This document shows, piece by piece, positions 1-64,000 of a stretch of DNA of 64,000 nucleotides. The stretch lies in the NCBI GenBank assembly GCA_017609645.1, contig JAFCDQ010000002.1, positions 145,470-209,469 of the forward strand, given 5' to 3'. Position 1 is the stretch's first letter; every line of letters begins with the position of its first letter. The position numbers and the translations under genes were made by a program. The notes under the pieces were generated by a model. That model saw only the letters and a list, made by a program, of their open reading frames with translations, had not been told where the DNA came from and searched no databases. Source of the DNA: Candidatus Woesearchaeota archaeon. Lineage in GTDB: Archaea > Nanobdellota > Nanobdellia > Woesearchaeales > ARS49.

Positions 1-483
1 GCAACAGCAGGCGTAACTTACAACGGAGGATATTCTTGCACAGCAAATGGCGCAACATATCAAAGCTGTGTATGGATCAGATTAAGCGCTGGTGAGACTG
101 CAATAACACACGTGCCATGGATGGCAAAAACATTCACAGGTCTTACAGACCAAATAGCTCAGCGTTCAAGCGGAGCAACACCACAAATAAGAGCCTGGAC
201 ACAATTAACAAACTGGCTGAATGAAAAAATATATGACAGCACACCAAAAGCACTAAGAAATTTGGCGCTATATTCCAAGAAAAAAAGTCCAAACACAGGC
301 AAAACAGTCATATTAGTTGGAACCAACATAAAAAACATGAAAGATTCCTGGTGGCCTGGATGGAAATGGGTAGAATTGCAATATGACTTTTATTGGGAAG
401 ATGACAATAGACAAATGCGTAAATATGCATCAGACTCCCAAGGATTTTACTATCATCCTGGAACAGGCGAAATAAAACATTAA
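1..483 (+). CDS. 3' part of a hypothetical (probably secreted) protein, truncated by the window edge
   Basis: Frame 1 is open from base 1 (ATAGVTYNGGYSCTANG...) through the listed 112..483 ORF; a T-rich tract follows the stop. Confidence 0.7.
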   Translation, partial: ATAGVTYNGGYSCTANGATYQSCVWIRLSAGETAITHVPWMAKTFTGLTDQIAQRSSGATPQIRAWTQLTNWLNEKIYDSTPKALRNLALYSKKKSPNTGKTVILVGTNIKNMKDSWWPGWKWVELQYDFYWEDDNRQMRKYASDSQGFYYHPGTGEIKH

Positions 484-543
484 TTTTTTATTTTTCTTTT
501 TAGTTAAAAAGATTTAAATACAAGATATGCTTGGGAGAACAAT

Positions 544-897
544 ATGAAAAAGAGTGTGTTAATCTTAATAATAGCAATGTTATTGCTGACTTTTGGATGT
601 GGAAAAAACAACATACAAGGAGCTGCAGTAGCTGATTTTGACAGCACTTTAGATCCCGCAAAACAAAGAGAAATGATAGAAGATGCAGAAACAAAAAATG
701 CTGGAGAAATGATAGATTTACTAGAAGACAGCATGGAAATCAATCCAGAAGTAAAAACAGGAACTTTTTATGGTGAAGGGGAAGTTGAAGGAGAAGGAAA
801 AGACGCATTAAAAGCAAAAACAAGAGCATTATTTGAAAAGAATTTCTTTAACTTGAATGTAAAAGCAGATACAAAGTTCGGACCACGCTACTATTAA
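544..897 (+). CDS. putative lipoprotein
   Basis: MKK + hydrophobic stretch + lipobox-like TFGC. Confidence 0.7.
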   Translation: MKKSVLILIIAMLLLTFGCGKNNIQGAAVADFDSTLDPAKQREMIEDAETKNAGEMIDLLEDSMEINPEVKTGTFYGEGEVEGEGKDALKAKTRALFEKNFFNLNVKADTKFGPRYY

Positions 898-904
898 AGA
901 GAAA

Positions 905-1855
905 ATGGCAAAAAAGAGGCAAGAAAAAAAGAGAGTGAGCTTTTTAGAAGTAATCACAATAATAGGAAAAATCATCGGCGCAATAATATCAATACTTTTT
1001 ATCTTAATATTCGCATTCTTTCTTTTCAGTTTTTTTGGAGCAGGAGGAGTTGAAGTAGAAACAGGAAATGTAGCGTTAATACAAATCACTGGAGTTATAA
1101 CAACAACAGGAGATTATTATGTAAGCAAAGTCACAAAATCAGATGAAATCCTAAAATTAATAGAAAAAGCAGAAGAAGATAAAGGAATAAAAGCAATACT
1201 TTTTGAAATTAACAGTCCTGGGGGAGGGCCTGTAGCAAGCGATGAAATTGCCTCTGCAATTAAACGAGCTAAGAAACCAACTGTTGCTTTGATAAGAGAA
1301 GTAGGCGCAAGCGGAGCATTTTGGATAGCAACTGCAGCAAACAAAGTATATGCAAACAGAATGAGCATAACAGGAAGCATAGGTGTAAACTCAGCAGGTC
1401 TTGGCATGGAAGGATTGATAAGAGATTATAATGTAAGCTATAGAAAATTAGTATCTGGCGAGCATAAAGACGCAGGAACAATGTGGAGAGGTTTAACAGC
1501 AACAGAAGAAGGAATGTTCTTAGAAGAGTTAAAAAAAGTACATGAAGAGTTCATCCAAGCACTTGCAGAAAACAGAAACCTAACTTATGAAGACGTCAAA
1601 AAACATGCAGATGGCTTCTTTTTCCTAGGCAAAGACGCATTAGAATACGGCTTTGTAGATGAACTAGGCGACAGAAATACTGTGAAAGAATACTTAGAAG
1701 AAAAACTAAAAATAGATGTTGACTTCAAGAAATTCGCTGTGAAAAAAGGCCTGGCAGAAATGCTAGGAGGAATTGTTTCTGAACAATCATTTAATGTAGG
1801 AAAAGGAATAGGCTCACAAATTCTTTCAGATGAAAAACCTAAATTACAAGTTTAA
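905..1855 (+). CDS. sppA: signal peptide peptidase SppA (S49)
   Basis: N-terminal TM; INSPGG, GASGAFWIA, ITGSIGV and HKD motifs. Confidence 0.93.
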   Translation: MAKKRQEKKRVSFLEVITIIGKIIGAIISILFILIFAFFLFSFFGAGGVEVETGNVALIQITGVITTTGDYYVSKVTKSDEILKLIEKAEEDKGIKAILFEINSPGGGPVASDEIASAIKRAKKPTVALIREVGASGAFWIATAANKVYANRMSITGSIGVNSAGLGMEGLIRDYNVSYRKLVSGEHKDAGTMWRGLTATEEGMFLEELKKVHEEFIQALAENRNLTYEDVKKHADGFFFLGKDALEYGFVDELGDRNTVKEYLEEKLKIDVDFKKFAVKKGLAEMLGGIVSEQSFNVGKGIGSQILSDEKPKLQV

Positions 1856-2267
1856 TTTTCTGTCCTTCTTTAATATTATTATTTTTTGTGAAATCCTTGT
1901 TAACTTCTAAAACATACATTGCTTTAGCAGCATAAACCTGACAGCCAGTTTCTTTCTTACAAGGCTTAGCCTGAAGAATGCCATTAATTTCAAAATCCTT
2001 GCTTATAAAAATAATATCCAAAGGAATTAAAGTGTTTTTCATCCAAAAACTCCTGTTATCATCCTTATCCCAAATAAACAACATACCGTGATTAATTGGA
2101 AGGAAGTTTCTGTACATCAAACCTTTTTGCTTTTGCTCAGGAGTCTTAGCTAGTTCAACAAAAATTTTCTTATCATTTATCAATACAAAAGAAGAGGATG
2201 TGAAAATAATCTTAGCAGTGAAAAATAAAACAAAAATCAATATAGCAACTAAAATAATCTTTTTCAT
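1839..2267 (-). CDS. DUF192 family protein
   Basis: VELAKTPEQKQKGLMYR, GMLF, FWMKNTLIPLDIIFI, YVLEVN. Confidence 0.92.
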   Translation of the reverse strand: MKKIILVAILIFVLFFTAKIIFTSSSFVLINDKKIFVELAKTPEQKQKGLMYRNFLPINHGMLFIWDKDDNRSFWMKNTLIPLDIIFISKDFEINGILQAKPCKKETGCQVYAAKAMYVLEVNKDFTKNNNIKEGQKIKLVI

Positions 2268-2944
2268 TCTAAACCTCTTTTATCAGTCCAAATAGGTTTT
2301 TCAACAAACTTTTTTGGCTTGAAAACTTTTGCTTGAACTAATTCATCAATATTAACCATTGAGATGTCATCTGCTAGTCTAGGGCAAGAAGTATTAACCC
2401 AGCAGTCTATAAATGTGAAATTTTCTAAATCATGAATGTCTAAAGTATCTGTGACGAAAATGTATGCTTGTTTTTTTGTTTGTTGTTTTAATTCTTTAGC
2501 TAAAGTTAGGTTTTTTTGACCTGGCTTTAATGAAACTATTATACCTATGTTTTTTGCATGTAAAAATTTGAGAAGAGCACCTTTTCTTCTTTTTTTGTAT
2601 CTTTCAACTTCTTCTTTGTTTAATTTTGTTAGTTTTTTGTTAAAAGGATTCCAGATATAAACTGGTTTGTTTGTTTTGTATGCTATATATATAGGGTGAA
2701 ACATTCCAGATCCAACGAATAAGAAGGCTTCCACACTTTTTGAGAATTTAATTGCGTTTAATACATTGCATCCTAAAGTCTGGCCTACAAGTTTTGTGTT
2801 TAATTGCTTTGCTAAGTCATTAATCTTATGAAGATGTTGTGCTGTTGTTAATATAGCATATTTTTGCTTAGGAAGTTTCTTTAAAGCAGCTGCTGTAAGT
2901 TTAACATTTGTCTTGCTACGCGCAGGAATTGATAATATTTTCAT
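2264..2944 (-). CDS. dph2: diphthamide synthesis protein (Dph2 family), short form
   Basis: TTAQH, GQTLGC, GSGMFH, SLKPGQ, NTSCPRL. Confidence 0.88.
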   Translation of the reverse strand: MKILSIPARSKTNVKLTAAALKKLPKQKYAILTTAQHLHKINDLAKQLNTKLVGQTLGCNVLNAIKFSKSVEAFLFVGSGMFHPIYIAYKTNKPVYIWNPFNKKLTKLNKEEVERYKKRRKGALLKFLHAKNIGIIVSLKPGQKNLTLAKELKQQTKKQAYIFVTDTLDIHDLENFTFIDCWVNTSCPRLADDISMVNIDELVQAKVFKPKKFVEKPIWTDKRGLE

Positions 2945-2959
2945 AAGTTCAGAATAAGA

Positions 2960-3709
2960 TTAAATGCTTTTAAAATGTTTCTCCCAAAGTCTTGGAATAG
3001 TCTTCTCTGCAAGAGGTTTTAAGTTAACAATATCTTCTTCATTATACGCAATGATTTTATCTAAAGCATCTCTATTATGATTTTTTCTCCAATCACGCCA
3101 AAGAGTAACAGCATCTTCTCCGCTCATACCTTCAACTTCATCATCACGCTTTAAATTGAAAACCTTCTCAATTTTTTTCAAACCACCTGAATAACCTAAT
3201 CTTGAACAAACAAATCTTAAATCAACATGGGGCTTGTTCCATTTAAAGCCAAAATATTTTTGCATGATAGGCATATCAAAACTCAAACCATTAAAAGAAA
3301 CTGCCATTTTGTATTTTGATAATTCATCTAAAACTGTTTTCCTGTCCATGTTAATTCCTCTGACAAAAGTTTTTGTATCTGTGCCATCATATAATCCAAG
3401 AACTGTGATATCTCCATGATAACCAGTTGTCTCAATATCAAGAAAAACAACATCATATTTTAACTGATTATACAACCGATAATGTTCCCCTTTTGGAAGA
3501 TTATGATGAAAAAAATCAAACTCATCATTTCTCAAAGCATTTCTTGCCCTTATTACATGAGCATTAAGAAATTCTTTTCTAACAGAGCTGAAGCCAGTAA
3601 TAGATTTATTCTTAAGAAACAAATCCCAATCATGAATATTCTGATTCCAAATTTTTCTCTCAGTAGCATGAGATACTCTTGGAAGGAAAATAAAACTATG
3701 TGTTATCAT
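2960..3709 (-). CDS. RNase H-like (YprB / RNase_H_2) exonuclease
   Basis: FLDIETTG, SFNGLSFD, GGLKKIE, YNEED. Confidence 0.88.
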   Translation of the reverse strand: MITHSFIFLPRVSHATERKIWNQNIHDWDLFLKNKSITGFSSVRKEFLNAHVIRARNALRNDEFDFFHHNLPKGEHYRLYNQLKYDVVFLDIETTGYHGDITVLGLYDGTDTKTFVRGINMDRKTVLDELSKYKMAVSFNGLSFDMPIMQKYFGFKWNKPHVDLRFVCSRLGYSGGLKKIEKVFNLKRDDEVEGMSGEDAVTLWRDWRKNHNRDALDKIIAYNEEDIVNLKPLAEKTIPRLWEKHFKSI

Positions 3710-3817
3710 GAAAAAACCAGAAAAAGCTTGGTATAAAATGTTTTATAGACACTAATAAGTAGATTATTTTTAAAATCACTTTTATTTTTTAAACTAATAA
3801 ACTTGCCTAACAGTCAC

Positions 3818-5014
3818 TTAGCCATTCTTTTTTCTTATATCTAATCCAGCTTCTCTCCAATATTTTAATATGGTGGTTATTGCGCGAGACAAATATTTTG
3901 AAGCTTTTGTAGCACTTCCCTCACAAGGATCATAAACAGCAACAATTTCATTAACTTCATCTTCAGACAAAGACTGCGCTCCTCCTTTTCCAAGCTGTAA
4001 TTCTTTTCTCCTCCAATATTTTACTATAGTGTTTCTTGCGCGAGACAAATATTTTGAAGCTTTTGTAGCATCCTTATCACAAGTATCATAAGCAGCAACA
4101 ATTTCATTGACTTCATCTTCGGACAAAGGCTGTGATCCTTTTTTTCTAATCTGCAATTCTTCTCTCTTCCAATACTTCGCTATAGTGAAATCTGACCAAG
4201 GTAAATATTTTGCAGCTTTTTTAGCATTTCCCTCATAAGTATCATGAGCAGCAATAATTTCATTGACTTCATCTTCGGATAATGAGGCTTCTTTTATTTC
4301 TGGTATAGCAATATCAAGCTGTTTTTCCCTTCTTAAGGAATCATATAGTCCCCCATCAAATTTTGCCAATTCCGTTCGACCCATCCCAACATATACATCA
4401 CGATTAGCTAAGAAAAAAGCCAAAGGATTGCCTTCATATCTTCTGTTTCCAAATTTGATTATAAGAGACTTGTTCAATTGTACATAAACAATAGGTCTTT
4501 TGGGAATAATTAAGTCCCCATTCGCCCCATAATTATCCTTTAATTTTGCTATTCTTTCTTTTATTTGGGAAATATTTATCCGTAGTTCATTAGGAGACCA
4601 ATTCAATTTAAAATTACCCCTACACCCATCCAACAATTGTTGCATCAATGCCATATCCTGCTCTTTAATTTTATGGCCTAAAATAGAAATAGCTTCTTCA
4701 ATAGGTAAACCTTCTTCAGAATTATCTGGTTGTTCAAATAAAGTAGCTAAATTCTCATCTTCTTCTCCAAATAAATCATGAAACGTTTTTGTTGAATCAG
4801 AAGTAATTAATCTATCAAGGCTTAATGCAAATTTTTCTAGATATGGCATATTAAACTTTTCAACTAAATAATCAACATATGTATATATTGAATCAAAATC
4901 ATTTAAAAAACCTTTATCTATGGCTTTACTCGCTTGTTTTATTATCTTTTCTTGAAGTTTAGAATCTAAATTATGTGTTTCTAAAATAGACTTAATTAAT
5001 TCTTCATCTGCCAC
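3818..5014 (-). CDS. hypothetical protein with three tandem 52-aa HTH-like repeats
   Basis: 398-aa ORF (GTG start); LSEDEVNEI...AxKYL...TIxKYW occurs three times. Confidence 0.75.
   Translation of the reverse strand: MADEELIKSILETHNLDSKLQEKIIKQASKAIDKGFLNDFDSIYTYVDYLVEKFNMPYLEKFALSLDRLITSDSTKTFHDLFGEEDENLATLFEQPDNSEEGLPIEEAISILGHKIKEQDMALMQQLLDGCRGNFKLNWSPNELRINISQIKERIAKLKDNYGANGDLIIPKRPIVYVQLNKSLIIKFGNRRYEGNPLAFFLANRDVYVGMGRTELAKFDGGLYDSLRREKQLDIAIPEIKEASLSEDEVNEIIAAHDTYEGNAKKAAKYLPWSDFTIAKYWKREELQIRKKGSQPLSEDEVNEIVAAYDTCDKDATKASKYLSRARNTIVKYWRRKELQLGKGGAQSLSEDEVNEIVAVYDPCEGSATKASKYLSRAITTILKYWREAGLDIRKKNG
3830..4290 (-). repeat. intragenic tandem repeat, 156-bp period, 3 copies
   Basis: aatttcatt(a/g)acttcatcttc(a/g)ga at 3944, 4100 and 4256. 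Confidence 0.9.
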
Positions 5015-5045
5015 ATTATAATAAAAATATTTGGTTAAAGTAAAA

Positions 5046-5762
5046 TTATTTTAAAACATAATAAACTCTGCGATTATTCTTTCCTTTATTATCCATGCTT
5101 AGAATTTCAACTTTACCGACTTCGCTAGTATTCTTAACATGAGTTCCGCCATCGCATTGGCGATCTATATTTCCGATTTTTACGATTCTTAATTCTTTAA
5201 CAGCAGGTGGGAGAGCTTTAGCAAGCTTAACAAGTTCAGGATCATTCAAAGCTTCATCTCGGGGAAGGTAGCTTATAGTAACTTCTTGGCCTTCCTGCAT
5301 TAATCTATTTGCCTCGCCTACATAAGCAAGAATCTTTTCTTTATCAAACTCCTCAAGATTAAAATCAATTCTGCTTTTTTCCAAATCTAATTGATTTCCA
5401 GTAATCAAAGCTCCTGCTCTTTTGTTAAAAATAGTGCTAATCACATGAGCAGCAGTATGCATCCGCATCAGTAAATATCTACGATTCCAGTTAATTATTC
5501 CTTTAACAGAGTCTCCCTCTTTGATAGTTTGTTTCCACTCATCACCTTTAAGAAAATGAACAATATCGCCTTCAACTTTCTTAACTTTCTCAACTTCAAA
5601 CTCTTTACCATCTTTGACAATTTTCCCTGTGTCAGTTGGCTGGCCGCCTCCTTGAGGATAGAATGTTGTTTTGTCTAAAACCAAGCCATTATCAGTAATC
5701 TTGATTACCTTAGCATCAAACTCTTTCAAATAAGAATCTTCCATATACAATAATTCTGTCAT
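5046..5762 (-). CDS. alaXM: alanyl-tRNA editing protein AlaX-M
   Basis: FYPQGGGQPTDTG, MRMHTAAH, CDGGTHV (HxxxH/CxxxH zinc site). Confidence 0.93.
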   Translation of the reverse strand: MTELLYMEDSYLKEFDAKVIKITDNGLVLDKTTFYPQGGGQPTDTGKIVKDGKEFEVEKVKKVEGDIVHFLKGDEWKQTIKEGDSVKGIINWNRRYLLMRMHTAAHVISTIFNKRAGALITGNQLDLEKSRIDFNLEEFDKEKILAYVGEANRLMQEGQEVTISYLPRDEALNDPELVKLAKALPPAVKELRIVKIGNIDRQCDGGTHVKNTSEVGKVEILSMDNKGKNNRRVYYVLK

Positions 5763-5802
5763 AAAAACAAAAGAAAAAGAAAATATATAAAAGATTTACG
5801 AT

Positions 5803-6207
5803 TCAAGAAGTAACTTTTTGACAAGCGCCTTCAACACAACCGCCTAAACACTCATTCAAAACAAAACCTCTCTGAGGAGAATTTCTTACGCCATACATAC
5901 AGAAATTCTCAACAACCTGCACCTCATTCTCACAATAATCAATCCAAACCCTATTGCCTATAGTAACTTCACCCATAACAAAAACATTCCTGCCATCAGT
6001 ATCATAACATTCAAACAAAGCGCCAGGCTGGTTCCGCAAATTATAAACAGGCTCTTCAACACCAAAAACAGGCGCAGAATAAATAGACGTCGGATAAACA
6101 GAATAACTGCCTGTATACTCCCTATTATGATTAGTATAAACTCCTACAATAGTAATCACAATAACAATACCAATTATTATTGACGCAACAGTTATTGTAT
6201 CTTTCAT
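5803..6207 (-). CDS. membrane-anchored Cys-rich small protein
   Basis: N-terminal TM; CYDTDG...DYC...ENFC...CxxGCxxGAC. Confidence 0.75.
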   Translation of the reverse strand: MKDTITVASIIIGIVIVITIVGVYTNHNREYTGSYSVYPTSIYSAPVFGVEEPVYNLRNQPGALFECYDTDGRNVFVMGEVTIGNRVWIDYCENEVQVVENFCMYGVRNSPQRGFVLNECLGGCVEGACQKVTS

Positions 6208-6215
6208 TTTAAAAA

Positions 6216-6569
6216 TTAATTACAAGCTCCGTTGTAACAACCAGCTGTGCAAAATTTATATATTGAAAGCTTCACAGTCTTTCCATTATCAGTGCCACAC
6301 CAGTTTTCAACAAGCATTCCTGATCGAATATCACACATATCATCCCAAGCAAAATCACCAACACTAACAGTTCCTTTCACATAAAAATTCTCACCACCAT
6401 CACTATCATAACAAGGAGTTCCTTCAGGCACTGCGGGATAATCAGTCATCACATAACTACCCACAACATCAGTAGTTGCTTCGAAATTAGAATAAACAGC
6501 AAAACCGCTGACTACTACAATAGCCACAATCAACAAAATCGTAAATGAAGTTGTTTTCACAAATATCAC
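6216..6569 (-). CDS. membrane-anchored Cys-rich small protein, paralog of 5803..6207
   Basis: N-terminal TM; CYDSDGG...DMC...ENWC...CxxGCxxGAC; GAGGTG at the GTG start. Confidence 0.75.
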   Translation of the reverse strand: MIFVKTTSFTILLIVAIVVVSGFAVYSNFEATTDVVGSYVMTDYPAVPEGTPCYDSDGGENFYVKGTVSVGDFAWDDMCDIRSGMLVENWCGTDNGKTVKLSIYKFCTAGCYNGACN

Positions 6570-6612
6570 CTCTTAATATGAATAATTAAGGCTAAATAGT
6601 ATAAAAAGGTTT

Positions 6613-7167
6613 CTAGAACATATCAGGAATAAGCCTTTTACTTTCAGAAGAATACAATTCAAATCTATCTGGATCAATATCAGCAAGGGCGGCATCTTCT
6701 TGCGAAATCCTAAACAAAATAGCAGGAATCAACAATACCATGAATAACAAGAAAGCCCAAAGACTGCTCAAAACAATACTCAATCCAAGAAGCATAATCA
6801 TCAAAGAAGCATAACCAGGATACCTAATTTTCCTATAAATACCATCTGCACCATATTTCAAACACTTCTTAAGATTAAACTTCAACTTTTGCTGAATAAT
6901 CTTAAAATTAAAAAACACACCACCTGCAAAAATCAGCAAGCCAAGAAAAGTAAACCAAGAAGCCTTAGGCTGAAACCTAATCCACTCAGTAAAAGCTGTA
7001 AAAAGAACAAAAAAAGCAGCTAACAATAACATCCAAAAGCTCTCACTCTTCCTTAACCTAATGCTTGAAAAATTAAAGAAAAACTTCAATTTTTTGCCAA
7101 TTAAAGAAATACCAATAATCAAAAGAATAATTCCTACAGCAATCAATAACTTAACAGGATTAACCAT
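6613..7167 (-). CDS. isoprenylcysteine carboxyl methyltransferase / PEMT family membrane protein
   Basis: GIYRKIRYPGY, RISQED, multiple TMs; start reassigned to MVNPVKLL (7167) to avoid overlap with the divergent gene. Confidence 0.8.
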   Translation of the reverse strand: MVNPVKLLIAVGIILLIIGISLIGKKLKFFFNFSSIRLRKSESFWMLLLAAFFVLFTAFTEWIRFQPKASWFTFLGLLIFAGGVFFNFKIIQQKLKFNLKKCLKYGADGIYRKIRYPGYASLMIMLLGLSIVLSSLWAFLLFMVLLIPAILFRISQEDAALADIDPDRFELYSSESKRLIPDMF

Positions 7168-7234
7168 AGTATATAGTAAAATACAGTTAATTTTAAAACC
7201 TTTCTTTAATTCAATAGTAAAAAAGGTGAAATTA

Positions 7235-8716
7235 ATGTTTAAAATTGAGAATAAAACTGTAAAAAGCATAATACGGCAATACAAGCCAATATGGGCAATC
7301 GGACATGCAAGCGCATTAATGGGCTGGGATGCAGAAACATACATGCCAGACGAAGGCATAAATGAAAGAGGAGATGCAGAAGGAGAATTCGCAAAATTTG
7401 CTCAAAAATTAATTCTTAAAAAATCATTCAAAAACAAAGTAGAGCAAGCAGGAAAAGAAAAATTAAACACAACAGAAAAAGGAATAGTGCGAGAATTGAA
7501 AAGAGATATTGAAATTCTTGAAAAACTTCCGCCAAAATTCGTGCAACAAATGGCGCAGCTTACAACAAAAGCAAGAGTCAAATGGAGAAATGCAAAAGAA
7601 AAAAACAAATTCAAAATATTTCAACCAGACTTAACAAAAATAATGGAAATGAATGCCAAAAAAGCAGACTATATAGGATATGAAAAACATCCCTACAATG
7701 CTTTGCTGGATTTATATGAAGAAGGCTTAACTGTAAAAGAAATGGACGGCGTATTTAATTCTATCAGAGAACCATTAAAGAAAATTGTTAAAATAGTCAA
7801 AAATTCTAAGAAATTTACTGAGATACATCCTATAGAAAATGAAAAAGTCTCTAAAGAAGACATGGACAAACTAAATCATGCACTATTGAAAAAATTCGGA
7901 TTTGATTTAGGCCGAGGAAGACTAGATGTATCAGCACATCCCTTCACAACAAACATGGGAATGGATGATGTCAGAATAACAACATGGTATCCTGGCAAAG
8001 ACTTCAAAAGAAGTTTGACATCAACAATACATGAATTTGGACATGCACTATATGAAATGCAAATATCTCCTGACTTAAAACAAACACCTATCGAAGGAGG
8101 AGTATCAATGGGCGTTCATGAATCACAATCAAGATACTGGGAAAACATGATAGGAAGAAACAAAAAATTCATTGAAAATAATTTTGGATTATTTAAAAAG
8201 CATTTAGGTTTTTTGAAAAATTATACTGTTGATGATGTATATAGATACTTTAACTTAATCGTGCCTTCTCTTATTCGTGTAGAGGCAGATGAAGTCACAT
8301 ATAATTTTCACGTAATGCTAAGATATGAAATAGAAAAAGAACTAATGCAAGGAAAAATTGCTGTAAAAGATTTGCCAAGCATTTGGAATGAAAAAATGCA
8401 GGAATATTTGATGGTAAAGCCTAAAAACGATTCAGAAGGAGTGCTGCAAGACATACACTGGAGCATGGGCTCTGTCGGCTATTTTCCAACTTACACAATA
8501 GGCACGATATTAGCTGCGCAGATAGCAAATAAAATCGGCAGCAAAAAAATAGAAGAAGAAAAATATCCTGAAATAAAAACCTGGTTAGGCGAGAAGATAC
8601 ATCAATATGGCTGTGTTTATGAACCTAAAGTTCTGGTAAAGAAAGCATTAGGCGAGGGAATAAACGCAGAACCTTTCTTAAAACATGTAAAAGAAAAAGT
8701 AAAGAAATTATATTGA
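7235..8716 (+). CDS. carboxypeptidase Taq (M32)
   Basis: HPF, DVRITT, HEFGH, HESQSR, IRVEADE, QDIHW, GYFPTY; start reassigned to 7235 after an AGGTGA RBS. Confidence 0.95.
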   Translation: MFKIENKTVKSIIRQYKPIWAIGHASALMGWDAETYMPDEGINERGDAEGEFAKFAQKLILKKSFKNKVEQAGKEKLNTTEKGIVRELKRDIEILEKLPPKFVQQMAQLTTKARVKWRNAKEKNKFKIFQPDLTKIMEMNAKKADYIGYEKHPYNALLDLYEEGLTVKEMDGVFNSIREPLKKIVKIVKNSKKFTEIHPIENEKVSKEDMDKLNHALLKKFGFDLGRGRLDVSAHPFTTNMGMDDVRITTWYPGKDFKRSLTSTIHEFGHALYEMQISPDLKQTPIEGGVSMGVHESQSRYWENMIGRNKKFIENNFGLFKKHLGFLKNYTVDDVYRYFNLIVPSLIRVEADEVTYNFHVMLRYEIEKELMQGKIAVKDLPSIWNEKMQEYLMVKPKNDSEGVLQDIHWSMGSVGYFPTYTIGTILAAQIANKIGSKKIEEEKYPEIKTWLGEKIHQYGCVYEPKVLVKKALGEGINAEPFLKHVKEKVKKLY

Positions 8717-8765
8717 TTTCAGGAAAAACCAATAAAGTGACAATCCAAAATAGAACTTAGAAAAT

Positions 8766-8778
8766 ACGCCCCAGCCGA
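8766..8778. repeat. distal att site (copy of tRNA-Asp 3' end)
   Basis: Exact 13-bp GC-rich match to 22365-22377 in an AT-rich background. Confidence 0.82.
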
Positions 8779-9033
8779 ACGTCAGGCCACAATAAAAAGA
8801 CCCGGAAAAACTTAGGCGTTTTCATAAAAGTAATACGCCGAAGCCGAACAAAAGGCCCCTATGAAAAGGTCAATTCTGTTTCACAAATATGTAATTTATA
8901 GAGGAGCTAAGGTTCTATTTAAATGTTGCTACGGAATTTAGAAAAAAGAATAATTCTTTAATTTTTATAGTAACTTATAGTGTCAAATCTAAAAAAGTTT
9001 ATAAATCAACTCTCCTAACTTTGAAAATAGAAA

Positions 9034-10257
9034 ATGGTTATAGCCCTTTTATTTAATAAAGAGGATTTAAGTAGGTTCATTCGAAAGAGAGAGCAAGATT
9101 TGCATACTGAAATAGACACCCAAACTTCAGATTATCTTCTTAAAATTGATGTTTCAGAATATGTTGAACATCTATATCAAAAATATCTGCTTGAACCGCC
9201 GCAACTTGATGAAAAAAAGATTTATGTCGATCAAGGAGAAGAAAAAATAGACATTAGTCAAGATAGAAATAGAGCAATATTTGATAGAAACCAACCCTTT
9301 CATGTTAAAGGTGTTAAAATCAGCTTTTTTATACCATTTCAAGGTCATTCGTTTTTATTTGATTGGTGTCCTTCTTCTTTTAATCTTAATCGTCCTAGAG
9401 CAAAAATATCTGATCAACAAATCATTATTGACATTGCTAGTATTAATCATGAACAAGAGGAAGTTAAAGCTGAATTTGATAGAACTCTAAAAAGTATAAA
9501 ACAGTGGTTAAGCTGGGTTTCCAGTGATTCCAAACCATTCAATGATACTCTCAAACAAAAAATCGAAGAAAAAATCAAGAACAAGAGAGAGAAATTTATA
9601 AAAGATAAGGGTCTTGCTGCAAGTTTTGGTTTTCCTCTTAAGAAAAGAGAAAATGCTTCACAAACTTATACTGTTCCAACTGTTCAAAAAAAAATATTAC
9701 CAAAGAAACCAGAAGTGTCTAAAGCATCACCACTTGAGCCAGCATTAAATATGGAACACTATGAAAATATTCTCCAAATTGTCACTAATATGACTATGGT
9801 TATGGAAAGAAGCCCTAAAGCTTTCAAAACCATGGGTGAAGAAAACATCCGAGATCATTTTTTAGTACAACTAAATGGACAGTACAAAGGTCAAGCAACA
9901 GGGGAAACTTTTAATTTTACAGGCAAAACAGACATTATTATTAGACATGAAGGGAAAAATATCTTCATCTCAGAATGTAAATTTTGGAAAGGGAAAAAAC
10001 AACTCAAAGATGCCATCGACCAATTACTCGGTTATACTAGCTGGAGAGATACTAAAACTGCTATCTTATTGTTTAATAGAAATAAAGATTTAACTAAAGT
10101 CCTATCACAAATTCCTGAGATTGTGAAAGAACATGAGAATTTTATAAAACAGATAGATTATAATTCTGAAACTGGTTTTAGGTTTGTATTGAAACATAAT
10201 GACGACAAAGAAAGAGAATTATACTTGACAGTTCTAGTTTTTGAAGTTCCACAATAA
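9034..10257 (+). CDS. coiled-coil protein with C-terminal PD-(D/E)XK nuclease domain, putative defence
   Basis: GEENIRD...GKTDIIIR...ISECKFW...IDQLLGY. Confidence 0.7.
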   Translation: MVIALLFNKEDLSRFIRKREQDLHTEIDTQTSDYLLKIDVSEYVEHLYQKYLLEPPQLDEKKIYVDQGEEKIDISQDRNRAIFDRNQPFHVKGVKISFFIPFQGHSFLFDWCPSSFNLNRPRAKISDQQIIIDIASINHEQEEVKAEFDRTLKSIKQWLSWVSSDSKPFNDTLKQKIEEKIKNKREKFIKDKGLAASFGFPLKKRENASQTYTVPTVQKKILPKKPEVSKASPLEPALNMEHYENILQIVTNMTMVMERSPKAFKTMGEENIRDHFLVQLNGQYKGQATGETFNFTGKTDIIIRHEGKNIFISECKFWKGKKQLKDAIDQLLGYTSWRDTKTAILLFNRNKDLTKVLSQIPEIVKEHENFIKQIDYNSETGFRFVLKHNDDKERELYLTVLVFEVPQ

Positions 10258-10309
10258 TAAAAAAGGGTTTAGCTAAATCCTAGAAAAAACATTTGAGTTG
10301 ATGTAGAAA

Positions 10310-11041
10310 ATGGATAAAATCATAATCGAAGACAAAATTCCTTCCATCAAGGTAAATAAAGAGTTTCTTATTGAGCTCTTTAAGAGTATTAATTCACAAA
10401 ATCCAAAGAACATTCCTATTAAAACTGAAATCAAAATTAAAGGTGATACTGAAACTATATCTTTTAAAAAATTGAGAGATTTTATTTCTGCAAGATATTT
10501 ACCTAGAGGAATTCACGAAATTAGTGTATCAAAGGAATCAAAAGATCTAGAATATGAGAAAAATGTCATATCATTCCATTTTATAATTAATACTAAACAT
10601 CCTTCAGATTCTTATTATAAATTAAAAGGATATGATGAAGGTAAAATTGAGATATGTAAAAAAGAAATAAAATCTTTGTTAGATGAATATAAGAATTGGT
10701 ATTGGTTTCTATTCAAAGGAATAAGATCAGAAGATAAAGAATCAAAAGGTCTGCGCGAATGGCTTTCTCTAGCTGTTATCATATCATTCTCATTTGTAAC
10801 ATATAGAATTCTTAATCTTATTAGAGGTACTGAACAGTCTGAAGCAAATCAAGCTATTGCTGTCGTGAGTTTTTTTGGATTTGCTTGGTTGATAGGTAAA
10901 GTTTCAGATAGGTTTTTTCCTTATCTGGATTTAAGAATAAGAAAGAAAAAAAGGTCAAAATTTTGGAATTTTTTAGTGGGAGCAATAGCTCTAACACTAT
11001 TGGCTAATTTGATATGGGAGCTTTTACGGTTATTAGTTTAA
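10310..11041 (+). CDS. hypothetical protein with three C-terminal TM helices
   Basis: 243-aa ORF, soluble N-terminus, hydrophobic C-terminal segments. Confidence 0.7.
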   Translation: MDKIIIEDKIPSIKVNKEFLIELFKSINSQNPKNIPIKTEIKIKGDTETISFKKLRDFISARYLPRGIHEISVSKESKDLEYEKNVISFHFIINTKHPSDSYYKLKGYDEGKIEICKKEIKSLLDEYKNWYWFLFKGIRSEDKESKGLREWLSLAVIISFSFVTYRILNLIRGTEQSEANQAIAVVSFFGFAWLIGKVSDRFFPYLDLRIRKKKRSKFWNFLVGAIALTLLANLIWELLRLLV

Positions 11042-11121
11042 GTCTTTGTTTCTTTTAACATTTCTTTGATTGTGCTATTTGATATCCTTAGGACTTTTTT
11101 TAGAAAATTTTATATAATTAA

Positions 11122-11358
11122 ATGATAATTCTAAGTATGATGGCAAAAAGAACAGAAAATAAATTTTTGAAATGGTTAGGCATCGGTTTTATGATTTTGA
11201 GTGGTTTTGTAGTGTTAGCGGCTTTTCCAGGCACGCCTTTATCTACAATTTCAATAGGCCCACTGAAAGTGACTGGAATTGATACTGTTAGTGCAACTAA
11301 GATTGCTGTGGGAGCAGTACTATTCTTTTTAGGTTTAACAGCATACAAAAAAAGATAA
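11122..11358 (+). CDS. small 2-TM membrane protein
   Basis: Two hydrophobic helices; TTTATATA upstream; the true start may be a downstream Met. Confidence 0.65.
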   Translation: MIILSMMAKRTENKFLKWLGIGFMILSGFVVLAAFPGTPLSTISIGPLKVTGIDTVSATKIAVGAVLFFLGLTAYKKR

Positions 11359-11359
11359 A

Positions 11360-11539
11360 ATGGCTTCACTAAAAGAATGGATAACTCATATTTTAGCTTT
11401 AGCAATCATATTAACTTACGTTTTTTTATTAATAATGAATGCTTTTAATCCAGCAATAAAAATAAGCGGAACTATATCAACTATTGCTTTGCTTGTTTTA
11501 GGTTATTATTTTGGCTCAATCAAGAGTTTGAACAATTAA
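11360..11539 (+). CDS. 59-aa 2-TM protein, holin-like (absent from the ORF track)
   Basis: MASLKEWITHILALAIILTYVFLLIMNAFNPAIKISGTISTIALLVLGYYFGSIKSLNN; starts 1 nt after the upstream stop. Confidence 0.7.
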   Translation: MASLKEWITHILALAIILTYVFLLIMNAFNPAIKISGTISTIALLVLGYYFGSIKSLNN

Positions 11540-11572
11540 GCTGATTGATTTTAATTTATGAAGTCTCATAAA

Positions 11573-11770
11573 TCATTTCTTCCCTTTCCCCAAAATCTCT
11601 TTTAATAAACTATTGTTCTCATAGACTTTGTCAAAGATTAAAGGTTGTTCTAGGGCTACATAGCGTAAGAAGTCTGAAATATTGAGCTTATTAAGTATTT
11701 TAGCGCGAGATATCATTTGTTCACGCTGATCCCGGGTTATTCTGAATCTGACAATATAGGTTTTTGCCAT
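11573..11770 (-). CDS. ribbon-helix-helix (CopG/MobC-like) DNA-binding protein
   Basis: IVRFRIT beta strand, helix, then ISDFLR helix. Confidence 0.7.
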   Translation of the reverse strand: MAKTYIVRFRITRDQREQMISRAKILNKLNISDFLRYVALEQPLIFDKVYENNSLLKEILGKGKK

Positions 11771-11927
11771 AGTTTTAGAGTAGGCTTTTAGCCTTTATAT
11801 TTTTTAACGGATTTTTGTAGGACTATTAACTTAATTTGAGCTTTATAAATTTTGGCGGACTTTCGTAGGACATTTTTTCATTAATTAACTAAAGATTCAA
11901 AATCATTTATTAAATGGGGTTCAAAAA

Positions 11928-11973
11928 TTACCTGTTTTTAGGTAAGATTACCTATTTTCAGGTAAGATTACCT
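11928..11973. repeat. tandem palindromes TTACCT-N6-AGGTAA, 20-bp period
   Basis: Two full palindromes plus a third half-site read directly from the sequence. Confidence 0.85.
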
Positions 11974-12081
11974 TGCTTTTTAACAAATATAAATTGATGT
12001 CCAGAAAAGATCTTGTTTTGAACAAAAATGTTCATTTTTGGATAAAAATGTCTGATTTTAGAATTATTTTCAGGATTTGAA

Positions 12082-13635
12082 TTATCTTAATAGTTCTGTG
12101 TAGCCTTCTTCATCTGCTTTTTTAGAAATAATGTTTATAATATTTTCAGATCGTAGTCCTATTTCTCTTGCTATCTCTTCCCCATAACTTTTACCAGATG
12201 AACCTGGAATAACCTTATAAGTATATTTTATTTTTTCGCCGTCATCAATGCATTCAACTTGTAGGTTTTTTCCAGCTTTATATCTTCCATTATCAACTTC
12301 TTTCGTTAATGGGTGCATGTGTGTAGTAAAGTATGTTGCTGAACCTAATTTGTGAAATCCATCTAAGAATATTAATGATTGTTTTTGTCCTTCTTCGTAG
12401 CTTGTTCCTCCACAAGGCTCATCTAGAATTATTAAGCTGTACGGAGTTGCTCTTGCAAAAATTTCTTTCATTCTTTTTAATTCATTTCTATACCTGCCTT
12501 CTCCTTTGGTTATATCATCTGGAGCAACAAAATGTGTATAAATGCCATCTGTAAAACTAACTTCTGATGATTCTGCTGGAACAAATAAGCCGCTTTGTGC
12601 CATAAGTTGAATTAAACCCACTGTTTTAACATAAGTTGTTTTTCCTCCATTATTTGGCCCTGTAATGACAAAAACATTATTTTCTTTATCATATTCAATA
12701 TTATTTGGCACAATCTTATAACCATTAATTCTTGCTTCTTCTAAGAGAGGATTTCTGGCATTTTTAACAACCATTTTTCTTTCTTCTTGAGGCAGTAATG
12801 TTGGTCTTGAAATATCAAATCCTTTCTTTTTTAATTTTATAAAATAATCGGCAAAACCTCTGTAAAAATCTAATGGTGCATAAAGGCTAGTAACCTCACG
12901 CATCTGAGATATAAATTCGTAAACAACACAAATAAATTTTTTAGTCAGATAGTTTCTTATTAACCCTCCTAATGCATCAACGTGTCCATAACTATCTTTT
13001 AAATCTTTTTCAGGTGTTACTTTAGTTCCAAACAGGTTCTCAAAAATTGATTTTTTTGATTTTTCTTTTTTCTCTGTTAACTTCAGAGCAGACATTTCAA
13101 AAGGAAGACAATGTTCATCAAGCGAAACTCTAAATTCGACTTCAACTAAATTTTCAATTTTATTTATAAAATTACATAATCCAGAAAATTCATCTGAATT
13201 TCTTACACTTTTTAAATAATCATTGACGCTTATAATCGCTTCTGATTGAGCACTTTCCAAATCTGGAAAATTTTGCATAAAATCTCTGTATTTTCTCAAA
13301 AAATCTAATCCCCTTGCTAAGCTGAAGTCTCTTCCATGCCCTATGTCTTCTCGTATTGAAAACAGAGGCTTTACAATCTTTTCCACATTTTCTTTCAATT
13401 GAGGTGTTTTAATTAACTCTTCCAAAGCATTTTGTCTGTATCTTACAGTCTCATCATTTGAATCTAACTCTATAAGCGCGTTTTTTGCTAAACATCTTGC
13501 ATCATAAGAAAAAGGAACTGATCTCAAAAAACTCTCTAAACTCAAGTCTTTAACAAAGCTTGAATCATTAGAGCTTCTACTATCTAAATTAAATGGATTA
13601 ATTATTTCAGGACATTGCAATAGATTTTCTTCCAT
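12082..13635 (-). CDS. MutS-family ATPase (domain V; no mismatch-binding domain evident)
   Basis: ITGPNNGGKTT, LMAQSGLFVPA, LDEPCGGTS, FTTH, SYGEEIA. Confidence 0.88.
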   Translation of the reverse strand: MEENLLQCPEIINPFNLDSRSSNDSSFVKDLSLESFLRSVPFSYDARCLAKNALIELDSNDETVRYRQNALEELIKTPQLKENVEKIVKPLFSIREDIGHGRDFSLARGLDFLRKYRDFMQNFPDLESAQSEAIISVNDYLKSVRNSDEFSGLCNFINKIENLVEVEFRVSLDEHCLPFEMSALKLTEKKEKSKKSIFENLFGTKVTPEKDLKDSYGHVDALGGLIRNYLTKKFICVVYEFISQMREVTSLYAPLDFYRGFADYFIKLKKKGFDISRPTLLPQEERKMVVKNARNPLLEEARINGYKIVPNNIEYDKENNVFVITGPNNGGKTTYVKTVGLIQLMAQSGLFVPAESSEVSFTDGIYTHFVAPDDITKGEGRYRNELKRMKEIFARATPYSLIILDEPCGGTSYEEGQKQSLIFLDGFHKLGSATYFTTHMHPLTKEVDNGRYKAGKNLQVECIDDGEKIKYTYKVIPGSSGKSYGEEIAREIGLRSENIINIISKKADEEGYTELLR

Positions 13636-13754
13636 CTCATTCCTATTTTTATAAAATATTCTTTATAAATCTTTCGTTTGTGTTACTACTATTAAATACT
13701 ATATGTATAATAAAAACCCTTCAATATTTTCTGGTTATTATAACCAATGCCACA

Positions 13755-13889
13755 ATGGTGCTACAAAGAATAAAAACTAGTTCTGTAATTGATAATGTTA
13801 TGAATAAAATGTATCCAGAATGGTTTGAACAATTAAAAACTGCTGTTAAAAAGCTGGAAAAACAGAGGCTAAATTATGAAAGACACTGA
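13755..13889 (+). CDS. possible small protein coupled to the downstream gene
   Basis: ATG at 13755 is in frame with the listed ORF and overlaps the next start; no motif. Confidence 0.3.
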   Translation: MVLQRIKTSSVIDNVMNKMYPEWFEQLKTAVKKLEKQRLNYERH

Positions 13890-14877
13890 AGCACAGTTTT
13901 TAATAGTAATAGTAGGAGCTATAGTAATAGCGGGATACAATTACTTCACTAAAAATCAAATATCAACACAAACAATATTCTATTATGCTCTTCTTTCATT
14001 AGGGATATTATTGGGATATTTAGTCTTATTTCTTATCATGAAAAAACTAATACAATTCTTCTCAAAGAAAAAACATGAAAAATGGGAGCGACAAATACAA
14101 GCAAGAAAAGAAAGAAAAAAACAAGAAGAAAAAGCTGAAATACAGCAAAAAATCCAAGAACTAAAACAATCATTCAAACAAATCAAAACAGCTTTTTCAG
14201 CAAAACCAAACCAGCAAAAAATAACACTCCTAACAGACTATTTTGACGGATTATACCAAACAAACCATAACTGTATTTTAGATGATGGATATTCAAAAGT
14301 ACCGCAAGTAATATCAAAAACAGTATTTGAAGAAATTACTAAAACCAAAGAAATCCTGAAAGAACAACAAAAAGCCAAAGAAAAACAACTAGACCTGGAA
14401 AAAGGAATCCACAAAGAAACAGACCTAGATAAAGAACAAATAAAGATTCTTGAAAAGCAAGATTATGTAAGATCAAGACATGTAGCACTAGGAAAAGAAG
14501 GACCTCAAGTTTATTACATCAGACCAAGAGCAAATGAATCAACAGCACACTATTTTCTAACAATGCAAATAAAACAATACCTAGAATCAAAAAGCATTGA
14601 AGTCAGAACACCAAACTCAAGAGAAGCAGACATAATTTTCACAGCAAACAATCAAACATGGGCAATAGAAGTAGAAACAGGAAGCGTCAAGAAAAAGAAG
14701 CCAGAAATGTTCAAACAAAAAATAGAACAACTAAACAAAAAATATGGCGATAACTGGTTTATTGTGTTAACAAAAAAAGACCTTAAAAAGCATTATAGAT
14801 CAAAAAGATACAAAATAGTACAAAAAAGCAAAATTATTGAAAAAATTGATAAAATAATAGGTGACTACAAATTCTAA
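13876..14877 (+). CDS. membrane-anchored coiled-coil protein with C-terminal PD-(D/E)XK-like domain
   Basis: 2 TMs, coiled coil, ESTAH...EADIIF...AIEVETG. Confidence 0.7.
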   Translation: MKDTEAQFLIVIVGAIVIAGYNYFTKNQISTQTIFYYALLSLGILLGYLVLFLIMKKLIQFFSKKKHEKWERQIQARKERKKQEEKAEIQQKIQELKQSFKQIKTAFSAKPNQQKITLLTDYFDGLYQTNHNCILDDGYSKVPQVISKTVFEEITKTKEILKEQQKAKEKQLDLEKGIHKETDLDKEQIKILEKQDYVRSRHVALGKEGPQVYYIRPRANESTAHYFLTMQIKQYLESKSIEVRTPNSREADIIFTANNQTWAIEVETGSVKKKKPEMFKQKIEQLNKKYGDNWFIVLTKKDLKKHYRSKRYKIVQKSKIIEKIDKIIGDYKF

Positions 14878-14924
14878 AATTTTTAAGCTAGGTGACTACA
14901 TTTAGCGCTTTTTGTAGTCACCTA
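14858..14924. repeat. TAGGTGACTACA twice direct and once inverted
   Basis: Copies at 14858-14869 and 14889-14900, inverted copy at 14913-14924. Confidence 0.88.
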
Positions 14925-14933
14925 AACGAAAGA

Positions 14934-14979
14934 TTTAAATAAGGACAAAAATATCCTCATCTGAGGACAAAAAAGTCTT
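14934..14979 (+). promoter_or_regulatory. probable promoter/operator of the MNT-HEPN operon
   Basis: TTTAAATA box followed by two imperfect palindromes, AGGAC-AAAAATA-TCCT and GAGGAC-AAAAAA-GTCTT. Confidence 0.5.
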
Positions 14980-14982
14980 AAA

Positions 14983-15585
14983 ATGCTGACAAAAAACCAA
15001 ACCAAAATCATGCAAGTATTCACAAGCCACATAACAGAACAATACAGCATGAGAGAAATAGCTAAAATACTGCAAAAAGACAGTAGTCAAACACGCAGAG
15101 CAATAAAACCCTTAATAGAAAAACAATTCCTAACAGTAACTCAAAAAAAACACCTAATTTTAAACTATCAAAAAAACCATCAACAACTAGCATATATTGA
15201 ACATTTAAGAAGCAAAGAATTCCTAAACAAGCCTAAAAATAAAGAATTGACCATGTTCACAAAAGAAGTTAAAGAAAAATTCCCAGAAGACTTCTTTATT
15301 TTCCTATTATTCGGCTCAACAATAACAGCAAAAAAACCAAGAGACATAGACATACTCTTCATAACAGATGATATCGAAAAAGTAAACACAACAGAAAAAA
15401 TCCTGTACAATATATCAAGAAATTATGAACAAAAAATTGACATCAATGTAATCTCTCCTGAAAGTGTATATGAAATGCTGGCAAAAAGAGAAGAACTAAA
15501 TATAATGAATGAGTTACTAAACAAACACCTGATAATTTACGGTGCTGAAACTTTTTACAGATTAATTAAAAAGGGAAGAACATGA
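14983..15585 (+). CDS. wHTH + minimal nucleotidyltransferase (MNT) antitoxin
   Basis: N-terminal HTH (SMREIAKIL); LFGS...DIDIL. Confidence 0.88.
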   Translation: MLTKNQTKIMQVFTSHITEQYSMREIAKILQKDSSQTRRAIKPLIEKQFLTVTQKKHLILNYQKNHQQLAYIEHLRSKEFLNKPKNKELTMFTKEVKEKFPEDFFIFLLFGSTITAKKPRDIDILFITDDIEKVNTTEKILYNISRNYEQKIDINVISPESVYEMLAKREELNIMNELLNKHLIIYGAETFYRLIKKGRT

Positions 15586-16172
15586 AAACACTTGATGATA
15601 AGAAAATTAAAGAAATAAAAAATAGAGTAAAAAATTACATTACAGATGGAATTATAAAAACCAAACAAAAAAAAGAACACACAAAATTCTTTTTAATTAA
15701 TTCAGAAGATTCTCTAAATTCAGCAAGAGCCTTATTTGACCTGTCAACAAACAAAGACTACCAAGAATACACAGGCAACATAGGACTAAAAGGATTTCTT
15801 TGGGTAATAAATTCAAGCTATTACTCCATGTTTTATACAGTAAGAGCTCTGCTAGAAAGCGAAGGCATAAAAATCAAAACAGACCAATCAATCCATGCAC
15901 TAACCTTTGACACATTAATCTACTATTTTTACCTTACAGGCAAACTCCAAAAAAGATTATTTGAATACTATGTAGAAGCACAAGAAGAAGCCGCAGAACT
16001 ACTAGGACAACAAAAAACAGAAGAACTCCTAGAAGAATACTTCTTTGAAAAAGGCAAAAGAGCAACCTTCACCTACAACACAGGAGAGTTTGCAATGAAA
16101 AACAAAGCAAAAACCTCACTAGAAAGAGCAACAAAATTCAACAGAGAAATAAAAAAAATCCTACAAACCTAA
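15582..16172 (+). CDS. HEPN domain protein (toxin partner)
   Basis: SYYSMFY.VRALL, H, RxxxxY (RATFTY); ATGA overlap with the MNT gene. Confidence 0.85.
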   Translation: MKTLDDKKIKEIKNRVKNYITDGIIKTKQKKEHTKFFLINSEDSLNSARALFDLSTNKDYQEYTGNIGLKGFLWVINSSYYSMFYTVRALLESEGIKIKTDQSIHALTFDTLIYYFYLTGKLQKRLFEYYVEAQEEAAELLGQQKTEELLEEYFFEKGKRATFTYNTGEFAMKNKAKTSLERATKFNREIKKILQT

Positions 16173-16242
16173 GGACCACCAAAAAAAGACCTCCAAAAAA
16201 ACAACAAATTTTCATTTAAAAACAAAGACCTCCTAATTTTCA

Positions 16243-16332
16243 AGCAAAAAACACAATTTTATAGACGATAAAAACAAAATACTCCTACCTTTTTTACTGT
16301 CACTAATAAGAACTATGAAAAATCAGATAAAA
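16243..16332. repeat. 90-bp cassette-boundary repeat, copy 1
   Basis: 88/90 identical to 18912-19001; contains an imperfect inverted repeat. Confidence 0.95.
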
Positions 16333-16345
16333 AACAAAGCATACA

Positions 16346-18025
16346 TTATTTTTGGAAGTATATCACACCTAGACGTTCAATCAAGCTATCATAGTTTTCT
16401 TCAGAAGGTTCTATATCAAATTTATCTAAAATTTTATTCCAATAAGGCCAATATTCATATTTTGTACTTTTTTTCAAAGTTTTTTGAATGGATTCTTCAT
16501 TAGGGTTAATTTTAGTGATTTCGAAAAATTCTAAAAATTGTGGTGGAGAGTCAGAAAAATAATCATAAATTAATTGAGCTGTTTCTTCATCAGGTATTAT
16601 GTTTGTATATTTGATCATATCTTCAATTTGATCAACATCACCATAACCTTTTTTTGATACTACTCTTTCTTTAAAATATTGTTTATAACCTTCTTTAATT
16701 TCTGCTTCGTTTAAAATTGGTTTAACACCAGTAAGATTTTCAAATTCTTCATAAAAAACAGACTGCATGTTAGCTATAGCTTTTTTATAAGTTTGTTGAA
16801 TTTCCTCTTTAGAAAAATTTGGTTCTACTTTAGTTAATTCCATTAGATATATCATCCCATCAAAACTGCGATTTGAAAAAGTAGAAACCCATGGGTTTTC
16901 TATACAATATCTATATATTTTTCGAATATCTTCTTCAGGCCAATCAGGTTTTTCTCCTGTATGATGAAATAAGTGAAATGTATACGATAAATATTTATTA
17001 TCGGCTCTTGTTTCAAGTAGTTTGTGCAAATATTCTGTAAAAACTTTTTGTATTGTTGATTTTTTAGGTTTGATTTCGCTTTTCTTTTTGATTTCGCCAG
17101 TTCCAGTTTTCTTTTTTAATTCTTCAAAACTATCAAAATCGCCTGTTAGAAAACATTTTTCATAGGCTTGATGAGTATCTTCTTCATAAAAAGAAACATT
17201 CTCATTATTTTCATCCTCATAAAAAAATTCTTCTTTACAAAGAGGTAAACAATATGCTTTCGTTATTTGAAGGAATTTTTTTAATTTCTTATAATCCTTT
17301 TTTTCTAAAAGTTTTCCAAAACCTTTTCTAATATCTGAGATTTTAAAATAAAATTGTTTAATATAATCTTCATCTTTTTTGTAATAATTAATAAATTCTA
17401 TCAATTTTTCTAAATAATCGGCATTTCCTTCTTTTGCGCAATATTCTAATTTTTGTTGAAGTAATTCTTCAGGTAATTCTGCAAAACTGAATGTTAGTTT
17501 TTTTAATTTTAAAATTGAATCAAAATAATTATTTTGTTCATTAAAAAAGCCTTCTTTTATAATTTTATTATCTTTATTGAATAATAAAATATAACCTTCT
17601 TTTATAAGTTCATCAGAAGGATAAATATGAGTAATATCAATCAACTTAATAAGGTTTTTCAAATCACCCCAAAATCCTGCTCCTTTTTTTTCTGATAAAA
17701 AAGTATAAGCTTTTTGCATCGTTTCATCATTTGGTCTGCATTTAAGAAATCTAATCATTTTTTCTAAACGAGTAAAACCCGGACGAGTAAAATCCTCGCT
17801 CTTAGAGTTAACTATATAATTATAAAAGGATTCTTGAATAACATCATCTAATAATTCTTCTCCACCAAAGAAAACAACAGAAAGTTTTGATTTGTAATAT
17901 ATGTTATCCCTATTTAAAACTCTAGAAGCGCTGTTCTTTATAGCTTCTTCTACTTCTTCTTTTTTGAATCCCTTTGATTCTGCATAATCAACTAAGTTTT
18001 CTAAACCTTTACTTTCTTCACTCAT
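16346..18025 (-). CDS. hypothetical protein with degenerate alpha-helical repeats
   Basis: Recurring E.IQ..Y...l...T.v.P units; GGTGGAG RBS. Confidence 0.75.
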   Translation of the reverse strand: MSEESKGLENLVDYAESKGFKKEEVEEAIKNSASRVLNRDNIYYKSKLSVVFFGGEELLDDVIQESFYNYIVNSKSEDFTRPGFTRLEKMIRFLKCRPNDETMQKAYTFLSEKKGAGFWGDLKNLIKLIDITHIYPSDELIKEGYILLFNKDNKIIKEGFFNEQNNYFDSILKLKKLTFSFAELPEELLQQKLEYCAKEGNADYLEKLIEFINYYKKDEDYIKQFYFKISDIRKGFGKLLEKKDYKKLKKFLQITKAYCLPLCKEEFFYEDENNENVSFYEEDTHQAYEKCFLTGDFDSFEELKKKTGTGEIKKKSEIKPKKSTIQKVFTEYLHKLLETRADNKYLSYTFHLFHHTGEKPDWPEEDIRKIYRYCIENPWVSTFSNRSFDGMIYLMELTKVEPNFSKEEIQQTYKKAIANMQSVFYEEFENLTGVKPILNEAEIKEGYKQYFKERVVSKKGYGDVDQIEDMIKYTNIIPDEETAQLIYDYFSDSPPQFLEFFEITKINPNEESIQKTLKKSTKYEYWPYWNKILDKFDIEPSEENYDSLIERLGVIYFQK

Positions 18026-18132
18026 TTACTCCACCATTTAATAGTGGCGACTAAAAATGTTTATTAAATTAATCTCCCCCTAAGTGCGTAGTAATAATAA
18101 AGTTTATATATGAGTTCAGAATTTTAGATAAT

Positions 18133-18873
18133 ATGAAGAAAGAAATACTAAGAAAAATAGGATTAACAGATGGAGAAATTAGAGTATACTTTGCTTTAAT
18201 TAAACTAGGAAAAAGCTCAACAGGGCCAATAATGGAACATTCTGGAATATCAAGCTCTAAAGTATACTTAATCCTAGAAAAATTAATTCAAAAAGGATTT
18301 GCAAGCTACATTATAGAAGATGGAGTGAAAAAATTTCATGCAACAAATCCTGAAAACATAATAGAATATATTGAAAAACAACAAAAAGAGCTAGAAAAAG
18401 AAAAACAAGAAGCAAAAGAACTTGTTAAACAACTTTCTAAAATAGATATTTACAAAGAAGAATCTGCAAAAATTTACAAAGGAACAAAAAGCATGAAAAA
18501 CGCTTATGACAATATACTAAATGAATTAAAAAAAGGAGAAGAATTCTTATTCATAGGAGGACCTGTCAAACAAAAAAAATCATTATTATTCTTCCAAAAC
18601 CTTCACAAAAAAAGAATAGAAAGAAAAATCAAAACAAAAGGAATAGGAGAATCAGAAGCCAAAAAACCATATATGGAAATATTCAAAAAAATGAAAAATA
18701 TAGAACTAAAATTTATGCCAATAGCTTTCCCTCATGCAATAGCAATAGGAAAGAAAAGAGTGGTGCTTTCTTTATGGGAAGAAAACCCTTTAGCAATAGA
18801 AATAATCTCAGAAAGAATGACACAAAGATACAAGAAATTTTTTTATCAATTATGGAAACAAACTAAAAACTAA
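18133..18873 (+). CDS. TrmB-family transcriptional regulator
   Basis: IGLTDGEIRVYFALIKLG...SKVYLILEKLIQKG...ATNPE; TTTATATA upstream. Confidence 0.9.
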   Translation: MKKEILRKIGLTDGEIRVYFALIKLGKSSTGPIMEHSGISSSKVYLILEKLIQKGFASYIIEDGVKKFHATNPENIIEYIEKQQKELEKEKQEAKELVKQLSKIDIYKEESAKIYKGTKSMKNAYDNILNELKKGEEFLFIGGPVKQKKSLLFFQNLHKKRIERKIKTKGIGESEAKKPYMEIFKKMKNIELKFMPIAFPHAIAIGKKRVVLSLWEENPLAIEIISERMTQRYKKFFYQLWKQTKN

Positions 18874-18916
18874 ACCAACTTCTCCTTTAAACCTAAAGAT
18901 AAAATTTTTTCAGCTA
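18870..18916 (-). pseudogene. orphan copy of the integrase 3' end (AEKILSLGLKEKLV*)
   Basis: 18869-18916 is 44/48 identical to 21072-21119; 3 of the 4 changes are synonymous. Confidence 0.9.
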
Positions 18917-19001
18917 AAAACACAATTTTATAGACGATAAAAACAAAATACACCTACCTTTTTTACTGTCACTAATAAGAACTATGAAAAATCAGATAAA
19001 A
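18912..19001. repeat. 90-bp cassette-boundary repeat, copy 2
   Basis: 88/90 identical to 16243-16332; abuts the stop codon of the Lrp gene. Confidence 0.95.
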
Positions 19002-19958
19002 TTAGATAGGTAATGTCTTTGCCTCGCTTTCATTCTCAATTAAAAAAATCTGAGAAGTCTCAATTTGATTTTTGAATTTTTTATTGATGTCTTTAATGGT
19101 TTTCCTAAATTCTTCTTCATTTTGATAAAATACTTGGATTAGACAATTGTAATCTCCTAGTCCAAAGAATAAAGCATTTATGTGTTTATGTTGTTTACAA
19201 AAGGTTCTTAACTCTTTACGAGTTTTTCCATCTAAATTTTTTAATTTAATTCTTAAATTTCCAAAGTAAAATCCTAGTTTCTCTATATCAAATTGAATTT
19301 TTACTCCGAGAATGATTTTATTTTTGTAAAATTGTTTTAATTTGTAAACGATTAATTCGCTGGAAAGTCCTGTTTTTCTGGCAATATCAATAATTTTAGT
19401 TCTGCCGTTTTTTTCCAGAATTTTCAATATTTCTAAATCCTTATTTTTGAGCTGGATTGTTTTAATTAAATCGCTTACAACGTATATTTTTTCTTCATCT
19501 GAAAAACCAAAGGTTTTAAGAGGATAAAATTCACCATAACTAGTTGTAAATATAGAATAATCAATTATGTCAGCTTCATGTTTCTTCAAAAAAGAATAAA
19601 ATTCTTTTTCAAAATCAAGCTTATTCTTAAAAACAAAATCCACAAACAAATCATAAGAGGAAATCTCATCACCTAAAGTAATAACCTTCTTCATACTCTT
19701 AAGCTCTTTTTTAATTAACTCCTTATTGTTTTTAATTTTCAACCAAACTATAACAAATTCATTATAACCCAGAAGACTATAATTGAAAATAGTCAAATAT
19801 TTCTTGATGATGCCTTCTTTTTCATACTTCTTAAGCCTATACTCTACTTGATCTCTAGAAATCCTGCAAGCTTTAGCTATCTTAGTCAAAGGCTCTCTAT
19901 AATGATGATACAAATATGAAAACATCTTCTTATCTTGCTTATTGAGCTTCATAGACAA
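19002..19958 (-). CDS. Lrp/AsnC-family regulator with two tandem Lrp units
   Basis: Two HTH-AsnC modules (LNKQDKK...IAKACRIS; LKNKDLEIL...IARKTGLS). Confidence 0.88.
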   Translation of the reverse strand: MSMKLNKQDKKMFSYLYHHYREPLTKIAKACRISRDQVEYRLKKYEKEGIIKKYLTIFNYSLLGYNEFVIVWLKIKNNKELIKKELKSMKKVITLGDEISSYDLFVDFVFKNKLDFEKEFYSFLKKHEADIIDYSIFTTSYGEFYPLKTFGFSDEEKIYVVSDLIKTIQLKNKDLEILKILEKNGRTKIIDIARKTGLSSELIVYKLKQFYKNKIILGVKIQFDIEKLGFYFGNLRIKLKNLDGKTRKELRTFCKQHKHINALFFGLGDYNCLIQVFYQNEEEFRKTIKDINKKFKNQIETSQIFLIENESEAKTLPI

Positions 19959-20090
19959 AATATTCGTCTTTATCTATATAAATTTTACTATTTCATTAAA
20001 CTATTTAAAGATTTTATTTAACAAATTAGGAAAAACTAGGGAAAATCTTTATTAATAGGTGCGTTATCTATTTTGTAGTAGTTAAGAATA

Positions 20091-21041
20091 ATGGAGATTA
20101 AAAATAAAATGAATGAAGAAATAGAAAAACTGGAACAAGAGAAAAAAGAAATAGAAAAGAAAATAACACTAGAAGGAAAAAAACAAAAACAAGCAGCCAT
20201 AACTGAATTAGTGGAAAACTTCACTAAAAAAAGAATAGAAAGTTTAAATGAAAAATTAATTTCTCCAAAAGACCTTAAGGTATGGCACTGTTACGATGGT
20301 ATAATTAACCTTAACATGCCTTTTATTTACTCAAATCAAGAAATTTTATTAAATTTTAGAACAAAAAATAAAGCATTCAGAAAAAAAATTATTGATAATA
20401 AAGCGAAAACTATTGAAAACTTAATCTTTGAAAATGGATTTATAAAATCCGATCATATATTCAATACACTGAGATCCTTTTTGGACAGTTATTATTTTAA
20501 TCTTAAAACTGATGATCTAATTAAAGAAGCAAAGTATGAAATCGCTGAAGTTTTAATAAAAAATAATGAAACAGGAATTTTAAGCGGCAATGTACACTAT
20601 AAAGATTATACCCTTGATCCAAATCAATATGGCTCTCCTCTTCTCGCACCAATTTTCAAATTAAATTATTTATTAGATGTTGTTGAAAATGAAGAAACAA
20701 AAAAAGATCTAAAAATAATACAAGAAAGAAGAATGAAAGAATTTTTATCAAATAAAAAAATAATAAATTTAGAAGATTTCGAACTCACATTTATTTTAAA
20801 TAAAACTTCTTTTAATGAAGTAATAAGTAGAACTGACGGAAAACCTTTTTTAATAAGCGCTGGCATGAATAGCGGAGATATTCCTTCAGAGTACGAGCAA
20901 GATTATGAAAAATTAAAACAAGACGTCACAAAAACGTTACTAGAAGGACAAAAAGAAATTTTAACATACATGTCAAAAAATCCTAAAATATACATTGCTT
21001 TGATTAAAAAATTAGCAAATTGTAAGGTTGAAAATGAGTAA
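20091..21041 (+). CDS. hypothetical protein
   Basis: 316-aa ORF with an N-terminal coiled coil; no motif recognised. Confidence 0.7.
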   Translation: MEIKNKMNEEIEKLEQEKKEIEKKITLEGKKQKQAAITELVENFTKKRIESLNEKLISPKDLKVWHCYDGIINLNMPFIYSNQEILLNFRTKNKAFRKKIIDNKAKTIENLIFENGFIKSDHIFNTLRSFLDSYYFNLKTDDLIKEAKYEIAEVLIKNNETGILSGNVHYKDYTLDPNQYGSPLLAPIFKLNYLLDVVENEETKKDLKIIQERRMKEFLSNKKIINLEDFELTFILNKTSFNEVISRTDGKPFLISAGMNSGDIPSEYEQDYEKLKQDVTKTLLEGQKEILTYMSKNPKIYIALIKKLANCKVENE

Positions 21042-21072
21042 GAAAAAACCAAAAGAAATTTTTTAAATATCA

Positions 21073-22287
21073 CTAAACCAACTTCTCTTTTAAACCTAAA
21101 GCTAAAATCTTTTCTGCTAGAAGTTTTTGGACATCTGAGTCTTTCATTAACTGAGTCATTAAAGTATTAACATTGTTTGTTGAGTTTTGTTCTTGTAAGA
21201 ACTGTTTTTGAGATTGTAGTTTTGTTTTTTCATCAAGGATAGCAGCGCATTTAGAACAATAAACATTATCTTTAGCATTAATGCTATCACAACGAGGACA
21301 TTTTTTAGGAGATTCTTGTTGTTTTTTCTCCTCAACAACCAAGCCGTTCATTTTAAGAATAGCACTATCTAAATCCCTGCCGCTTAAATGAACATAAGTG
21401 CTAGGCATGTCAGAACCCTGAATCCAGCCAAAATATTGATTCATCTGAAACTCAGTTAAGTGATTAGCTAAAATACTGGCACGAGAATGACGAAACAAAT
21501 GAGGATTACACCTTTTCTTAATACCAGCAGAACGAAAAGCATCTTTTAAAATCCTGGCAAGAGCATTATACCTCATAGGCTTATGATAATTACAAGAACC
21601 AACATTAACCCACAAAGGAGCTTCAGGATCATCTTTAAAAGGATGACAATTAAGCCAGGTTGTAAGATAAGTCGTAGCATTAATCACCCTAACTCTTCTA
21701 GAACCAGTTTTGCCATGCAAGTTTAAAACAGTTCCATGCTGGTCAAAAGCAATATTTTTCAAACATAAAGTACCAATCTCCCCAATCCTGCACCCGCTTT
21801 CAGCAATAATAGCAATAAAAGCTTTATTCCTGGGATGGTCACTAGCCCTGATAGCTTTTGTAACCTCTTCTTCAGTAATCAAGTCCTGAGTATTAAGAAT
21901 TTTAACATCCTTAGATTTTAAAGAAGAACGAATCCATTTAACTTCTTTAGGATATTCTTCATTACCATTTAACCATTTAAAGAATTTCTTTAAAATAGCA
22001 CGATAAGTAGCCTTAGTCCAGGGAGACCATTCTTTTTCATCAAAAAAACAAACAATTCTTTTAATATCATCAATATCTGCCTTATCAAAATCCTTTTTTA
22101 AAAAAAGAGCTAGGTTTCGTACTACTTCTAATAATTTAACTATTCTGGGCTTACTTATGCCTTGCAGGATGCAATCCTCATAAAAAGTCTTAATCAAACC
22201 CTTATTTTTCTTGCTTATAGAAATCTTTTCTAAATAATCAAGCTCTCGCTTTAACTTTTTCGGATAATTATGGATATCTATATTCAT
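21073..22287 (-). CDS. int: tyrosine recombinase/integrase with C-terminal zinc ribbon
   Basis: GCRIGE, GKTG, HLFRH, FGW, TYVHL catalytic set; CPRC...CSKC; AGGAGGT RBS; adjacent to tRNA. Confidence 0.95.
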   Translation of the reverse strand: MNIDIHNYPKKLKRELDYLEKISISKKNKGLIKTFYEDCILQGISKPRIVKLLEVVRNLALFLKKDFDKADIDDIKRIVCFFDEKEWSPWTKATYRAILKKFFKWLNGNEEYPKEVKWIRSSLKSKDVKILNTQDLITEEEVTKAIRASDHPRNKAFIAIIAESGCRIGEIGTLCLKNIAFDQHGTVLNLHGKTGSRRVRVINATTYLTTWLNCHPFKDDPEAPLWVNVGSCNYHKPMRYNALARILKDAFRSAGIKKRCNPHLFRHSRASILANHLTEFQMNQYFGWIQGSDMPSTYVHLSGRDLDSAILKMNGLVVEEKKQQESPKKCPRCDSINAKDNVYCSKCAAILDEKTKLQSQKQFLQEQNSTNNVNTLMTQLMKDSDVQKLLAEKILALGLKEKLV

Positions 22288-22365
22288 ATTCTTACCTCCT
22301 GTGAACAGAAATAAAAACCTTGTAGCACCAACGCTGCCACACTAAACGTTTTCACAGAAGTTAAA

Positions 22366-22461
22366 CGCCCCAGCCGAGAGTCGAACTCGGGTTAGAGCCT
22401 TTTTGCGACAGCAAAAACCTGCCTCGACAGGGCTCTGTGATGACCACTACACTACTGGGGC
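22366..22461 (-). tRNA. tRNA-Asp(GTC) with a 24-nt intron at 37/38 (22401-22424)
   Basis: Acceptor GCCCCAG/CTGGGGC, anticodon stem GAGCC/GGCTC, T arm CCGAG-TTCGACT-CTCGG, G73; BHB CUGU-CGA / GCAA-AAA with one mismatch; no encoded CCA. Confidence 0.95.
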
Positions 22462-22507
22462 ATATAAGAGAAAAAGCTATGATTGATTTATAAATTTAAT
22501 GGTGAAT

Positions 22508-22789
22508 TTATGCTTTTCCTATATCTTTAACAGCATCCATCGGAGAGATTAACTTGTACAATCTCTTTCTCGAATCATTAGGATCTAAAGAAATCTTTAA
22601 CCAACCAGATTTTTTCAATCTAGAAAGAATAATACTAACATTTTCCTTTAACAAAACATCTGCTTTTTTATGATCAAACTGATTATCCTTAAATTTATTC
22701 CAAATTCTAGAATAAGCTAACATAATCCACTTAGGCAAAGGTCTAACTGACCATTCAATCTTCCTAATATTTATTTTCTTCTTCTCCAT
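22508..22789 (-). CDS. small winged-helix DNA-binding protein (copy A)
   Basis: SIILSRLKKSGWL...DPNDSRKRLYKL, MarR-like wing. Confidence 0.8.
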   Translation of the reverse strand: MEKKKINIRKIEWSVRPLPKWIMLAYSRIWNKFKDNQFDHKKADVLLKENVSIILSRLKKSGWLKISLDPNDSRKRLYKLISPMDAVKDIGKA

Positions 22790-25700
22790 TTTTTACGCTT
22801 ATATTTATTTTTAATTTGAATAATGATTAAAATAAAGAAAAGTATAGCAAAAGTAGCAGAAACATAAAACACAACAGCCCAATTCGCCGTAGTCTCAACA
22901 CCAAAAAAGAAAGCCTTACCTGCCGCAGGCACTCCACCTTCACCAGGCCCAACACCTTCTTCTAATTCCTCACCCATAATAGAAGCACCACCAGGAAACT
23001 CTCTCACACCAGGAATTTCATTAACAGGAATAGAACTATAATTCACAACCTCAGGAGTACCCCCTCCACCAGCAGCACCAGCCGCCGCAGCAGCAGCATT
23101 AGATTCGCCTGCAGCAGAATAATCCAAATTATCAATCTTATACTTACCTTGCGACAAACTACAAACATACTTGCCAGATGTTCCAGGACAATCAATCAAA
23201 AACTCATTAACATCATCACAAGTATTAGACAAATTCGCAACAGTAACATTCTCAACATCCTCAACACAAACCCTGCCCGAATTCAAAACAATATCAACAT
23301 AAAGAGACTTACCAGACTGATTAGACAAATTCAAACCACTAACCGAAATAGCACCAAAAGAACCATTAAATAATTTAGAAACATTAATCCAATTTAACTT
23401 TAATTTATTCAAAGAAAAATTCCACAAAAACTCAACACTAGGTAAATTAGTTTCATTAAACAAAACAACCAAAACACCAGTAAAATTCTGACCCAAATTA
23501 GAAGAACCATTGACTTCAATACTGAAATTAACTAAATTAGTAGTAACAAAACTCTTATTACCAATCAAAGGATCCTTAGGATCAATAATCAAATCACGAT
23601 CAACATCACAATCCTCAGGACAATTAGTAACATTCTCACTATAATTCATTTCACAAATACCATTACCACAAAAAGTCAATAATTGCAAAATATACTCAGT
23701 CAAATTCGCACGAATATCATCAAACACACCATAATCAGACTGATTATTCGTGCTGGAAAGATTTCTTAAAATAATATGATCAAAACCATAAATATTACCT
23801 TCTTCCTCATAATCAGCCACCCAATTCACAGAAAGTCCTGTAAAAAGATTATTTAATGTTCTATTAGCCTCGATTGCAACAGGATTTAAAGGTAAATTGA
23901 TTGTAAGATTTGTTAATTTAGCCAGATATTTTGAATCAGTAATTCCTTCTCTTAATCCTTCAAATGAAATTGTTGATAACATATCTCCATTCCAAGTAGG
24001 ATAAGCTAAAAGAAAATCAGGAAGATTACGGGCAAGATTATAACTCCAAAATAAATCAAAATCAATATAAGGATCCTTTATATAAGACCCATATGCATAA
24101 ACCCCCACAGCCTTTGCAGTTGTTTTATATGCAAAATAACCTGCTAAGAATCTATTATAAACAGGATTTCTTAAATTAGAATAATAAGTCGTATAATAAC
24201 CAAATTTACTTGCATTTGCATCAATTCTTGTTTCATTAGTTGTTGATGTTAAAGCATGAAGTTTATAATCCAGCAAAGGATCAAGCCCTGGAATATTGGT
24301 GCCTATAGGAGCGTAAGTTCCTGTGCCAACAACATTATTTTCACATCTTGGATATGTATATGTTGTCCAAGTCCTTTCATCACTCACATTATTCTTAATT
24401 ATTCCTAAAAGCCTGTCTGCATAAACTCTTTTCTCTAAGTCATCAGCTGGTTCGTCAACAACAGAGAATATAAGTTCTATTCCTCTTACATCTCCAACCG
24501 AACTTAAGTTCTGAATTAATATAATATAAGCATCAATAAAAGTTTTATTAGAAAATTGTTCATAAATTGTTCCTGCAGTAACTCCTAATTCAGTTGCCAC
24601 CCTCAAACTGCGGCTAGGAGATATGACAAGATATTGTTCTCGTGGAAGAATATTTTGATTTTGCAGTACATCAAAATAATTTTCAACTTCACTTAAGTTA
24701 TAGCAAATTACTGCAGTACAACCTGCTTCTCCATTTTTGTGCATCTCTATATCTGGAGCAGAAGCTACCTGAACTACTGTATTTGCTTGGTGTTCTTCTA
24801 TATTTTCATAGACTTTGGTATTATTCTCAGAATTAAGCAACATTAATGGACTAGCATATAAGAAACTCTGACTATCCGGCAAATTGAGAGTAAAATTCAG
24901 AACATCTATTCTTACTGGAATATCAAATAATTTCTCTGAATTATTATAAACAGTTATATTTCCTGTATAATTTCCTAAAGCAGTTTCCGGCACTTCTATT
25001 GTTATCCAAAATCTTTGTGTTTTATTTTGAATTATATTAATATAATCAAATTTATTTAACAAATCTGGCATTAATCCAATTGCTTGTCTATTAATATCAT
25101 CTAAGCTATAACTATTCCAGAATTTCAAACCTTGAGCAACTTGATATACACTAATATTTGATACAGGCAAACTTTCTTGTGAGTTTGAAAGATTTGTTAA
25201 ATTTACTTCCACACTAGTAAGATTTACTAAACTAGCTATTGAGAAACTTATTGAGAACGTCTCTCCTTTTGCAATAGTTTTATTTATTGAATTATTAATT
25301 TCATCAGCAGCAGGGATTGTAGTCTCATACACAGGCGCCATAATATTCTTACTAAACCACACCACATCTTTTGAGATAACATTAGTTCTTGTTTGATCAA
25401 ATCTTTTGAAACCGCTTTTGTTTGCAAGTAAATCCTCCCATAACTCATAATTATTTTGTGTTACCGCATGCAAAGCAACATAATCAATAGGCAAATTAGG
25501 ATTTGCTGCAGATCTTAACTGTATTTTGTAAACTCCATCGACTGACTTTAACAATGACAAATTAGATCTTTTAATTAAGCCATGTTCTACAACAACATTA
25601 TCGCTTTTATATCCTGGTAAAGAAACAACATCAAAACTAGTATTTCTAAACGCAGCATAACTTTGTATTCGAATTTTATTTGTATCTGTTGTACCAACAA

Positions 25701-28700
25701 GTGAACTATTACCCACATCTTTGTATCTAATTTCAACAATCATATTAGTTAACGGTAAACCATCACTATTATTATTAAAAGCAAGGAAACTAATATTAGT
25801 TTCATTTCCAGAAGTCAAGTTTCTAAAAGTGACGCCTCCTTCAGAAAAATTAGCAGAAAATGTATTTGTAGGAGTAACATTAATTGTACCATTCAAATCA
25901 TCTACTCCGCCAAAATCAAGGCATTTAACAGTAGCATTATTTATACAATTCAAAATCAAACAATCTTCAGGACAATTCGAATAATTTTCTCCACTATCAC
26001 AAACACCATTACTACAATAATTAAGAGATCTACTAATATTTAAAATCTTTTCAATACTTAAACTTACATTATATATTCTAACTTCATCAATAGAACCATT
26101 AAATTCACCTGCAGCACACGTCCTATTTCCTCCAATAGCATTACATAATGAAGAAGAACCTAGAAGATTCATATTTCTACTCAGATATAATCCTTCTCCA
26201 TTTTTGTATAATCTCATTTTACTTCCATCAAACTGTAATGCCCAAAATGTCCATCTGTTTGGTTCATAGAACAAGTTTAATCTTGCAGAAGTTCCTATTG
26301 GTCTGGTTTGATTGAATAGGAAATAACTTGAATTTCTTGTCTCAACTTCAAAACTATAACCTTCATAAAATCCTAAAGCAATCATATCATTTTGTGTGCC
26401 CTGATTGAATCTTGTCAAGAAAGTTATTGTATATTCATCAGATAAATTACCCAAATCACTAGGCAATTTAATATATCCTCCTCCATTTAATACCAAAGCA
26501 TTCCCATTTTGCGTTCCAGAGAAATTAACAGTGCCAATTATCTCACCGTCCCTATAATTTCCTGACAAATCAAATACAGAATCAGCATCACATTCACCTG
26601 AAGCATTATTAAAACTATAATATGCCATTAAATTGGGTTCTTGAATTAATTGAAGATTTGTTGTAGAATGAAGAACAGGAGTGTTTGCATTATTTGTTGT
26701 ATTAAGTCTTGCTTGATACTGTAGTAATCGTCCTTCATCGTCTAAAATCGAGCCAGAGTTATCGTCATAATTACTCCAACTAGACCAATTAATGAATAAA
26801 TCACTTATTTCATTTGCATTTAAAGTTTTGTTGTAAGTAGCTAAAACATCAATCGTTCCATTAAAAAAAGTTCCATTTACATAAACACCAATATCAGTTC
26901 CATTGAAAGGAATATGCGCCGCACCACCCGCAACACCGCCAGTGTAATTTGTTGCAGGAGTTGTTACTAAGAATGTCCATGCTTTTCCTACTTCTTTTAT
27001 CCAAGAAACAATACTCCTATTTGATACATTAATATATGAAACATTAATTGAAGAAGTATCTCCATCAAACTTCAATGCACCATTACTTTCAAATAAACCA
27101 CCTGTTCGCGTAGTATTATGTTCTCGACCATAATTACTGCCTATTTCATCATAGATTCCTGCTTCTTTTGCATATATTTCTTTAACTTGTGAATCATTGA
27201 GTGATATATTGTAGACTCTTAAGTTGTCTATCTCTCCATCATTATAAATAGCTGAACCAAAACCAATAAATTCTGCAGCAAAAGCAACAGCAGATGTATT
27301 CCAAATACCACATTTAGCTAAATTTGTTACATCCTGTCCGTCAATATACATTTTTGTTCTTGTAGTTCCATCACCATAAAGGACAGTGCCTACCTGATGC
27401 CATTCTTTATCAAGAATTAGAGTCGAACTATAACAACTCTTTCTACCTTCTTCTGTTGCGTATTGCACTATTAACTCATCCCAATCTCTAATTCCAAGAT
27501 AATAACCTCCTGCTGTAACGCCTAAAATTAGATTCCAAGTAGTTATATCAGCTCTTTTTATCCAAACAAGAACCGTAGAAGTATTAGTTATAGTTATATT
27601 GTTATTAATCACAATATAATCATCAACACCATCAAATACCCTTCCCCCTCTTATAAATCCTTCTTGAGTATATGCCGTTCCATTATTTGTTCCATTATTT
27701 TCTTGTCCAGAATAATCTGCAAAATCATTTATTGAATTAAATTTATAGTGCAATGACAAATTACCATTTATTGTATTATTTGCAGTAATGTTTGTTGAAT
27801 CAGTTCTGTTAAATTTCCATAAATTTCTAAGAGAAGGATTGCTTTCATTTATTCTAGTATAATTTCCTATACGATATTTTACCTCAACACTTGTTCCAGC
27901 TGGTTCTGTGGTTGTCCAACTTAAAGTAGTCCAATTAGAACTAACATTATTTGTATCTATAATTCCTCCTGTAAACGTTCCTGAATAAGTCTGAGTATTT
28001 CCTGATGTGTTAAATCTTGTTTGATTATAAACTTCTTCTATTTCATTTGCTGTTAATGATCTGTTCCAGACGTATACATTTTCTATGCTGCCGTTAGTAT
28101 AAAGAGCTGAACCAAACCCAATAAATTCTGCTTTAAAAGCAACAGCAGATGTATTCCAAATACCGCATTTAGCTAAATCTGTTACATCCACTCCATCAAT
28201 ATACATTTTTGTTCTTGTAGTTCCATCACCATAAAGGACCGCGCCTACCTGATGCCAGTCCGTATCAAGAATTAGAGTAGAACTATAACAACTCTTTCTA
28301 CCTTCATTAGTAATGTATTGTATTACAAGTTCATCCCAGTCTCTAATTGCAAGAAAATGCCCTCCTGCTACAACTCCTAAAATAGACTCCCACGAAGTTA
28401 AATCCTCTCTTTTTATCCAAGCAAGAATAGTGCTTGTATTAGTTATGGTTAAATTATCATCAAGTATTATGTAATCATCTTTCCCATCAAATTCATATCT
28501 CTCAAATGTATGAGTAGCTCCATGAACTGTCCCATTACTCTTTCTTAAAATCCCAGTATCGGTTGCATCTTCAACAAAATCCCATCTTGCAACTAAATCA
28601 TTAATTTGAGGCAAAGTAGCTTGGCTATCAAATGGCTTTATTTCAACGCCAACATCAATCGTACAATTATCTCCTTCATCACAAGTTCCATAATAAAAGT

Positions 28701-29142
28701 CACGAATAATAAAAATATCAGAAGTAAAACCAATATGAATATTTTTAACCTTGTTTAAATCAACTGTAAATCTCTTTCCTAATTCTGGTCTAAAATATTC
28801 AACTTTATTATTTTTAATAATTGGAATTCCTTTATCATTAAATGTTTTCACTTGTTTAGTATTTAATTTATCAACATAACTTCTTGTATTCATTACAGCT
28901 TCACAAACAATATCTTTATTTTCTAAATGACACAATTCTTTCTCAGTTTGTATGATACATCTCCTGGTAAAGAAATTAATATTTTCACAATATCTCTCGG
29001 GATATTCAACAGACTTCTCATCTAAAATTGTGCTTCCAGTAATAGAAACATCAAACATATTAACAGAAAGGAACAGAGTTAAAACCATTGTAAGAACTAA
29101 GAAAAATAATGCAAAATTCCTGTGCATTCTTAATTCTCTCAT
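22771..29142 (-). CDS. giant membrane-anchored surface protein: LamG domains + GH123/DUF4091-like domain + Cys-rich linkers
   Basis: N- and C-terminal TMs; FDGxDDY...WHQV...G.IDE/N.RVYN LamG signatures; FWITIEVP...GNYTG.ITV, VVDEP, FEGLREGITDSKYL; two CxNGxC(E/D)...NCPEDC motifs. Confidence 0.85.
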   Translation of the reverse strand: MRELRMHRNFALFFLVLTMVLTLFLSVNMFDVSITGSTILDEKSVEYPERYCENINFFTRRCIIQTEKELCHLENKDIVCEAVMNTRSYVDKLNTKQVKTFNDKGIPIIKNNKVEYFRPELGKRFTVDLNKVKNIHIGFTSDIFIIRDFYYGTCDEGDNCTIDVGVEIKPFDSQATLPQINDLVARWDFVEDATDTGILRKSNGTVHGATHTFERYEFDGKDDYIILDDNLTITNTSTILAWIKREDLTSWESILGVVAGGHFLAIRDWDELVIQYITNEGRKSCYSSTLILDTDWHQVGAVLYGDGTTRTKMYIDGVDVTDLAKCGIWNTSAVAFKAEFIGFGSALYTNGSIENVYVWNRSLTANEIEEVYNQTRFNTSGNTQTYSGTFTGGIIDTNNVSSNWTTLSWTTTEPAGTSVEVKYRIGNYTRINESNPSLRNLWKFNRTDSTNITANNTINGNLSLHYKFNSINDFADYSGQENNGTNNGTAYTQEGFIRGGRVFDGVDDYIVINNNITITNTSTVLVWIKRADITTWNLILGVTAGGYYLGIRDWDELIVQYATEEGRKSCYSSTLILDKEWHQVGTVLYGDGTTRTKMYIDGQDVTNLAKCGIWNTSAVAFAAEFIGFGSAIYNDGEIDNLRVYNISLNDSQVKEIYAKEAGIYDEIGSNYGREHNTTRTGGLFESNGALKFDGDTSSINVSYINVSNRSIVSWIKEVGKAWTFLVTTPATNYTGGVAGGAAHIPFNGTDIGVYVNGTFFNGTIDVLATYNKTLNANEISDLFINWSSWSNYDDNSGSILDDEGRLLQYQARLNTTNNANTPVLHSTTNLQLIQEPNLMAYYSFNNASGECDADSVFDLSGNYRDGEIIGTVNFSGTQNGNALVLNGGGYIKLPSDLGNLSDEYTITFLTRFNQGTQNDMIALGFYEGYSFEVETRNSSYFLFNQTRPIGTSARLNLFYEPNRWTFWALQFDGSKMRLYKNGEGLYLSRNMNLLGSSSLCNAIGGNRTCAAGEFNGSIDEVRIYNVSLSIEKILNISRSLNYCSNGVCDSGENYSNCPEDCLILNCINNATVKCLDFGGVDDLNGTINVTPTNTFSANFSEGGVTFRNLTSGNETNISFLAFNNNSDGLPLTNMIVEIRYKDVGNSSLVGTTDTNKIRIQSYAAFRNTSFDVVSLPGYKSDNVVVEHGLIKRSNLSLLKSVDGVYKIQLRSAANPNLPIDYVALHAVTQNNYELWEDLLANKSGFKRFDQTRTNVISKDVVWFSKNIMAPVYETTIPAADEINNSINKTIAKGETFSISFSIASLVNLTSVEVNLTNLSNSQESLPVSNISVYQVAQGLKFWNSYSLDDINRQAIGLMPDLLNKFDYINIIQNKTQRFWITIEVPETALGNYTGNITVYNNSEKLFDIPVRIDVLNFTLNLPDSQSFLYASPLMLLNSENNTKVYENIEEHQANTVVQVASAPDIEMHKNGEAGCTAVICYNLSEVENYFDVLQNQNILPREQYLVISPSRSLRVATELGVTAGTIYEQFSNKTFIDAYIILIQNLSSVGDVRGIELIFSVVDEPADDLEKRVYADRLLGIIKNNVSDERTWTTYTYPRCENNVVGTGTYAPIGTNIPGLDPLLDYKLHALTSTTNETRIDANASKFGYYTTYYSNLRNPVYNRFLAGYFAYKTTAKAVGVYAYGSYIKDPYIDFDLFWSYNLARNLPDFLLAYPTWNGDMLSTISFEGLREGITDSKYLAKLTNLTINLPLNPVAIEANRTLNNLFTGLSVNWVADYEEEGNIYGFDHIILRNLSSTNNQSDYGVFDDIRANLTEYILQLLTFCGNGICEMNYSENVTNCPEDCDVDRDLIIDPKDPLIGNKSFVTTNLVNFSIEVNGSSNLGQNFTGVLVVLFNETNLPSVEFLWNFSLNKLKLNWINVSKLFNGSFGAISVSGLNLSNQSGKSLYVDIVLNSGRVCVEDVENVTVANLSNTCDDVNEFLIDCPGTSGKYVCSLSQGKYKIDNLDYSAAGESNAAAAAAGAAGGGGTPEVVNYSSIPVNEIPGVREFPGGASIMGEELEEGVGPGEGGVPAAGKAFFFGVETTANWAVVFYVSATFAILFFILIIIQIKNKYKRKKWRRRK
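27230..28492 (-). repeat. intragenic duplication of a LamG domain (~410 bp x2)
   Basis: ~27230-27640 and ~28080-28492 share long identical nucleotide runs. Confidence 0.9.
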
Positions 29143-29381
29143 TTAGCCATTTCCTCTACTGCTTTGAGTGGTGAGATTAGTTTGTACAATCTTTTACGAG
29201 AATCATTTGGATCAAGCTCAACAATTAGCCAGCCATATTTCTTTAAACGAGAAAGTATAATGCTAGTATTGGGCAGTTTTAGCAATTTTTCAGCTTGAGA
29301 AAAAGTGAATTGTTTAGCTTTGAATTTAGTCCAAAGTCTAGAGTACGCCAGCATAATCCATTTTGGTAATGGGGCAATCAT
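29139..29381 (-). CDS. small winged-helix DNA-binding protein (copy B)
   Basis: PLPKWIMLAYSR and LDPNDSRKRLYKLISP are identical to copy A; ATGA overlap with the giant gene. Confidence 0.82.
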   Translation of the reverse strand: MIAPLPKWIMLAYSRLWTKFKAKQFTFSQAEKLLKLPNTSIILSRLKKYGWLIVELDPNDSRKRLYKLISPLKAVEEMAK

Positions 29382-29427
29382 TTATATAACCTATTTGGTC
29401 AATAAATATGCTATTTGGTTATATAAA
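29381..29427 (-). promoter_or_regulatory. promoter/operator: 11-bp inverted repeat overlapping a TATA box
   Basis: TTTATATAACC (29381-29391) / GGTTATATAAA (29417-29427); CTATTTGGT twice at a 20-bp period. Confidence 0.65.
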
Positions 29428-29486
29428 GGTTTCTGAAAAATAGCTTTGAAATTAGGATTTAGAAGGTTAGTAGAATGCTATAAAAG

Positions 29487-29867
29487 TTAATCTTTTTTGT
29501 TTGATTTTAAATAGTCTTTAATCAATTCTAAATCAGTCTTATCTTTTTCTTGACCTCTTTTTTCTTTCCAAGAAATCATATATTTTAATTTAACAAAACG
29601 AATAGCCTCAAAAATATCAGCATCATCAATAAGTTCATTAACATCATCAAAGGTCTGCCAATTATGGAAAATATCAATATTTCCAATTCTGATTAAATCA
29701 CTATCAACAGGATATTTTTTCTTTAACTCAACCCATAAATCATCTTTAACAATTATATCAACATCTCTCACTTCTCTAATATTCCTAATCGCCAAAGGAC
29801 CGCTTCCAAAAACTGCAAATTTATCTTTCGGAAGATTTAATTTTTTAATTTCTTCTAAGAATTTCAT
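29487..29867 (-). CDS. nucleotidyltransferase-fold hypothetical protein
   Basis: VFGSG...RDVDIIV; RGQEKDKTD. Confidence 0.7.
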   Translation of the reverse strand: MKFLEEIKKLNLPKDKFAVFGSGPLAIRNIREVRDVDIIVKDDLWVELKKKYPVDSDLIRIGNIDIFHNWQTFDDVNELIDDADIFEAIRFVKLKYMISWKEKRGQEKDKTDLELIKDYLKSNKKD

Positions 29868-30949
29868 CTTATAAATTTCAATTTACTAACTTGTTTTCTG
29901 GCTTTTTCCAAATTAGCATAAAAAGTCTGCATAAACATCTTGAAATGTTCAATACAATGAGCTTTATCCTCGCCACAAGTAAGCTTGCCTTTCTTGCATT
30001 TATCATAAATTTTCTGCAATTCTTTATCATCATTAATCAAATGCTGCTTGTAAAGCTCAAAAATCATGCACTCTTCTGGCTTTCCTCCAAGCTTACGCTG
30101 TTTTTCAACAGTTTCTCTGCCCCCAGTCTTAGCAGCTTTAATTTTCTTAGTAATAGACTTAATATCTTCAGGAAGTTCTATACAACTACCTGGCTTAGAC
30201 TTAGACATCTTTAAACTACCATCTAATCCTGGCGTAAACTTATGATACAAACTACTAATAGGAACAAAATCATACTTAACTCTAGTTCTTGATATTATAT
30301 CTCTGCATAATCTAACATGAGGATCTTGATCAACTCCTACAGGAATAATACCAGGCATTTTTTCAACAGTCTGAGGATATAACATATCACCACTTTGCAA
30401 AACAGCAGCCATAATTCTACTAGGATCTGCCTGACCATAAATAGATCTAAACTCATTCAAAGTAACTTTCTTAGCAAACTCATAACCCATATTCATAACT
30501 TTACGATTTTCAGACTGAAAATAAAAAATAGTTTTTTTAGGATCTAAACCAAGAGCAATATAAGCAGGAATATGAAAATTCAAAGCACGCTTTTGAGCTT
30601 CTTCTAAACTAATATCTCTAGTAGCAGCTGCTTCAAGATCAGCAATAAGAATATATGTCTTAGCACCATGATCTTGGAAATATCTCAAATTCTCAACAAC
30701 CATCTTATTACCAAAATGAATCTTTTCTGCAGAAGGCATAATTCCAGAAAGCGCATAGAATTTCTTTTTTTTCTTTAAACACTCAGCAATCCTCTTAAGA
30801 TCTCTACCCGCAAAAACCACACCTCTACGCATAATTCTATTAGGCTTAGGAAAAGTCTTAGGAGTAAATATCTCTAAACCAAAATCCTTGATTATTTTTT
30901 CATAATCTTTAACAAGGACAGAACCCCAAGGGTCAATAATCGCGGTCAT
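29864..30949 (-). CDS. trpS: tryptophan--tRNA ligase
   Basis: IDPWG, HFGN (HIGH), PVGVDQDPH, KMSKS, CGEDK. Confidence 0.96.
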   Translation of the reverse strand: MTAIIDPWGSVLVKDYEKIIKDFGLEIFTPKTFPKPNRIMRRGVVFAGRDLKRIAECLKKKKKFYALSGIMPSAEKIHFGNKMVVENLRYFQDHGAKTYILIADLEAAATRDISLEEAQKRALNFHIPAYIALGLDPKKTIFYFQSENRKVMNMGYEFAKKVTLNEFRSIYGQADPSRIMAAVLQSGDMLYPQTVEKMPGIIPVGVDQDPHVRLCRDIISRTRVKYDFVPISSLYHKFTPGLDGSLKMSKSKPGSCIELPEDIKSITKKIKAAKTGGRETVEKQRKLGGKPEECMIFELYKQHLINDDKELQKIYDKCKKGKLTCGEDKAHCIEHFKMFMQTFYANLEKARKQVSKLKFIR

Positions 30950-31037
30950 GCACTAAAAAAAGGAAAAGGAGTATTAAAGCATTTTGGTTAAAATAGACAA
31001 AAACCTTATAAATCACTCAGGAGTATATACACTATAG

Positions 31038-31164
31038 CCCTTCTTAGCTCAACGGTAGAGCGTTCGGCTGTAGATCAAATCACTCTCTGACTGTGCATAA
31101 TGCTGGGAATGAAAGAGAGTCAGCTGAAACCGAAAGGTTCCCGGTTCGAATCCGGGAGAGGGGA
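31038..31164 (+). tRNA. tRNA-Tyr(GTA) with a 55-nt intron at 37/38 (31074-31128)
   Basis: C1:G72, A73; D arm AGCTCAACGGTAGAGC; anticodon stem TTCGG/CCGAA; T arm CCCGG-TTCGAAT-CCGGG; no encoded CCA. Confidence 0.94.
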
Positions 31165-31185
31165 TACAAATTTCAGGGGAAAGAA

Positions 31186-32334
31186 ATGGAAAAACGAATA
31201 TATTTAGACCATGCGGCAACAACTTACTTAGATGAAGAAGTATTAAATGAAATGATTTCTGTACTGAAAAATATACCTGGTAATCCAAGCAGCCTGCACA
31301 GCACAGGATTAGAAGCAAAAGAAACATTAGATGCTGCAAGAGAAAAAGTAGCGAAAATCATTAACGCAAAATCAAGTGAAATACTATTCATGTCAGGAGG
31401 AACAGAAAGCGACAACTTTGCATTAAAAGGATTTATGGATGACAAAAAAGGAAAACATATCATAACAACACTAATAGAACATCCTGCTGTATATAATAGC
31501 TGCAAATACTTAGAATCAAAAGGATTTAAAATAACATATTTACTGCCAAACAAAGAAGGAATAGTTTCTGCAGCAGATGTAGAAAAAGCGATAACAAGAA
31601 AAACAGTACTTGTTTCTGTGATGTACGCAAACAATGAAACAGGAGCAATCAATCCAATAAAAGAAATATCAGAAGTATGCAAAAAAAACAAAATAACATT
31701 TCACACAGATGCGTGCCAAGCAGGATTATTAAATTTAGATGTAGAAGAATTAGGTGCTGACATGATGACATTAAATGCTGGCAAGATTTATGGACCAAAA
31801 GGAGTAGGCATGCTATATCTTAAACAAGGAACAAAAATAACCCCACTAATTCACGGTGGAGGACAAGAATTTGGATTAAGAAACGGAACAGAAAATGTTG
31901 CGGGTTATGTCGGATTTGCAAAAGCACTAGAATTAATCCAAGCAAATAGGGAAAAAGAAAGTGCAAGATTAAGAAAATTAAGCAACAACTTATTAAAAGG
32001 TTTAATGGAAATTGAAGGTGTTGACTTAAACGGTCCTGTCGATTCTAATAATAGACTTCCTAAAACAATTGATGTTTCTTTCAAAAAAGTAGAAGGAGAA
32101 TCACTAATGCTATTACTAAATGAAAAAGGGATAGAAGTAAGCACAGGAAGTGCCTGCAGCAGCAAGAGCTTGAAACCAAGCAGAATTTTAATGGCATCAG
32201 GCTGTGGAGAAGAAGAAGCACATGGAAGTGTAAGATTTAGTCTTGGTAAGAGAACCACCGAAAAAGATATTGATTATACAATCAAAACAGTAAAAGTATG
32301 TGTTGAAAAATTGAGGAAAATAAGCCCATTATGA
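31186..32334 (+). CDS. iscS: cysteine desulfurase IscS/NifS
   Basis: IYLDHAATT, SGGTESDN, NNETG, HTDACQ, KIYGPKG, STGSAC; start reassigned to 31186 because the longer ORF overlaps the tRNA. Confidence 0.95.
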   Translation: MEKRIYLDHAATTYLDEEVLNEMISVLKNIPGNPSSLHSTGLEAKETLDAAREKVAKIINAKSSEILFMSGGTESDNFALKGFMDDKKGKHIITTLIEHPAVYNSCKYLESKGFKITYLLPNKEGIVSAADVEKAITRKTVLVSVMYANNETGAINPIKEISEVCKKNKITFHTDACQAGLLNLDVEELGADMMTLNAGKIYGPKGVGMLYLKQGTKITPLIHGGGQEFGLRNGTENVAGYVGFAKALELIQANREKESARLRKLSNNLLKGLMEIEGVDLNGPVDSNNRLPKTIDVSFKKVEGESLMLLLNEKGIEVSTGSACSSKSLKPSRILMASGCGEEEAHGSVRFSLGKRTTEKDIDYTIKTVKVCVEKLRKISPL

Positions 32335-32735
32335 AAAAAAAATTCTTATATTCAGATAAAGTAAAAGAACACTTTATCAATCCAAAAAATTTCTTGACCG
32401 ACAAAGACGTAGCTAAATGGAACAAAGAAGCAGACGGTATAGGAGAAGCAGGAAGTCCTGCATGCGGAGATGTAATGAAAGTTTGGATAAAAGTTAAAGA
32501 TAACAAAATTGTCGAATGTAGATGGCAGACATATGGGTGCGCATCAGCAATAGCAAGCACATCAGCAATGTCAGAAATGGTAAAAGGCATGACACTAGAC
32601 GAAGCAGAAAAATTAACACCAAAAGAAATATCAGAAAAATTAGGCGGTCTGCCACAAATTAAAGTTCATTGTTCTGTATTAGGAAATGATGCTTTAAAAA
32701 CAGCAATAAAAAATTATAAGGAGAAACAAAAATGA
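32331..32735 (+). CDS. iscU: Fe-S scaffold IscU/NifU
   Basis: HFINPKN, PACGD, GCASAIAS, KVHCS. Confidence 0.95.
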   Translation: MKKKFLYSDKVKEHFINPKNFLTDKDVAKWNKEADGIGEAGSPACGDVMKVWIKVKDNKIVECRWQTYGCASAIASTSAMSEMVKGMTLDEAEKLTPKEISEKLGGLPQIKVHCSVLGNDALKTAIKNYKEKQK

Positions 32736-32935
32736 GCGAAATAACAAAAGAAATGAAAATAAAAGAAATTCTTGAAAAAAAACCAGAAGCAGGAGAAATA
32801 TTAATACAAGCAGGCATATCCTGCCTAGGCTGTCCTATGGCAGCAATGGAAACATTAGAACAAGGATTAAAAGCACATGGAAAAAGTGATGAAGAAATAG
32901 AAGAGATAATTAAGAAAATAAATTCTTTAAAATAA
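32732..32935 (+). CDS. DUF1858 family protein
   Basis: ITKEMKIKEIL...CLGCPMA..ETLEQG..AHG. Confidence 0.88.
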   Translation: MSEITKEMKIKEILEKKPEAGEILIQAGISCLGCPMAAMETLEQGLKAHGKSDEEIEEIIKKINSLK

Positions 32936-32938
32936 TAA

Positions 32939-33059
32939 TTTTGCTGCCAATTCGCTTGTTCGCGGAGTATATTCGAATAGCGACATCCCCGAAGGGGGCG
33001 ACCCTCTGTCGCTGTTAATAAAAATCATAATAAGTAAGCTCATAAAACAGGCAGCAAAA
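32939..33059. ncRNA. unidentified structured intergenic element
   Basis: 10-bp terminal inverted repeat, 10-bp inner stem, cUUCGg hairpin on the minus strand. Confidence 0.4.
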
Positions 33060-33060
33060 A

Positions 33061-33462
33061 TTAAATCAACAGTGATAAAAAAGTAATCATAGCTCCAACA
33101 GAAACTGCAACAAAAACTCCAAGCCAAATTCTAGTCTTCACGTTTTGTTGCGTATCAAAACCTAAATGCTTAATAGAACTCTGCAAATCCTCATAAATAC
33201 TCTTTTCTTTAAAATGCTGCTTAAGCAAATGTTTCATATGATGCTTATTCTTAACAGTCTTCATCTTAGAAGCAAGATCAATCTCATTCATAGTATGCTC
33301 TACCCAATTAGCAAAATCATTTTTTTTAGAATTAACATGATGAGCATAAACAGAATCTTCCATCTTAGGAAGTTCAGCAACAAGCATATGCAAATTCTTC
33401 AGCTCTCTGCCATCCTTTAACCAAAAATACTGCTTTTTAGGAATCTTAGGAATTCTATTCAT
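33061..33462 (-). CDS. DUF5752-like protein with C-terminal TM
   Basis: FWLKDGRELKNL...HHVN..KNDFANWV. Confidence 0.75.
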   Translation of the reverse strand: MNRIPKIPKKQYFWLKDGRELKNLHMLVAELPKMEDSVYAHHVNSKKNDFANWVEHTMNEIDLASKMKTVKNKHHMKHLLKQHFKEKSIYEDLQSSIKHLGFDTQQNVKTRIWLGVFVAVSVGAMITFLSLLI

Positions 33463-33860
33463 TTTTTAGCCTCAATAAATTTCCTCACAACATGCTTAAG
33501 CAAAGTCCTCTGAGTATCAAACCTATTATTAACCAATTGCAATTCATCTGCAACAACATCTTCCTTTAACACGTCTCTTAACCAATTACTAAAATCATTC
33601 TTAAATTCATTAACATGAGAATAAAAAACTTCATCAGACATTGTTTCAAGCTCATCAATCAAATGCACAATATTTTTTAATTTTCTGCCATCCTCAAGAA
33701 CAAAAGCAACACTTTTCCTGCATTCTTTCAAAATCGCTTTTGGACAAGGTTTTTTAGGACAAGCTCGCTTAACTTTTTTAGGTTTTTTCGGGCAAGCTTT
33801 TTTAACAGATTTCTTAGTTTTTTTAGCTTTAACCTTTTTTTTCTTAACCACCTTAAACAC
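33459..33860 (-). CDS. DUF5752-like protein with Lys-rich N-terminus
   Basis: FVLEDGRKLKNI...HVNEFKNDFSNWL. Confidence 0.75.
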   Translation of the reverse strand: MFKVVKKKKVKAKKTKKSVKKACPKKPKKVKRACPKKPCPKAILKECRKSVAFVLEDGRKLKNIVHLIDELETMSDEVFYSHVNEFKNDFSNWLRDVLKEDVVADELQLVNNRFDTQRTLLKHVVRKFIEAKK

Positions 33861-35070
33861 CCCTTTTCTGCTTAATTGAAGGTTTATCCATTTTTAAACC
33901 TTTCGTATCTTTAACCCTGTGTATAATATCATTCAAGACATTCATAAAAGCCACATAACCCTCATAAGGCGTATCATAAGGATTAAAATACTTATGAACA
34001 TCACCATCATTAAACCATTTTGTACACATGTAATAAAAATGATCACTTGTTGTTAATTTACGCCAAGAATCAATCAACTGCTTATTATTAGAACGCAAAA
34101 CAGCACCTTTAATTCTGTATAATAAAGCAGCAGCACTTCTTTGAAGATCATTACCAAGCCAAGCACTCGTATCCCTCTCAGTATCAGCCCAACTAACAGG
34201 CTCTTTAAAATCCAAAACAGCTTTTGGCTTGAACTTAAGAAGTTCAGAAGGCTTAAAAAAAGTCAAACCCTTATTTTTTAATTCACCAGGCAAAGCAGCT
34301 AAAAAATCAAAAATACCGGTATCCTGCCATTGATGCTCACCAAAAGTTTCATAATCAAGGAAGAGATTAACAAACTCTCCGCCACTAGCGTTAATCCAAT
34401 CAGCATATTTTTCAGCAGTTAAAGGCCAGCCTTCCCAAGACTGCTGACTAAAACGAAAAGCAACATCATCACTCAACTTATAATTCTTCAACAATAATTT
34501 AACATCACAATCTTTAGCCTTGTAAACATGATTAGGGCTGCGCCATTCCAAAATCTTGCCAGCACCCTCTGCAAGAATAGCTTTGAAGCCAAGCTTTTCA
34601 ACAAACTTCGCAAGATCATTAGAGTAAATCAATTCAGTATTACGAAAAATTTTAGACTTTTGATTAAAAAAAGATTTCATCAATTTTTTATGCTCAGCAA
34701 TCTGAAATTGAAACTCCTCTTTATCAAACAAAAACGACAAACTATGATTATAAGTTTCAGCAAGAAATTCTACTCCCCCTGTACTAGCTAAATCAGAAAA
34801 AGATTTTAACACATTAGGAGCATGTTCCTGAAATTGTTCAAAAATACTTCCAGTAACACTAAACGCAACTTTAAAATCCTCGTGCTTAGCTAAAGAATCC
34901 AAAAGAATCTTATTAGCAGGCAAATAACATTTCTCACTAACTTTTTTTAACACTTGACTGTTTTTTGCAATATCAAAATAATCTTTTTTCCTGCCAATAT
35001 CAAAAACACTAAAATCCTTTCTAATACGATAAGGCTGATGAACCTGAAAATAAAAACAAACTCCCTTCAT
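33853..35070 (-). CDS. glycoside hydrolase family 57 (alpha-amylase)
   Basis: FQVHQP, ETYNHS, FRNTELIY, DYETFGEH, SWAD, TSDHFYYM. Confidence 0.95.
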   Translation of the reverse strand: MKGVCFYFQVHQPYRIRKDFSVFDIGRKKDYFDIAKNSQVLKKVSEKCYLPANKILLDSLAKHEDFKVAFSVTGSIFEQFQEHAPNVLKSFSDLASTGGVEFLAETYNHSLSFLFDKEEFQFQIAEHKKLMKSFFNQKSKIFRNTELIYSNDLAKFVEKLGFKAILAEGAGKILEWRSPNHVYKAKDCDVKLLLKNYKLSDDVAFRFSQQSWEGWPLTAEKYADWINASGGEFVNLFLDYETFGEHQWQDTGIFDFLAALPGELKNKGLTFFKPSELLKFKPKAVLDFKEPVSWADTERDTSAWLGNDLQRSAAALLYRIKGAVLRSNNKQLIDSWRKLTTSDHFYYMCTKWFNDGDVHKYFNPYDTPYEGYVAFMNVLNDIIHRVKDTKGLKMDKPSIKQKRGV

Positions 35071-36233
35071 GAATCCCCCCTAACTTCCTTATAAATATCT
35101 AAAACCTCTTTTGCAGGCTTAAAAATATCATGATGCAAAACTTCTTTAAAACCATTTTGTTTTAATTCATGCTTCAAAGAAGGATAACGCAAAATAGAGA
35201 CTATATCACAAGTCATCTTATCAACATCCCAAAAATCCAGCTTAAAACAATTCTTAATAACTTCACTCGCACCGCTTTGCTTGCTGATAATTAAAGGAGT
35301 TTTATTTCTCATGCTTTCCAAAGCAACAAGACCAAAAGGTTCAGAAACCGAAGGCATCACAAAAACATCAGCCATCTGAAAAGCCTTATGCACATCAGCA
35401 CCCTTAAGAGCGCCAGTAAAAATAACATGTTCATCAATACCAAGCTTATGAGCTAAAGAAACAAGCTCAGGCATCATCGTACCACTACCCACAATAATAA
35501 ACTTAGTATTTTTCTCAAGTTCAAGAACTTTTTTAGCAGCCTGCAAAAAATAATCACAACCTTTCTGCACAGTAAGTCTGCCAAGAAACAAAACAATCTT
35601 ATGAGTCTTACTTAATTCTGACTTAAAATTTAACTCAAAATCAGGCGAGCTTTGATCAATACCCCAATAAACAACCTTAATTTTTTCAGCAGGAACATCA
35701 TAATTCTTAATAATATTATTTTTAGAAAAATTAGAATTAGTTATGATAACATCAGCTTCTTCAAGACCTCTTCGCTCTAAAAATTTAATATGCGGGTCAG
35801 GATTATTAGCAGTTCTATCAAATTCAGTGGCATGCAAATGAACAACCAAAGGCTTTCCTGACAATTTTTTAGCAATAATACCTGCACCATAAGTCATCCA
35901 ATCATGAGCATGAATAACATCATGCTTAAATTTTTTAGCTAACTTGCCTGCAAAACGAGCATAACGCGCAACCTCCCCAAACAAATTCCAGGAATACACG
36001 TCATCATCACCTGGCTGAGCATAAGCAGTCAACATACTTTCAATCTCCTTAGTATCAACACCAACAAGCTCAACAAACTCAGCTTTACTGCCAGGCTTAA
36101 CAGGCATAACAAAAACAACTTTAGAATCAAAACTAGACAAACCTTTAGTAAGATCATGGCATGCAGTACCAAGACCCCCTGACTTAAACGGAGGGAACTC
36201 CCATCCATACATTAACACTTTAGGCTGCTGCAT
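35067..36233 (-). CDS. GT4 glycosyltransferase, glycogen-synthase-like
   Basis: WEFPP..SGGLG, HAHDW, HATE, SEPFGLVALE; next to GH57. Confidence 0.9.
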   Translation of the reverse strand: MQQPKVLMYGWEFPPFKSGGLGTACHDLTKGLSSFDSKVVFVMPVKPGSKAEFVELVGVDTKEIESMLTAYAQPGDDDVYSWNLFGEVARYARFAGKLAKKFKHDVIHAHDWMTYGAGIIAKKLSGKPLVVHLHATEFDRTANNPDPHIKFLERRGLEEADVIITNSNFSKNNIIKNYDVPAEKIKVVYWGIDQSSPDFELNFKSELSKTHKIVLFLGRLTVQKGCDYFLQAAKKVLELEKNTKFIIVGSGTMMPELVSLAHKLGIDEHVIFTGALKGADVHKAFQMADVFVMPSVSEPFGLVALESMRNKTPLIISKQSGASEVIKNCFKLDFWDVDKMTCDIVSILRYPSLKHELKQNGFKEVLHHDIFKPAKEVLDIYKEVRGDS

Positions 36234-37068
36234 AATCTTTTAACACATCCCTAACAGTCAGGATGCCCACTACTTTTCTCTTGTCTGTAATCACAACACT
36301 TGAAATATCTGCTTTAACCATAAGATTAATTGCTTGAGCAATAGAAGATTTAGGAGCTAGGTTATACAAAGGAGCAGGTGAAAAAATCGTTGAAATTGAA
36401 GCATTAATCTGGCTAGTTTTCTCGCCCGTACCAAGCAGTTTAAAGCCAGTATGCTGCGCACCAGCAGGCAGCATAAAACCTCTATAACCCCAAACATGAT
36501 ACTTCTTAACCAAATCACCAAGAGTAATCATACCAATAAAATTTTCATTCTTATCAACAACAGGCAAACGATGAAACTTCATTCTGTTAAAAAGTTTAAT
36601 AACTAAACCAATAGGCTCATCATAATTAACAATAACAGGAGTAGAATAAATAGTCTTAACAGGAACACCTTTGTAACTTGTGCTAATATTTTTCAAAACA
36701 TCTAATGCGTGAACAACACCAATAAACTTCTTTTTATCAAGAACAGGCAAAATTTTCACATCTGCAGTAAACATCAACCTAGCAATTTCTTTCAAAGTCG
36801 TGCTGGGTTTTAACTCAGGAACATAAATATTAACTTTTGATTTGGAACGTTTCTTTATAATATTAGAAATTTTCATCTCGTCAGGATTTATCCTGCTTGT
36901 AAGGAAAAATTTTTTAGAAATTACTCCTAAATATTTATCTTTGTCAAAAATAACAGCATGACTTGCCTTATATTTCTTGAATTTTCCTATTAATTTAGAA
37001 AGAGTGTCATCGATATTAGCCTTAACAAATTTCTTGGAAACAAGGTCCATAGCAAGCATAAAATCCAC
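36220..37068 (-). CDS. CBS-domain protein (4 CBS)
   Basis: Repeated LPVVD...GIIT..D units. Confidence 0.88.
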   Translation of the reverse strand: MDFMLAMDLVSKKFVKANIDDTLSKLIGKFKKYKASHAVIFDKDKYLGVISKKFFLTSRINPDEMKISNIIKKRSKSKVNIYVPELKPSTTLKEIARLMFTADVKILPVLDKKKFIGVVHALDVLKNISTSYKGVPVKTIYSTPVIVNYDEPIGLVIKLFNRMKFHRLPVVDKNENFIGMITLGDLVKKYHVWGYRGFMLPAGAQHTGFKLLGTGEKTSQINASISTIFSPAPLYNLAPKSSIAQAINLMVKADISSVVITDKRKVVGILTVRDVLKDYAAA

Positions 37069-37121
37069 CTCTCTTTAGGCTGAAAAATGGCTTTGTTCTT
37101 TTTAAATGTTATGTATAAGAA

Positions 37122-38444
37122 TTACCTCAAATATTTCCTGCCAATACCAATATAATCAAAACCTAAATTATTTAATCTATCAGGATCAAAAATATTTCTG
37201 CCATCAAAAATCACAGGAAGTTTTAGATTATTTTTAATCTCTTCGAAATCAGGAGAACGATAAACAGACCATTCTGTCAAAAGAACCAAAATATCTGCAT
37301 CTTTTAATGCATCATATTTACTCTCACAGTATTGAATTTTCTCACCAAATATTTTCTTAGCATTTTCCATACCTTTAGGATCATTAACCTTAATTTTAGC
37401 TCCATTAGCTAATAAAAAATTAATTACATCAATTGCAGCAGACTCGCGCATATCATCTGTTCTAGGTTTAAATGTGAGGCCCCAAATCGCTGCTGTTTTT
37501 CCAGTAATGCCTCCTTTATCTGCTAAATAATTTTTAATTTCTTCAGCAAGATGAGATTTATGTTCTCTATTAGAAGTATCAATAGAAGAAACAATTCTAG
37601 TGTTAATATTCTTTTGATTAACAGAATGAACTAATCCTCTAATATCTTTAGGAAAACAACTGCCTCCATAACCGACGCTAGGATACATAAATTCCCAGCC
37701 AATACGCCTGTCGGAACAAACACCATTACGAACATTCATAATATCTGCATCAAAACCTACGCAAATCTTAGCAAACTCATTAATTAAAGCAACTTTATTT
37801 GCAAGAAAAGTATTTGCAAAAAGTTTAGTAAGTTCAGCCTCAACAGGCTTCATGAAAATAAGTTTTTTTCTCTTTAAAGAAAAAGGCTCATAAATTTGAG
37901 AAAGAATTTCCTTAGCTTCTTCTGACTCTGTTCCAATAACAATCCTGTCAGGAGATTCAAAATCATCAACAGCCTTGCCTTCTTTTAAAAATTCAGGATT
38001 AGAAACAACAGCAAAATTCTTATTAGAATTTTCATTTAAAATTTTTTTAATTAATTCCATAGTTCCAGGAGGAACCGTACTCTTATTAACAATAACTTTA
38101 AAATCAGAAGTTTCAGAAATCACTTGAGCAACTTCCTTAGCAGCAGTTTTTATGAATTCGAGATTAAACTCACCAGTTTCAGCACTAGGAGTTCCAACAG
38201 CAAGAAAAATAACTTTGCAATCTTTAATCTTATTAATATCAGTTGTAAATTCAATTAATTTATCGTCCTGAGCATCAAGAACAATTTGATTTAAACCAGG
38301 TTCGTAAATAGGAACCTTTCCTTGATTAAGCAAATTAATCTTATCCTGATCTTTATCTACACAAACAACATTATTGCCGACTTTAGCAAACATAGTTCCT
38401 GCCACAAGACCAACATAACCTGTACCAATAACAGCTATCTTCAT
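37122..38444 (-). CDS. ugd: UDP-glucose/GDP-mannose 6-dehydrogenase
   Basis: GTGYVG, KSTVPPGT, NPEFLKEG, GYGGSCFPKD, FKPRTDDMRES. Confidence 0.95.
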   Translation of the reverse strand: MKIAVIGTGYVGLVAGTMFAKVGNNVVCVDKDQDKINLLNQGKVPIYEPGLNQIVLDAQDDKLIEFTTDINKIKDCKVIFLAVGTPSAETGEFNLEFIKTAAKEVAQVISETSDFKVIVNKSTVPPGTMELIKKILNENSNKNFAVVSNPEFLKEGKAVDDFESPDRIVIGTESEEAKEILSQIYEPFSLKRKKLIFMKPVEAELTKLFANTFLANKVALINEFAKICVGFDADIMNVRNGVCSDRRIGWEFMYPSVGYGGSCFPKDIRGLVHSVNQKNINTRIVSSIDTSNREHKSHLAEEIKNYLADKGGITGKTAAIWGLTFKPRTDDMRESAAIDVINFLLANGAKIKVNDPKGMENAKKIFGEKIQYCESKYDALKDADILVLLTEWSVYRSPDFEEIKNNLKLPVIFDGRNIFDPDRLNNLGFDYIGIGRKYLR

Positions 38445-39400
38445 TCTGCAACCTCTTTTTTATACCACTCAACAAACTTCTTCATACCTTCTTCAATAGA
38501 AGTTTTAGGTTCATAGTCTAGTAATCCTTTTGCTTTAGAAATATCAGCAAAAGTAATCTGAACATCACCTTTTTGCATAGGATGCGGTTCGATAATCGCT
38601 TTCTTGCCGACAGCATCTTCAATAACCTTAATGAAATAATTTAATTCAACAGGCGTGTTATTACCTAAATTAATAATTTCAAATTTGAACGGTCTTTCTA
38701 AAGCTTTTATTATACCTTCAACAATATCAGCGATAAAAGTATAATCTCTTTTTGTAGTTCCGTCGCCAAATTTCTTAATTGGCAAACCTTTACTTATCCT
38801 GTCAGTAAATAAATAAGGAGCCATCTCTGGCCTACCACGAGGGCCATAGCACGTAAAAAACCTCAAACAAGTAACATTAATATCACACAAATGACTATAC
38901 GTATAACAGAAAAGTTCACAAGCTTTTTTACTTGCAGCATAAGGAGAAATAGGAAAATCTACAGGATCTTCTTCTCTAAAAGGAATTCTTTGATTATTTC
39001 CATAAACAGAAGAACTAGAAGCAAAAACAAAATTATGCACATCAAACACTTTAGCAAGCTCTAACAAATTTAAAGTGCCAGTAACATTAGTATCTCTATA
39101 CCATAACGGTTTTTCAATTGACGGTCTAACTCCTGCACGAGCTGCTAAATGACAAATCCTTTCAATCTTATGCTCTTTAAAAATCTCTTCTAACTGATCT
39201 TTGTGTTGGATGTCTAAATTAATAAACTCAAAATTCTTGTTATCAAAATTATGCTGAATATTCTTTATTTTACGCATAGGAGAATAATAGTTGTTAAGAT
39301 TATCAACACAAACCACTTTATTGCCAAGAGCTAATAATTTATCACAAACATGACTGCCAATAAAGCCTGCACCGCCTGTGACTAATATTGTTTCCATCAA
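38441..39400 (-). CDS. NAD-dependent epimerase, UDP-glucuronate 4-epimerase-like
   Basis: TGGAGFIG, HLAARAGVR, YAASK, RFFTCYGPRGRP. Confidence 0.92.
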   Translation of the reverse strand: MMETILVTGGAGFIGSHVCDKLLALGNKVVCVDNLNNYYSPMRKIKNIQHNFDNKNFEFINLDIQHKDQLEEIFKEHKIERICHLAARAGVRPSIEKPLWYRDTNVTGTLNLLELAKVFDVHNFVFASSSSVYGNNQRIPFREEDPVDFPISPYAASKKACELFCYTYSHLCDINVTCLRFFTCYGPRGRPEMAPYLFTDRISKGLPIKKFGDGTTKRDYTFIADIVEGIIKALERPFKFEIINLGNNTPVELNYFIKVIEDAVGKKAIIEPHPMQKGDVQITFADISKAKGLLDYEPKTSIEEGMKKFVEWYKKEVAE

Positions 39401-39577
39401 TTAAACCTCATTTTATTTATATAGCAAAGCGAGAATAGGGGCTTTTTATGCTTTATGAATTGGTGTTTTAGATAATAAATTTATCACTAAAACATTATTA
39501 AAAACATATGGCAAAGTATAAATACAAGAAAAGAAAGTTTAAAAAAACAAACAAAAATCACAAAAACAGGGGGAATC

Positions 39578-40429
39578 ATGAAAAAAATCAATCTAACTGT
39601 TGTCATCCCAACATATAATGAGAAAGTAGACATATTACAGGAAACAGTAAATGACTTAATTTATTCTCTAAAAAAATCAAATGTAAGTAAATTTGAAATT
39701 CTAGCAGTAAATGACGGCAGCAAGAAACAATATGATTATTCAAAAATAAAAGGAGCAACAATAATAACACACAAAATCAACAAAGGCTATGGCGCAGGAA
39801 TCAAAACAGGAATAAAAAACTCAAAATATGACTGGATTGCAATAACAGATTCCGACGGCACATATCCAAACAAAGAACTAAACAGACTAACAGAATACTG
39901 CGAAGACTTTGACATTGTCATAGGAAAAAGAGATAGAAAAGGAATACCTTTGTCAAGAAGATTTGCAAAATTCGTGCTGAAAGAAATGGCAAGCTTCTTA
40001 GCAGGAAAATACATACCTGACTTAAATTCAGGATTAAGAGTATTCAAAAAAGAAATATCACTAAAATACTGGAACTTATTCCCGCAAAGATTCTCATTCA
40101 CATCAACACTAACTATGATAGGATTGACAAAAGGATATGATGTAAAGTTCATACCTATACCCTATTACAAAAGAAAAGGAAAATCCTACATAAAACCAAT
40201 TAAAGACACAACAAAATTCTTCAAACTAATCTTTAAATTGGCATTATACTTTAATCCAATAAGATTCTTTATGCCATTATCCATATTTTTCTTGATTTTA
40301 GCAATATTAAGAGGATTAAGAGACTACATAGTAACTGATGGATTTGGAGGATTAACACTTGTTCTTTTCTTCATGGCATTCCAAGTATTCTTCTTTGGAT
40401 TAATAGCTGAGATAATCAGCAAAAAATAA
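39578..40429 (+). CDS. GT2 glycosyltransferase (polyprenol-phosphate sugar transferase-like)
   Basis: VVIPTYNE, NDGS, NKGYG, DSD, DLNSGLR; 2 C-terminal TMs. Confidence 0.92.
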   Translation: MKKINLTVVIPTYNEKVDILQETVNDLIYSLKKSNVSKFEILAVNDGSKKQYDYSKIKGATIITHKINKGYGAGIKTGIKNSKYDWIAITDSDGTYPNKELNRLTEYCEDFDIVIGKRDRKGIPLSRRFAKFVLKEMASFLAGKYIPDLNSGLRVFKKEISLKYWNLFPQRFSFTSTLTMIGLTKGYDVKFIPIPYYKRKGKSYIKPIKDTTKFFKLIFKLALYFNPIRFFMPLSIFFLILAILRGLRDYIVTDGFGGLTLVLFFMAFQVFFFGLIAEIISKK

Positions 40430-40503
40430 AAAAATGAAAATTCAAAAAATCAATTAAAATAGTTTTGAATTTTCAATGTGTCAAATCGGAGATTTGAAAC
40501 CAA

Positions 40504-41229
40504 ATGGAAGAAAGCAATTTTGAACTTTATGATGTTCTGCCAGAGAAATTATGGTGGATAAACATAAGAAATGACATGATTAAAAAACTTCTAAGAAAAT
40601 ACTTAAACAAAAAAGGAAGAATACTAGACCTAGGCTGCGGAACAGGATTTAATTTTTCATCAATAAACAAATTCGGCAAATGCTACGGCCTAGACATCTC
40701 GAAAAGCGCACTAAAACAAGCAAAAAAATTCAATTACAAAAAATTGTATGAAGGAAATGCACTAAAAACACCCTTCAAAGACAATGTTTTTGATGCAGTA
40801 TTATGCATGGATTTAGTCGAACATCTAGAAGAAGATGTTGAACTCTTAAAAGAAGTCAAAAGAATACTAAAACCAAACGGCATCTGCATGTTTACCGTGC
40901 CTGCATACAAATTTCTCTGGAGCAAAGATGATGAACTAGCACATCATATAAGAAGATACACAAAACCACAAATCAGAAAAAAAATCAAAAAAGTAGGATA
41001 TAAAATATTAAAACTAAGCTATAGATATTTCTTTATATTTTTACCAACAATAATGCTTTTCACATATCAAAAATTAAGAAAAAAAGCAAAAAACAGCTTA
41101 GATTACGGCCCAAAAAAAGGAATAGCAAACACAATACTTAAAAAAATAGGTAAAATTGAGAATTATTTCCTGACAAAAATCAACTTTCCATTTGGAGTTG
41201 GAATAATAGGAGTAATAAAAAAAAGATAA
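40504..41229 (+). CDS. class I SAM-dependent methyltransferase
   Basis: LDLGCGTG, DLVEH, HHIRRYT. Confidence 0.9.
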   Translation: MEESNFELYDVLPEKLWWINIRNDMIKKLLRKYLNKKGRILDLGCGTGFNFSSINKFGKCYGLDISKSALKQAKKFNYKKLYEGNALKTPFKDNVFDAVLCMDLVEHLEEDVELLKEVKRILKPNGICMFTVPAYKFLWSKDDELAHHIRRYTKPQIRKKIKKVGYKILKLSYRYFFIFLPTIMLFTYQKLRKKAKNSLDYGPKKGIANTILKKIGKIENYFLTKINFPFGVGIIGVIKKR

Positions 41230-41230
41230 A

Positions 41231-43129
41231 ATGTGCGGAATATGCGGATTTAACTGGGAAGATAAAAAATTAGTCAAGAACATGGCTAAAGTCCTCAATC
41301 ATAGAGGATCAGATGACACAGGACATTATACTGACAAGAATATTTCATTAGGACACAAAAGACTTTCTATACTGGATTTAAGCAAAAAAGGAAAACAACC
41401 AATGACAAATAAGCAAGGAACAACAATAACCTATAATGGAGAAGTATATAACTTCAAAGAAATAAGAGAAATGCTTGAAAAAAAAGGTTATCGCTTTAAA
41501 TCAAACACAGACACAGAAGTAATACTAAACGCATACGAAGAATTTGGAGAAAAATGCCTTGAATTATTCAACGGCATGTTCACATTCTGTATTTATGATA
41601 TGAAAAAGAAAAAATTGTTCGTAGCAAGAGACAGAATAGGAATAAAACCCTTATACTATTATTATGACGGTGAAGATTTTATCTTTGCATCTGAAATAAA
41701 ATCAATACTAGAACATGATATTGAAAGAAAAGTAAACCTGCAAGCAATGAACAACTACATCACACTAAGATATAATTTCAGCACACAAACATTATTTGAC
41801 AAAATAAAAAAACTGCCCGCAGCACACTATATAACATTTGACTTAAAGAAAAAACAATTAGAGCTTAAAGAATACTGGCAGCTGAAATGGAAACCAATCA
41901 AAGCACCTGAAAGATACTTTAAAGAAAAACTTTACAGCTTATTCAAAGAAGCTGTCAGAAAAAGATTGATTTCTGATGTGCCGCTTGGATTATTCTTAAG
42001 CGGAGGAGTTGATTCAGGAAGCATCGCAGCATTAATGAGAGAAATAAAAAAAGAACAAGATGATGGAGAAGAAATAAAAACATTCAGCGTCGGATTTGAA
42101 CAAGGAGAATTTGTCAATGAACTAGAAGAAGCAAAATACATCAGCAACATGTTTGATACAAAACACAGAGAATACATGGTTAAATCATCAATAGCAAAAG
42201 TTCTGCCAAAAATAATATATCATTTAGATGAACCAATAGCAGACCCTGCGCTAATGCCATTATACTTGCTTTCAGAAAAAGCAAAGAAAGAAGTAACAGT
42301 TGTACTGACAGGAGACGGCGGAGATGAAGTATTTGGAGGATATGACCAATACAAATTCTTACTTCTGGGGAAAAAAATATCAAAAATACCATTTGCACAT
42401 ACATTACTGCCGACAGCAATGAGTCTGACGCCAAAAAAAATACTCAACAAATATTACAAATACACTGAATCAATGGGAGAAGAAGGATTGAAGCGGATAA
42501 GTAGATTCTTAAAACATTCAAACAAGAATTCAGCAAGAGCATATTATGAACTAATATCAATATACGACGAAAAAGAAAGAAAAAAAATAATGAAAGAAGA
42601 TAAATTCAGAAGTATAAATTATTTTGAATTAAACAAAGAATATTACAAAACAAAAAGAAATCTGCTCAAAAACATAACATATTTTGACATGAAAAAACTG
42701 CTGCCAAAATGTTATTTGATGAAAACAGACAGAATGACAATGGCTCACTCAATTGAAGCAAGAGTCCCATTGCTAGACCATGAAATAGTAGAATTCGGTT
42801 TTAGAATGCCAAGCAAATACAAAATAAAAAAAGGAAAAACAAAATACATTTTAAGGGAAGCAATGACCAAACACATACCAAGAAACTATCTATACAAGAA
42901 AAAACAAACATTTCACGTGCCAATAGACAACTGGATACAAAATGACCTGAAAGATTATGTTCAACAAGTTCTAAGCAAAGAAAACATTAATAAGCAAGGC
43001 TATTTTAATTATAAATACATAGAAAAAATACACAGAAACTACAAAAAATCACAATTATTTTACGCCAGGCAATTATGGAATCTACTCAATTTCCAACTCT
43101 GGCATGAACAATTCATAGAAAAGAGGTAA
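41231..43129 (+). CDS. asnB: AsnB-family glutamine amidotransferase (copy 1)
   Basis: MCGI, RLSILD, NGEVYN, LSGGVDS, GDGGDE, EARVP. Confidence 0.93.
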   Translation: MCGICGFNWEDKKLVKNMAKVLNHRGSDDTGHYTDKNISLGHKRLSILDLSKKGKQPMTNKQGTTITYNGEVYNFKEIREMLEKKGYRFKSNTDTEVILNAYEEFGEKCLELFNGMFTFCIYDMKKKKLFVARDRIGIKPLYYYYDGEDFIFASEIKSILEHDIERKVNLQAMNNYITLRYNFSTQTLFDKIKKLPAAHYITFDLKKKQLELKEYWQLKWKPIKAPERYFKEKLYSLFKEAVRKRLISDVPLGLFLSGGVDSGSIAALMREIKKEQDDGEEIKTFSVGFEQGEFVNELEEAKYISNMFDTKHREYMVKSSIAKVLPKIIYHLDEPIADPALMPLYLLSEKAKKEVTVVLTGDGGDEVFGGYDQYKFLLLGKKISKIPFAHTLLPTAMSLTPKKILNKYYKYTESMGEEGLKRISRFLKHSNKNSARAYYELISIYDEKERKKIMKEDKFRSINYFELNKEYYKTKRNLLKNITYFDMKKLLPKCYLMKTDRMTMAHSIEARVPLLDHEIVEFGFRMPSKYKIKKGKTKYILREAMTKHIPRNYLYKKKQTFHVPIDNWIQNDLKDYVQQVLSKENINKQGYFNYKYIEKIHRNYKKSQLFYARQLWNLLNFQLWHEQFIEKR

Positions 43130-43132
43130 ATA

Positions 43133-45010
43133 ATGGGTCTTGAAAAATTTGTGAAAGAACATAAAAAAGATTTACTGTTTCTAAGCGGATTAATCATATT
43201 CTTTCTAGTAATGAATATAATGATGACTTCTGAGATGAAACAATTAAATGCTCCCCTATATGGCGGCGACAGATATTACCAACTAGGCTGCATCAATCAT
43301 ATAAGATATGGCGGAGATGATTTTGAAAACTGCAATCTACTAAGCGATAATGCAGGTTATCTGCCATTTTTCGGCATAGTAGAAGCAAAAATAGCCAATC
43401 TTCTCGGAATTGACAATACAATAGAAGCAATGATAATATCATCAAACATAATGATAGTGTTAGCAGTAATTTTCTCTTATCTGCTTTTTAGATTTGTTTC
43501 GAGAAAACCATATCTAGCAGCGATGGGCACTCTGTTGCTTCTTTTTAATTTTAGACCAATATTCAAATACACACAATTCGCAATATACATAATTAATCCT
43601 TTATTTATTTTGGCAGTGTTTTTGTTCTATAAAAAACCAAACATTAAAAGAGCAATATTCATTGGAATAACAGCAGGATTAAACACAATAACACACAGCG
43701 TCTTATTTCCTGCAACATATTTTACAATAGCAGTTTTATTCATATTTCTTCTTTTTGATAAAAAATTCAATTTCAAAACGGATAAAACAAGTTTTATCCA
43801 TAATCTGAAAAAATTAATTCCCTTATTTTTGATAATCGCAATAATAGCAGTTCCATTGTCAATGCTTCACTGGGGAGAACCAATATTCAAACATGGAATG
43901 CAAACCTCGCCACATTATCTAGAATGGAACGGGCCAGGAGATATGTCAAATTTTGGCCTGCAAATCAATATAGCAACAGGAATCATCAAAGGACAATTCT
44001 TCCAATTCACTTCATCAAAAACCGTAATCGCATCAATATTAAGCATTTTTGGAATAATCTTCTTAATCGCACTGAAGAAAAAAACAGACAATATTAAATT
44101 TGTAACATTAATGCTTACAACACTGGCATTAATAACATTCAGTTATTTCATAACAGTTCCATTATTCAACACACACTTTGTTCCAAATTACATGTTTAGT
44201 GTTTTCGGCGCGGCAATAATTACCTGCTTTTTATTAATAAGCTTCAATATATTGATTAACCTCATCACACAAATAAGTCCGCTCAAAATTAGAAAATATA
44301 TATTTATTCTACCTTTAGCAATTATAATTTTATTACTCATAGGCCAAGTAACTGCAGTAGAAAAATATCAAGAAGAATACAAATGGTATGAAGTTGCTAA
44401 ACAACCATTATCTGCAAGCCATTCAAGCATGCGAAATTTCATTTTAGAAAATACTGAAGTGAATGATGTCTTCTTAACATCTAAAGAAGTAGGTTTTGCA
44501 TTAAATGCATTAACAGGAAGAAAATTGCTTGTGGGAAGAAGAGCTCAAAATGATGCATTTGAAAATCTGGATGAACGAGAAATGACCTCCGCAATCATTC
44601 TCTATGGAAAAGATACAGAAATCAAGAAAAAATTAATTGAAAAATACAATATTAAATATTTATACTGGGAGCCTTATTGGATACAATCAGAATATTACTT
44701 TGACAATAAAGGCCAAATAGCAGGATGGTTTGATCCATTAATAGCCTTTGATAATAATGATTATAGAAAAATATTGGAAAAAAACAATGTCAAATTTTCT
44801 ATTAAAAACACTCATGTAGATCCTTCATTAAAATCAGAATATCATCCTACATTTGATTTGATATTTATTACACCAGATAATTACCATAATGCAACACACC
44901 CTTGGAATCCGAACCTAGATGAATTCTTAGAAGAAATATGGACTCATACGCAAAATGGACAGAAAAGTGCAATCATATATAAAATAAAAATAAATAAAAA
45001 TGAAGAATAA
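43133..45010 (+). CDS. multi-pass membrane protein, probable GT-C glycosyltransferase
   Basis: ~11 TMs, acidic first loop (GGDRYY), soluble C-terminal domain; upstream of aglB. Confidence 0.65.
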   Translation: MGLEKFVKEHKKDLLFLSGLIIFFLVMNIMMTSEMKQLNAPLYGGDRYYQLGCINHIRYGGDDFENCNLLSDNAGYLPFFGIVEAKIANLLGIDNTIEAMIISSNIMIVLAVIFSYLLFRFVSRKPYLAAMGTLLLLFNFRPIFKYTQFAIYIINPLFILAVFLFYKKPNIKRAIFIGITAGLNTITHSVLFPATYFTIAVLFIFLLFDKKFNFKTDKTSFIHNLKKLIPLFLIIAIIAVPLSMLHWGEPIFKHGMQTSPHYLEWNGPGDMSNFGLQINIATGIIKGQFFQFTSSKTVIASILSIFGIIFLIALKKKTDNIKFVTLMLTTLALITFSYFITVPLFNTHFVPNYMFSVFGAAIITCFLLISFNILINLITQISPLKIRKYIFILPLAIIILLLIGQVTAVEKYQEEYKWYEVAKQPLSASHSSMRNFILENTEVNDVFLTSKEVGFALNALTGRKLLVGRRAQNDAFENLDEREMTSAIILYGKDTEIKKKLIEKYNIKYLYWEPYWIQSEYYFDNKGQIAGWFDPLIAFDNNDYRKILEKNNVKFSIKNTHVDPSLKSEYHPTFDLIFITPDNYHNATHPWNPNLDEFLEEIWTHTQNGQKSAIIYKIKINKNEE

Positions 45011-45353
45011 AACAATTGCAATATTAATCATAACAGCATGCAGCTTATTAACAGCATTTGGCATGATATTCTGGAAAATAGGTGCTGATAAATTAGCATT
45101 TAACTGGAGTTTACTAACAAATTATCCACTTTGGCTGGGATTTATCTTTTATGCAATAGGAACTCTTCTCTTGATTTTATCATTAAAATACGGCAATTTA
45201 TCGCTAGTGCATCCATTTTTATCATTAGGATTAATATGGGCAGGCATTCTTGCATTTTTTTATTTAGGCGAAACCTTCACAACATTAAAAACAACAGGAA
45301 CTGCCTTAATCATATTAGGAACATTTCTCGTTTACAAAGGTGATAAAACATGA
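45000..45353 (+). CDS. EamA/SMR-type small membrane protein (ArnE/F-like)
   Basis: 4 TMs; LSLVHP; YLGE. Confidence 0.8.
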   Translation: MKNKTIAILIITACSLLTAFGMIFWKIGADKLAFNWSLLTNYPLWLGFIFYAIGTLLLILSLKYGNLSLVHPFLSLGLIWAGILAFFYLGETFTTLKTTGTALIILGTFLVYKGDKT

Positions 45354-45673
45354 ATTATCTGATTCCAATCATCATAATATTCTTCAACTGCATACTAGGA
45401 GCGTTAGGAGCCTTCTTGATGAAAAAAGGAGCTAACAAGAAATTAATCAACTGGCATAATTTTTTAGGAATTTCATTATATGTTATTGGCTCAATAATAT
45501 TTGTCATAACCTTAAAATTCGCTCCAGTAAGCATACTTTATCCAATAACTGGTTCAACATATATATGGAGTTTTATATTAGCTAAAATATATTTAAAAGA
45601 ACACATCACGAAGTATAAGATTTTAGGCCTGAGTATTATAATTTTAGGTATAATTTTCATCACAATCAGCTAA
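45350..45673 (+). CDS. EamA/SMR-type small membrane protein (ArnE/F-like partner)
   Basis: 4 TMs; VSILYP; YLKE; ATGA overlap. Confidence 0.8.
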   Translation: MNYLIPIIIIFFNCILGALGAFLMKKGANKKLINWHNFLGISLYVIGSIIFVITLKFAPVSILYPITGSTYIWSFILAKIYLKEHITKYKILGLSIIILGIIFITIS

Positions 45674-45713
45674 ATGGGAAACATTTTTAAGTCTCGGCAA
45701 GATTTGAAGAAAA

Positions 45714-48700
45714 ATGGATGATACGCCAGAAGAACCCAAAAAAGAGTCTGAAAAAATAGAAATTGACTGGAAAGAAAAATATCTGAAAGCCAAAAAATTC
45801 TCAGTCAAATATGGGATTTTACTTGTTTTATTATTAGTAATAATATTACAGGTCATGCCAAACTCAGAAGGAAAACTCCCTTGGGGAGGCCTGCAGATGC
45901 GAATGCTCACAAAAGAGCTTCCTTCAACAGACAAATGGGCGAAAAGCAATGTAGAAGAATTCTATAAAAATGAAATTAAAAAAGTAGTCGCCAAAGAATA
46001 TCCCAACCTGCCTGACATCAACAAAAAAGAAGTATTAACAGATAAATGGGCAGAATTCCAGAAAAATAATAAAGAAGAAATACAAAAACAAACAGAAGCG
46101 ACAAAAAAAGAACTTCTAAAACATTTTCAATATACTTATGAAGGAAAACAATATCTATATCTTCCTGACATAGACCCTTATTATTATTTTAGAAAAACAA
46201 GAAATTTAATTGAAACAGGAACTCCCTGCGATGAAGTAAAAGACGGCATCCCTTGGGATAATCACATGGCAGCACCATTTGGACAGGCCTGCGGAGGAAA
46301 TTCTCATGCATATGTTTTATTTGGGATATATAAAATCAATAAATTATTTGACAGCAAAATAGACCTTTTACAATCAGCAGCAAAATTCTCGCCAATAATA
46401 ATATTCTTATCAATCATACTTGCTTATTTTATTGGCTTAAAACTTGCAGGAAAGACAGCCGGATTTTTCTCAGCATTAATGATAGGAATACTACCTTCAA
46501 TCTTTACTAGAACTCCTTGGGGTCATGCAGACACAGATGCGTACAATACTTTTTTCCCCTTATTAGCACTGTTCACTTTATTTATGGCATTAGATGCAAA
46601 AAAAATAAAAAATAAAATAATATGGGCAATCATCACAGGCCTTGTATTTGTGGCTTATAGTTATTTCTGGAGCGGATGGTGGTTCATGTTTGATGTTATT
46701 TTAGGAGGCTTAGGTGTTTGGATAATAGTAGAAATTATCAAAGCTTATAAAAAGAAAAATTACAAAAACTTGCCAAAAATAATCGCACCTGTTGCAAGCT
46801 TTTTTTTAACAACATTAATAATAATGAGTTTATTAAAAGGAATTAATTATTTTTTTGGATTTATAACAAATCCGCTTAGCAGAACAGCAATGAAAGATGC
46901 TGCAAAATCAACATTATGGCCAAATGTATTCACAACAGTAGCAGAACTAAACAAAGGAAGCTGGTCAAAAATAATAGCATCTATGGGAGGCAATCTATTA
47001 TTTTTAATTGCGTTAATAGGCGTAGTGCTGGCATTATGGCTAAAAGATGAAAAAGGACAAAGAAACCTTAAACTAGCAGCAATCTTAACATTTTGGTTTA
47101 TCTTCTCAATATATGCCAGCTTTAAAGGTGTAAGATTTATGCTTTTATTAGCGCCTGCATTTGCAATAGCATTTGGAGTAGGCGCAGGTCTAATCACAAA
47201 AAAACTAAGTGAATTTGGTCAGAACAATCTAGGAATAAGCAAAAAAATAGGCGCAATAATATTAATATTACTTTTCGGTGTAATGATAGCAACATCAGGA
47301 ATAGCAAAAAAATCATACAAATCTTCAGTAAATGATATTCCAATAGTCAATGATGCATGGTATAATTCACTCAACTATATCAAAGAAAATTCACAAAAAG
47401 ATGCAATAATAAACAGCTGGTGGGATTATGGCCACCATTTCAAATATTTCGCAGATAGAGCAGTAACCTTTGATGGAGCGAGCCAAAACACTCCAATGGC
47501 GCACTGGATAGGACGTGTTTTAGTAACTGAGGAGGAAGATGAAGCAATAGGCATACTCAGAATGCTTGACTGCGGAAGCAACAAAGCATTTGAAATAATA
47601 GATGAACAATTTAATGACGCACCAAAATCAGTCTCTATATTATACAAAATATTCAAATTAGACAAAGAAGAAGCAAAGCAAGTTCTAGAAGATGAAGGAG
47701 TAGATGCAGAAGAAGTAACAAAATACACTCATTGTGAAGCGCCAGAAAACTTCTTCATAACAAGCGGAGATATGTTAGGAAAAGCAGGAGTTTGGGCTCA
47801 CTTTGGATTATGGGACTTTATGAAAGCAGATATGTGGATGAATATGAGAAAATTAAGTAAGCTTGATTTTGAAAAGAAAGTGATGGAAAAATATCAGTTA
47901 ACAGAAAAAGAAGCAGAAACATACTACAACAAATTGCAAAGCGTAACAGACGAAAAAGAAGCAAACAATTGGATAAGTCCTTGGCCAGGATTTCCAACAA
48001 GACCTGCAAGCTGTTCACGAGAGGAAAACGAATTAAGCTGTGGAAGCGGATTAAAAATAGACTTAAACAAAAATGAAGCATCTGTAGAAACTGCACAAGG
48101 AAAAGGAATTCCTCATTCATTAATTTACTTTGATGCAAACAAAGAAATGGTTGAAATAAAACAAGAAAAATCAAATATGGACTTAAGTGTAATATTAATT
48201 CCAAAATCAAACTTAAATTATAATGCAATATTATTATCAAAAGAATTAGCAAGAAGCATGTTCACAAGATTATACTTCTTAGAAGGACATGGCTTAAAAC
48301 ATTTTGAAAAAGTATACTCTGACAGAGAATTAACACAAGGAGACTTATATGTATGGAAAGTAGACTGGCAAGGCCAGCAAAATAACTTATTAAGCATAAT
48401 GAAACCAAAAACAGAAGTAAAAAAAGGAAATAAAATTGCTATCAATTACATAGGCTGGCTGGAAAATGGCACAATATTTGACTCAAGCATAATAGATTGG
48501 AAAGAAAAAGACATAACAACTGATGCTAATTTTGATGCTTATGAAACAAAACCATTAACTCTTCCAGCAGGAACAGGGCAACTAATAAAAGGATTTGATG
48601 AAGCATTAATTGGAATGAAACCAGGTGAAGAAAAAACAGTCAATATACCTCCTGAAAAAGCATACGGCACAGATCCAGATGCGCATTTTCTAGGAAATAA

Positions 48701-48740
48701 GACATTAAACTTCAAAATAAAAATTGAGAAAATACTTTAA
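45714..48740 (+). CDS. aglB: oligosaccharyltransferase AglB (STT3) with C-terminal FKBP domain
   Basis: DIDPYY, DTD, TVAE, WWDYG; C-terminal YIGWLENGTIFDSS...GQLIKGFDEALIGM...PPEKAYG. Confidence 0.94.
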   Translation: MDDTPEEPKKESEKIEIDWKEKYLKAKKFSVKYGILLVLLLVIILQVMPNSEGKLPWGGLQMRMLTKELPSTDKWAKSNVEEFYKNEIKKVVAKEYPNLPDINKKEVLTDKWAEFQKNNKEEIQKQTEATKKELLKHFQYTYEGKQYLYLPDIDPYYYFRKTRNLIETGTPCDEVKDGIPWDNHMAAPFGQACGGNSHAYVLFGIYKINKLFDSKIDLLQSAAKFSPIIIFLSIILAYFIGLKLAGKTAGFFSALMIGILPSIFTRTPWGHADTDAYNTFFPLLALFTLFMALDAKKIKNKIIWAIITGLVFVAYSYFWSGWWFMFDVILGGLGVWIIVEIIKAYKKKNYKNLPKIIAPVASFFLTTLIIMSLLKGINYFFGFITNPLSRTAMKDAAKSTLWPNVFTTVAELNKGSWSKIIASMGGNLLFLIALIGVVLALWLKDEKGQRNLKLAAILTFWFIFSIYASFKGVRFMLLLAPAFAIAFGVGAGLITKKLSEFGQNNLGISKKIGAIILILLFGVMIATSGIAKKSYKSSVNDIPIVNDAWYNSLNYIKENSQKDAIINSWWDYGHHFKYFADRAVTFDGASQNTPMAHWIGRVLVTEEEDEAIGILRMLDCGSNKAFEIIDEQFNDAPKSVSILYKIFKLDKEEAKQVLEDEGVDAEEVTKYTHCEAPENFFITSGDMLGKAGVWAHFGLWDFMKADMWMNMRKLSKLDFEKKVMEKYQLTEKEAETYYNKLQSVTDEKEANNWISPWPGFPTRPASCSREENELSCGSGLKIDLNKNEASVETAQGKGIPHSLIYFDANKEMVEIKQEKSNMDLSVILIPKSNLNYNAILLSKELARSMFTRLYFLEGHGLKHFEKVYSDRELTQGDLYVWKVDWQGQQNNLLSIMKPKTEVKKGNKIAINYIGWLENGTIFDSSIIDWKEKDITTDANFDAYETKPLTLPAGTGQLIKGFDEALIGMKPGEEKTVNIPPEKAYGTDPDAHFLGNKTLNFKIKIEKIL

Positions 48741-48749
48741 TCATGAAAC

Positions 48750-49892
48750 ATGAAAATCTGTTTTATAAATCCAACAATATTAATTAAAAGGCCTATTTCT
48801 GAAATAATTAATACACTAGAAGAAAAAGAAGGTATAGACGAAATAGGACTGCTTTGCCCAACAAAAATAGGCAAAAAAATAGACAAATCATTATATCATA
48901 CTGAATTATTAAAAAAAGTAAAAATATATACTTATCCAACATTTCAACTACCCTTCGTAAAATCAGAATGGCCAATGCCGCTGCCATCATTTTTCTTCAA
49001 AACATTCAAAATATTCAAAAAATATGATATCATTCATATGTGGGTTTATTTTTATTTAAGCAGTTTCTGGATAACATTTACAAAATTATTCTTTCCAAAG
49101 AAAAAATTGATATTGACTATGGACACTGTACCAGGAGAATCATTCAAGACAGGGAAACTAATGGATGCCTGCTTTAGACTATATCACAAATTATTCGGCT
49201 GGTTTATTTTTGGAGTGCCAAAAAAAATAACATTATACGGCAAGTCATTAATTCCTTTTGCAAAAAAAGCAGGAATAAAAGAAAAAAAGATTGAAGTTAT
49301 TCCCACAGGAATTAATAATGAGAAATTTGACGGGGAATATATCAATTTAAGAAATGAATTCCACATTAAAGACGATGAAAAAATGATACTATTCATCGGA
49401 TTAATGCTAAAAAGAAAAGGAATAGATATAATATTAAAAACATTAAACAAACTAAAAGAAGAAAAATTCAAAATGATCTTTGTAGGAGGCGGGCCTGAAA
49501 AAAAAGAATTTGAAAACCTGGCTCAAAAACTTGGCTTGGGAGAAAAAGTAATATTTACAGGTGTCAGAAAAGATGTAAAAGACTTATGCAGAACAGCAGA
49601 TATCTTTTTCCTGCCTTCACGAGGAGAAGGTTTGCCTGGAGTTGTAATGGAAGCAATGAGCTGCAGTCTTCCCCTATTAAGCTCAAAAATACCCTGCACA
49701 ACCGATCTTGTAAAAGACACAGAGAATGGATATTTATGTGAAATCGAAGATATTGACTGTTATTCTCAAAAATTAAAAGAACTTCTTCAAATCAAAGAAT
49801 TAAGAGAAAAAATGGGTCTAAAATCCAAAGAATTAATAAAGAACTTCTCATGGGACAAAAGCATTAAGCGCTTTGAGGAAATATATAAATGA
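48750..49892 (+). CDS. GT4 glycosyltransferase
   Basis: RKG, PSRGEGLPGVVMEA (EX7E). Confidence 0.92.
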   Translation: MKICFINPTILIKRPISEIINTLEEKEGIDEIGLLCPTKIGKKIDKSLYHTELLKKVKIYTYPTFQLPFVKSEWPMPLPSFFFKTFKIFKKYDIIHMWVYFYLSSFWITFTKLFFPKKKLILTMDTVPGESFKTGKLMDACFRLYHKLFGWFIFGVPKKITLYGKSLIPFAKKAGIKEKKIEVIPTGINNEKFDGEYINLRNEFHIKDDEKMILFIGLMLKRKGIDIILKTLNKLKEEKFKMIFVGGGPEKKEFENLAQKLGLGEKVIFTGVRKDVKDLCRTADIFFLPSRGEGLPGVVMEAMSCSLPLLSSKIPCTTDLVKDTENGYLCEIEDIDCYSQKLKELLQIKELREKMGLKSKELIKNFSWDKSIKRFEEIYK

Positions 49893-50977
49893 AAATAGCT
49901 CACTTAATTACGGGCTTAGGAATGGGGGGAGCAGAAAGAATGCTTCTAAAGACCCTTCCAAGACTTAAAAACGAAAACTTCATAATTAGTTTAACAAGCA
50001 ATGATGCTTTTGGTAAAAGGATAGAAGAAGCAGGAATAAAAGTATATTATCTAGGTTTAAAAAAACTCAACCTACTATCTGCCATACTTAGATTCAGAAA
50101 AATACTAAAAAAAGAAAAACCAAACTTACTAAACTGTTATTTAATACACTCAAATATCTTTGGCAGAATATTTGGCAAACTATTTAGCGTGAAAAAAATC
50201 ATCTGTTCTGTCAGAAACAAGCACATAAACAGGCGATTTCTCAACTTTCTTGACAGAAGAACATCTTTTTTAGTTGATTTATATACTCCAAATTCTTATG
50301 TATTGGTGCCTTTTTTAACAGAACATCAAAAAATCAAAGAAAAAAAAATCAAAGTTATTGAAAATGGAATAGAATTAGAGAAATTTGATTTTGATATAGA
50401 TAAAGAAAAAAAGAAAAAAGAATTAGGAATAGAAAAAGAATTTGTAGTCAGCTGTATCGCAAAATTAGAAAAACAAAAAGGGTATCTAACTCTGATAAAA
50501 GCAATAAAAGAACTGAGTAATCCAGATTTTTTATTTTTGTTCATAGGAGACGGCAAAGAGAGAAAAGAATTAGAAGAACTGAGTGAAAAATTAGGTGTTA
50601 AAGATAAAATAAGATTTCTTGGCTGGAGAAGTGACACAAAGGAATTGCTTAGGATAACAGATTTATTTATTCTGCCAAGCTTTCATGAAGGAATGAGCAA
50701 CTCGCTTCTAGAAGCAATGATTTCAAAAGTCTGCTGTCTTGTCTCAGATATAGACGAGAATAAAGAATTAATAAAAAACGAAGAAAACGGACTAACATTT
50801 ATCACAGGCGACCATAAAGATTTAGCTGAAAAAATTTCATATTTACACAAAAATGAAAAATTAAGAAAAAAATATGCAGAAAAAGCTGAAGAAACAGTAA
50901 AGAAAAGATTTGATATAAACAAAACTGTGGAAAAATACACAGAAGTTATGGAAAATGTGTGGAATTCTAGGATTTAA
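49889..50977 (+). CDS. GT4 glycosyltransferase
   Basis: GGAE, QKG, PSFHEGMSNSLLEA. Confidence 0.92.
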   Translation: MKIAHLITGLGMGGAERMLLKTLPRLKNENFIISLTSNDAFGKRIEEAGIKVYYLGLKKLNLLSAILRFRKILKKEKPNLLNCYLIHSNIFGRIFGKLFSVKKIICSVRNKHINRRFLNFLDRRTSFLVDLYTPNSYVLVPFLTEHQKIKEKKIKVIENGIELEKFDFDIDKEKKKKELGIEKEFVVSCIAKLEKQKGYLTLIKAIKELSNPDFLFLFIGDGKERKELEELSEKLGVKDKIRFLGWRSDTKELLRITDLFILPSFHEGMSNSLLEAMISKVCCLVSDIDENKELIKNEENGLTFITGDHKDLAEKISYLHKNEKLRKKYAEKAEETVKKRFDINKTVEKYTEVMENVWNSRI

Positions 50978-50978
50978 T
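50955..50978 (+). pseudogene. 5' stub of an asnB gene (MCGILGFN)
   Basis: ATGTGTGGAATTCTAGGATTTAAT overlaps the GT4 stop; matches the AsnB starts MCGICGFN and MCGIIGFN; frame stops 9 codons later. Confidence 0.75.
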
Positions 50979-51021
50979 CGTATTTTATTTTTGAAAATCC
51001 TTTAATAATGCGCTATGCAAA

Positions 51022-52524
51022 TTATTTTAGCATTTTTTGTTTCATTATTTTTTTTACATTCTCGGTTTTGATAAAAATTTTCTTCATTTTTTCATAAAGT
51101 TTAATATCAAAATTAAATTTGTAAAAATTCAACGCCATTCTTAATTTAAACAAATTCTTAAAAGAAATGCCAAGAAAGTATGCTAAAAAACCTCTTGGTT
51201 TAATTTGAGAATAGGTATAGTATTTATATACATTTTTTAATTCATTTCTATTTGAAATCCAAGGCAAAATTCTGATATCTATAAAGCCGGTTTCATTCAA
51301 AAATTGAATCCAAGATTGGGTATCTTGCGGCTCTTTAAATCCTAGTTGTTTAGCCATCGCATACATCTCAGCTCCAGGATAAGGCCTATACAATTGGGGG
51401 CCAATAACCCTCACATTCTTATACTGCTTTAAAATTTGTTTTATTAACTTTAAAGTTTCCTTCTGTTCTTTTATTTTTTCATTAGGCATCCCTATCATAA
51501 AAGAACAGGCAGCATTTATTTTGAATTTATGCAATCTTTCCAGAACTGGCAAAACATCTTCTTTCTTTATACCTTTATTTATTATTTTATCTAAAACATT
51601 TTGACTGCCTGATTCAATCCCCATTCTTACTTCTAAACATCCGCAATCTCTTAAAAGCACTAATAGATTATCATCAATATGATTTGGCGTAAGGTAATTT
51701 AATCTTGCATTTGCAATCCACAAAAAATTAAACTTTTCTTTTTGATACACTTCGCAAAATTTTTTTACTCGGTCTATATCTATAAAAAAATTTTCATCAA
51801 CAAAATCAACACACTCTAACTTAACTTTATTTAAAATATTTTTGATTTCTCTAGTGATGTTTTCTTCAGATATGCCTCTCCATTTTCTTTTATTTAACAA
51901 AGTATTAATGCAAAACGTACAAGAATAAGGGCAGCCTCTTCCTACATGAATAGGAAAAGTCTTGATAAATTTTTTCCCAACTTGAGTTAGATCATCATAA
52001 TTATTTAAGTTGACTAAGTCCCAATTAGAAGAAACTTCATTGATATCAATATATTCTCTTTGTGAATTTCTAATGATTTTGCCATTCTCATCTTTAAAAT
52101 AAATTCCCCTAATTTGCTCTATTTTTGAAGAATGGTCTGCGAGATATTTTGCTATTTCAAATAAGGTTTCCTCCCCTTCATCATAAGCGACAAAATCCAC
52201 ACAATCTTCTTTTAAGCACTGTTCAGCAAATAAAGTAGGGTGAATTCCCCCCCAAATAACAGGAATACCTTTCTTATGAACTATTTTTGATAATTCATAA
52301 GCACTTTTGATTTGGCTGGTCATTACTGTAAACCCTACTAAAAAACTTTTTTTCAGAATCTCATCAATATTTTTTGAGGCTTCATTAAGTTGTTCGTCAT
52401 AAATTTTAACATTAAAATTTTTTTTTGCTAAATAAGAAGCTATACATAATATGCCCATGAATAAGTGCGGTTTTTCAATATTCTGATCTGCCGGGACTAT
52501 CAAAGATATTTGTTTATTTTCCAT
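51022..52524 (-). CDS. B12-binding radical SAM protein
   Basis: WGGIHPT, RGCPYSCTFC, DENF, GIESGS, PYPG. Confidence 0.92.
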   Translation of the reverse strand: MENKQISLIVPADQNIEKPHLFMGILCIASYLAKKNFNVKIYDEQLNEASKNIDEILKKSFLVGFTVMTSQIKSAYELSKIVHKKGIPVIWGGIHPTLFAEQCLKEDCVDFVAYDEGEETLFEIAKYLADHSSKIEQIRGIYFKDENGKIIRNSQREYIDINEVSSNWDLVNLNNYDDLTQVGKKFIKTFPIHVGRGCPYSCTFCINTLLNKRKWRGISEENITREIKNILNKVKLECVDFVDENFFIDIDRVKKFCEVYQKEKFNFLWIANARLNYLTPNHIDDNLLVLLRDCGCLEVRMGIESGSQNVLDKIINKGIKKEDVLPVLERLHKFKINAACSFMIGMPNEKIKEQKETLKLIKQILKQYKNVRVIGPQLYRPYPGAEMYAMAKQLGFKEPQDTQSWIQFLNETGFIDIRILPWISNRNELKNVYKYYTYSQIKPRGFLAYFLGISFKNLFKLRMALNFYKFNFDIKLYEKMKKIFIKTENVKKIMKQKMLK

Positions 52525-52713
52525 TTTTTAAAATTAATGACCTTAAAATGTTTAAATTTCTTAACACATATAAAAAATCTTCTAAATGAAAGAAAGAAAG
52601 TCTCTAGATTATTAATTCATTAGTTTTATAAATAAAAACTAATGAAAATGGATATGCGTATTTAAAAAATAAGGTCAATACATCCTAAACCAGGCATTCT
52701 TTGCCATACTACC

Positions 52714-53436
52714 ATGAAAAAAAAATATAAAGGTCTAGAAATTTGTGCGGTCAAAGGTCTGCACGAAAAAGTATTAAAAACAATTTTAAAAAGAAATATA
52801 AAAAAAGAATCCAAAATTCTTGTTCTTGGTTCGGGAACAGGAAGTTTTGACAAAAGATTGGCTGACTCTGGATTTAATAACATAATCTCTTCAGACATTA
52901 ATCAAGAGAACTATACATATTCAAATGAAAACATAAAATTTATGCCTTTAGATTTAAATTCTGATTTCTCTGCAAAAATAAATCAAGATTTTGATTTAAT
53001 AATTGCTACAGAACTAATAGAACATTTAAGTTCTCCAAATAAGTTTATTAAAGAATGCAAAAATCTATTGAATAAAAAAGGCGTTCTTATTATTTCAACT
53101 CCAAATTTACATAATTTACAATCAAGAATTAATTTTTTATTATTTGGTTACCCTAGTTATTTTATAACAAAACCTGAAAAATACGGCCATATTTCCCCCA
53201 TTTTTGATAATATTTTCTTTTATATTTTAGAAAAACATAATCTAAAATTAGAAAAAAGAATTCCAAGTTCAAATTATTTTAAAAATTTTGAATTTTATAC
53301 AAAAAAAAGCTATTTTTATTTTTTAACACAACTTTTCTTAAATATCTTCTTTTTTCCATTAATGTTATTTAATAAAAAATTATTAAAAGGCACCAATGCC
53401 ATATATTTAATCAGTCATGCGGATTATAAAAAATGA
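52714..53436 (+). CDS. class I SAM-dependent methyltransferase
   Basis: LGSGTG, DLN, ELIEHL, STPN. Confidence 0.88.
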   Translation: MKKKYKGLEICAVKGLHEKVLKTILKRNIKKESKILVLGSGTGSFDKRLADSGFNNIISSDINQENYTYSNENIKFMPLDLNSDFSAKINQDFDLIIATELIEHLSSPNKFIKECKNLLNKKGVLIISTPNLHNLQSRINFLLFGYPSYFITKPEKYGHISPIFDNIFFYILEKHNLKLEKRIPSSNYFKNFEFYTKKSYFYFLTQLFLNIFFFPLMLFNKKLLKGTNAIYLISHADYKK

Positions 53437-54215
53437 AAGGACACCAACATTTAAAATATGAAGAATTAATCATGCTCACAACACAGGGTGTCCACGAGAA
53501 AGTTTTTGAAATCATTCGCAATAAAAAAATTCAAAAACAAGCAGCAATTTTAGATTTAGGCGCAGGCACCGGAAGCTTTGATAAAAGGCTGATTGATAAT
53601 GGATTTAAAGAAATAACGGCAGTTGATATAGTTGCAAATAATTATAAGTACAAAAATAAATTTGTAAAATTTCTCTGTTTAGACCTAAATGCCAACTTCT
53701 CTGCAAAAATAAACAAAAAATTTGACTTAATAATCGCGACAGATGTTATCGAACATTTAGCTTCTCCCCACAACTTCATTAAAGAGTGTAAAAATCTATT
53801 AAAAAAAGAAGGCACATTAATTATAAATACACCAAATTTACATAATTTACAATCAAGAATTAATTTTTTAATTTGGGGCTATCCAAGTTATTTTATAGTA
53901 AAACCACAGAAAGCAGGGATCCACCACCACTCAGAAGAATGGAAAGAAGAATTTTCACACATATCTCCAGTATTTGACAATATACTTATGTGTTTATTAA
54001 ATGAAAATAATTTAGAACTAGAAAAAAGAATGCCTTGTTCAAGTTATACTAAACACTTTAAATTTTACACAAAAAAAAGTTATTTTTATTTTTTGATAAT
54101 TAGTTTACTTAGAGTCCTGCTTGTTCCAATGATGATGTTTAATAGAAAATTATTAAAAGGGACAGAGGTAATATATGTAATTCAAAATAAAGAAAATTCA
54201 AGATGTGCGGAATAA
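53433..54215 (+). CDS. class I SAM-dependent methyltransferase, tandem paralog of 52714..53436
   Basis: DLGAGTG, DVIEHL; TPNLHNLQSRINFL shared with the neighbour. Confidence 0.88.
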   Translation: MKGHQHLKYEELIMLTTQGVHEKVFEIIRNKKIQKQAAILDLGAGTGSFDKRLIDNGFKEITAVDIVANNYKYKNKFVKFLCLDLNANFSAKINKKFDLIIATDVIEHLASPHNFIKECKNLLKKEGTLIINTPNLHNLQSRINFLIWGYPSYFIVKPQKAGIHHHSEEWKEEFSHISPVFDNILMCLLNENNLELEKRMPCSSYTKHFKFYTKKSYFYFLIISLLRVLLVPMMMFNRKLLKGTEVIYVIQNKENSRCAE

Positions 54216-56023
54216 TTGGATTCAATTGGAATGATTTGCTACGAGTAAAAAAACTTGCTGCTTTAGTAAATCACAGAGGTCCTGATCAAGAGGGAGCATA
54301 TACGGATAAAAATGTTTCTCTAGGCCATAAAAGATTAAGCATTATAGATTTATCTGAAAAAGGAAAGCAACCCATGAGCAGCAGTGACCAAACTATATGG
54401 ATAACTTATAATGGAGAAATATTCAATTTTCAAGAAATAAAAAAAGAACTAATTTCCAAAGGATATAAATTCAAATCGAAGACAGATACAGAAGTTATAA
54501 TTGAGGGATATAAAGAGTATGGAACAAAAATATTAGATAAATTAAACGGACAATTTGCTTTTTGTATATACGATAAAAAAAAAGAACAATTATTTCTTGC
54601 GAGAGACCGCATTGGAATAAATCCTCTTTATTATTATTTTGATGGAAATAAATTTATTTTTGGATCAGAATTAAAAATAATTATGGGTGCAGGCATTAAA
54701 AAAGAAATTAATAGATTTGCACTTAATTATTATTTAATGTACGGCCACACCCCAAGAAAACAGAGTATTCTAGAAAATACATATAAACTAGAACCGGGTC
54801 ATTTTATGATTTTTGATTTAAAAAATAAAAAAATAAAAAAATACACGAAATATTGGGGCATACATTTAACAGATGAAATTAAAGATGAAAAACTTGCAAA
54901 AAAAATAATTCTGGAAAAACTAGATGAATCAGTAAAAAAAAGATTAATTGCAGATGTTCCTGTAGGCGCATTCTTATCAGGAGGACTTGACAGTAGCGCA
55001 GTTGTTGCATTAATGAGCAAATACACAAAAAATCTCAATACTTTCTCTATAAAATTTGATTATCAAGATTTTGATGAATCAAAATATGCAGAAATTGTAT
55101 CAAAAAAATTTGAAACAAAACATCATGTAATCAAATTTTCAGCAAAAGATGTTAAAGAATTGCTTCCAAAACTAGTTTACCATTATGACGAACCATTCGG
55201 TGATCCTTCAATGATACCAACATATCTAGTATCAAAAGTAGCAAAACAGCATGTTACTGTATCATTATCAGGAGATGGGGGAGATGAGTTATTTGGAGGG
55301 TATAATTCTTACAAACATTTCAGACTGTTAAACTTCCAGAAATATTATCCTGCCTTCATTAACAAAATACTATATAAATTATTTAAACCAATCAAAAATC
55401 ATTTTTTTGTAAAGCCTCGGGCATTTTGGGAATTAGGAACGCTACCAAAAAAACATAAATTTGCACGACTAATGAGCTATTTAAGTATGGATGAATTTAA
55501 ACAAATCACTGGAGAAGACCCAATAAAATATTATGAGGCATATGGAGGAGCTTATTTTAGAAAAAATTATCTAGACAATGCACAAACAATAGATATTCAT
55601 ACTTACTTACCAGATAATAATCAAACAAAAGTTGACAGATCTTCTATGGCAAATAGCCTAGAAACGAGACCTCCTATTTTAGATCATGAACTAATAGAAA
55701 AAGCCACAAAATTTCATCATAGTCTGCGTTTAAAAGGGCGAAATGGCAAATATATATTCAAGAAAGCTCTTGAGGGCATTTTACCAAAAAAAGTTTTATA
55801 TAGAAAAAAACAAGGATTTGGAGTTCCATTAAAATATTATTTCCGGAACGAACTGAAAGATATGGTTTATGAGTATGTGATTAATTTTACTGAGCATAAC
55901 CTATTTGACAGCAGCTTTATCAAAAAGATAATAGCTAAAAAGAAATGGGGAAGAGATTACTCTAGAATTATCTGGTCGATTTTGATTTTTAATTTATGGT
56001 GGCAGAAATGGATGAAAAATTAG
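54203..56023 (+). CDS. asnB: AsnB-family glutamine amidotransferase (copy 2)
   Basis: MCGI, HRGPD, LSGGLDSS, GDGGDE, KVDRSSM. Confidence 0.93.
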   Translation: MCGIIGFNWNDLLRVKKLAALVNHRGPDQEGAYTDKNVSLGHKRLSIIDLSEKGKQPMSSSDQTIWITYNGEIFNFQEIKKELISKGYKFKSKTDTEVIIEGYKEYGTKILDKLNGQFAFCIYDKKKEQLFLARDRIGINPLYYYFDGNKFIFGSELKIIMGAGIKKEINRFALNYYLMYGHTPRKQSILENTYKLEPGHFMIFDLKNKKIKKYTKYWGIHLTDEIKDEKLAKKIILEKLDESVKKRLIADVPVGAFLSGGLDSSAVVALMSKYTKNLNTFSIKFDYQDFDESKYAEIVSKKFETKHHVIKFSAKDVKELLPKLVYHYDEPFGDPSMIPTYLVSKVAKQHVTVSLSGDGGDELFGGYNSYKHFRLLNFQKYYPAFINKILYKLFKPIKNHFFVKPRAFWELGTLPKKHKFARLMSYLSMDEFKQITGEDPIKYYEAYGGAYFRKNYLDNAQTIDIHTYLPDNNQTKVDRSSMANSLETRPPILDHELIEKATKFHHSLRLKGRNGKYIFKKALEGILPKKVLYRKKQGFGVPLKYYFRNELKDMVYEYVINFTEHNLFDSSFIKKIIAKKKWGRDYSRIIWSILIFNLWWQKWMKN

Positions 56024-56844
56024 AATTATATGAAGATATATATAAGAAAAAATTCAGTTTTGGAAAAAATTGGCAGTTTTTTTTAAAAAAGCTGGATAAT
56101 AAAAAAATAGAATTAGCTAAAAAATCTTTAACTGATTTCACAAAATTAAAAAATTTCAAAGATAAAACTTTTATTGATATTGGCTGTGGAAGTGGACTTT
56201 TTTCTTTATGCGCTTGTCTGCTAAATGCAGAAAAAGTTATTAGCATTGATGTAGATGAAAACAGTGTTTCTTGTGCAAAATATCTAAGAAACAAATTTAA
56301 AATAAATCCTGAAATCTGGGAGATAAAAACAGGCTCTGCCCTGGATTCAGACTTTTTAAAAAATCAAGGAGAATTTGATATAGTCTATTCTTGGGGCGTT
56401 TTACACCACACAGGATATATGTGGAAAGCCTTAGAGAATGTAATTCCTCTCATAGCAAAAGATGGTTCATTATACCTAGCGATTTATAATGAGTTTAAAG
56501 GTTTTCCAAACTCTAAAACCTGGGCAAAAATAAAAAAATTCTATTCAAACCATGGAAAGATAATTAGAAAAATAATTGAAATGGGCTATATTTCCTATTA
56601 TATATTAGGCTTATTAGCGCATGGAAAAAATCCTATTAAATATATCAAAAATTATGGGCAAAAAGGTGCAAGGGGAATGAGTTTTTATAGAGATGCTGTA
56701 GATTGGCTAGGAGGTTATCCTTATGAATTTGCTTCTACCAAAGAAATAATTGATTTTTATGGGGGGAAAAATTTTAAATTGATAACTCTTAAAAAGGCAA
56801 AGAGGGAAGGTTGTAATCAATACTTATTCCAAAAAAATGATTAA
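55996..56844 (+). CDS. class I SAM-dependent methyltransferase
   Basis: FSFGKNW, DIGCGSG, SWGVLHHTG, DWLGGYPYE; start may be 56008. Confidence 0.9.
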   Translation: MVAEMDEKLELYEDIYKKKFSFGKNWQFFLKKLDNKKIELAKKSLTDFTKLKNFKDKTFIDIGCGSGLFSLCACLLNAEKVISIDVDENSVSCAKYLRNKFKINPEIWEIKTGSALDSDFLKNQGEFDIVYSWGVLHHTGYMWKALENVIPLIAKDGSLYLAIYNEFKGFPNSKTWAKIKKFYSNHGKIIRKIIEMGYISYYILGLLAHGKNPIKYIKNYGQKGARGMSFYRDAVDWLGGYPYEFASTKEIIDFYGGKNFKLITLKKAKREGCNQYLFQKND

Positions 56845-57970
56845 AAAAAAAGAAAAAATCAAAGTTATGCTGCTCATAGATAATCATAATCTAGGAGGCG
56901 CGCAAAAATTTACATTAAATCTTTGCAAATTTTTAAACAAAAATGAATTTGAAGTGCACGTAGTATTTTGGAAAGAAGGCTTTTTCACAAAAGATTTTGA
57001 AAAAATTCAAAATATTTTTTTGCACCCTCTAAATATCGCACCTGCAAGTAATGCTGGAATTTTTGAAAAAATGAAGATTTTTCTAAAACATATGGCTGAG
57101 ATTAAAAAGAAAATAAAAAACATCAGACCAAACATACTTCAAACAACATTGCCAACTTCGGATTTTTACGGGATGCTGATGAAAATTTTAAATCCTAAAA
57201 TAAAATTTATTTCTAGAAAAGCAGATACTCCTTTGGTATGGAAAAAAAAATTCTTTTTGCATCTTTTTCTTAGGTTTTATTTCAAATTCCACTCTTTTTT
57301 CGTAAATAAATTTGTTTGCATATCTTTCGCTGTCAAAGACTATATGAACAAATATGAATTTATTTCACGAAAAAAACTTAAAGTAATTCATAATGGCGTA
57401 AACCTTGCTGATTACCAAGAGAAAAATAAAAACTATAATTTAATAAATTTTGTTTATCTTGGGAGATTAGATATTAAACATAAACGACTTGATTTGATCT
57501 TAAAAGCCGCACAAATTCTTATGAAAAAATACAGAAAAAAATTTAATTTGTTTATTATTGGCGATGGAAAAGATCGAGAATTAATTGAAAAAATTTGCAG
57601 AAAGAATCCTGAACATATGAAATTTTTAGGCAAAAGAAAAAATATTAATGCCTCATTAGAAAAAAAACACATTCTTTTGTCCCCTTCCAAATGGGAAGCA
57701 TTTGGAATCGCAAATATTGAAGCAATGGCTTGCGGGCTGCCAGTAATTGCAACGAGAGTTGGAGGGCTCTCTGAAATAATTGTTGACAAAGAAACTGGCT
57801 TTTTGATAGAAAAAAATAATGCTGCATATTTGGCTGAAAAAATGGAATATTTTCTTTTAAATAAAGAAATGATTGAAAAAATGGGTAAAAAAGCAAGGGA
57901 AAGAGTTATTGAAAAATTCGACATCAGACAACAAGTTAAAGAATATGAAAATGTATATTTAAACGTTTAA
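56837..57970 (+). CDS. GT4 glycosyltransferase
   Basis: GGAQ, HNGV, PSKWEAFGIANIEA. Confidence 0.92.
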   Translation: MIKKKEKIKVMLLIDNHNLGGAQKFTLNLCKFLNKNEFEVHVVFWKEGFFTKDFEKIQNIFLHPLNIAPASNAGIFEKMKIFLKHMAEIKKKIKNIRPNILQTTLPTSDFYGMLMKILNPKIKFISRKADTPLVWKKKFFLHLFLRFYFKFHSFFVNKFVCISFAVKDYMNKYEFISRKKLKVIHNGVNLADYQEKNKNYNLINFVYLGRLDIKHKRLDLILKAAQILMKKYRKKFNLFIIGDGKDRELIEKICRKNPEHMKFLGKRKNINASLEKKHILLSPSKWEAFGIANIEAMACGLPVIATRVGGLSEIIVDKETGFLIEKNNAAYLAEKMEYFLLNKEMIEKMGKKARERVIEKFDIRQQVKEYENVYLNV

Positions 57971-57974
57971 AAAA

Positions 57975-58823
57975 ATGAAAGAAAAAATAAAAGAATTATT
58001 AAATATCAAAGAGGAAGAAATAAAAAAATTTAAAATTTCTCATAAAGGATACGAAGGAGACTGCTATATTCTTTTTACTCAAAATAACTCATATTTCATA
58101 AAAAAATATTATTTAAAAGATGAGGTTAATTATGTAGAAGGATTAACTGCAAAAAAACTTTTTGATGCGGAGCTGAAGTCAATAAATTTACTCAGCACAA
58201 TTAAAAATGAGGGAATGATAACACCTGAACTAGTAACATATGATTCAAAAAACCTGATATTGGTACAGAAATATCTTAAAGGAGAAAAATTTTATAATCA
58301 TTTAATCAAAAATTGCAATAAAATTTATTTCAATGCGAATTTAAAAAATATCTTTTTTTATTTCGGCCAATTCTTAGCGGAATATCATAATAAATTTTTT
58401 TATAAAGAATTTAATGGGGAACCTTTAACCAGACTTCATGGCGACTTATCGTCTCATAATATGACATTCATGAGAACCTCTCAAATATTCTTATTTGATC
58501 CTTCTGTAATTCAAGGCAGCATTTATATAGATCTGGCAAAGGCATTTCTTATTTTTTATCCTCTAAACTTTTTTTTAAATTTTATAATTAGAAAAAGCAA
58601 AATGAATTTACTCAAAAACTTTTTCTTTGAAGGATATATGAAAAATTCTAAATTCAGATTAGATAAAAATATCTTAAAGAAATATATTATTTCAAAGCTA
58701 GATGATGAAAAAAGATATTCCACTCAAACTCATATTTATAAATTAAAGAAAATTCTCATAAACTCTTATATAAATCATCTGATTAAAAAAATTGAAGAAA
58801 ATAAAATTAATATTTTTGAATAA
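57975..58823 (+). CDS. APH/choline-kinase-like phosphotransferase
   Basis: FIKK, E, HGDLSSHN, LFDP, DLAK. Confidence 0.75.
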   Translation: MKEKIKELLNIKEEEIKKFKISHKGYEGDCYILFTQNNSYFIKKYYLKDEVNYVEGLTAKKLFDAELKSINLLSTIKNEGMITPELVTYDSKNLILVQKYLKGEKFYNHLIKNCNKIYFNANLKNIFFYFGQFLAEYHNKFFYKEFNGEPLTRLHGDLSSHNMTFMRTSQIFLFDPSVIQGSIYIDLAKAFLIFYPLNFFLNFIIRKSKMNLLKNFFFEGYMKNSKFRLDKNILKKYIISKLDDEKRYSTQTHIYKLKKILINSYINHLIKKIEENKINIFE

Positions 58824-58840
58824 GGAACTGCTGGGAAAAT

Positions 58841-60193
58841 ATGGACAAGATCAAATATCTGAATAAAGAATTTGTCTCGGAAGAGACAATTAGGAATTTA
58901 AATAGACTTAAAAATAATGAAAATATAGAAAATATATACTGTTTGATTGAATCCCACATTAAAAAATTTTCAGAAACTCCCTCAAGCATATGTATAAAAA
59001 CAAACAGTAAAAAAATATATCCAGATTATTCAAGTTCTCTCAACTGCGGTATGGGGTTGCTGCAGACAAATCTTAATATTTGTGATTTGAGAAATAAAAT
59101 AGTGAAAATATTTCAAGAGATAAACAACAAAACAACATTGAGTATTATTAAAAGGTACCTGGGAAGAAAAGAAGTCAATAAAAAAGAATTAGAAGAGATA
59201 TTCTATAAAGGTATTGAAGCTATGCCTTCAAGATACAACAAAATAAACAATGCATTCGGCAATGAAGGGAATGTAGTGAAAGATAAAGAAGTTAAAAAAG
59301 ATGAGATAATAAAAGCTATTCCTAACTTTTTATATAGAGGCGCATTAAGAGAATTAGGAAAAAATGCCGGCGGCAATCACTTTATTGAAATGCAAATCAT
59401 TGATGAGATATTTGACCATAAAATAAAAGCTAAAAAAGGAGATGTTTATTTCATGATTCATCTTGGAACAGGATATTTAGGCGATAATTTTAATAATGTA
59501 TACTTAAAGAGAAAAAATAATTCTCTAAAGACAACCTTTGCTATTGGTCCAAAATTCTTCAACATACAAAAACTATTCTTTTTGATAAAAACATTTGGAA
59601 TATATTATATAATAAGAAATTTTAAGAAATTATTCAAAAAGAGTAAATTAAAAGGGCTTGAAAACAACACAAAAAGAGCAAAATACTACATCAATGGAAG
59701 CCATGCAATTATGAATTTTGGATATGCCTGGAGATACGCAACTTATTCAAAAATAATTGATGTATTGAAGAAAGTAAGTGAAAAAGAATTAAAATATAAA
59801 TTATTGCTTGATAGATCACATAATTCAATTTTTCAAGAAAAAGAAAACTATTATTATCTAAGAAACTGCTGCAAACTTAAAAAAACAGGAGATCTTTTCA
59901 TTCTGCCAGGAAATTATTGCAATAATTCATATTTATGCCAAACGCTTCCAAAATTAAAGAAAATAGGATTCAACATAGACCATGGATTAGGTATGCTTTT
60001 AAAGAAGGACAAAGAAAAAGATCTTACTTTTATGTATAAATGCAAAAGAACTAGAATCATTAGCGGAAAAATAAAATACAAAAAAATCAAACATGAAAAA
60101 TCACAAAAAATAAATGAGGTCATCAAAAAACTAGAAAAAGAAGGATATTTCAAAATACTTCTTACATTGAAGCCAATCGCGAGTCTGAAATAA
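58841..60193 (+). CDS. divergent RtcB-family protein
   Basis: LNCGM, GGNHFIEMQ, MIHLGT, SHN, LPG, DHGLG, LKP in RtcB order. Confidence 0.8.
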   Translation: MDKIKYLNKEFVSEETIRNLNRLKNNENIENIYCLIESHIKKFSETPSSICIKTNSKKIYPDYSSSLNCGMGLLQTNLNICDLRNKIVKIFQEINNKTTLSIIKRYLGRKEVNKKELEEIFYKGIEAMPSRYNKINNAFGNEGNVVKDKEVKKDEIIKAIPNFLYRGALRELGKNAGGNHFIEMQIIDEIFDHKIKAKKGDVYFMIHLGTGYLGDNFNNVYLKRKNNSLKTTFAIGPKFFNIQKLFFLIKTFGIYYIIRNFKKLFKKSKLKGLENNTKRAKYYINGSHAIMNFGYAWRYATYSKIIDVLKKVSEKELKYKLLLDRSHNSIFQEKENYYYLRNCCKLKKTGDLFILPGNYCNNSYLCQTLPKLKKIGFNIDHGLGMLLKKDKEKDLTFMYKCKRTRIISGKIKYKKIKHEKSQKINEVIKKLEKEGYFKILLTLKPIASLK

Positions 60194-60194
60194 A

Positions 60195-61115
60195 ATGAAG
60201 GAATGGAAAAATTTATTGGGGAACTCAGTTGACTCAAAAATAGTTTCGATAAGATTATTTAAAAAATGCCCCTGCTCTTGCATATATCTCGCTAAAGATG
60301 AAAAAAATAGAGAATATATTATAAAGAAATACAAAACAAGAGATTCAGACATTAAGCAAGAATTTGAGAATCAAAAAAAAGCATATGAAATATTCCAAAA
60401 TTATTCAAATAATGTTGCAGTCCCTACACCAATAACTTTCTCAAAGAAACACAACATTCTCGCTATGGAATATATCAAAGGGATAACATTAACAGAATAT
60501 TTGAGAAATAATAACCTTTATTTGAAAGGAAGAAAATTAAAGAAAATATATTATTTAATTGGCGGGGCATTACAGCATTTGCATAAAAATGCTGTCTGGA
60601 AAACAAAAGAGTTTATTGATGGAAAAATGCATCTTACAATAAATAGAGTAAAGCTTCAGCCAATTTATAAGGAATATCTTAAGTTAATTAAAAAAAATAA
60701 CGAAAAATCTCAATTCCAAAGAATACATGGTAATTTCAAAACAGAAAATATATTGATTAGTAACTCGAAGATATATTTTATAGACTTTGCTTATGATTAT
60801 AAAGGTTCAATATATTATGATCTGGCCAAATTAATTGAATCCTCTTTCACAGCAGGGTTTAGAAATATTTATTTTCCAGCATATAATTTCCTAAATTTAA
60901 ATAATTTTAAAAGGGCTCTGATTAAAGGATATTTCAAAGAAGAAAGAGTTAATGCAAAAATATTTAATTATTATCAGGTGCTGTTTAAGATTTATGATTT
61001 AAGCTGCTGCAAATCAAGAAAAATATCCTTCATTTTTCTCAAAAATATATATAATTTTAGAATAAAAAAATTGATAAGAAAGAGTTATACTTTAGCAAAA
61101 ATGGAGATAGAATGA
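60195..61115 (+). CDS. APH/Kdo-kinase-like protein (catalytic Asp replaced by Asn)
   Basis: IIKK, QEF, VPTP, MEYI.G, HGNFKTEN, IDF, YDLA. Confidence 0.75.
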   Translation: MKEWKNLLGNSVDSKIVSIRLFKKCPCSCIYLAKDEKNREYIIKKYKTRDSDIKQEFENQKKAYEIFQNYSNNVAVPTPITFSKKHNILAMEYIKGITLTEYLRNNNLYLKGRKLKKIYYLIGGALQHLHKNAVWKTKEFIDGKMHLTINRVKLQPIYKEYLKLIKKNNEKSQFQRIHGNFKTENILISNSKIYFIDFAYDYKGSIYYDLAKLIESSFTAGFRNIYFPAYNFLNLNNFKRALIKGYFKEERVNAKIFNYYQVLFKIYDLSCCKSRKISFIFLKNIYNFRIKKLIRKSYTLAKMEIE

Positions 61116-62863
61116 AAAAAATTAAATATAAATATCCTTACATTAATGGAATAAGAATCTCTGGTAAATTAAATGATTTGCCTATAGAATTGCATAATTA
61201 TCTAACTATTGCTAACTTCAACTATTTTTATCTTCTCGACTATTTCGTAAAAAGAACAAACAAACAATTCAAAAAAAAATGCGGATTAGATTTGATAATC
61301 TTCTTTCTTGATTATCTTGACACTCATATCGATGACGACATTGAATTAGTTGCAGAAGGCAATTTTGCAGAAGAATTCAAAAATTGTGTAAAATTAGTCT
61401 GTGAAACAAAAAAACATAATCTAACACTCAAAAAAATCAAACCAGACTGCGGTTTTTTTGCAAAAATAAAAACAAACCTATTTCACAACCCATTTATGCT
61501 AAGAAACTTAATCAAATTAAGACTCACAATAAGATACTTTCTTGGCTTAATAAGAAGAATTATGGGAAAAACCAACAAAAATGATGTGGAAGTGATTTTC
61601 TTATCAAATATGAGGTTCTCAAGGAAAAATGAACATAACAATGCGCTATTTGGATCTTTAATAAAAAAACTAGATGAAACGAAAATAAAAAATAAAGTCA
61701 TAAGATATGATCCTCCCAGATATTACTTTGAGTTGAAGCGGTTTATAAAAGAATTCCTGCTGCAAAAAGAGAGCTATCTAGGAGATTATTATAGAGTTTC
61801 TCATTTTTTTAAAATAAAAAAGAATATGAAACTTTTCAAAAGAAAATGGAATCAAATAAAAAACTATGCTGATTTAAAAAATATCTTCAACTATAAAGGA
61901 TACAATTATTACAGCATAATAAAGCCAAGATTAGAACTTATATTCAACTCCATAAGCTATTTTGCAATCGACAATAAACTCATAACAAATGAAATAATAA
62001 AAAAAGAAAAATTCAAAGCAATAATTATAGATAGTGAAAGCAGCCTCTATGGGAAAGGATTCATGCTTAACCTAAAGGATAAAGAATCAAAAGTTATGGC
62101 ATTATCACATGAACTGATTTATCCAGGATGTGATCATATTTGCAGAAAAAATGATTTAATTAAAAACAAAAAAAATATTTATTGGAGACCCTTGCCTGAT
62201 ATAAAATGTGTATGGGGAGAATTTGCAAAAAATATCTTATTAGAAGACTGTAATTATAAAGATGAATTAATCAAAATAACAGGAAATCCCAAATTTGATT
62301 ATTTGTTCAATAAAAAATATGACAAAAAAGAAATTTTAGAGAAGTACAAGCTAAAAGAAAATAAAAAGAAAATATTAATTGCCTCAAACAGAAGCTGGCA
62401 ACTTGCGCCTTTTATTTCTGAACTTTTATCAAAAACAAATGAATATGAAGTAATACTAAAACTACACCCAAAAGAAGACCTTAATTCAATTAAAAAATAC
62501 TTTGAAAGAATTCCTGTTAAAATAATAGAAGGAATCGCAGACATAAATGAACTGCTAAATGTATCTGACATTGCAGTAACAGAAGCATCAACAGTAGGTT
62601 TTGAAGCAATGCTGCTTGGAAAAATTGTATTTATCTTAACAAGAGATAAAGCGGAACCAAGAGGAATGCCTTATATGCAGTATAAAGCAGCAATTAAAAT
62701 AAACTCCGCAAAAAATCTTTTAAATGAATTAAACACGTTAAAAAACAAGGAACACGAGAAAAAACTAATTGAAAATATGAATTATTTTACAAATCACATA
62801 AATTATGGAAATGATGGAAAAGCATCAGAAAGAGTGGTGGCGGAAATAAAGAAATTCCTCTAA
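61112..62863 (+). CDS. GT-B protein, CDP-glycerol glycerophosphotransferase (TagF)/capsule-transferase-like
   Basis: VWGE, TGNPKFD, KLHPKE, STVGFEAMLLGK, DGKASERV. Confidence 0.72.
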   Translation: MKKIKYKYPYINGIRISGKLNDLPIELHNYLTIANFNYFYLLDYFVKRTNKQFKKKCGLDLIIFFLDYLDTHIDDDIELVAEGNFAEEFKNCVKLVCETKKHNLTLKKIKPDCGFFAKIKTNLFHNPFMLRNLIKLRLTIRYFLGLIRRIMGKTNKNDVEVIFLSNMRFSRKNEHNNALFGSLIKKLDETKIKNKVIRYDPPRYYFELKRFIKEFLLQKESYLGDYYRVSHFFKIKKNMKLFKRKWNQIKNYADLKNIFNYKGYNYYSIIKPRLELIFNSISYFAIDNKLITNEIIKKEKFKAIIIDSESSLYGKGFMLNLKDKESKVMALSHELIYPGCDHICRKNDLIKNKKNIYWRPLPDIKCVWGEFAKNILLEDCNYKDELIKITGNPKFDYLFNKKYDKKEILEKYKLKENKKKILIASNRSWQLAPFISELLSKTNEYEVILKLHPKEDLNSIKKYFERIPVKIIEGIADINELLNVSDIAVTEASTVGFEAMLLGKIVFILTRDKAEPRGMPYMQYKAAIKINSAKNLLNELNTLKNKEHEKKLIENMNYFTNHINYGNDGKASERVVAEIKKFL

Positions 62864-62934
62864 AAACAAACTATTTCTAAGATTCATAATGTTTAAAAAG
62901 GATATTTTTAAGATAAGAATAATAGTAAAAAAAT

Positions 62935-64000
62935 ATGAGAAAAAAAATAAATGATGTCATAAACTTATTAAGCAGAAAAATAGGAATTAATCTTTATGAT
63001 TGGACAAAGGGAGGTCTTTTTGTGGGTCTGCCTTTAATTTTAAATTCTTTATTTGCTGTCTTAATATCTATAATTTTTACAAGGATTATTTCACAAAGCA
63101 TTTTTGGAGAATACCAATTTTTCCTTGTTATACTCAGCATGTTTTTTTTATTTTCTTTGCCGGAAATGGACACTGCTTTAATTCGATCTGTAGCAAAAAA
63201 ACATGACAAATCATTTGACAAAGCAATTAAAATTCGATTTCTATGGTCTCTAATAGGTTCAGCAATCCTGTTTGGCGTTTGTCTTTATTTAAAGTCCATA
63301 AATCAAGTAGCATGGAAATATTATTTTTACTCTGCATTATTCTTTCCTTTTTTCTATTCGTTCAGATCAGCTTTTTCTTTTCTTATAGGGAAACAAAAAT
63401 TTTCTCTTTATTCAAAATATTTTAGTTCACATATAATTCTGGTAAATCTCTTGTTTATAACTATCATTTGCTTATTTAAAAATCTAAACATCATAATTTT
63501 AGCTTATTTAGCAGTAAACTCTTTGAGTTTTTTTATTTTTTATAAAATAATCAGAAAGAAATTCTTAAAAAAGATAAAAAAAACAAAAGAAGATAAAGGC
63601 CTTTTTAAATTTGGTTTCCATCTTACTTCAATCTCAATAATACCTATGCTGTTTGCTCGCGCAGATAAAATCATATTAACTTCTTTTTTAGGTTTTGAAG
63701 CATTAGCTATTTATGTTATTGCATCATCATTTCCTAGCCAAATAAGATTAATCACAAAACCTTTTGTCAAGATGCTTCTTCCTAAATTATCCGCAAGCAA
63801 AGATGCTGAAAAAACATTTAAATTCATAAGAAGTAAATTAATTTATATCATACTTGTTCCAGCTTTTATAATTTCCACAGGAGCTTTGCTAATTCCTTAT
63901 GTTATAAAAATTCTCTTTCCAAGCAGCTATCTCATATCAATTCCTTACGCACAACTATTGTTCTTTGCTTATTTATTAACATTTAGTACACATATGTTTA
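62935..64000 (+). CDS. Wzx/MOP oligosaccharide flippase, truncated by the window edge (absent from the ORF track)
   Basis: MRKKINDV...FTRIISQSIFGEYQF...RADKIILTSFLGFEALAIY; hydrophobic and open to the end of the window. Confidence 0.85.
   Translation, partial: MRKKINDVINLLSRKIGINLYDWTKGGLFVGLPLILNSLFAVLISIIFTRIISQSIFGEYQFFLVILSMFFLFSLPEMDTALIRSVAKKHDKSFDKAIKIRFLWSLIGSAILFGVCLYLKSINQVAWKYYFYSALFFPFFYSFRSAFSFLIGKQKFSLYSKYFSSHIILVNLLFITIICLFKNLNIIILAYLAVNSLSFFIFYKIIRKKFLKKIKKTKEDKGLFKFGFHLTSISIIPMLFARADKIILTSFLGFEALAIYVIASSFPSQIRLITKPFVKMLLPKLSASKDAEKTFKFIRSKLIYIILVPAFIISTGALLIPYVIKILFPSSYLISIPYAQLLFFAYLLTFSTHMF

Follow-up and report, generated by a model that had tools for sequence, protein, structure and literature searches.

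A divergent RtcB-fold protein, RtcBL, encoded in an archaeal N-glycan/nonulosonic-acid locus of a Candidatus Woesearchaeota archaeon, is probably an enzyme that activates a sugar phosphate or an alcohol phosphate by GMP transfer and not one that joins RNA. As far as we found, the clade to which RtcBL belongs is undescribed and consists of widespread RtcB-fold enzymes apparently recruited to surface-glycan biosynthesis; no report tying RtcB to glycan loci was found in the literature searched.

The window, that is, the entire 64,000-nucleotide stretch of DNA analyzed here, contains at positions 57975-62863 four genes, those for the kinase K1, for RtcBL, for a second, kinase-like protein (K2), and for a GT-B protein resembling TagF (Table 1). 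All ORFs from that of the GT4 glycosyltransferase (start at 56837) through that of the Wzx flippase lie on the plus strand, with gaps of 4 bp between GT4 and K1, 17 bp between K1 and RtcBL, and 1 bp between RtcBL and K2, a 4-bp overlap between K2 and the TagF-like gene, and a 71-bp gap between the latter and the flippase gene. The RtcBL gene is translationally packed within a 12-gene glycan operon. The tight packing of the kinase, RtcB-like, kinase-like, TagF-like, and flippase genes in a glycan cluster, noticed in an earlier note on this DNA, is borne out by the ORFs, their spacing, and the Pfam matches.

Table 1. Features of the glycan locus surrounding the RtcBL gene (window coordinates)
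Feature	Coordinates	Strand	Length (aa)	Evidence and remarks
GT4 glycosyltransferase	56837..57970	+		Pfam Glycos_transf_1, 133.8 bits; 4 bp 5' of K1
K1, APH/LPS-kinase-like small-molecule kinase	57975..58823	+	282	Intact HGD...N...D catalytic motif
RtcBL, divergent RtcB-fold protein	58841..60193	+	450	Pfam PF01139
K2, protein-kinase-fold protein	60195..61115	+	306	Start abuts RtcBL stop
TagF-like GT-B transferase	61112..62863	+	583	Pfam Glyphos_transf
Wzx-type flippase	62935..64000	+		Polysacc_synt, 55.3 bits; continues past the window, ends at L003 position 667
Start of the same gene run: two paralogous methyltransferases, AsnB-like amidotransferase, third methyltransferase	52714..56844	+		Pfam
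Remaining in-window glycan locus: UDP-Glc dehydrogenase, epimerase, GT2, methyltransferase, AsnB-like, AglB/STT3-FKBP, two GT4s, B12-radical SAM enzyme, 625-aa protein without family match	37122..52524			Pfam

RtcBL matches the RtcB family profile PF01139 with 108.5 bits (E = 6e-31; cutoff 27) and scores below the cutoffs of the NCBIfam RtcB equivalogs NF007153 (75.8 vs. 407) and TIGR03073 (55.7 vs. 271.8). When the AF2 model of RtcBL (pLDDT 92.9) was searched against the PDB with Foldseek, all 16 matches at E<=0.001 were RtcB/RTCB chains, with TM scores of 0.65-0.68 among the matches listed. No homology to NTP_transferase, CTP_transf_like, or IspD was detected among the Pfam and NCBIfam matches; our comparisons of RtcBL with nucleotidyltransferases concern function and imply no membership in those folds. 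The same genome encodes a separate, canonical RtcB (G000:C1:307486-308796), which scores 563 bits compared with 108 for RtcBL.

A profile search over 1.84 billion representatives yielded 644 matches at E<=1e-3, of which 204 reached E<=1e-10. A FastTree of 141 rows places the window trio within a clade of 79 rows, with SH-like support of 100, apart from the canonical rows, so that the homologs form a distinct clade, the members of which are situated in glycan loci.

Residues were mapped using the numbering of Pyrococcus horikoshii (Pho) RtcB, the metal and guanine contacts of RtcB being those identified in PMC8668186. The motif positions C98, N202/H203, H234, H329/N330, and H404 correspond in RtcBL to C69, N179/H180, H207, H327/N328, and H381 (motif DHGLGM), respectively, with C69, H207, and H327 as the Mn1 ligands and H381 as the presumed GMP-accepting histidine. 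The guanine contacts Glu206, Ser385, and Lys480 are represented by E183, S363, and K450. By contrast, Asp95, Arg238, Arg408, Arg190, and Gln194 of canonical RtcB are replaced by S66, G211, M385, G167, and E171, with SR changed to TG after H207 (HLGTGYLG). The alignment thus upholds the earlier claims that the metal ligands and the His nucleophile region are kept, whereas the Asp of DxNCG and the Arg residues of HxGSR and HGAGR are lost. In the N-terminal loop, the canonical PDxHxGYGFPIGG gives way to PDxHx[KR]xExPSS.

The same pattern holds across the 79 rows of the clade, where C98 is kept in 73, N202 in 77, H404 in 76, and H203, H234, and H329 in all, and where the guanine contacts are conserved as well (E206 and S385 in 78 rows each, K480 in 61, with Arg in another 9). 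The Mn1 ligands and two of the three Mn2 ligands (Asp95, Cys98, and His203) are retained in the clade, but Asp95, present in 24 of 24 canonical rows, is found in none of the 79, leaving the Mn2 site of RtcBL incomplete. Arg238 is likewise absent from every row, R190 is kept in 11, and Arg does not figure among the six most frequent residues in the R408 column. In RtcB, the 5'-OH strand is held by R238, R190, and Q194, with R238 as the main contact, and mutation of the E. coli counterpart of R238 is described as lowering the rate of sealing by a factor of 200 and that of RNAppG formation by a factor of only 3 (PMC8051266). Judged by these roles and mutant effects, the RtcBL family lacks what polynucleotide sealing needs and keeps what the formation of X-ppG needs; this residue pattern fits a protein in which GMP transfer to a phosphate has been kept and polynucleotide sealing lost. 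Asp95, according to the same source, ligates Mn2, which touches the GTP gamma-phosphate (PMC8051266), and with its loss from all 79 rows, guanylylation may work poorly with GTP or rely on another donor.

To characterize the genomic context of the relatives, we performed a seed-based census of neighbors within 5 kb, excluding queries from the RtcBL locus itself; 18 contexts were examined, drawn from 200 or more representatives of the family. One or more neighbors of the types GT4, CDP-OH_P_transf, APH-like kinase, Wzx, and P-loop protein were present in 15 of the 18 non-canonical loci, with 108.6 kb of flanking sequence, compared with 1 of 65 other, canonical RtcB loci, with 412.5 kb, counts that refer to neighbor families picked after inspection of the RtcBL neighbors and to loci that are not independent, as they include the synteny-related sets L049/L052/L048/L099/L053 and L044/L041/L042/L045. 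A CDP-OH_P_transf gene lies within 90 bp downstream of RtcBL in L113, L043, and L044, as judged by Pfam, and another was detected by phmmer only in L045. Pfam further identifies a GT4 adjoining RtcBL in L043, L049, and L048, an APH kinase in L052 and L048, a P-loop kinase-like protein in L057, and Wzy_C in L049, L052, and L048, whereas in L042 a Wzx gene overlaps the RtcBL start by 4 bp in a different frame. The same arrangement, K1-(methyltransferase)-RtcBL-K2, is seen again in a second Woesearchaeote, where it adjoins a pathway of the NeuB/CMP-synthetase/LegG type.

These contexts bear on the reading that RtcBL processes nucleic acid ends, in RNA repair, end capping, or anti-phage defense, and is merely sited in variable glycan loci. 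The score against PF01139, the weak matches of K2 to the generic defense-kinase models PD-T4-6 and mad6 (29-30 bits), and the capping activity that Myxococcus RtcB paralogs are said to possess are all compatible with such a role, but we consider it very improbable. None of the PADLOC defense models matched RtcBL, K1, or the TagF-like protein; genes of the RtcA, archease, PrfH, or Ro type were not seen among the annotated neighbors of RtcBL family members; and the contacts to the 5'-OH strand are lost. Moreover, the glycan association recurs across loci with GC contents of 28-72% and is absent from 64 of the 65 other RtcB loci, and the packing of the gene in the glycan operon argues in the same direction.

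We propose instead that a kinase-made X-phosphate reacts with the His-GMP of RtcBL to give GDP-X, which is handed to a transferase, the RtcB-fold enzyme replacing the usual nucleotidyltransferase; we regard the case for and against this scheme as about evenly balanced. In this scheme, RtcBL is not the tRNA/RNA ligase of the cell. It would form a covalent His381-GMP intermediate, as RtcB does, and donate the GMP to a small phosphomonoester, X-P, at its phosphate, X being a sugar or an alcohol; in this locus, X-P would come from the flanking kinase K1. The product would be the phosphoanhydride GDP-X, the counterpart of RNA(3')pp(5')G. Once set free, GDP-X would serve as the donor for one of the transferases encoded in the locus, be it a GT4, a TagF-like enzyme, or a phosphotransferase of the CDP-alcohol type. 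In this way, RtcBL would take the place of an enzyme of the NTP_transferase or cytidylyltransferase fold in a kinase/nucleotidyltransferase/transferase pathway. The suggestion in the earlier note that the RtcB paralog makes a GDP derivative or a phosphodiester is supported in part, by the canonical rtcB elsewhere in the genome, the clade, the glycan loci, and the residues. Whereas these features and the fold are observed, we infer the chemistry itself, namely an enzymatic activity of RtcBL, guanine as the base of the nucleotide, a small phosphomonoester as the acceptor, and release of the product.

Release of GDP-X is favored over the formation of a phosphodiester by RtcBL itself because CDP-alcohol phosphotransferases adjoin RtcBL in four loci. 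Under the latter, rather unlikely, reading, all three RtcB steps would take place on glycans: a kinase-phosphorylated lipid-linked or polymeric sugar would be guanylylated to glycan-ppG, which would then be attacked by a hydroxyl group on another sugar, on an alcohol, or on a polymer, yielding a phosphodiester and GMP. The catalytic core is indeed retained in the clade, including, in 77 of the 79 rows, Asn202, which is described as contacting the 5'-OH nucleophile in RtcB (PMC8051266). LPS-kinase-like neighbors (WaaY-like in L004, and the atlas neighbors of K1) phosphorylate sugars within an existing glycan, and a Wzx-RtcBL fusion, the database protein P0094, would put the enzyme at the membrane. 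However, this fusion may be a gene-calling read-through, given that the L042 pair overlaps in different frames, and the tight pairing of RtcBL with the phosphotransferases of L113, L043, L044, and L045, which need an NDP-alcohol donor, makes more sense with RtcBL as the source of that donor. No conventional nucleotidyltransferase was found among the annotated genes of L113 or among those of L043, an 11-kb contig on which annotation covers 9 of 10 RtcBL-flanking genes and the tenth is GT4-like by phmmer only. If direct ligation did occur, phosphodiester bridges would be built into archaeal and bacterial surface glycans without a soluble NDP-activated donor.

Of the two kinases, K1 carries the catalytic loop HGD..N and the Asp in the alignment, matches Pfam Fructosamin_kin at a borderline 22.7 bits (cutoff 22.4) and Bud32 weakly, has APH, RIO1, and Kdo/WaaY clusters as atlas neighbors, and has an ortholog in L004 (246 bits). 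K2 matches APH (44.9 bits), Pkinase (33.1 bits), and RIO1, and its ortholog scores 102 bits; the catalytic-loop Asp is changed to Asn (HGNFKTEN), also in the L004 ortholog, with the beta3 Lys, the loop Asn, and the DFG-type Asp kept. The loss of Asp95 from the RtcBL clade, the missing catalytic Asp of K2, and the fact that kinases do not adjoin every family member (none beside RtcBL on the examined parts of L113, L043, L044, and L042), count against GDP-X formation.

The pseudokinase-like character of K2 is compatible with some other transfer on the RtcB scaffold, such as the passage of GMP to polyprenyl phosphate or to a protein or a GalT-like exchange of the nucleotide between an NDP-sugar and a sugar phosphate, or with a catalytically dead binding subunit. 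The universal loss of the Mn2 ligand Asp95, which in view of PMC8051266 may mean a donor lacking the gamma-phosphate, points the same way, as do a subclade in which the bridging Cys is changed to Asp (5 of 79 rows) and the L113 tandem pair, whose second copy carries Pro at the position of the nucleophile. Nevertheless, the nucleophile His (76 of 79), the three metal-binding His (79 of 79 each), and the guanine contacts argue for a GMP-handling activity in most members, and these alternatives appear improbable.

The identity of X and of the consumer of GDP-X depends on the remainder of the locus. The TagF-like protein matches Glyphos_transf (PF04464; 65.9 bits, cutoff 22.1) in its C-terminal half only, and its E-values are better for NF046086 BFO_1060 (81.5 bits, cutoff 200) and TIGR04396 (76.5 bits, cutoff 125), although both scores are below the cutoffs. 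The label TagF-like, justified by the Pfam match, is thus matched or surpassed by others: the protein may belong with glycerophosphotransferase-like enzymes or with nonulosonic-acid transferases of the kind described in PMC5420450, and the RtcBL product may have a different consumer. Its gene lies beside a legionaminic-type pathway with its own CMP-synthetase. The sole in-window phosphotransferase-like consumer may be a CMP-nonulosonate transferase, which likewise counts against the synthesis of GDP-X. The earlier statement that no nucleotidyltransferase is visible in the cluster holds for the in-window glycan genes examined but not beyond, as a CTP_transf_3+NeuB+SAF fusion (CMP-nonulosonate synthetase/synthase) is encoded 3.4 kb past the window end. 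One candidate for X, hexosamine 1-phosphate, which would yield GDP-GlcNAc for the adjacent legionaminic-type pathway, is doubtful. The genome encodes GlmS-like and PGM/PMM proteins and, about 116 kb upstream, a single conventional NTP_transferase, so that a kinase route to hexosamine phosphate is not obviously needed, a further point against the GDP-X scheme.

Such a role would resemble that of PtmE, described as a GTP-specific GlcN-1-P guanylyltransferase of the GDP-dependent legionaminic acid loci of Campylobacter jejuni and Tannerella forsythia (PMC5378307). Both archaeal RtcBL loci include a Leg-type gene set, and the best solved relative of the 2-epimerase is a GDP/UDP-diNAcBac hydrolysing 2-epimerase (241 bits); unlike RtcBL, PtmE has the NTP_transferase fold, and the annotated portions of the two archaeal loci yielded no PtmE-like gene. 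[quoted passage not shown] This system, with two kinases and a nucleotidyltransferase in a glycan locus with methyltransferase and amidotransferase-type genes nearby, is a precedent for an activating enzyme flanked by two kinases, but it involves different enzyme families, and the RtcBL locus shows no sign of the phosphoramidate or 3'-phosphorylated cofactor described there.

Compared with canonical RtcB (P. horikoshii, E. coli, and human RTCB), RtcBL retains the fold, the His nucleophile, the Cys/His metal ligands, Asn202, and the Glu/Ser/Lys guanine contacts, but is only 14-17% identical to the solved structures and is encoded in glycan loci, not alongside RNA-repair genes. According to papers of the Shuman laboratory, E. 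coli RtcB reportedly makes DNA3'pp5'G and Myxococcus RtcB3 caps a 5'-phosphate. The step proposed for RtcBL would be similar, with GMP moving from His onto a terminal phosphate and no sealing of the resulting ppG, except that the acceptor would be a small sugar or alcohol phosphate instead of a nucleic acid end and the product a biosynthetic donor. Phospho-decorations are made by kinase/nucleotidyltransferase/phosphotransferase pathways, such as LicA-LicC-LicD, TagD-TagF, and IPCT-DIPPS, with which the proposal shares its logic and the APH-type kinase and TagF-like or CDP-alcohol phosphotransferase neighbors; the RtcBL step would differ by its unrelated fold, covalent His-NMP, and probable use of GTP rather than CTP. 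In the Leloir pathway, GalK-GalT convert a kinase-made sugar 1-phosphate to an NDP-sugar via a covalent His-NMP on the transferase, the same kinase and His-NMP logic; however, GalT has the HIT fold, takes UMP from UDP-glucose rather than from an NTP, and is not homologous to RtcBL.

To our knowledge, every known route to nucleotide-activated sugars and alcohols relies on a few nucleotidyltransferase folds. The formation of GDP-X via His-GMP would hence be an independent invention of the nucleotide activation step and the first function of the RtcB fold outside nucleic acids. It would account for glycan and teichoic-like loci with a CDP-alcohol phosphotransferase or kinase and without a visible activating enzyme, and the annotation "RtcB family protein" would have to be reread, with at least 200 clusters (50% identity) matching the profile at E<=1e-10. 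In a third archaeon (G195), which also encodes a canonical RtcB, an RtcB paralog from a different clade is found in a flippase/capsule locus, between a dTMP-kinase-like gene and a UDP-Glc dehydrogenase gene.

The divergent RtcB-fold protein of the glycan cluster (RtcBL) fails the NCBIfam cut-offs for the RtcB equivalog, and a structure search of the PDB with its AF2 model (pLDDT 92.9, pTM 0.93) yielded 16 matches at E ≤ 0.001, all of them RtcB/RTCB chains, with TM scores of 0.65-0.68 and sequence identities of 14-17% among the matches listed. Alignments and residue columns bear out every motif listed in the earlier note, namely, the retained metal ligands and nucleophile region and the lost Asp of DxNCG and Arg residues of HxGSR and HGAGR. 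The same note proposed that the RtcB paralog activates a kinase-made phosphate as a GDP derivative or forms the phosphodiester itself. This proposal is partly supported. Its core agrees with both checks named in the note, in that the source genome encodes a separate canonical RtcB (signature DCNHHSRHNHRR) and homologs of RtcBL are found in glycan loci, and two of its details need correction, the TagF identity of the GT-B gene and the lack of a nucleotidyltransferase in the cluster: a CTP_transf_3-NeuB-SAF fusion is encoded past the end of the window. Overall, it is very probable that RtcBL works in a glycan pathway rather than in RNA ligation.

The archaeal source genome (1.13 Mb in four contigs, ~28% GC; the window is C4:145470-209469) carries RtcBL in a run of plus-strand genes, identified with Pfam and NCBIfam, that starts at 52714, continues beyond the window end and is spaced by overlaps or gaps of at most 71 bp (see the table). 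The downstream gene set, in locus L003, is a legionaminic-type nonulosonic-acid pathway. Other proteins encoded in the window or next to it include an oligosaccharyltransferase fused to a peptidyl-prolyl isomerase domain, B12-binding radical SAM enzymes on both sides of the glycan locus, and a very large protein with ConA-like domains that is probably a giant surface protein. A role of RtcBL in defence was rejected, with no PADLOC match for RtcBL, for the upstream kinase-like protein K1 or for the TagF-like protein.

Features of the RtcBL locus and of related loci (plain numbers, window positions; other positions are preceded by the locus or contig)
Feature	Coordinates	Strand	Annotation
2123-aa protein	22771-29142	-	three Laminin_G_3 (ConA-like) stretches, GH123 N-terminal domain
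625-aa glycan-locus protein	43133-45010	+	no Pfam match at E ≤ 1e-3
AglB/STT3 oligosaccharyltransferase, 1008 aa	45714-48740	+	C-terminal FKBP-type domain, residues 900-1004; unusual fusion
B12-binding radical SAM enzyme	51022-52524		
UDP-Glc dehydrogenase, epimerase, GT2, second AsnB-like protein, two GT4s (with the AglB/STT3-FKBP and B12-radical SAM genes above)	upstream of run		
Two tandem paralogous methyltransferases	52714-53436, 53433-54215	+	similar hydrophobic C-terminal tails
AsnB-like amidotransferase, then third methyltransferase	between run start (52714) and GT4	+	Pfam/NCBIfam
GT4	56837-57970	+	Pfam/NCBIfam
K1	57975-58823	+	Fructosamin_kin borderline, Bud32 weak
RtcBL	58841-60193	+	PF01139, 108.5 bits
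K2	60195-61115	+	APH, Pkinase, RIO1
TagF-like GT-B protein	61112-62863	+	Pfam/NCBIfam
Wzx flippase	62935 onward	+	Pfam/NCBIfam
HisH-like/HisF-like pair, CTP_transf_3+NeuB+SAF fusion, hydrolysing 2-epimerase, hexapeptide acetyltransferase, DegT aminotransferase, 4,6-dehydratase	L003, downstream		
407-aa glycan-locus protein	L003 1383-2606	+	no Pfam match at E ≤ 1e-3
B12-binding radical SAM enzyme	L003 8981-10441		
Canonical RtcB, source genome	C1:307486-308796		563 bits
K2 of second Woesearchaeote	L004 11359-12192		
RtcB-like protein, Moraniibacteriota	L005 3-1412		3.4-kb contig
Region of the RtcB paralog, genome G195	L040 (G195:C5) 8569-12037		276 bits to PF01139
Partner 'X'	L049 4632-5615; L052 6067-7884; L099 3956-5026; L048 5632-6624; L053 430-1443		
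Weaker 'X' relatives	L058 2001-3116; L046; L047 849-1973		
Tandem RtcBL genes	L113 422-1873, 1812-3275		

A word-based homolog search with RtcBL retrieved just two close relatives, P0002 (48% identity) and P0003 (47%; the same protein as in L004, a Woesearchaeote metagenome-assembled genome), together with one canonical RtcB, and a scan of genome contigs returned one true relative (that of L004), three canonical RtcBs and one odd Patescibacteria protein on a 3.4-kb contig. An RtcB-like protein from Moraniibacteriota has DPNCG, an altered nucleophile motif (PHGTGK) and no GNHF motif. Of 401 genomes sampled from the phylum and 401 from the order, only the source genome, G203 (the L004 genome) and G195 carried a non-canonical RtcB copy, the remaining matches being partial canonical hits of at most 67 bits; among the genomes counted as lacking RtcBL are four that are unpublished (G243, G244, G322 and G360). 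A profile built from the three close sequences and run against 1.84 billion representatives matched 644 proteins at E ≤ 1e-3, of which 204 reached E ≤ 1e-10 and 32 reached E ≤ 1e-30. In a FastTree phylogeny of 141 rows (132 of 152 proteins, after exclusion of 20 outside 380-560 aa, plus 9 from the loci), the window trio belongs to a 79-row clade separate from the canonical rows, with an SH-like support of 100 that should be read cautiously.

L004 has the order K1-like, methyltransferase, RtcBL, K2-like, GT4, GT4 and WaaY-like kinase, adjoined by DegT, PglD, 2-epimerase, PIG-L, WbqC, a NeuB-epimerase fusion and CTP_transf_3, and the K1 and K2 proteins of the window have orthologs in L004 (246 and 102 bits, respectively). 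The paralog in G195, which also encodes its own canonical RtcB, belongs to another clade (NxNCG...HD...HGSGR); it belongs to a further archaeal glycan locus, where its flanking genes are dTMP-kinase-like on one side and UDP-Glc dehydrogenase on the other, and close by are NTP_transferase, Wzx and Capsule_synth genes and one of the Phosphodiest family.

Comparison of the 79 clade rows with 24 canonical rows (P. horikoshii numbering) revealed a selective pattern of loss. Largely conserved in the clade are Cys98 (73 of 79 rows, with Asp in 5), Asn202 (77/79), His203, His234 and His329 (79/79 each), as well as the nucleophile His404 (76/79) and the guanine contacts Glu206 (78/79), Ser385 (78/79) and Lys480 (61/79, with Arg in 9 more). 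By contrast, Asp95 and Arg238 are found in none of the 79 rows, being replaced mainly by Ser (32), Gly (18) or Ala (11) and by Gly (47), respectively; at position 408, Arg falls outside the six most frequent residues, Arg190 is kept in only 11 rows, and Gln194 is replaced, whereas each residue compared is present in 15-24 of the 24 canonical rows. The N-terminal loop is changed as well, from PDxHxGYGFPIGG to PDxHx[KR]xExPSS; this ExPSS loop, together with R224, K244 and H248, is conserved specifically in the family. The guanine, phosphate and metal ligands have been identified in human RTCB (PMC8668186). As described in another report (PMC8051266), Cys98, His234 and His329 bind Mn1; Asp95, Cys98 and His203 bind Mn2, which contacts the GTP gamma-phosphate; Arg238, Arg190 and Gln194 hold the 5'-OH strand; and mutation of the Arg238 counterpart in E. 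coli slows sealing 200-fold and RNAppG formation just 3-fold. Read against these roles, the residue pattern indicates that the clade retains the machinery for carrying GMP on His and transferring it to a phosphate and has shed the grip on the polynucleotide that sealing involves. The clade-wide loss of Asp95 may reflect a donor other than GTP or altered handling of the leaving group. One subclade (L041, L042, L044 and L045; P0042, P0049, P0067, P0085 and P0104) has Asp in place of the metal-bridging Cys98, with the signature ADNHHPGHNH; its RtcBL genes follow Wzx and precede a CDP-alcohol phosphotransferase gene, and the L044 phosphotransferase is a fusion with a beta-helix domain. In L113, the second of the tandem RtcBL genes has Pro at the nucleophile position (signature ACNHHGGHNPQE), which suggests an inactive partner subunit.

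To compare genomic neighborhoods, we analyzed 83 loci with 86 RtcB-like ORFs, that is, 80 loci from a metagenome scan, the pattern of which also caught canonical RtcB, plus the window, L004 and L040. By active-site signature alone, 18 were classed as non-canonical RtcBL loci, and the other 65 (canonical, intein-containing, truncated or 'G..SR') served as the control. In phmmer searches with seed proteins, each locus being judged only with seeds taken from other loci, at least one gene for a GT4, CDP-alcohol phosphotransferase, APH-like kinase, Wzx or P-loop protein was detected within 5 kb in 15 of the 18 non-canonical loci (108.6 kb of flank) against 1 of the 65 control loci (412.5 kb), a comparison in which the seed families were picked after the neighbors had been seen and several of the 18 contexts are syntenic and hence not independent. 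Pfam annotation of the nearest genes identified CDP-OH_P_transf within 90 bp downstream of RtcBL (L043, at 6902-7678, L044 and L113), adjoining GT4 (L043, L048 and L049), APH kinase (L048 and L052), Wzy_C (L048, L049 and L052), a Wzx gene overlapping the RtcBL start (L042), and an AAA_18/33 P-loop protein with an FkbM methyltransferase (L057). The GC content of the non-canonical loci spans 28-72%. In P0094 (996 aa), a Wzx-like flippase at the N terminus (E = 1.8e-122 to that of L042) is followed by a C-terminal RtcBL domain; the two may be truly fused, or the protein may result from reading through two genes that overlap.

The retained chemistry and the neighbors would be most simply accounted for by a kinase/RtcBL/transferase scheme. 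A kinase would produce X-P, X being a sugar or an alcohol; GMP would then move from His381 of RtcBL onto the phosphate of X-P, yielding GDP-X, which would be consumed by a GT4, a TagF-like enzyme or a CDP-alcohol-type phosphotransferase. We put the chances that RtcBL is a GDP-X synthase of this kind at about even. Release of GDP-X is favored over direct sealing because the CDP-alcohol phosphotransferases, which are tightly paired with RtcBL, require an NDP-alcohol, and no conventional nucleotidyltransferase turned up among the annotated L043 and L113 genes.

In the window itself, the TagF-like gene product gave better E-values for the BFO_1060 family and TIGR04396 (nonulosonic-acid transferases) than for TagF, yet below the cut-offs. 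Relatives of BFO_1060 are Tannerella forsythia transferases of Pse/Leg derivatives with a TagB-type domain (PMC5420450). Given these matches and the CMP-synthetase in the locus, the TagF-like protein probably does not consume GDP-X. The GDP-GlcNAc from which C. jejuni and T. forsythia build legionaminic acid is made by the in-locus GTP-specific guanylyltransferase PtmE (PMC5378307). No PtmE-like gene was found in the annotated parts of the two archaeal RtcBL loci, and RtcBL might supply GDP-GlcNAc in its place. We consider this substitution unlikely; the GlmS-like and PGM/PMM genes and the single NTP_transferase of the genome speak against it. The best solved relative of the L003 2-epimerase is a GDP/UDP-diNAcBac 2-epimerase (241 bits) accepting both GDP and UDP, and those of the 4,6-dehydratase are UDP-GlcNAc enzymes; the nucleotide preference of the archaeal legionaminic-type enzymes is not readable from sequence.

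Returning to the GDP-X scheme, RtcBL is flanked by two kinase-like genes both in archaea (K1 and K2) and in high-GC loci, where they encode an APH and a protein of ~330 aa here called partner 'X' (distinct from the X of GDP-X), the latter directly upstream of RtcBL in five loci. One such arrangement is GT4-X-RtcBL-APH-Wzy-Wzx. In C. jejuni, a glycan locus likewise combines two kinases and one nucleotidyltransferase (Cj1415-Cj1418; PMC11800397), which provides a precedent. Partner 'X' has a Walker A motif (GxSGVGKST) and no Pfam family; its atlas neighbors are hypothetical proteins that, judged by the few members with a recorded phylum, occur most often in Actinomycetota, with a weak ScmC lead, and it is possibly an HprK-like P-loop kinase. 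PDB sequence searches gave no match for K1 or 'X' and only a marginal one for K2 (corramycin phosphotransferase, E = 0.06). In both archaea, the start of K2 abuts or overlaps the RtcBL stop, and its catalytic loop reads HGN instead of HGD, with Asn replacing the catalytic Asp and the Lys, Asn and DFG-type Asp kept; K2 may act as a pseudokinase or catalyze an atypical reaction. Complex prediction for RtcBL and K2 (score 0.00) gave no evidence either way.

The logic of kinase-nucleotidyltransferase-transferase pathways is already known, and in full-text searches of openly accessible papers, we found nothing that ties RtcB or RtcB-like proteins to polysaccharide loci, CDP-alcohol transferases or glycosyltransferase neighborhoods. 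If the GDP-X scheme is true, the novelty lies in the fold that carries out the activation and in the covalent chemistry it uses.
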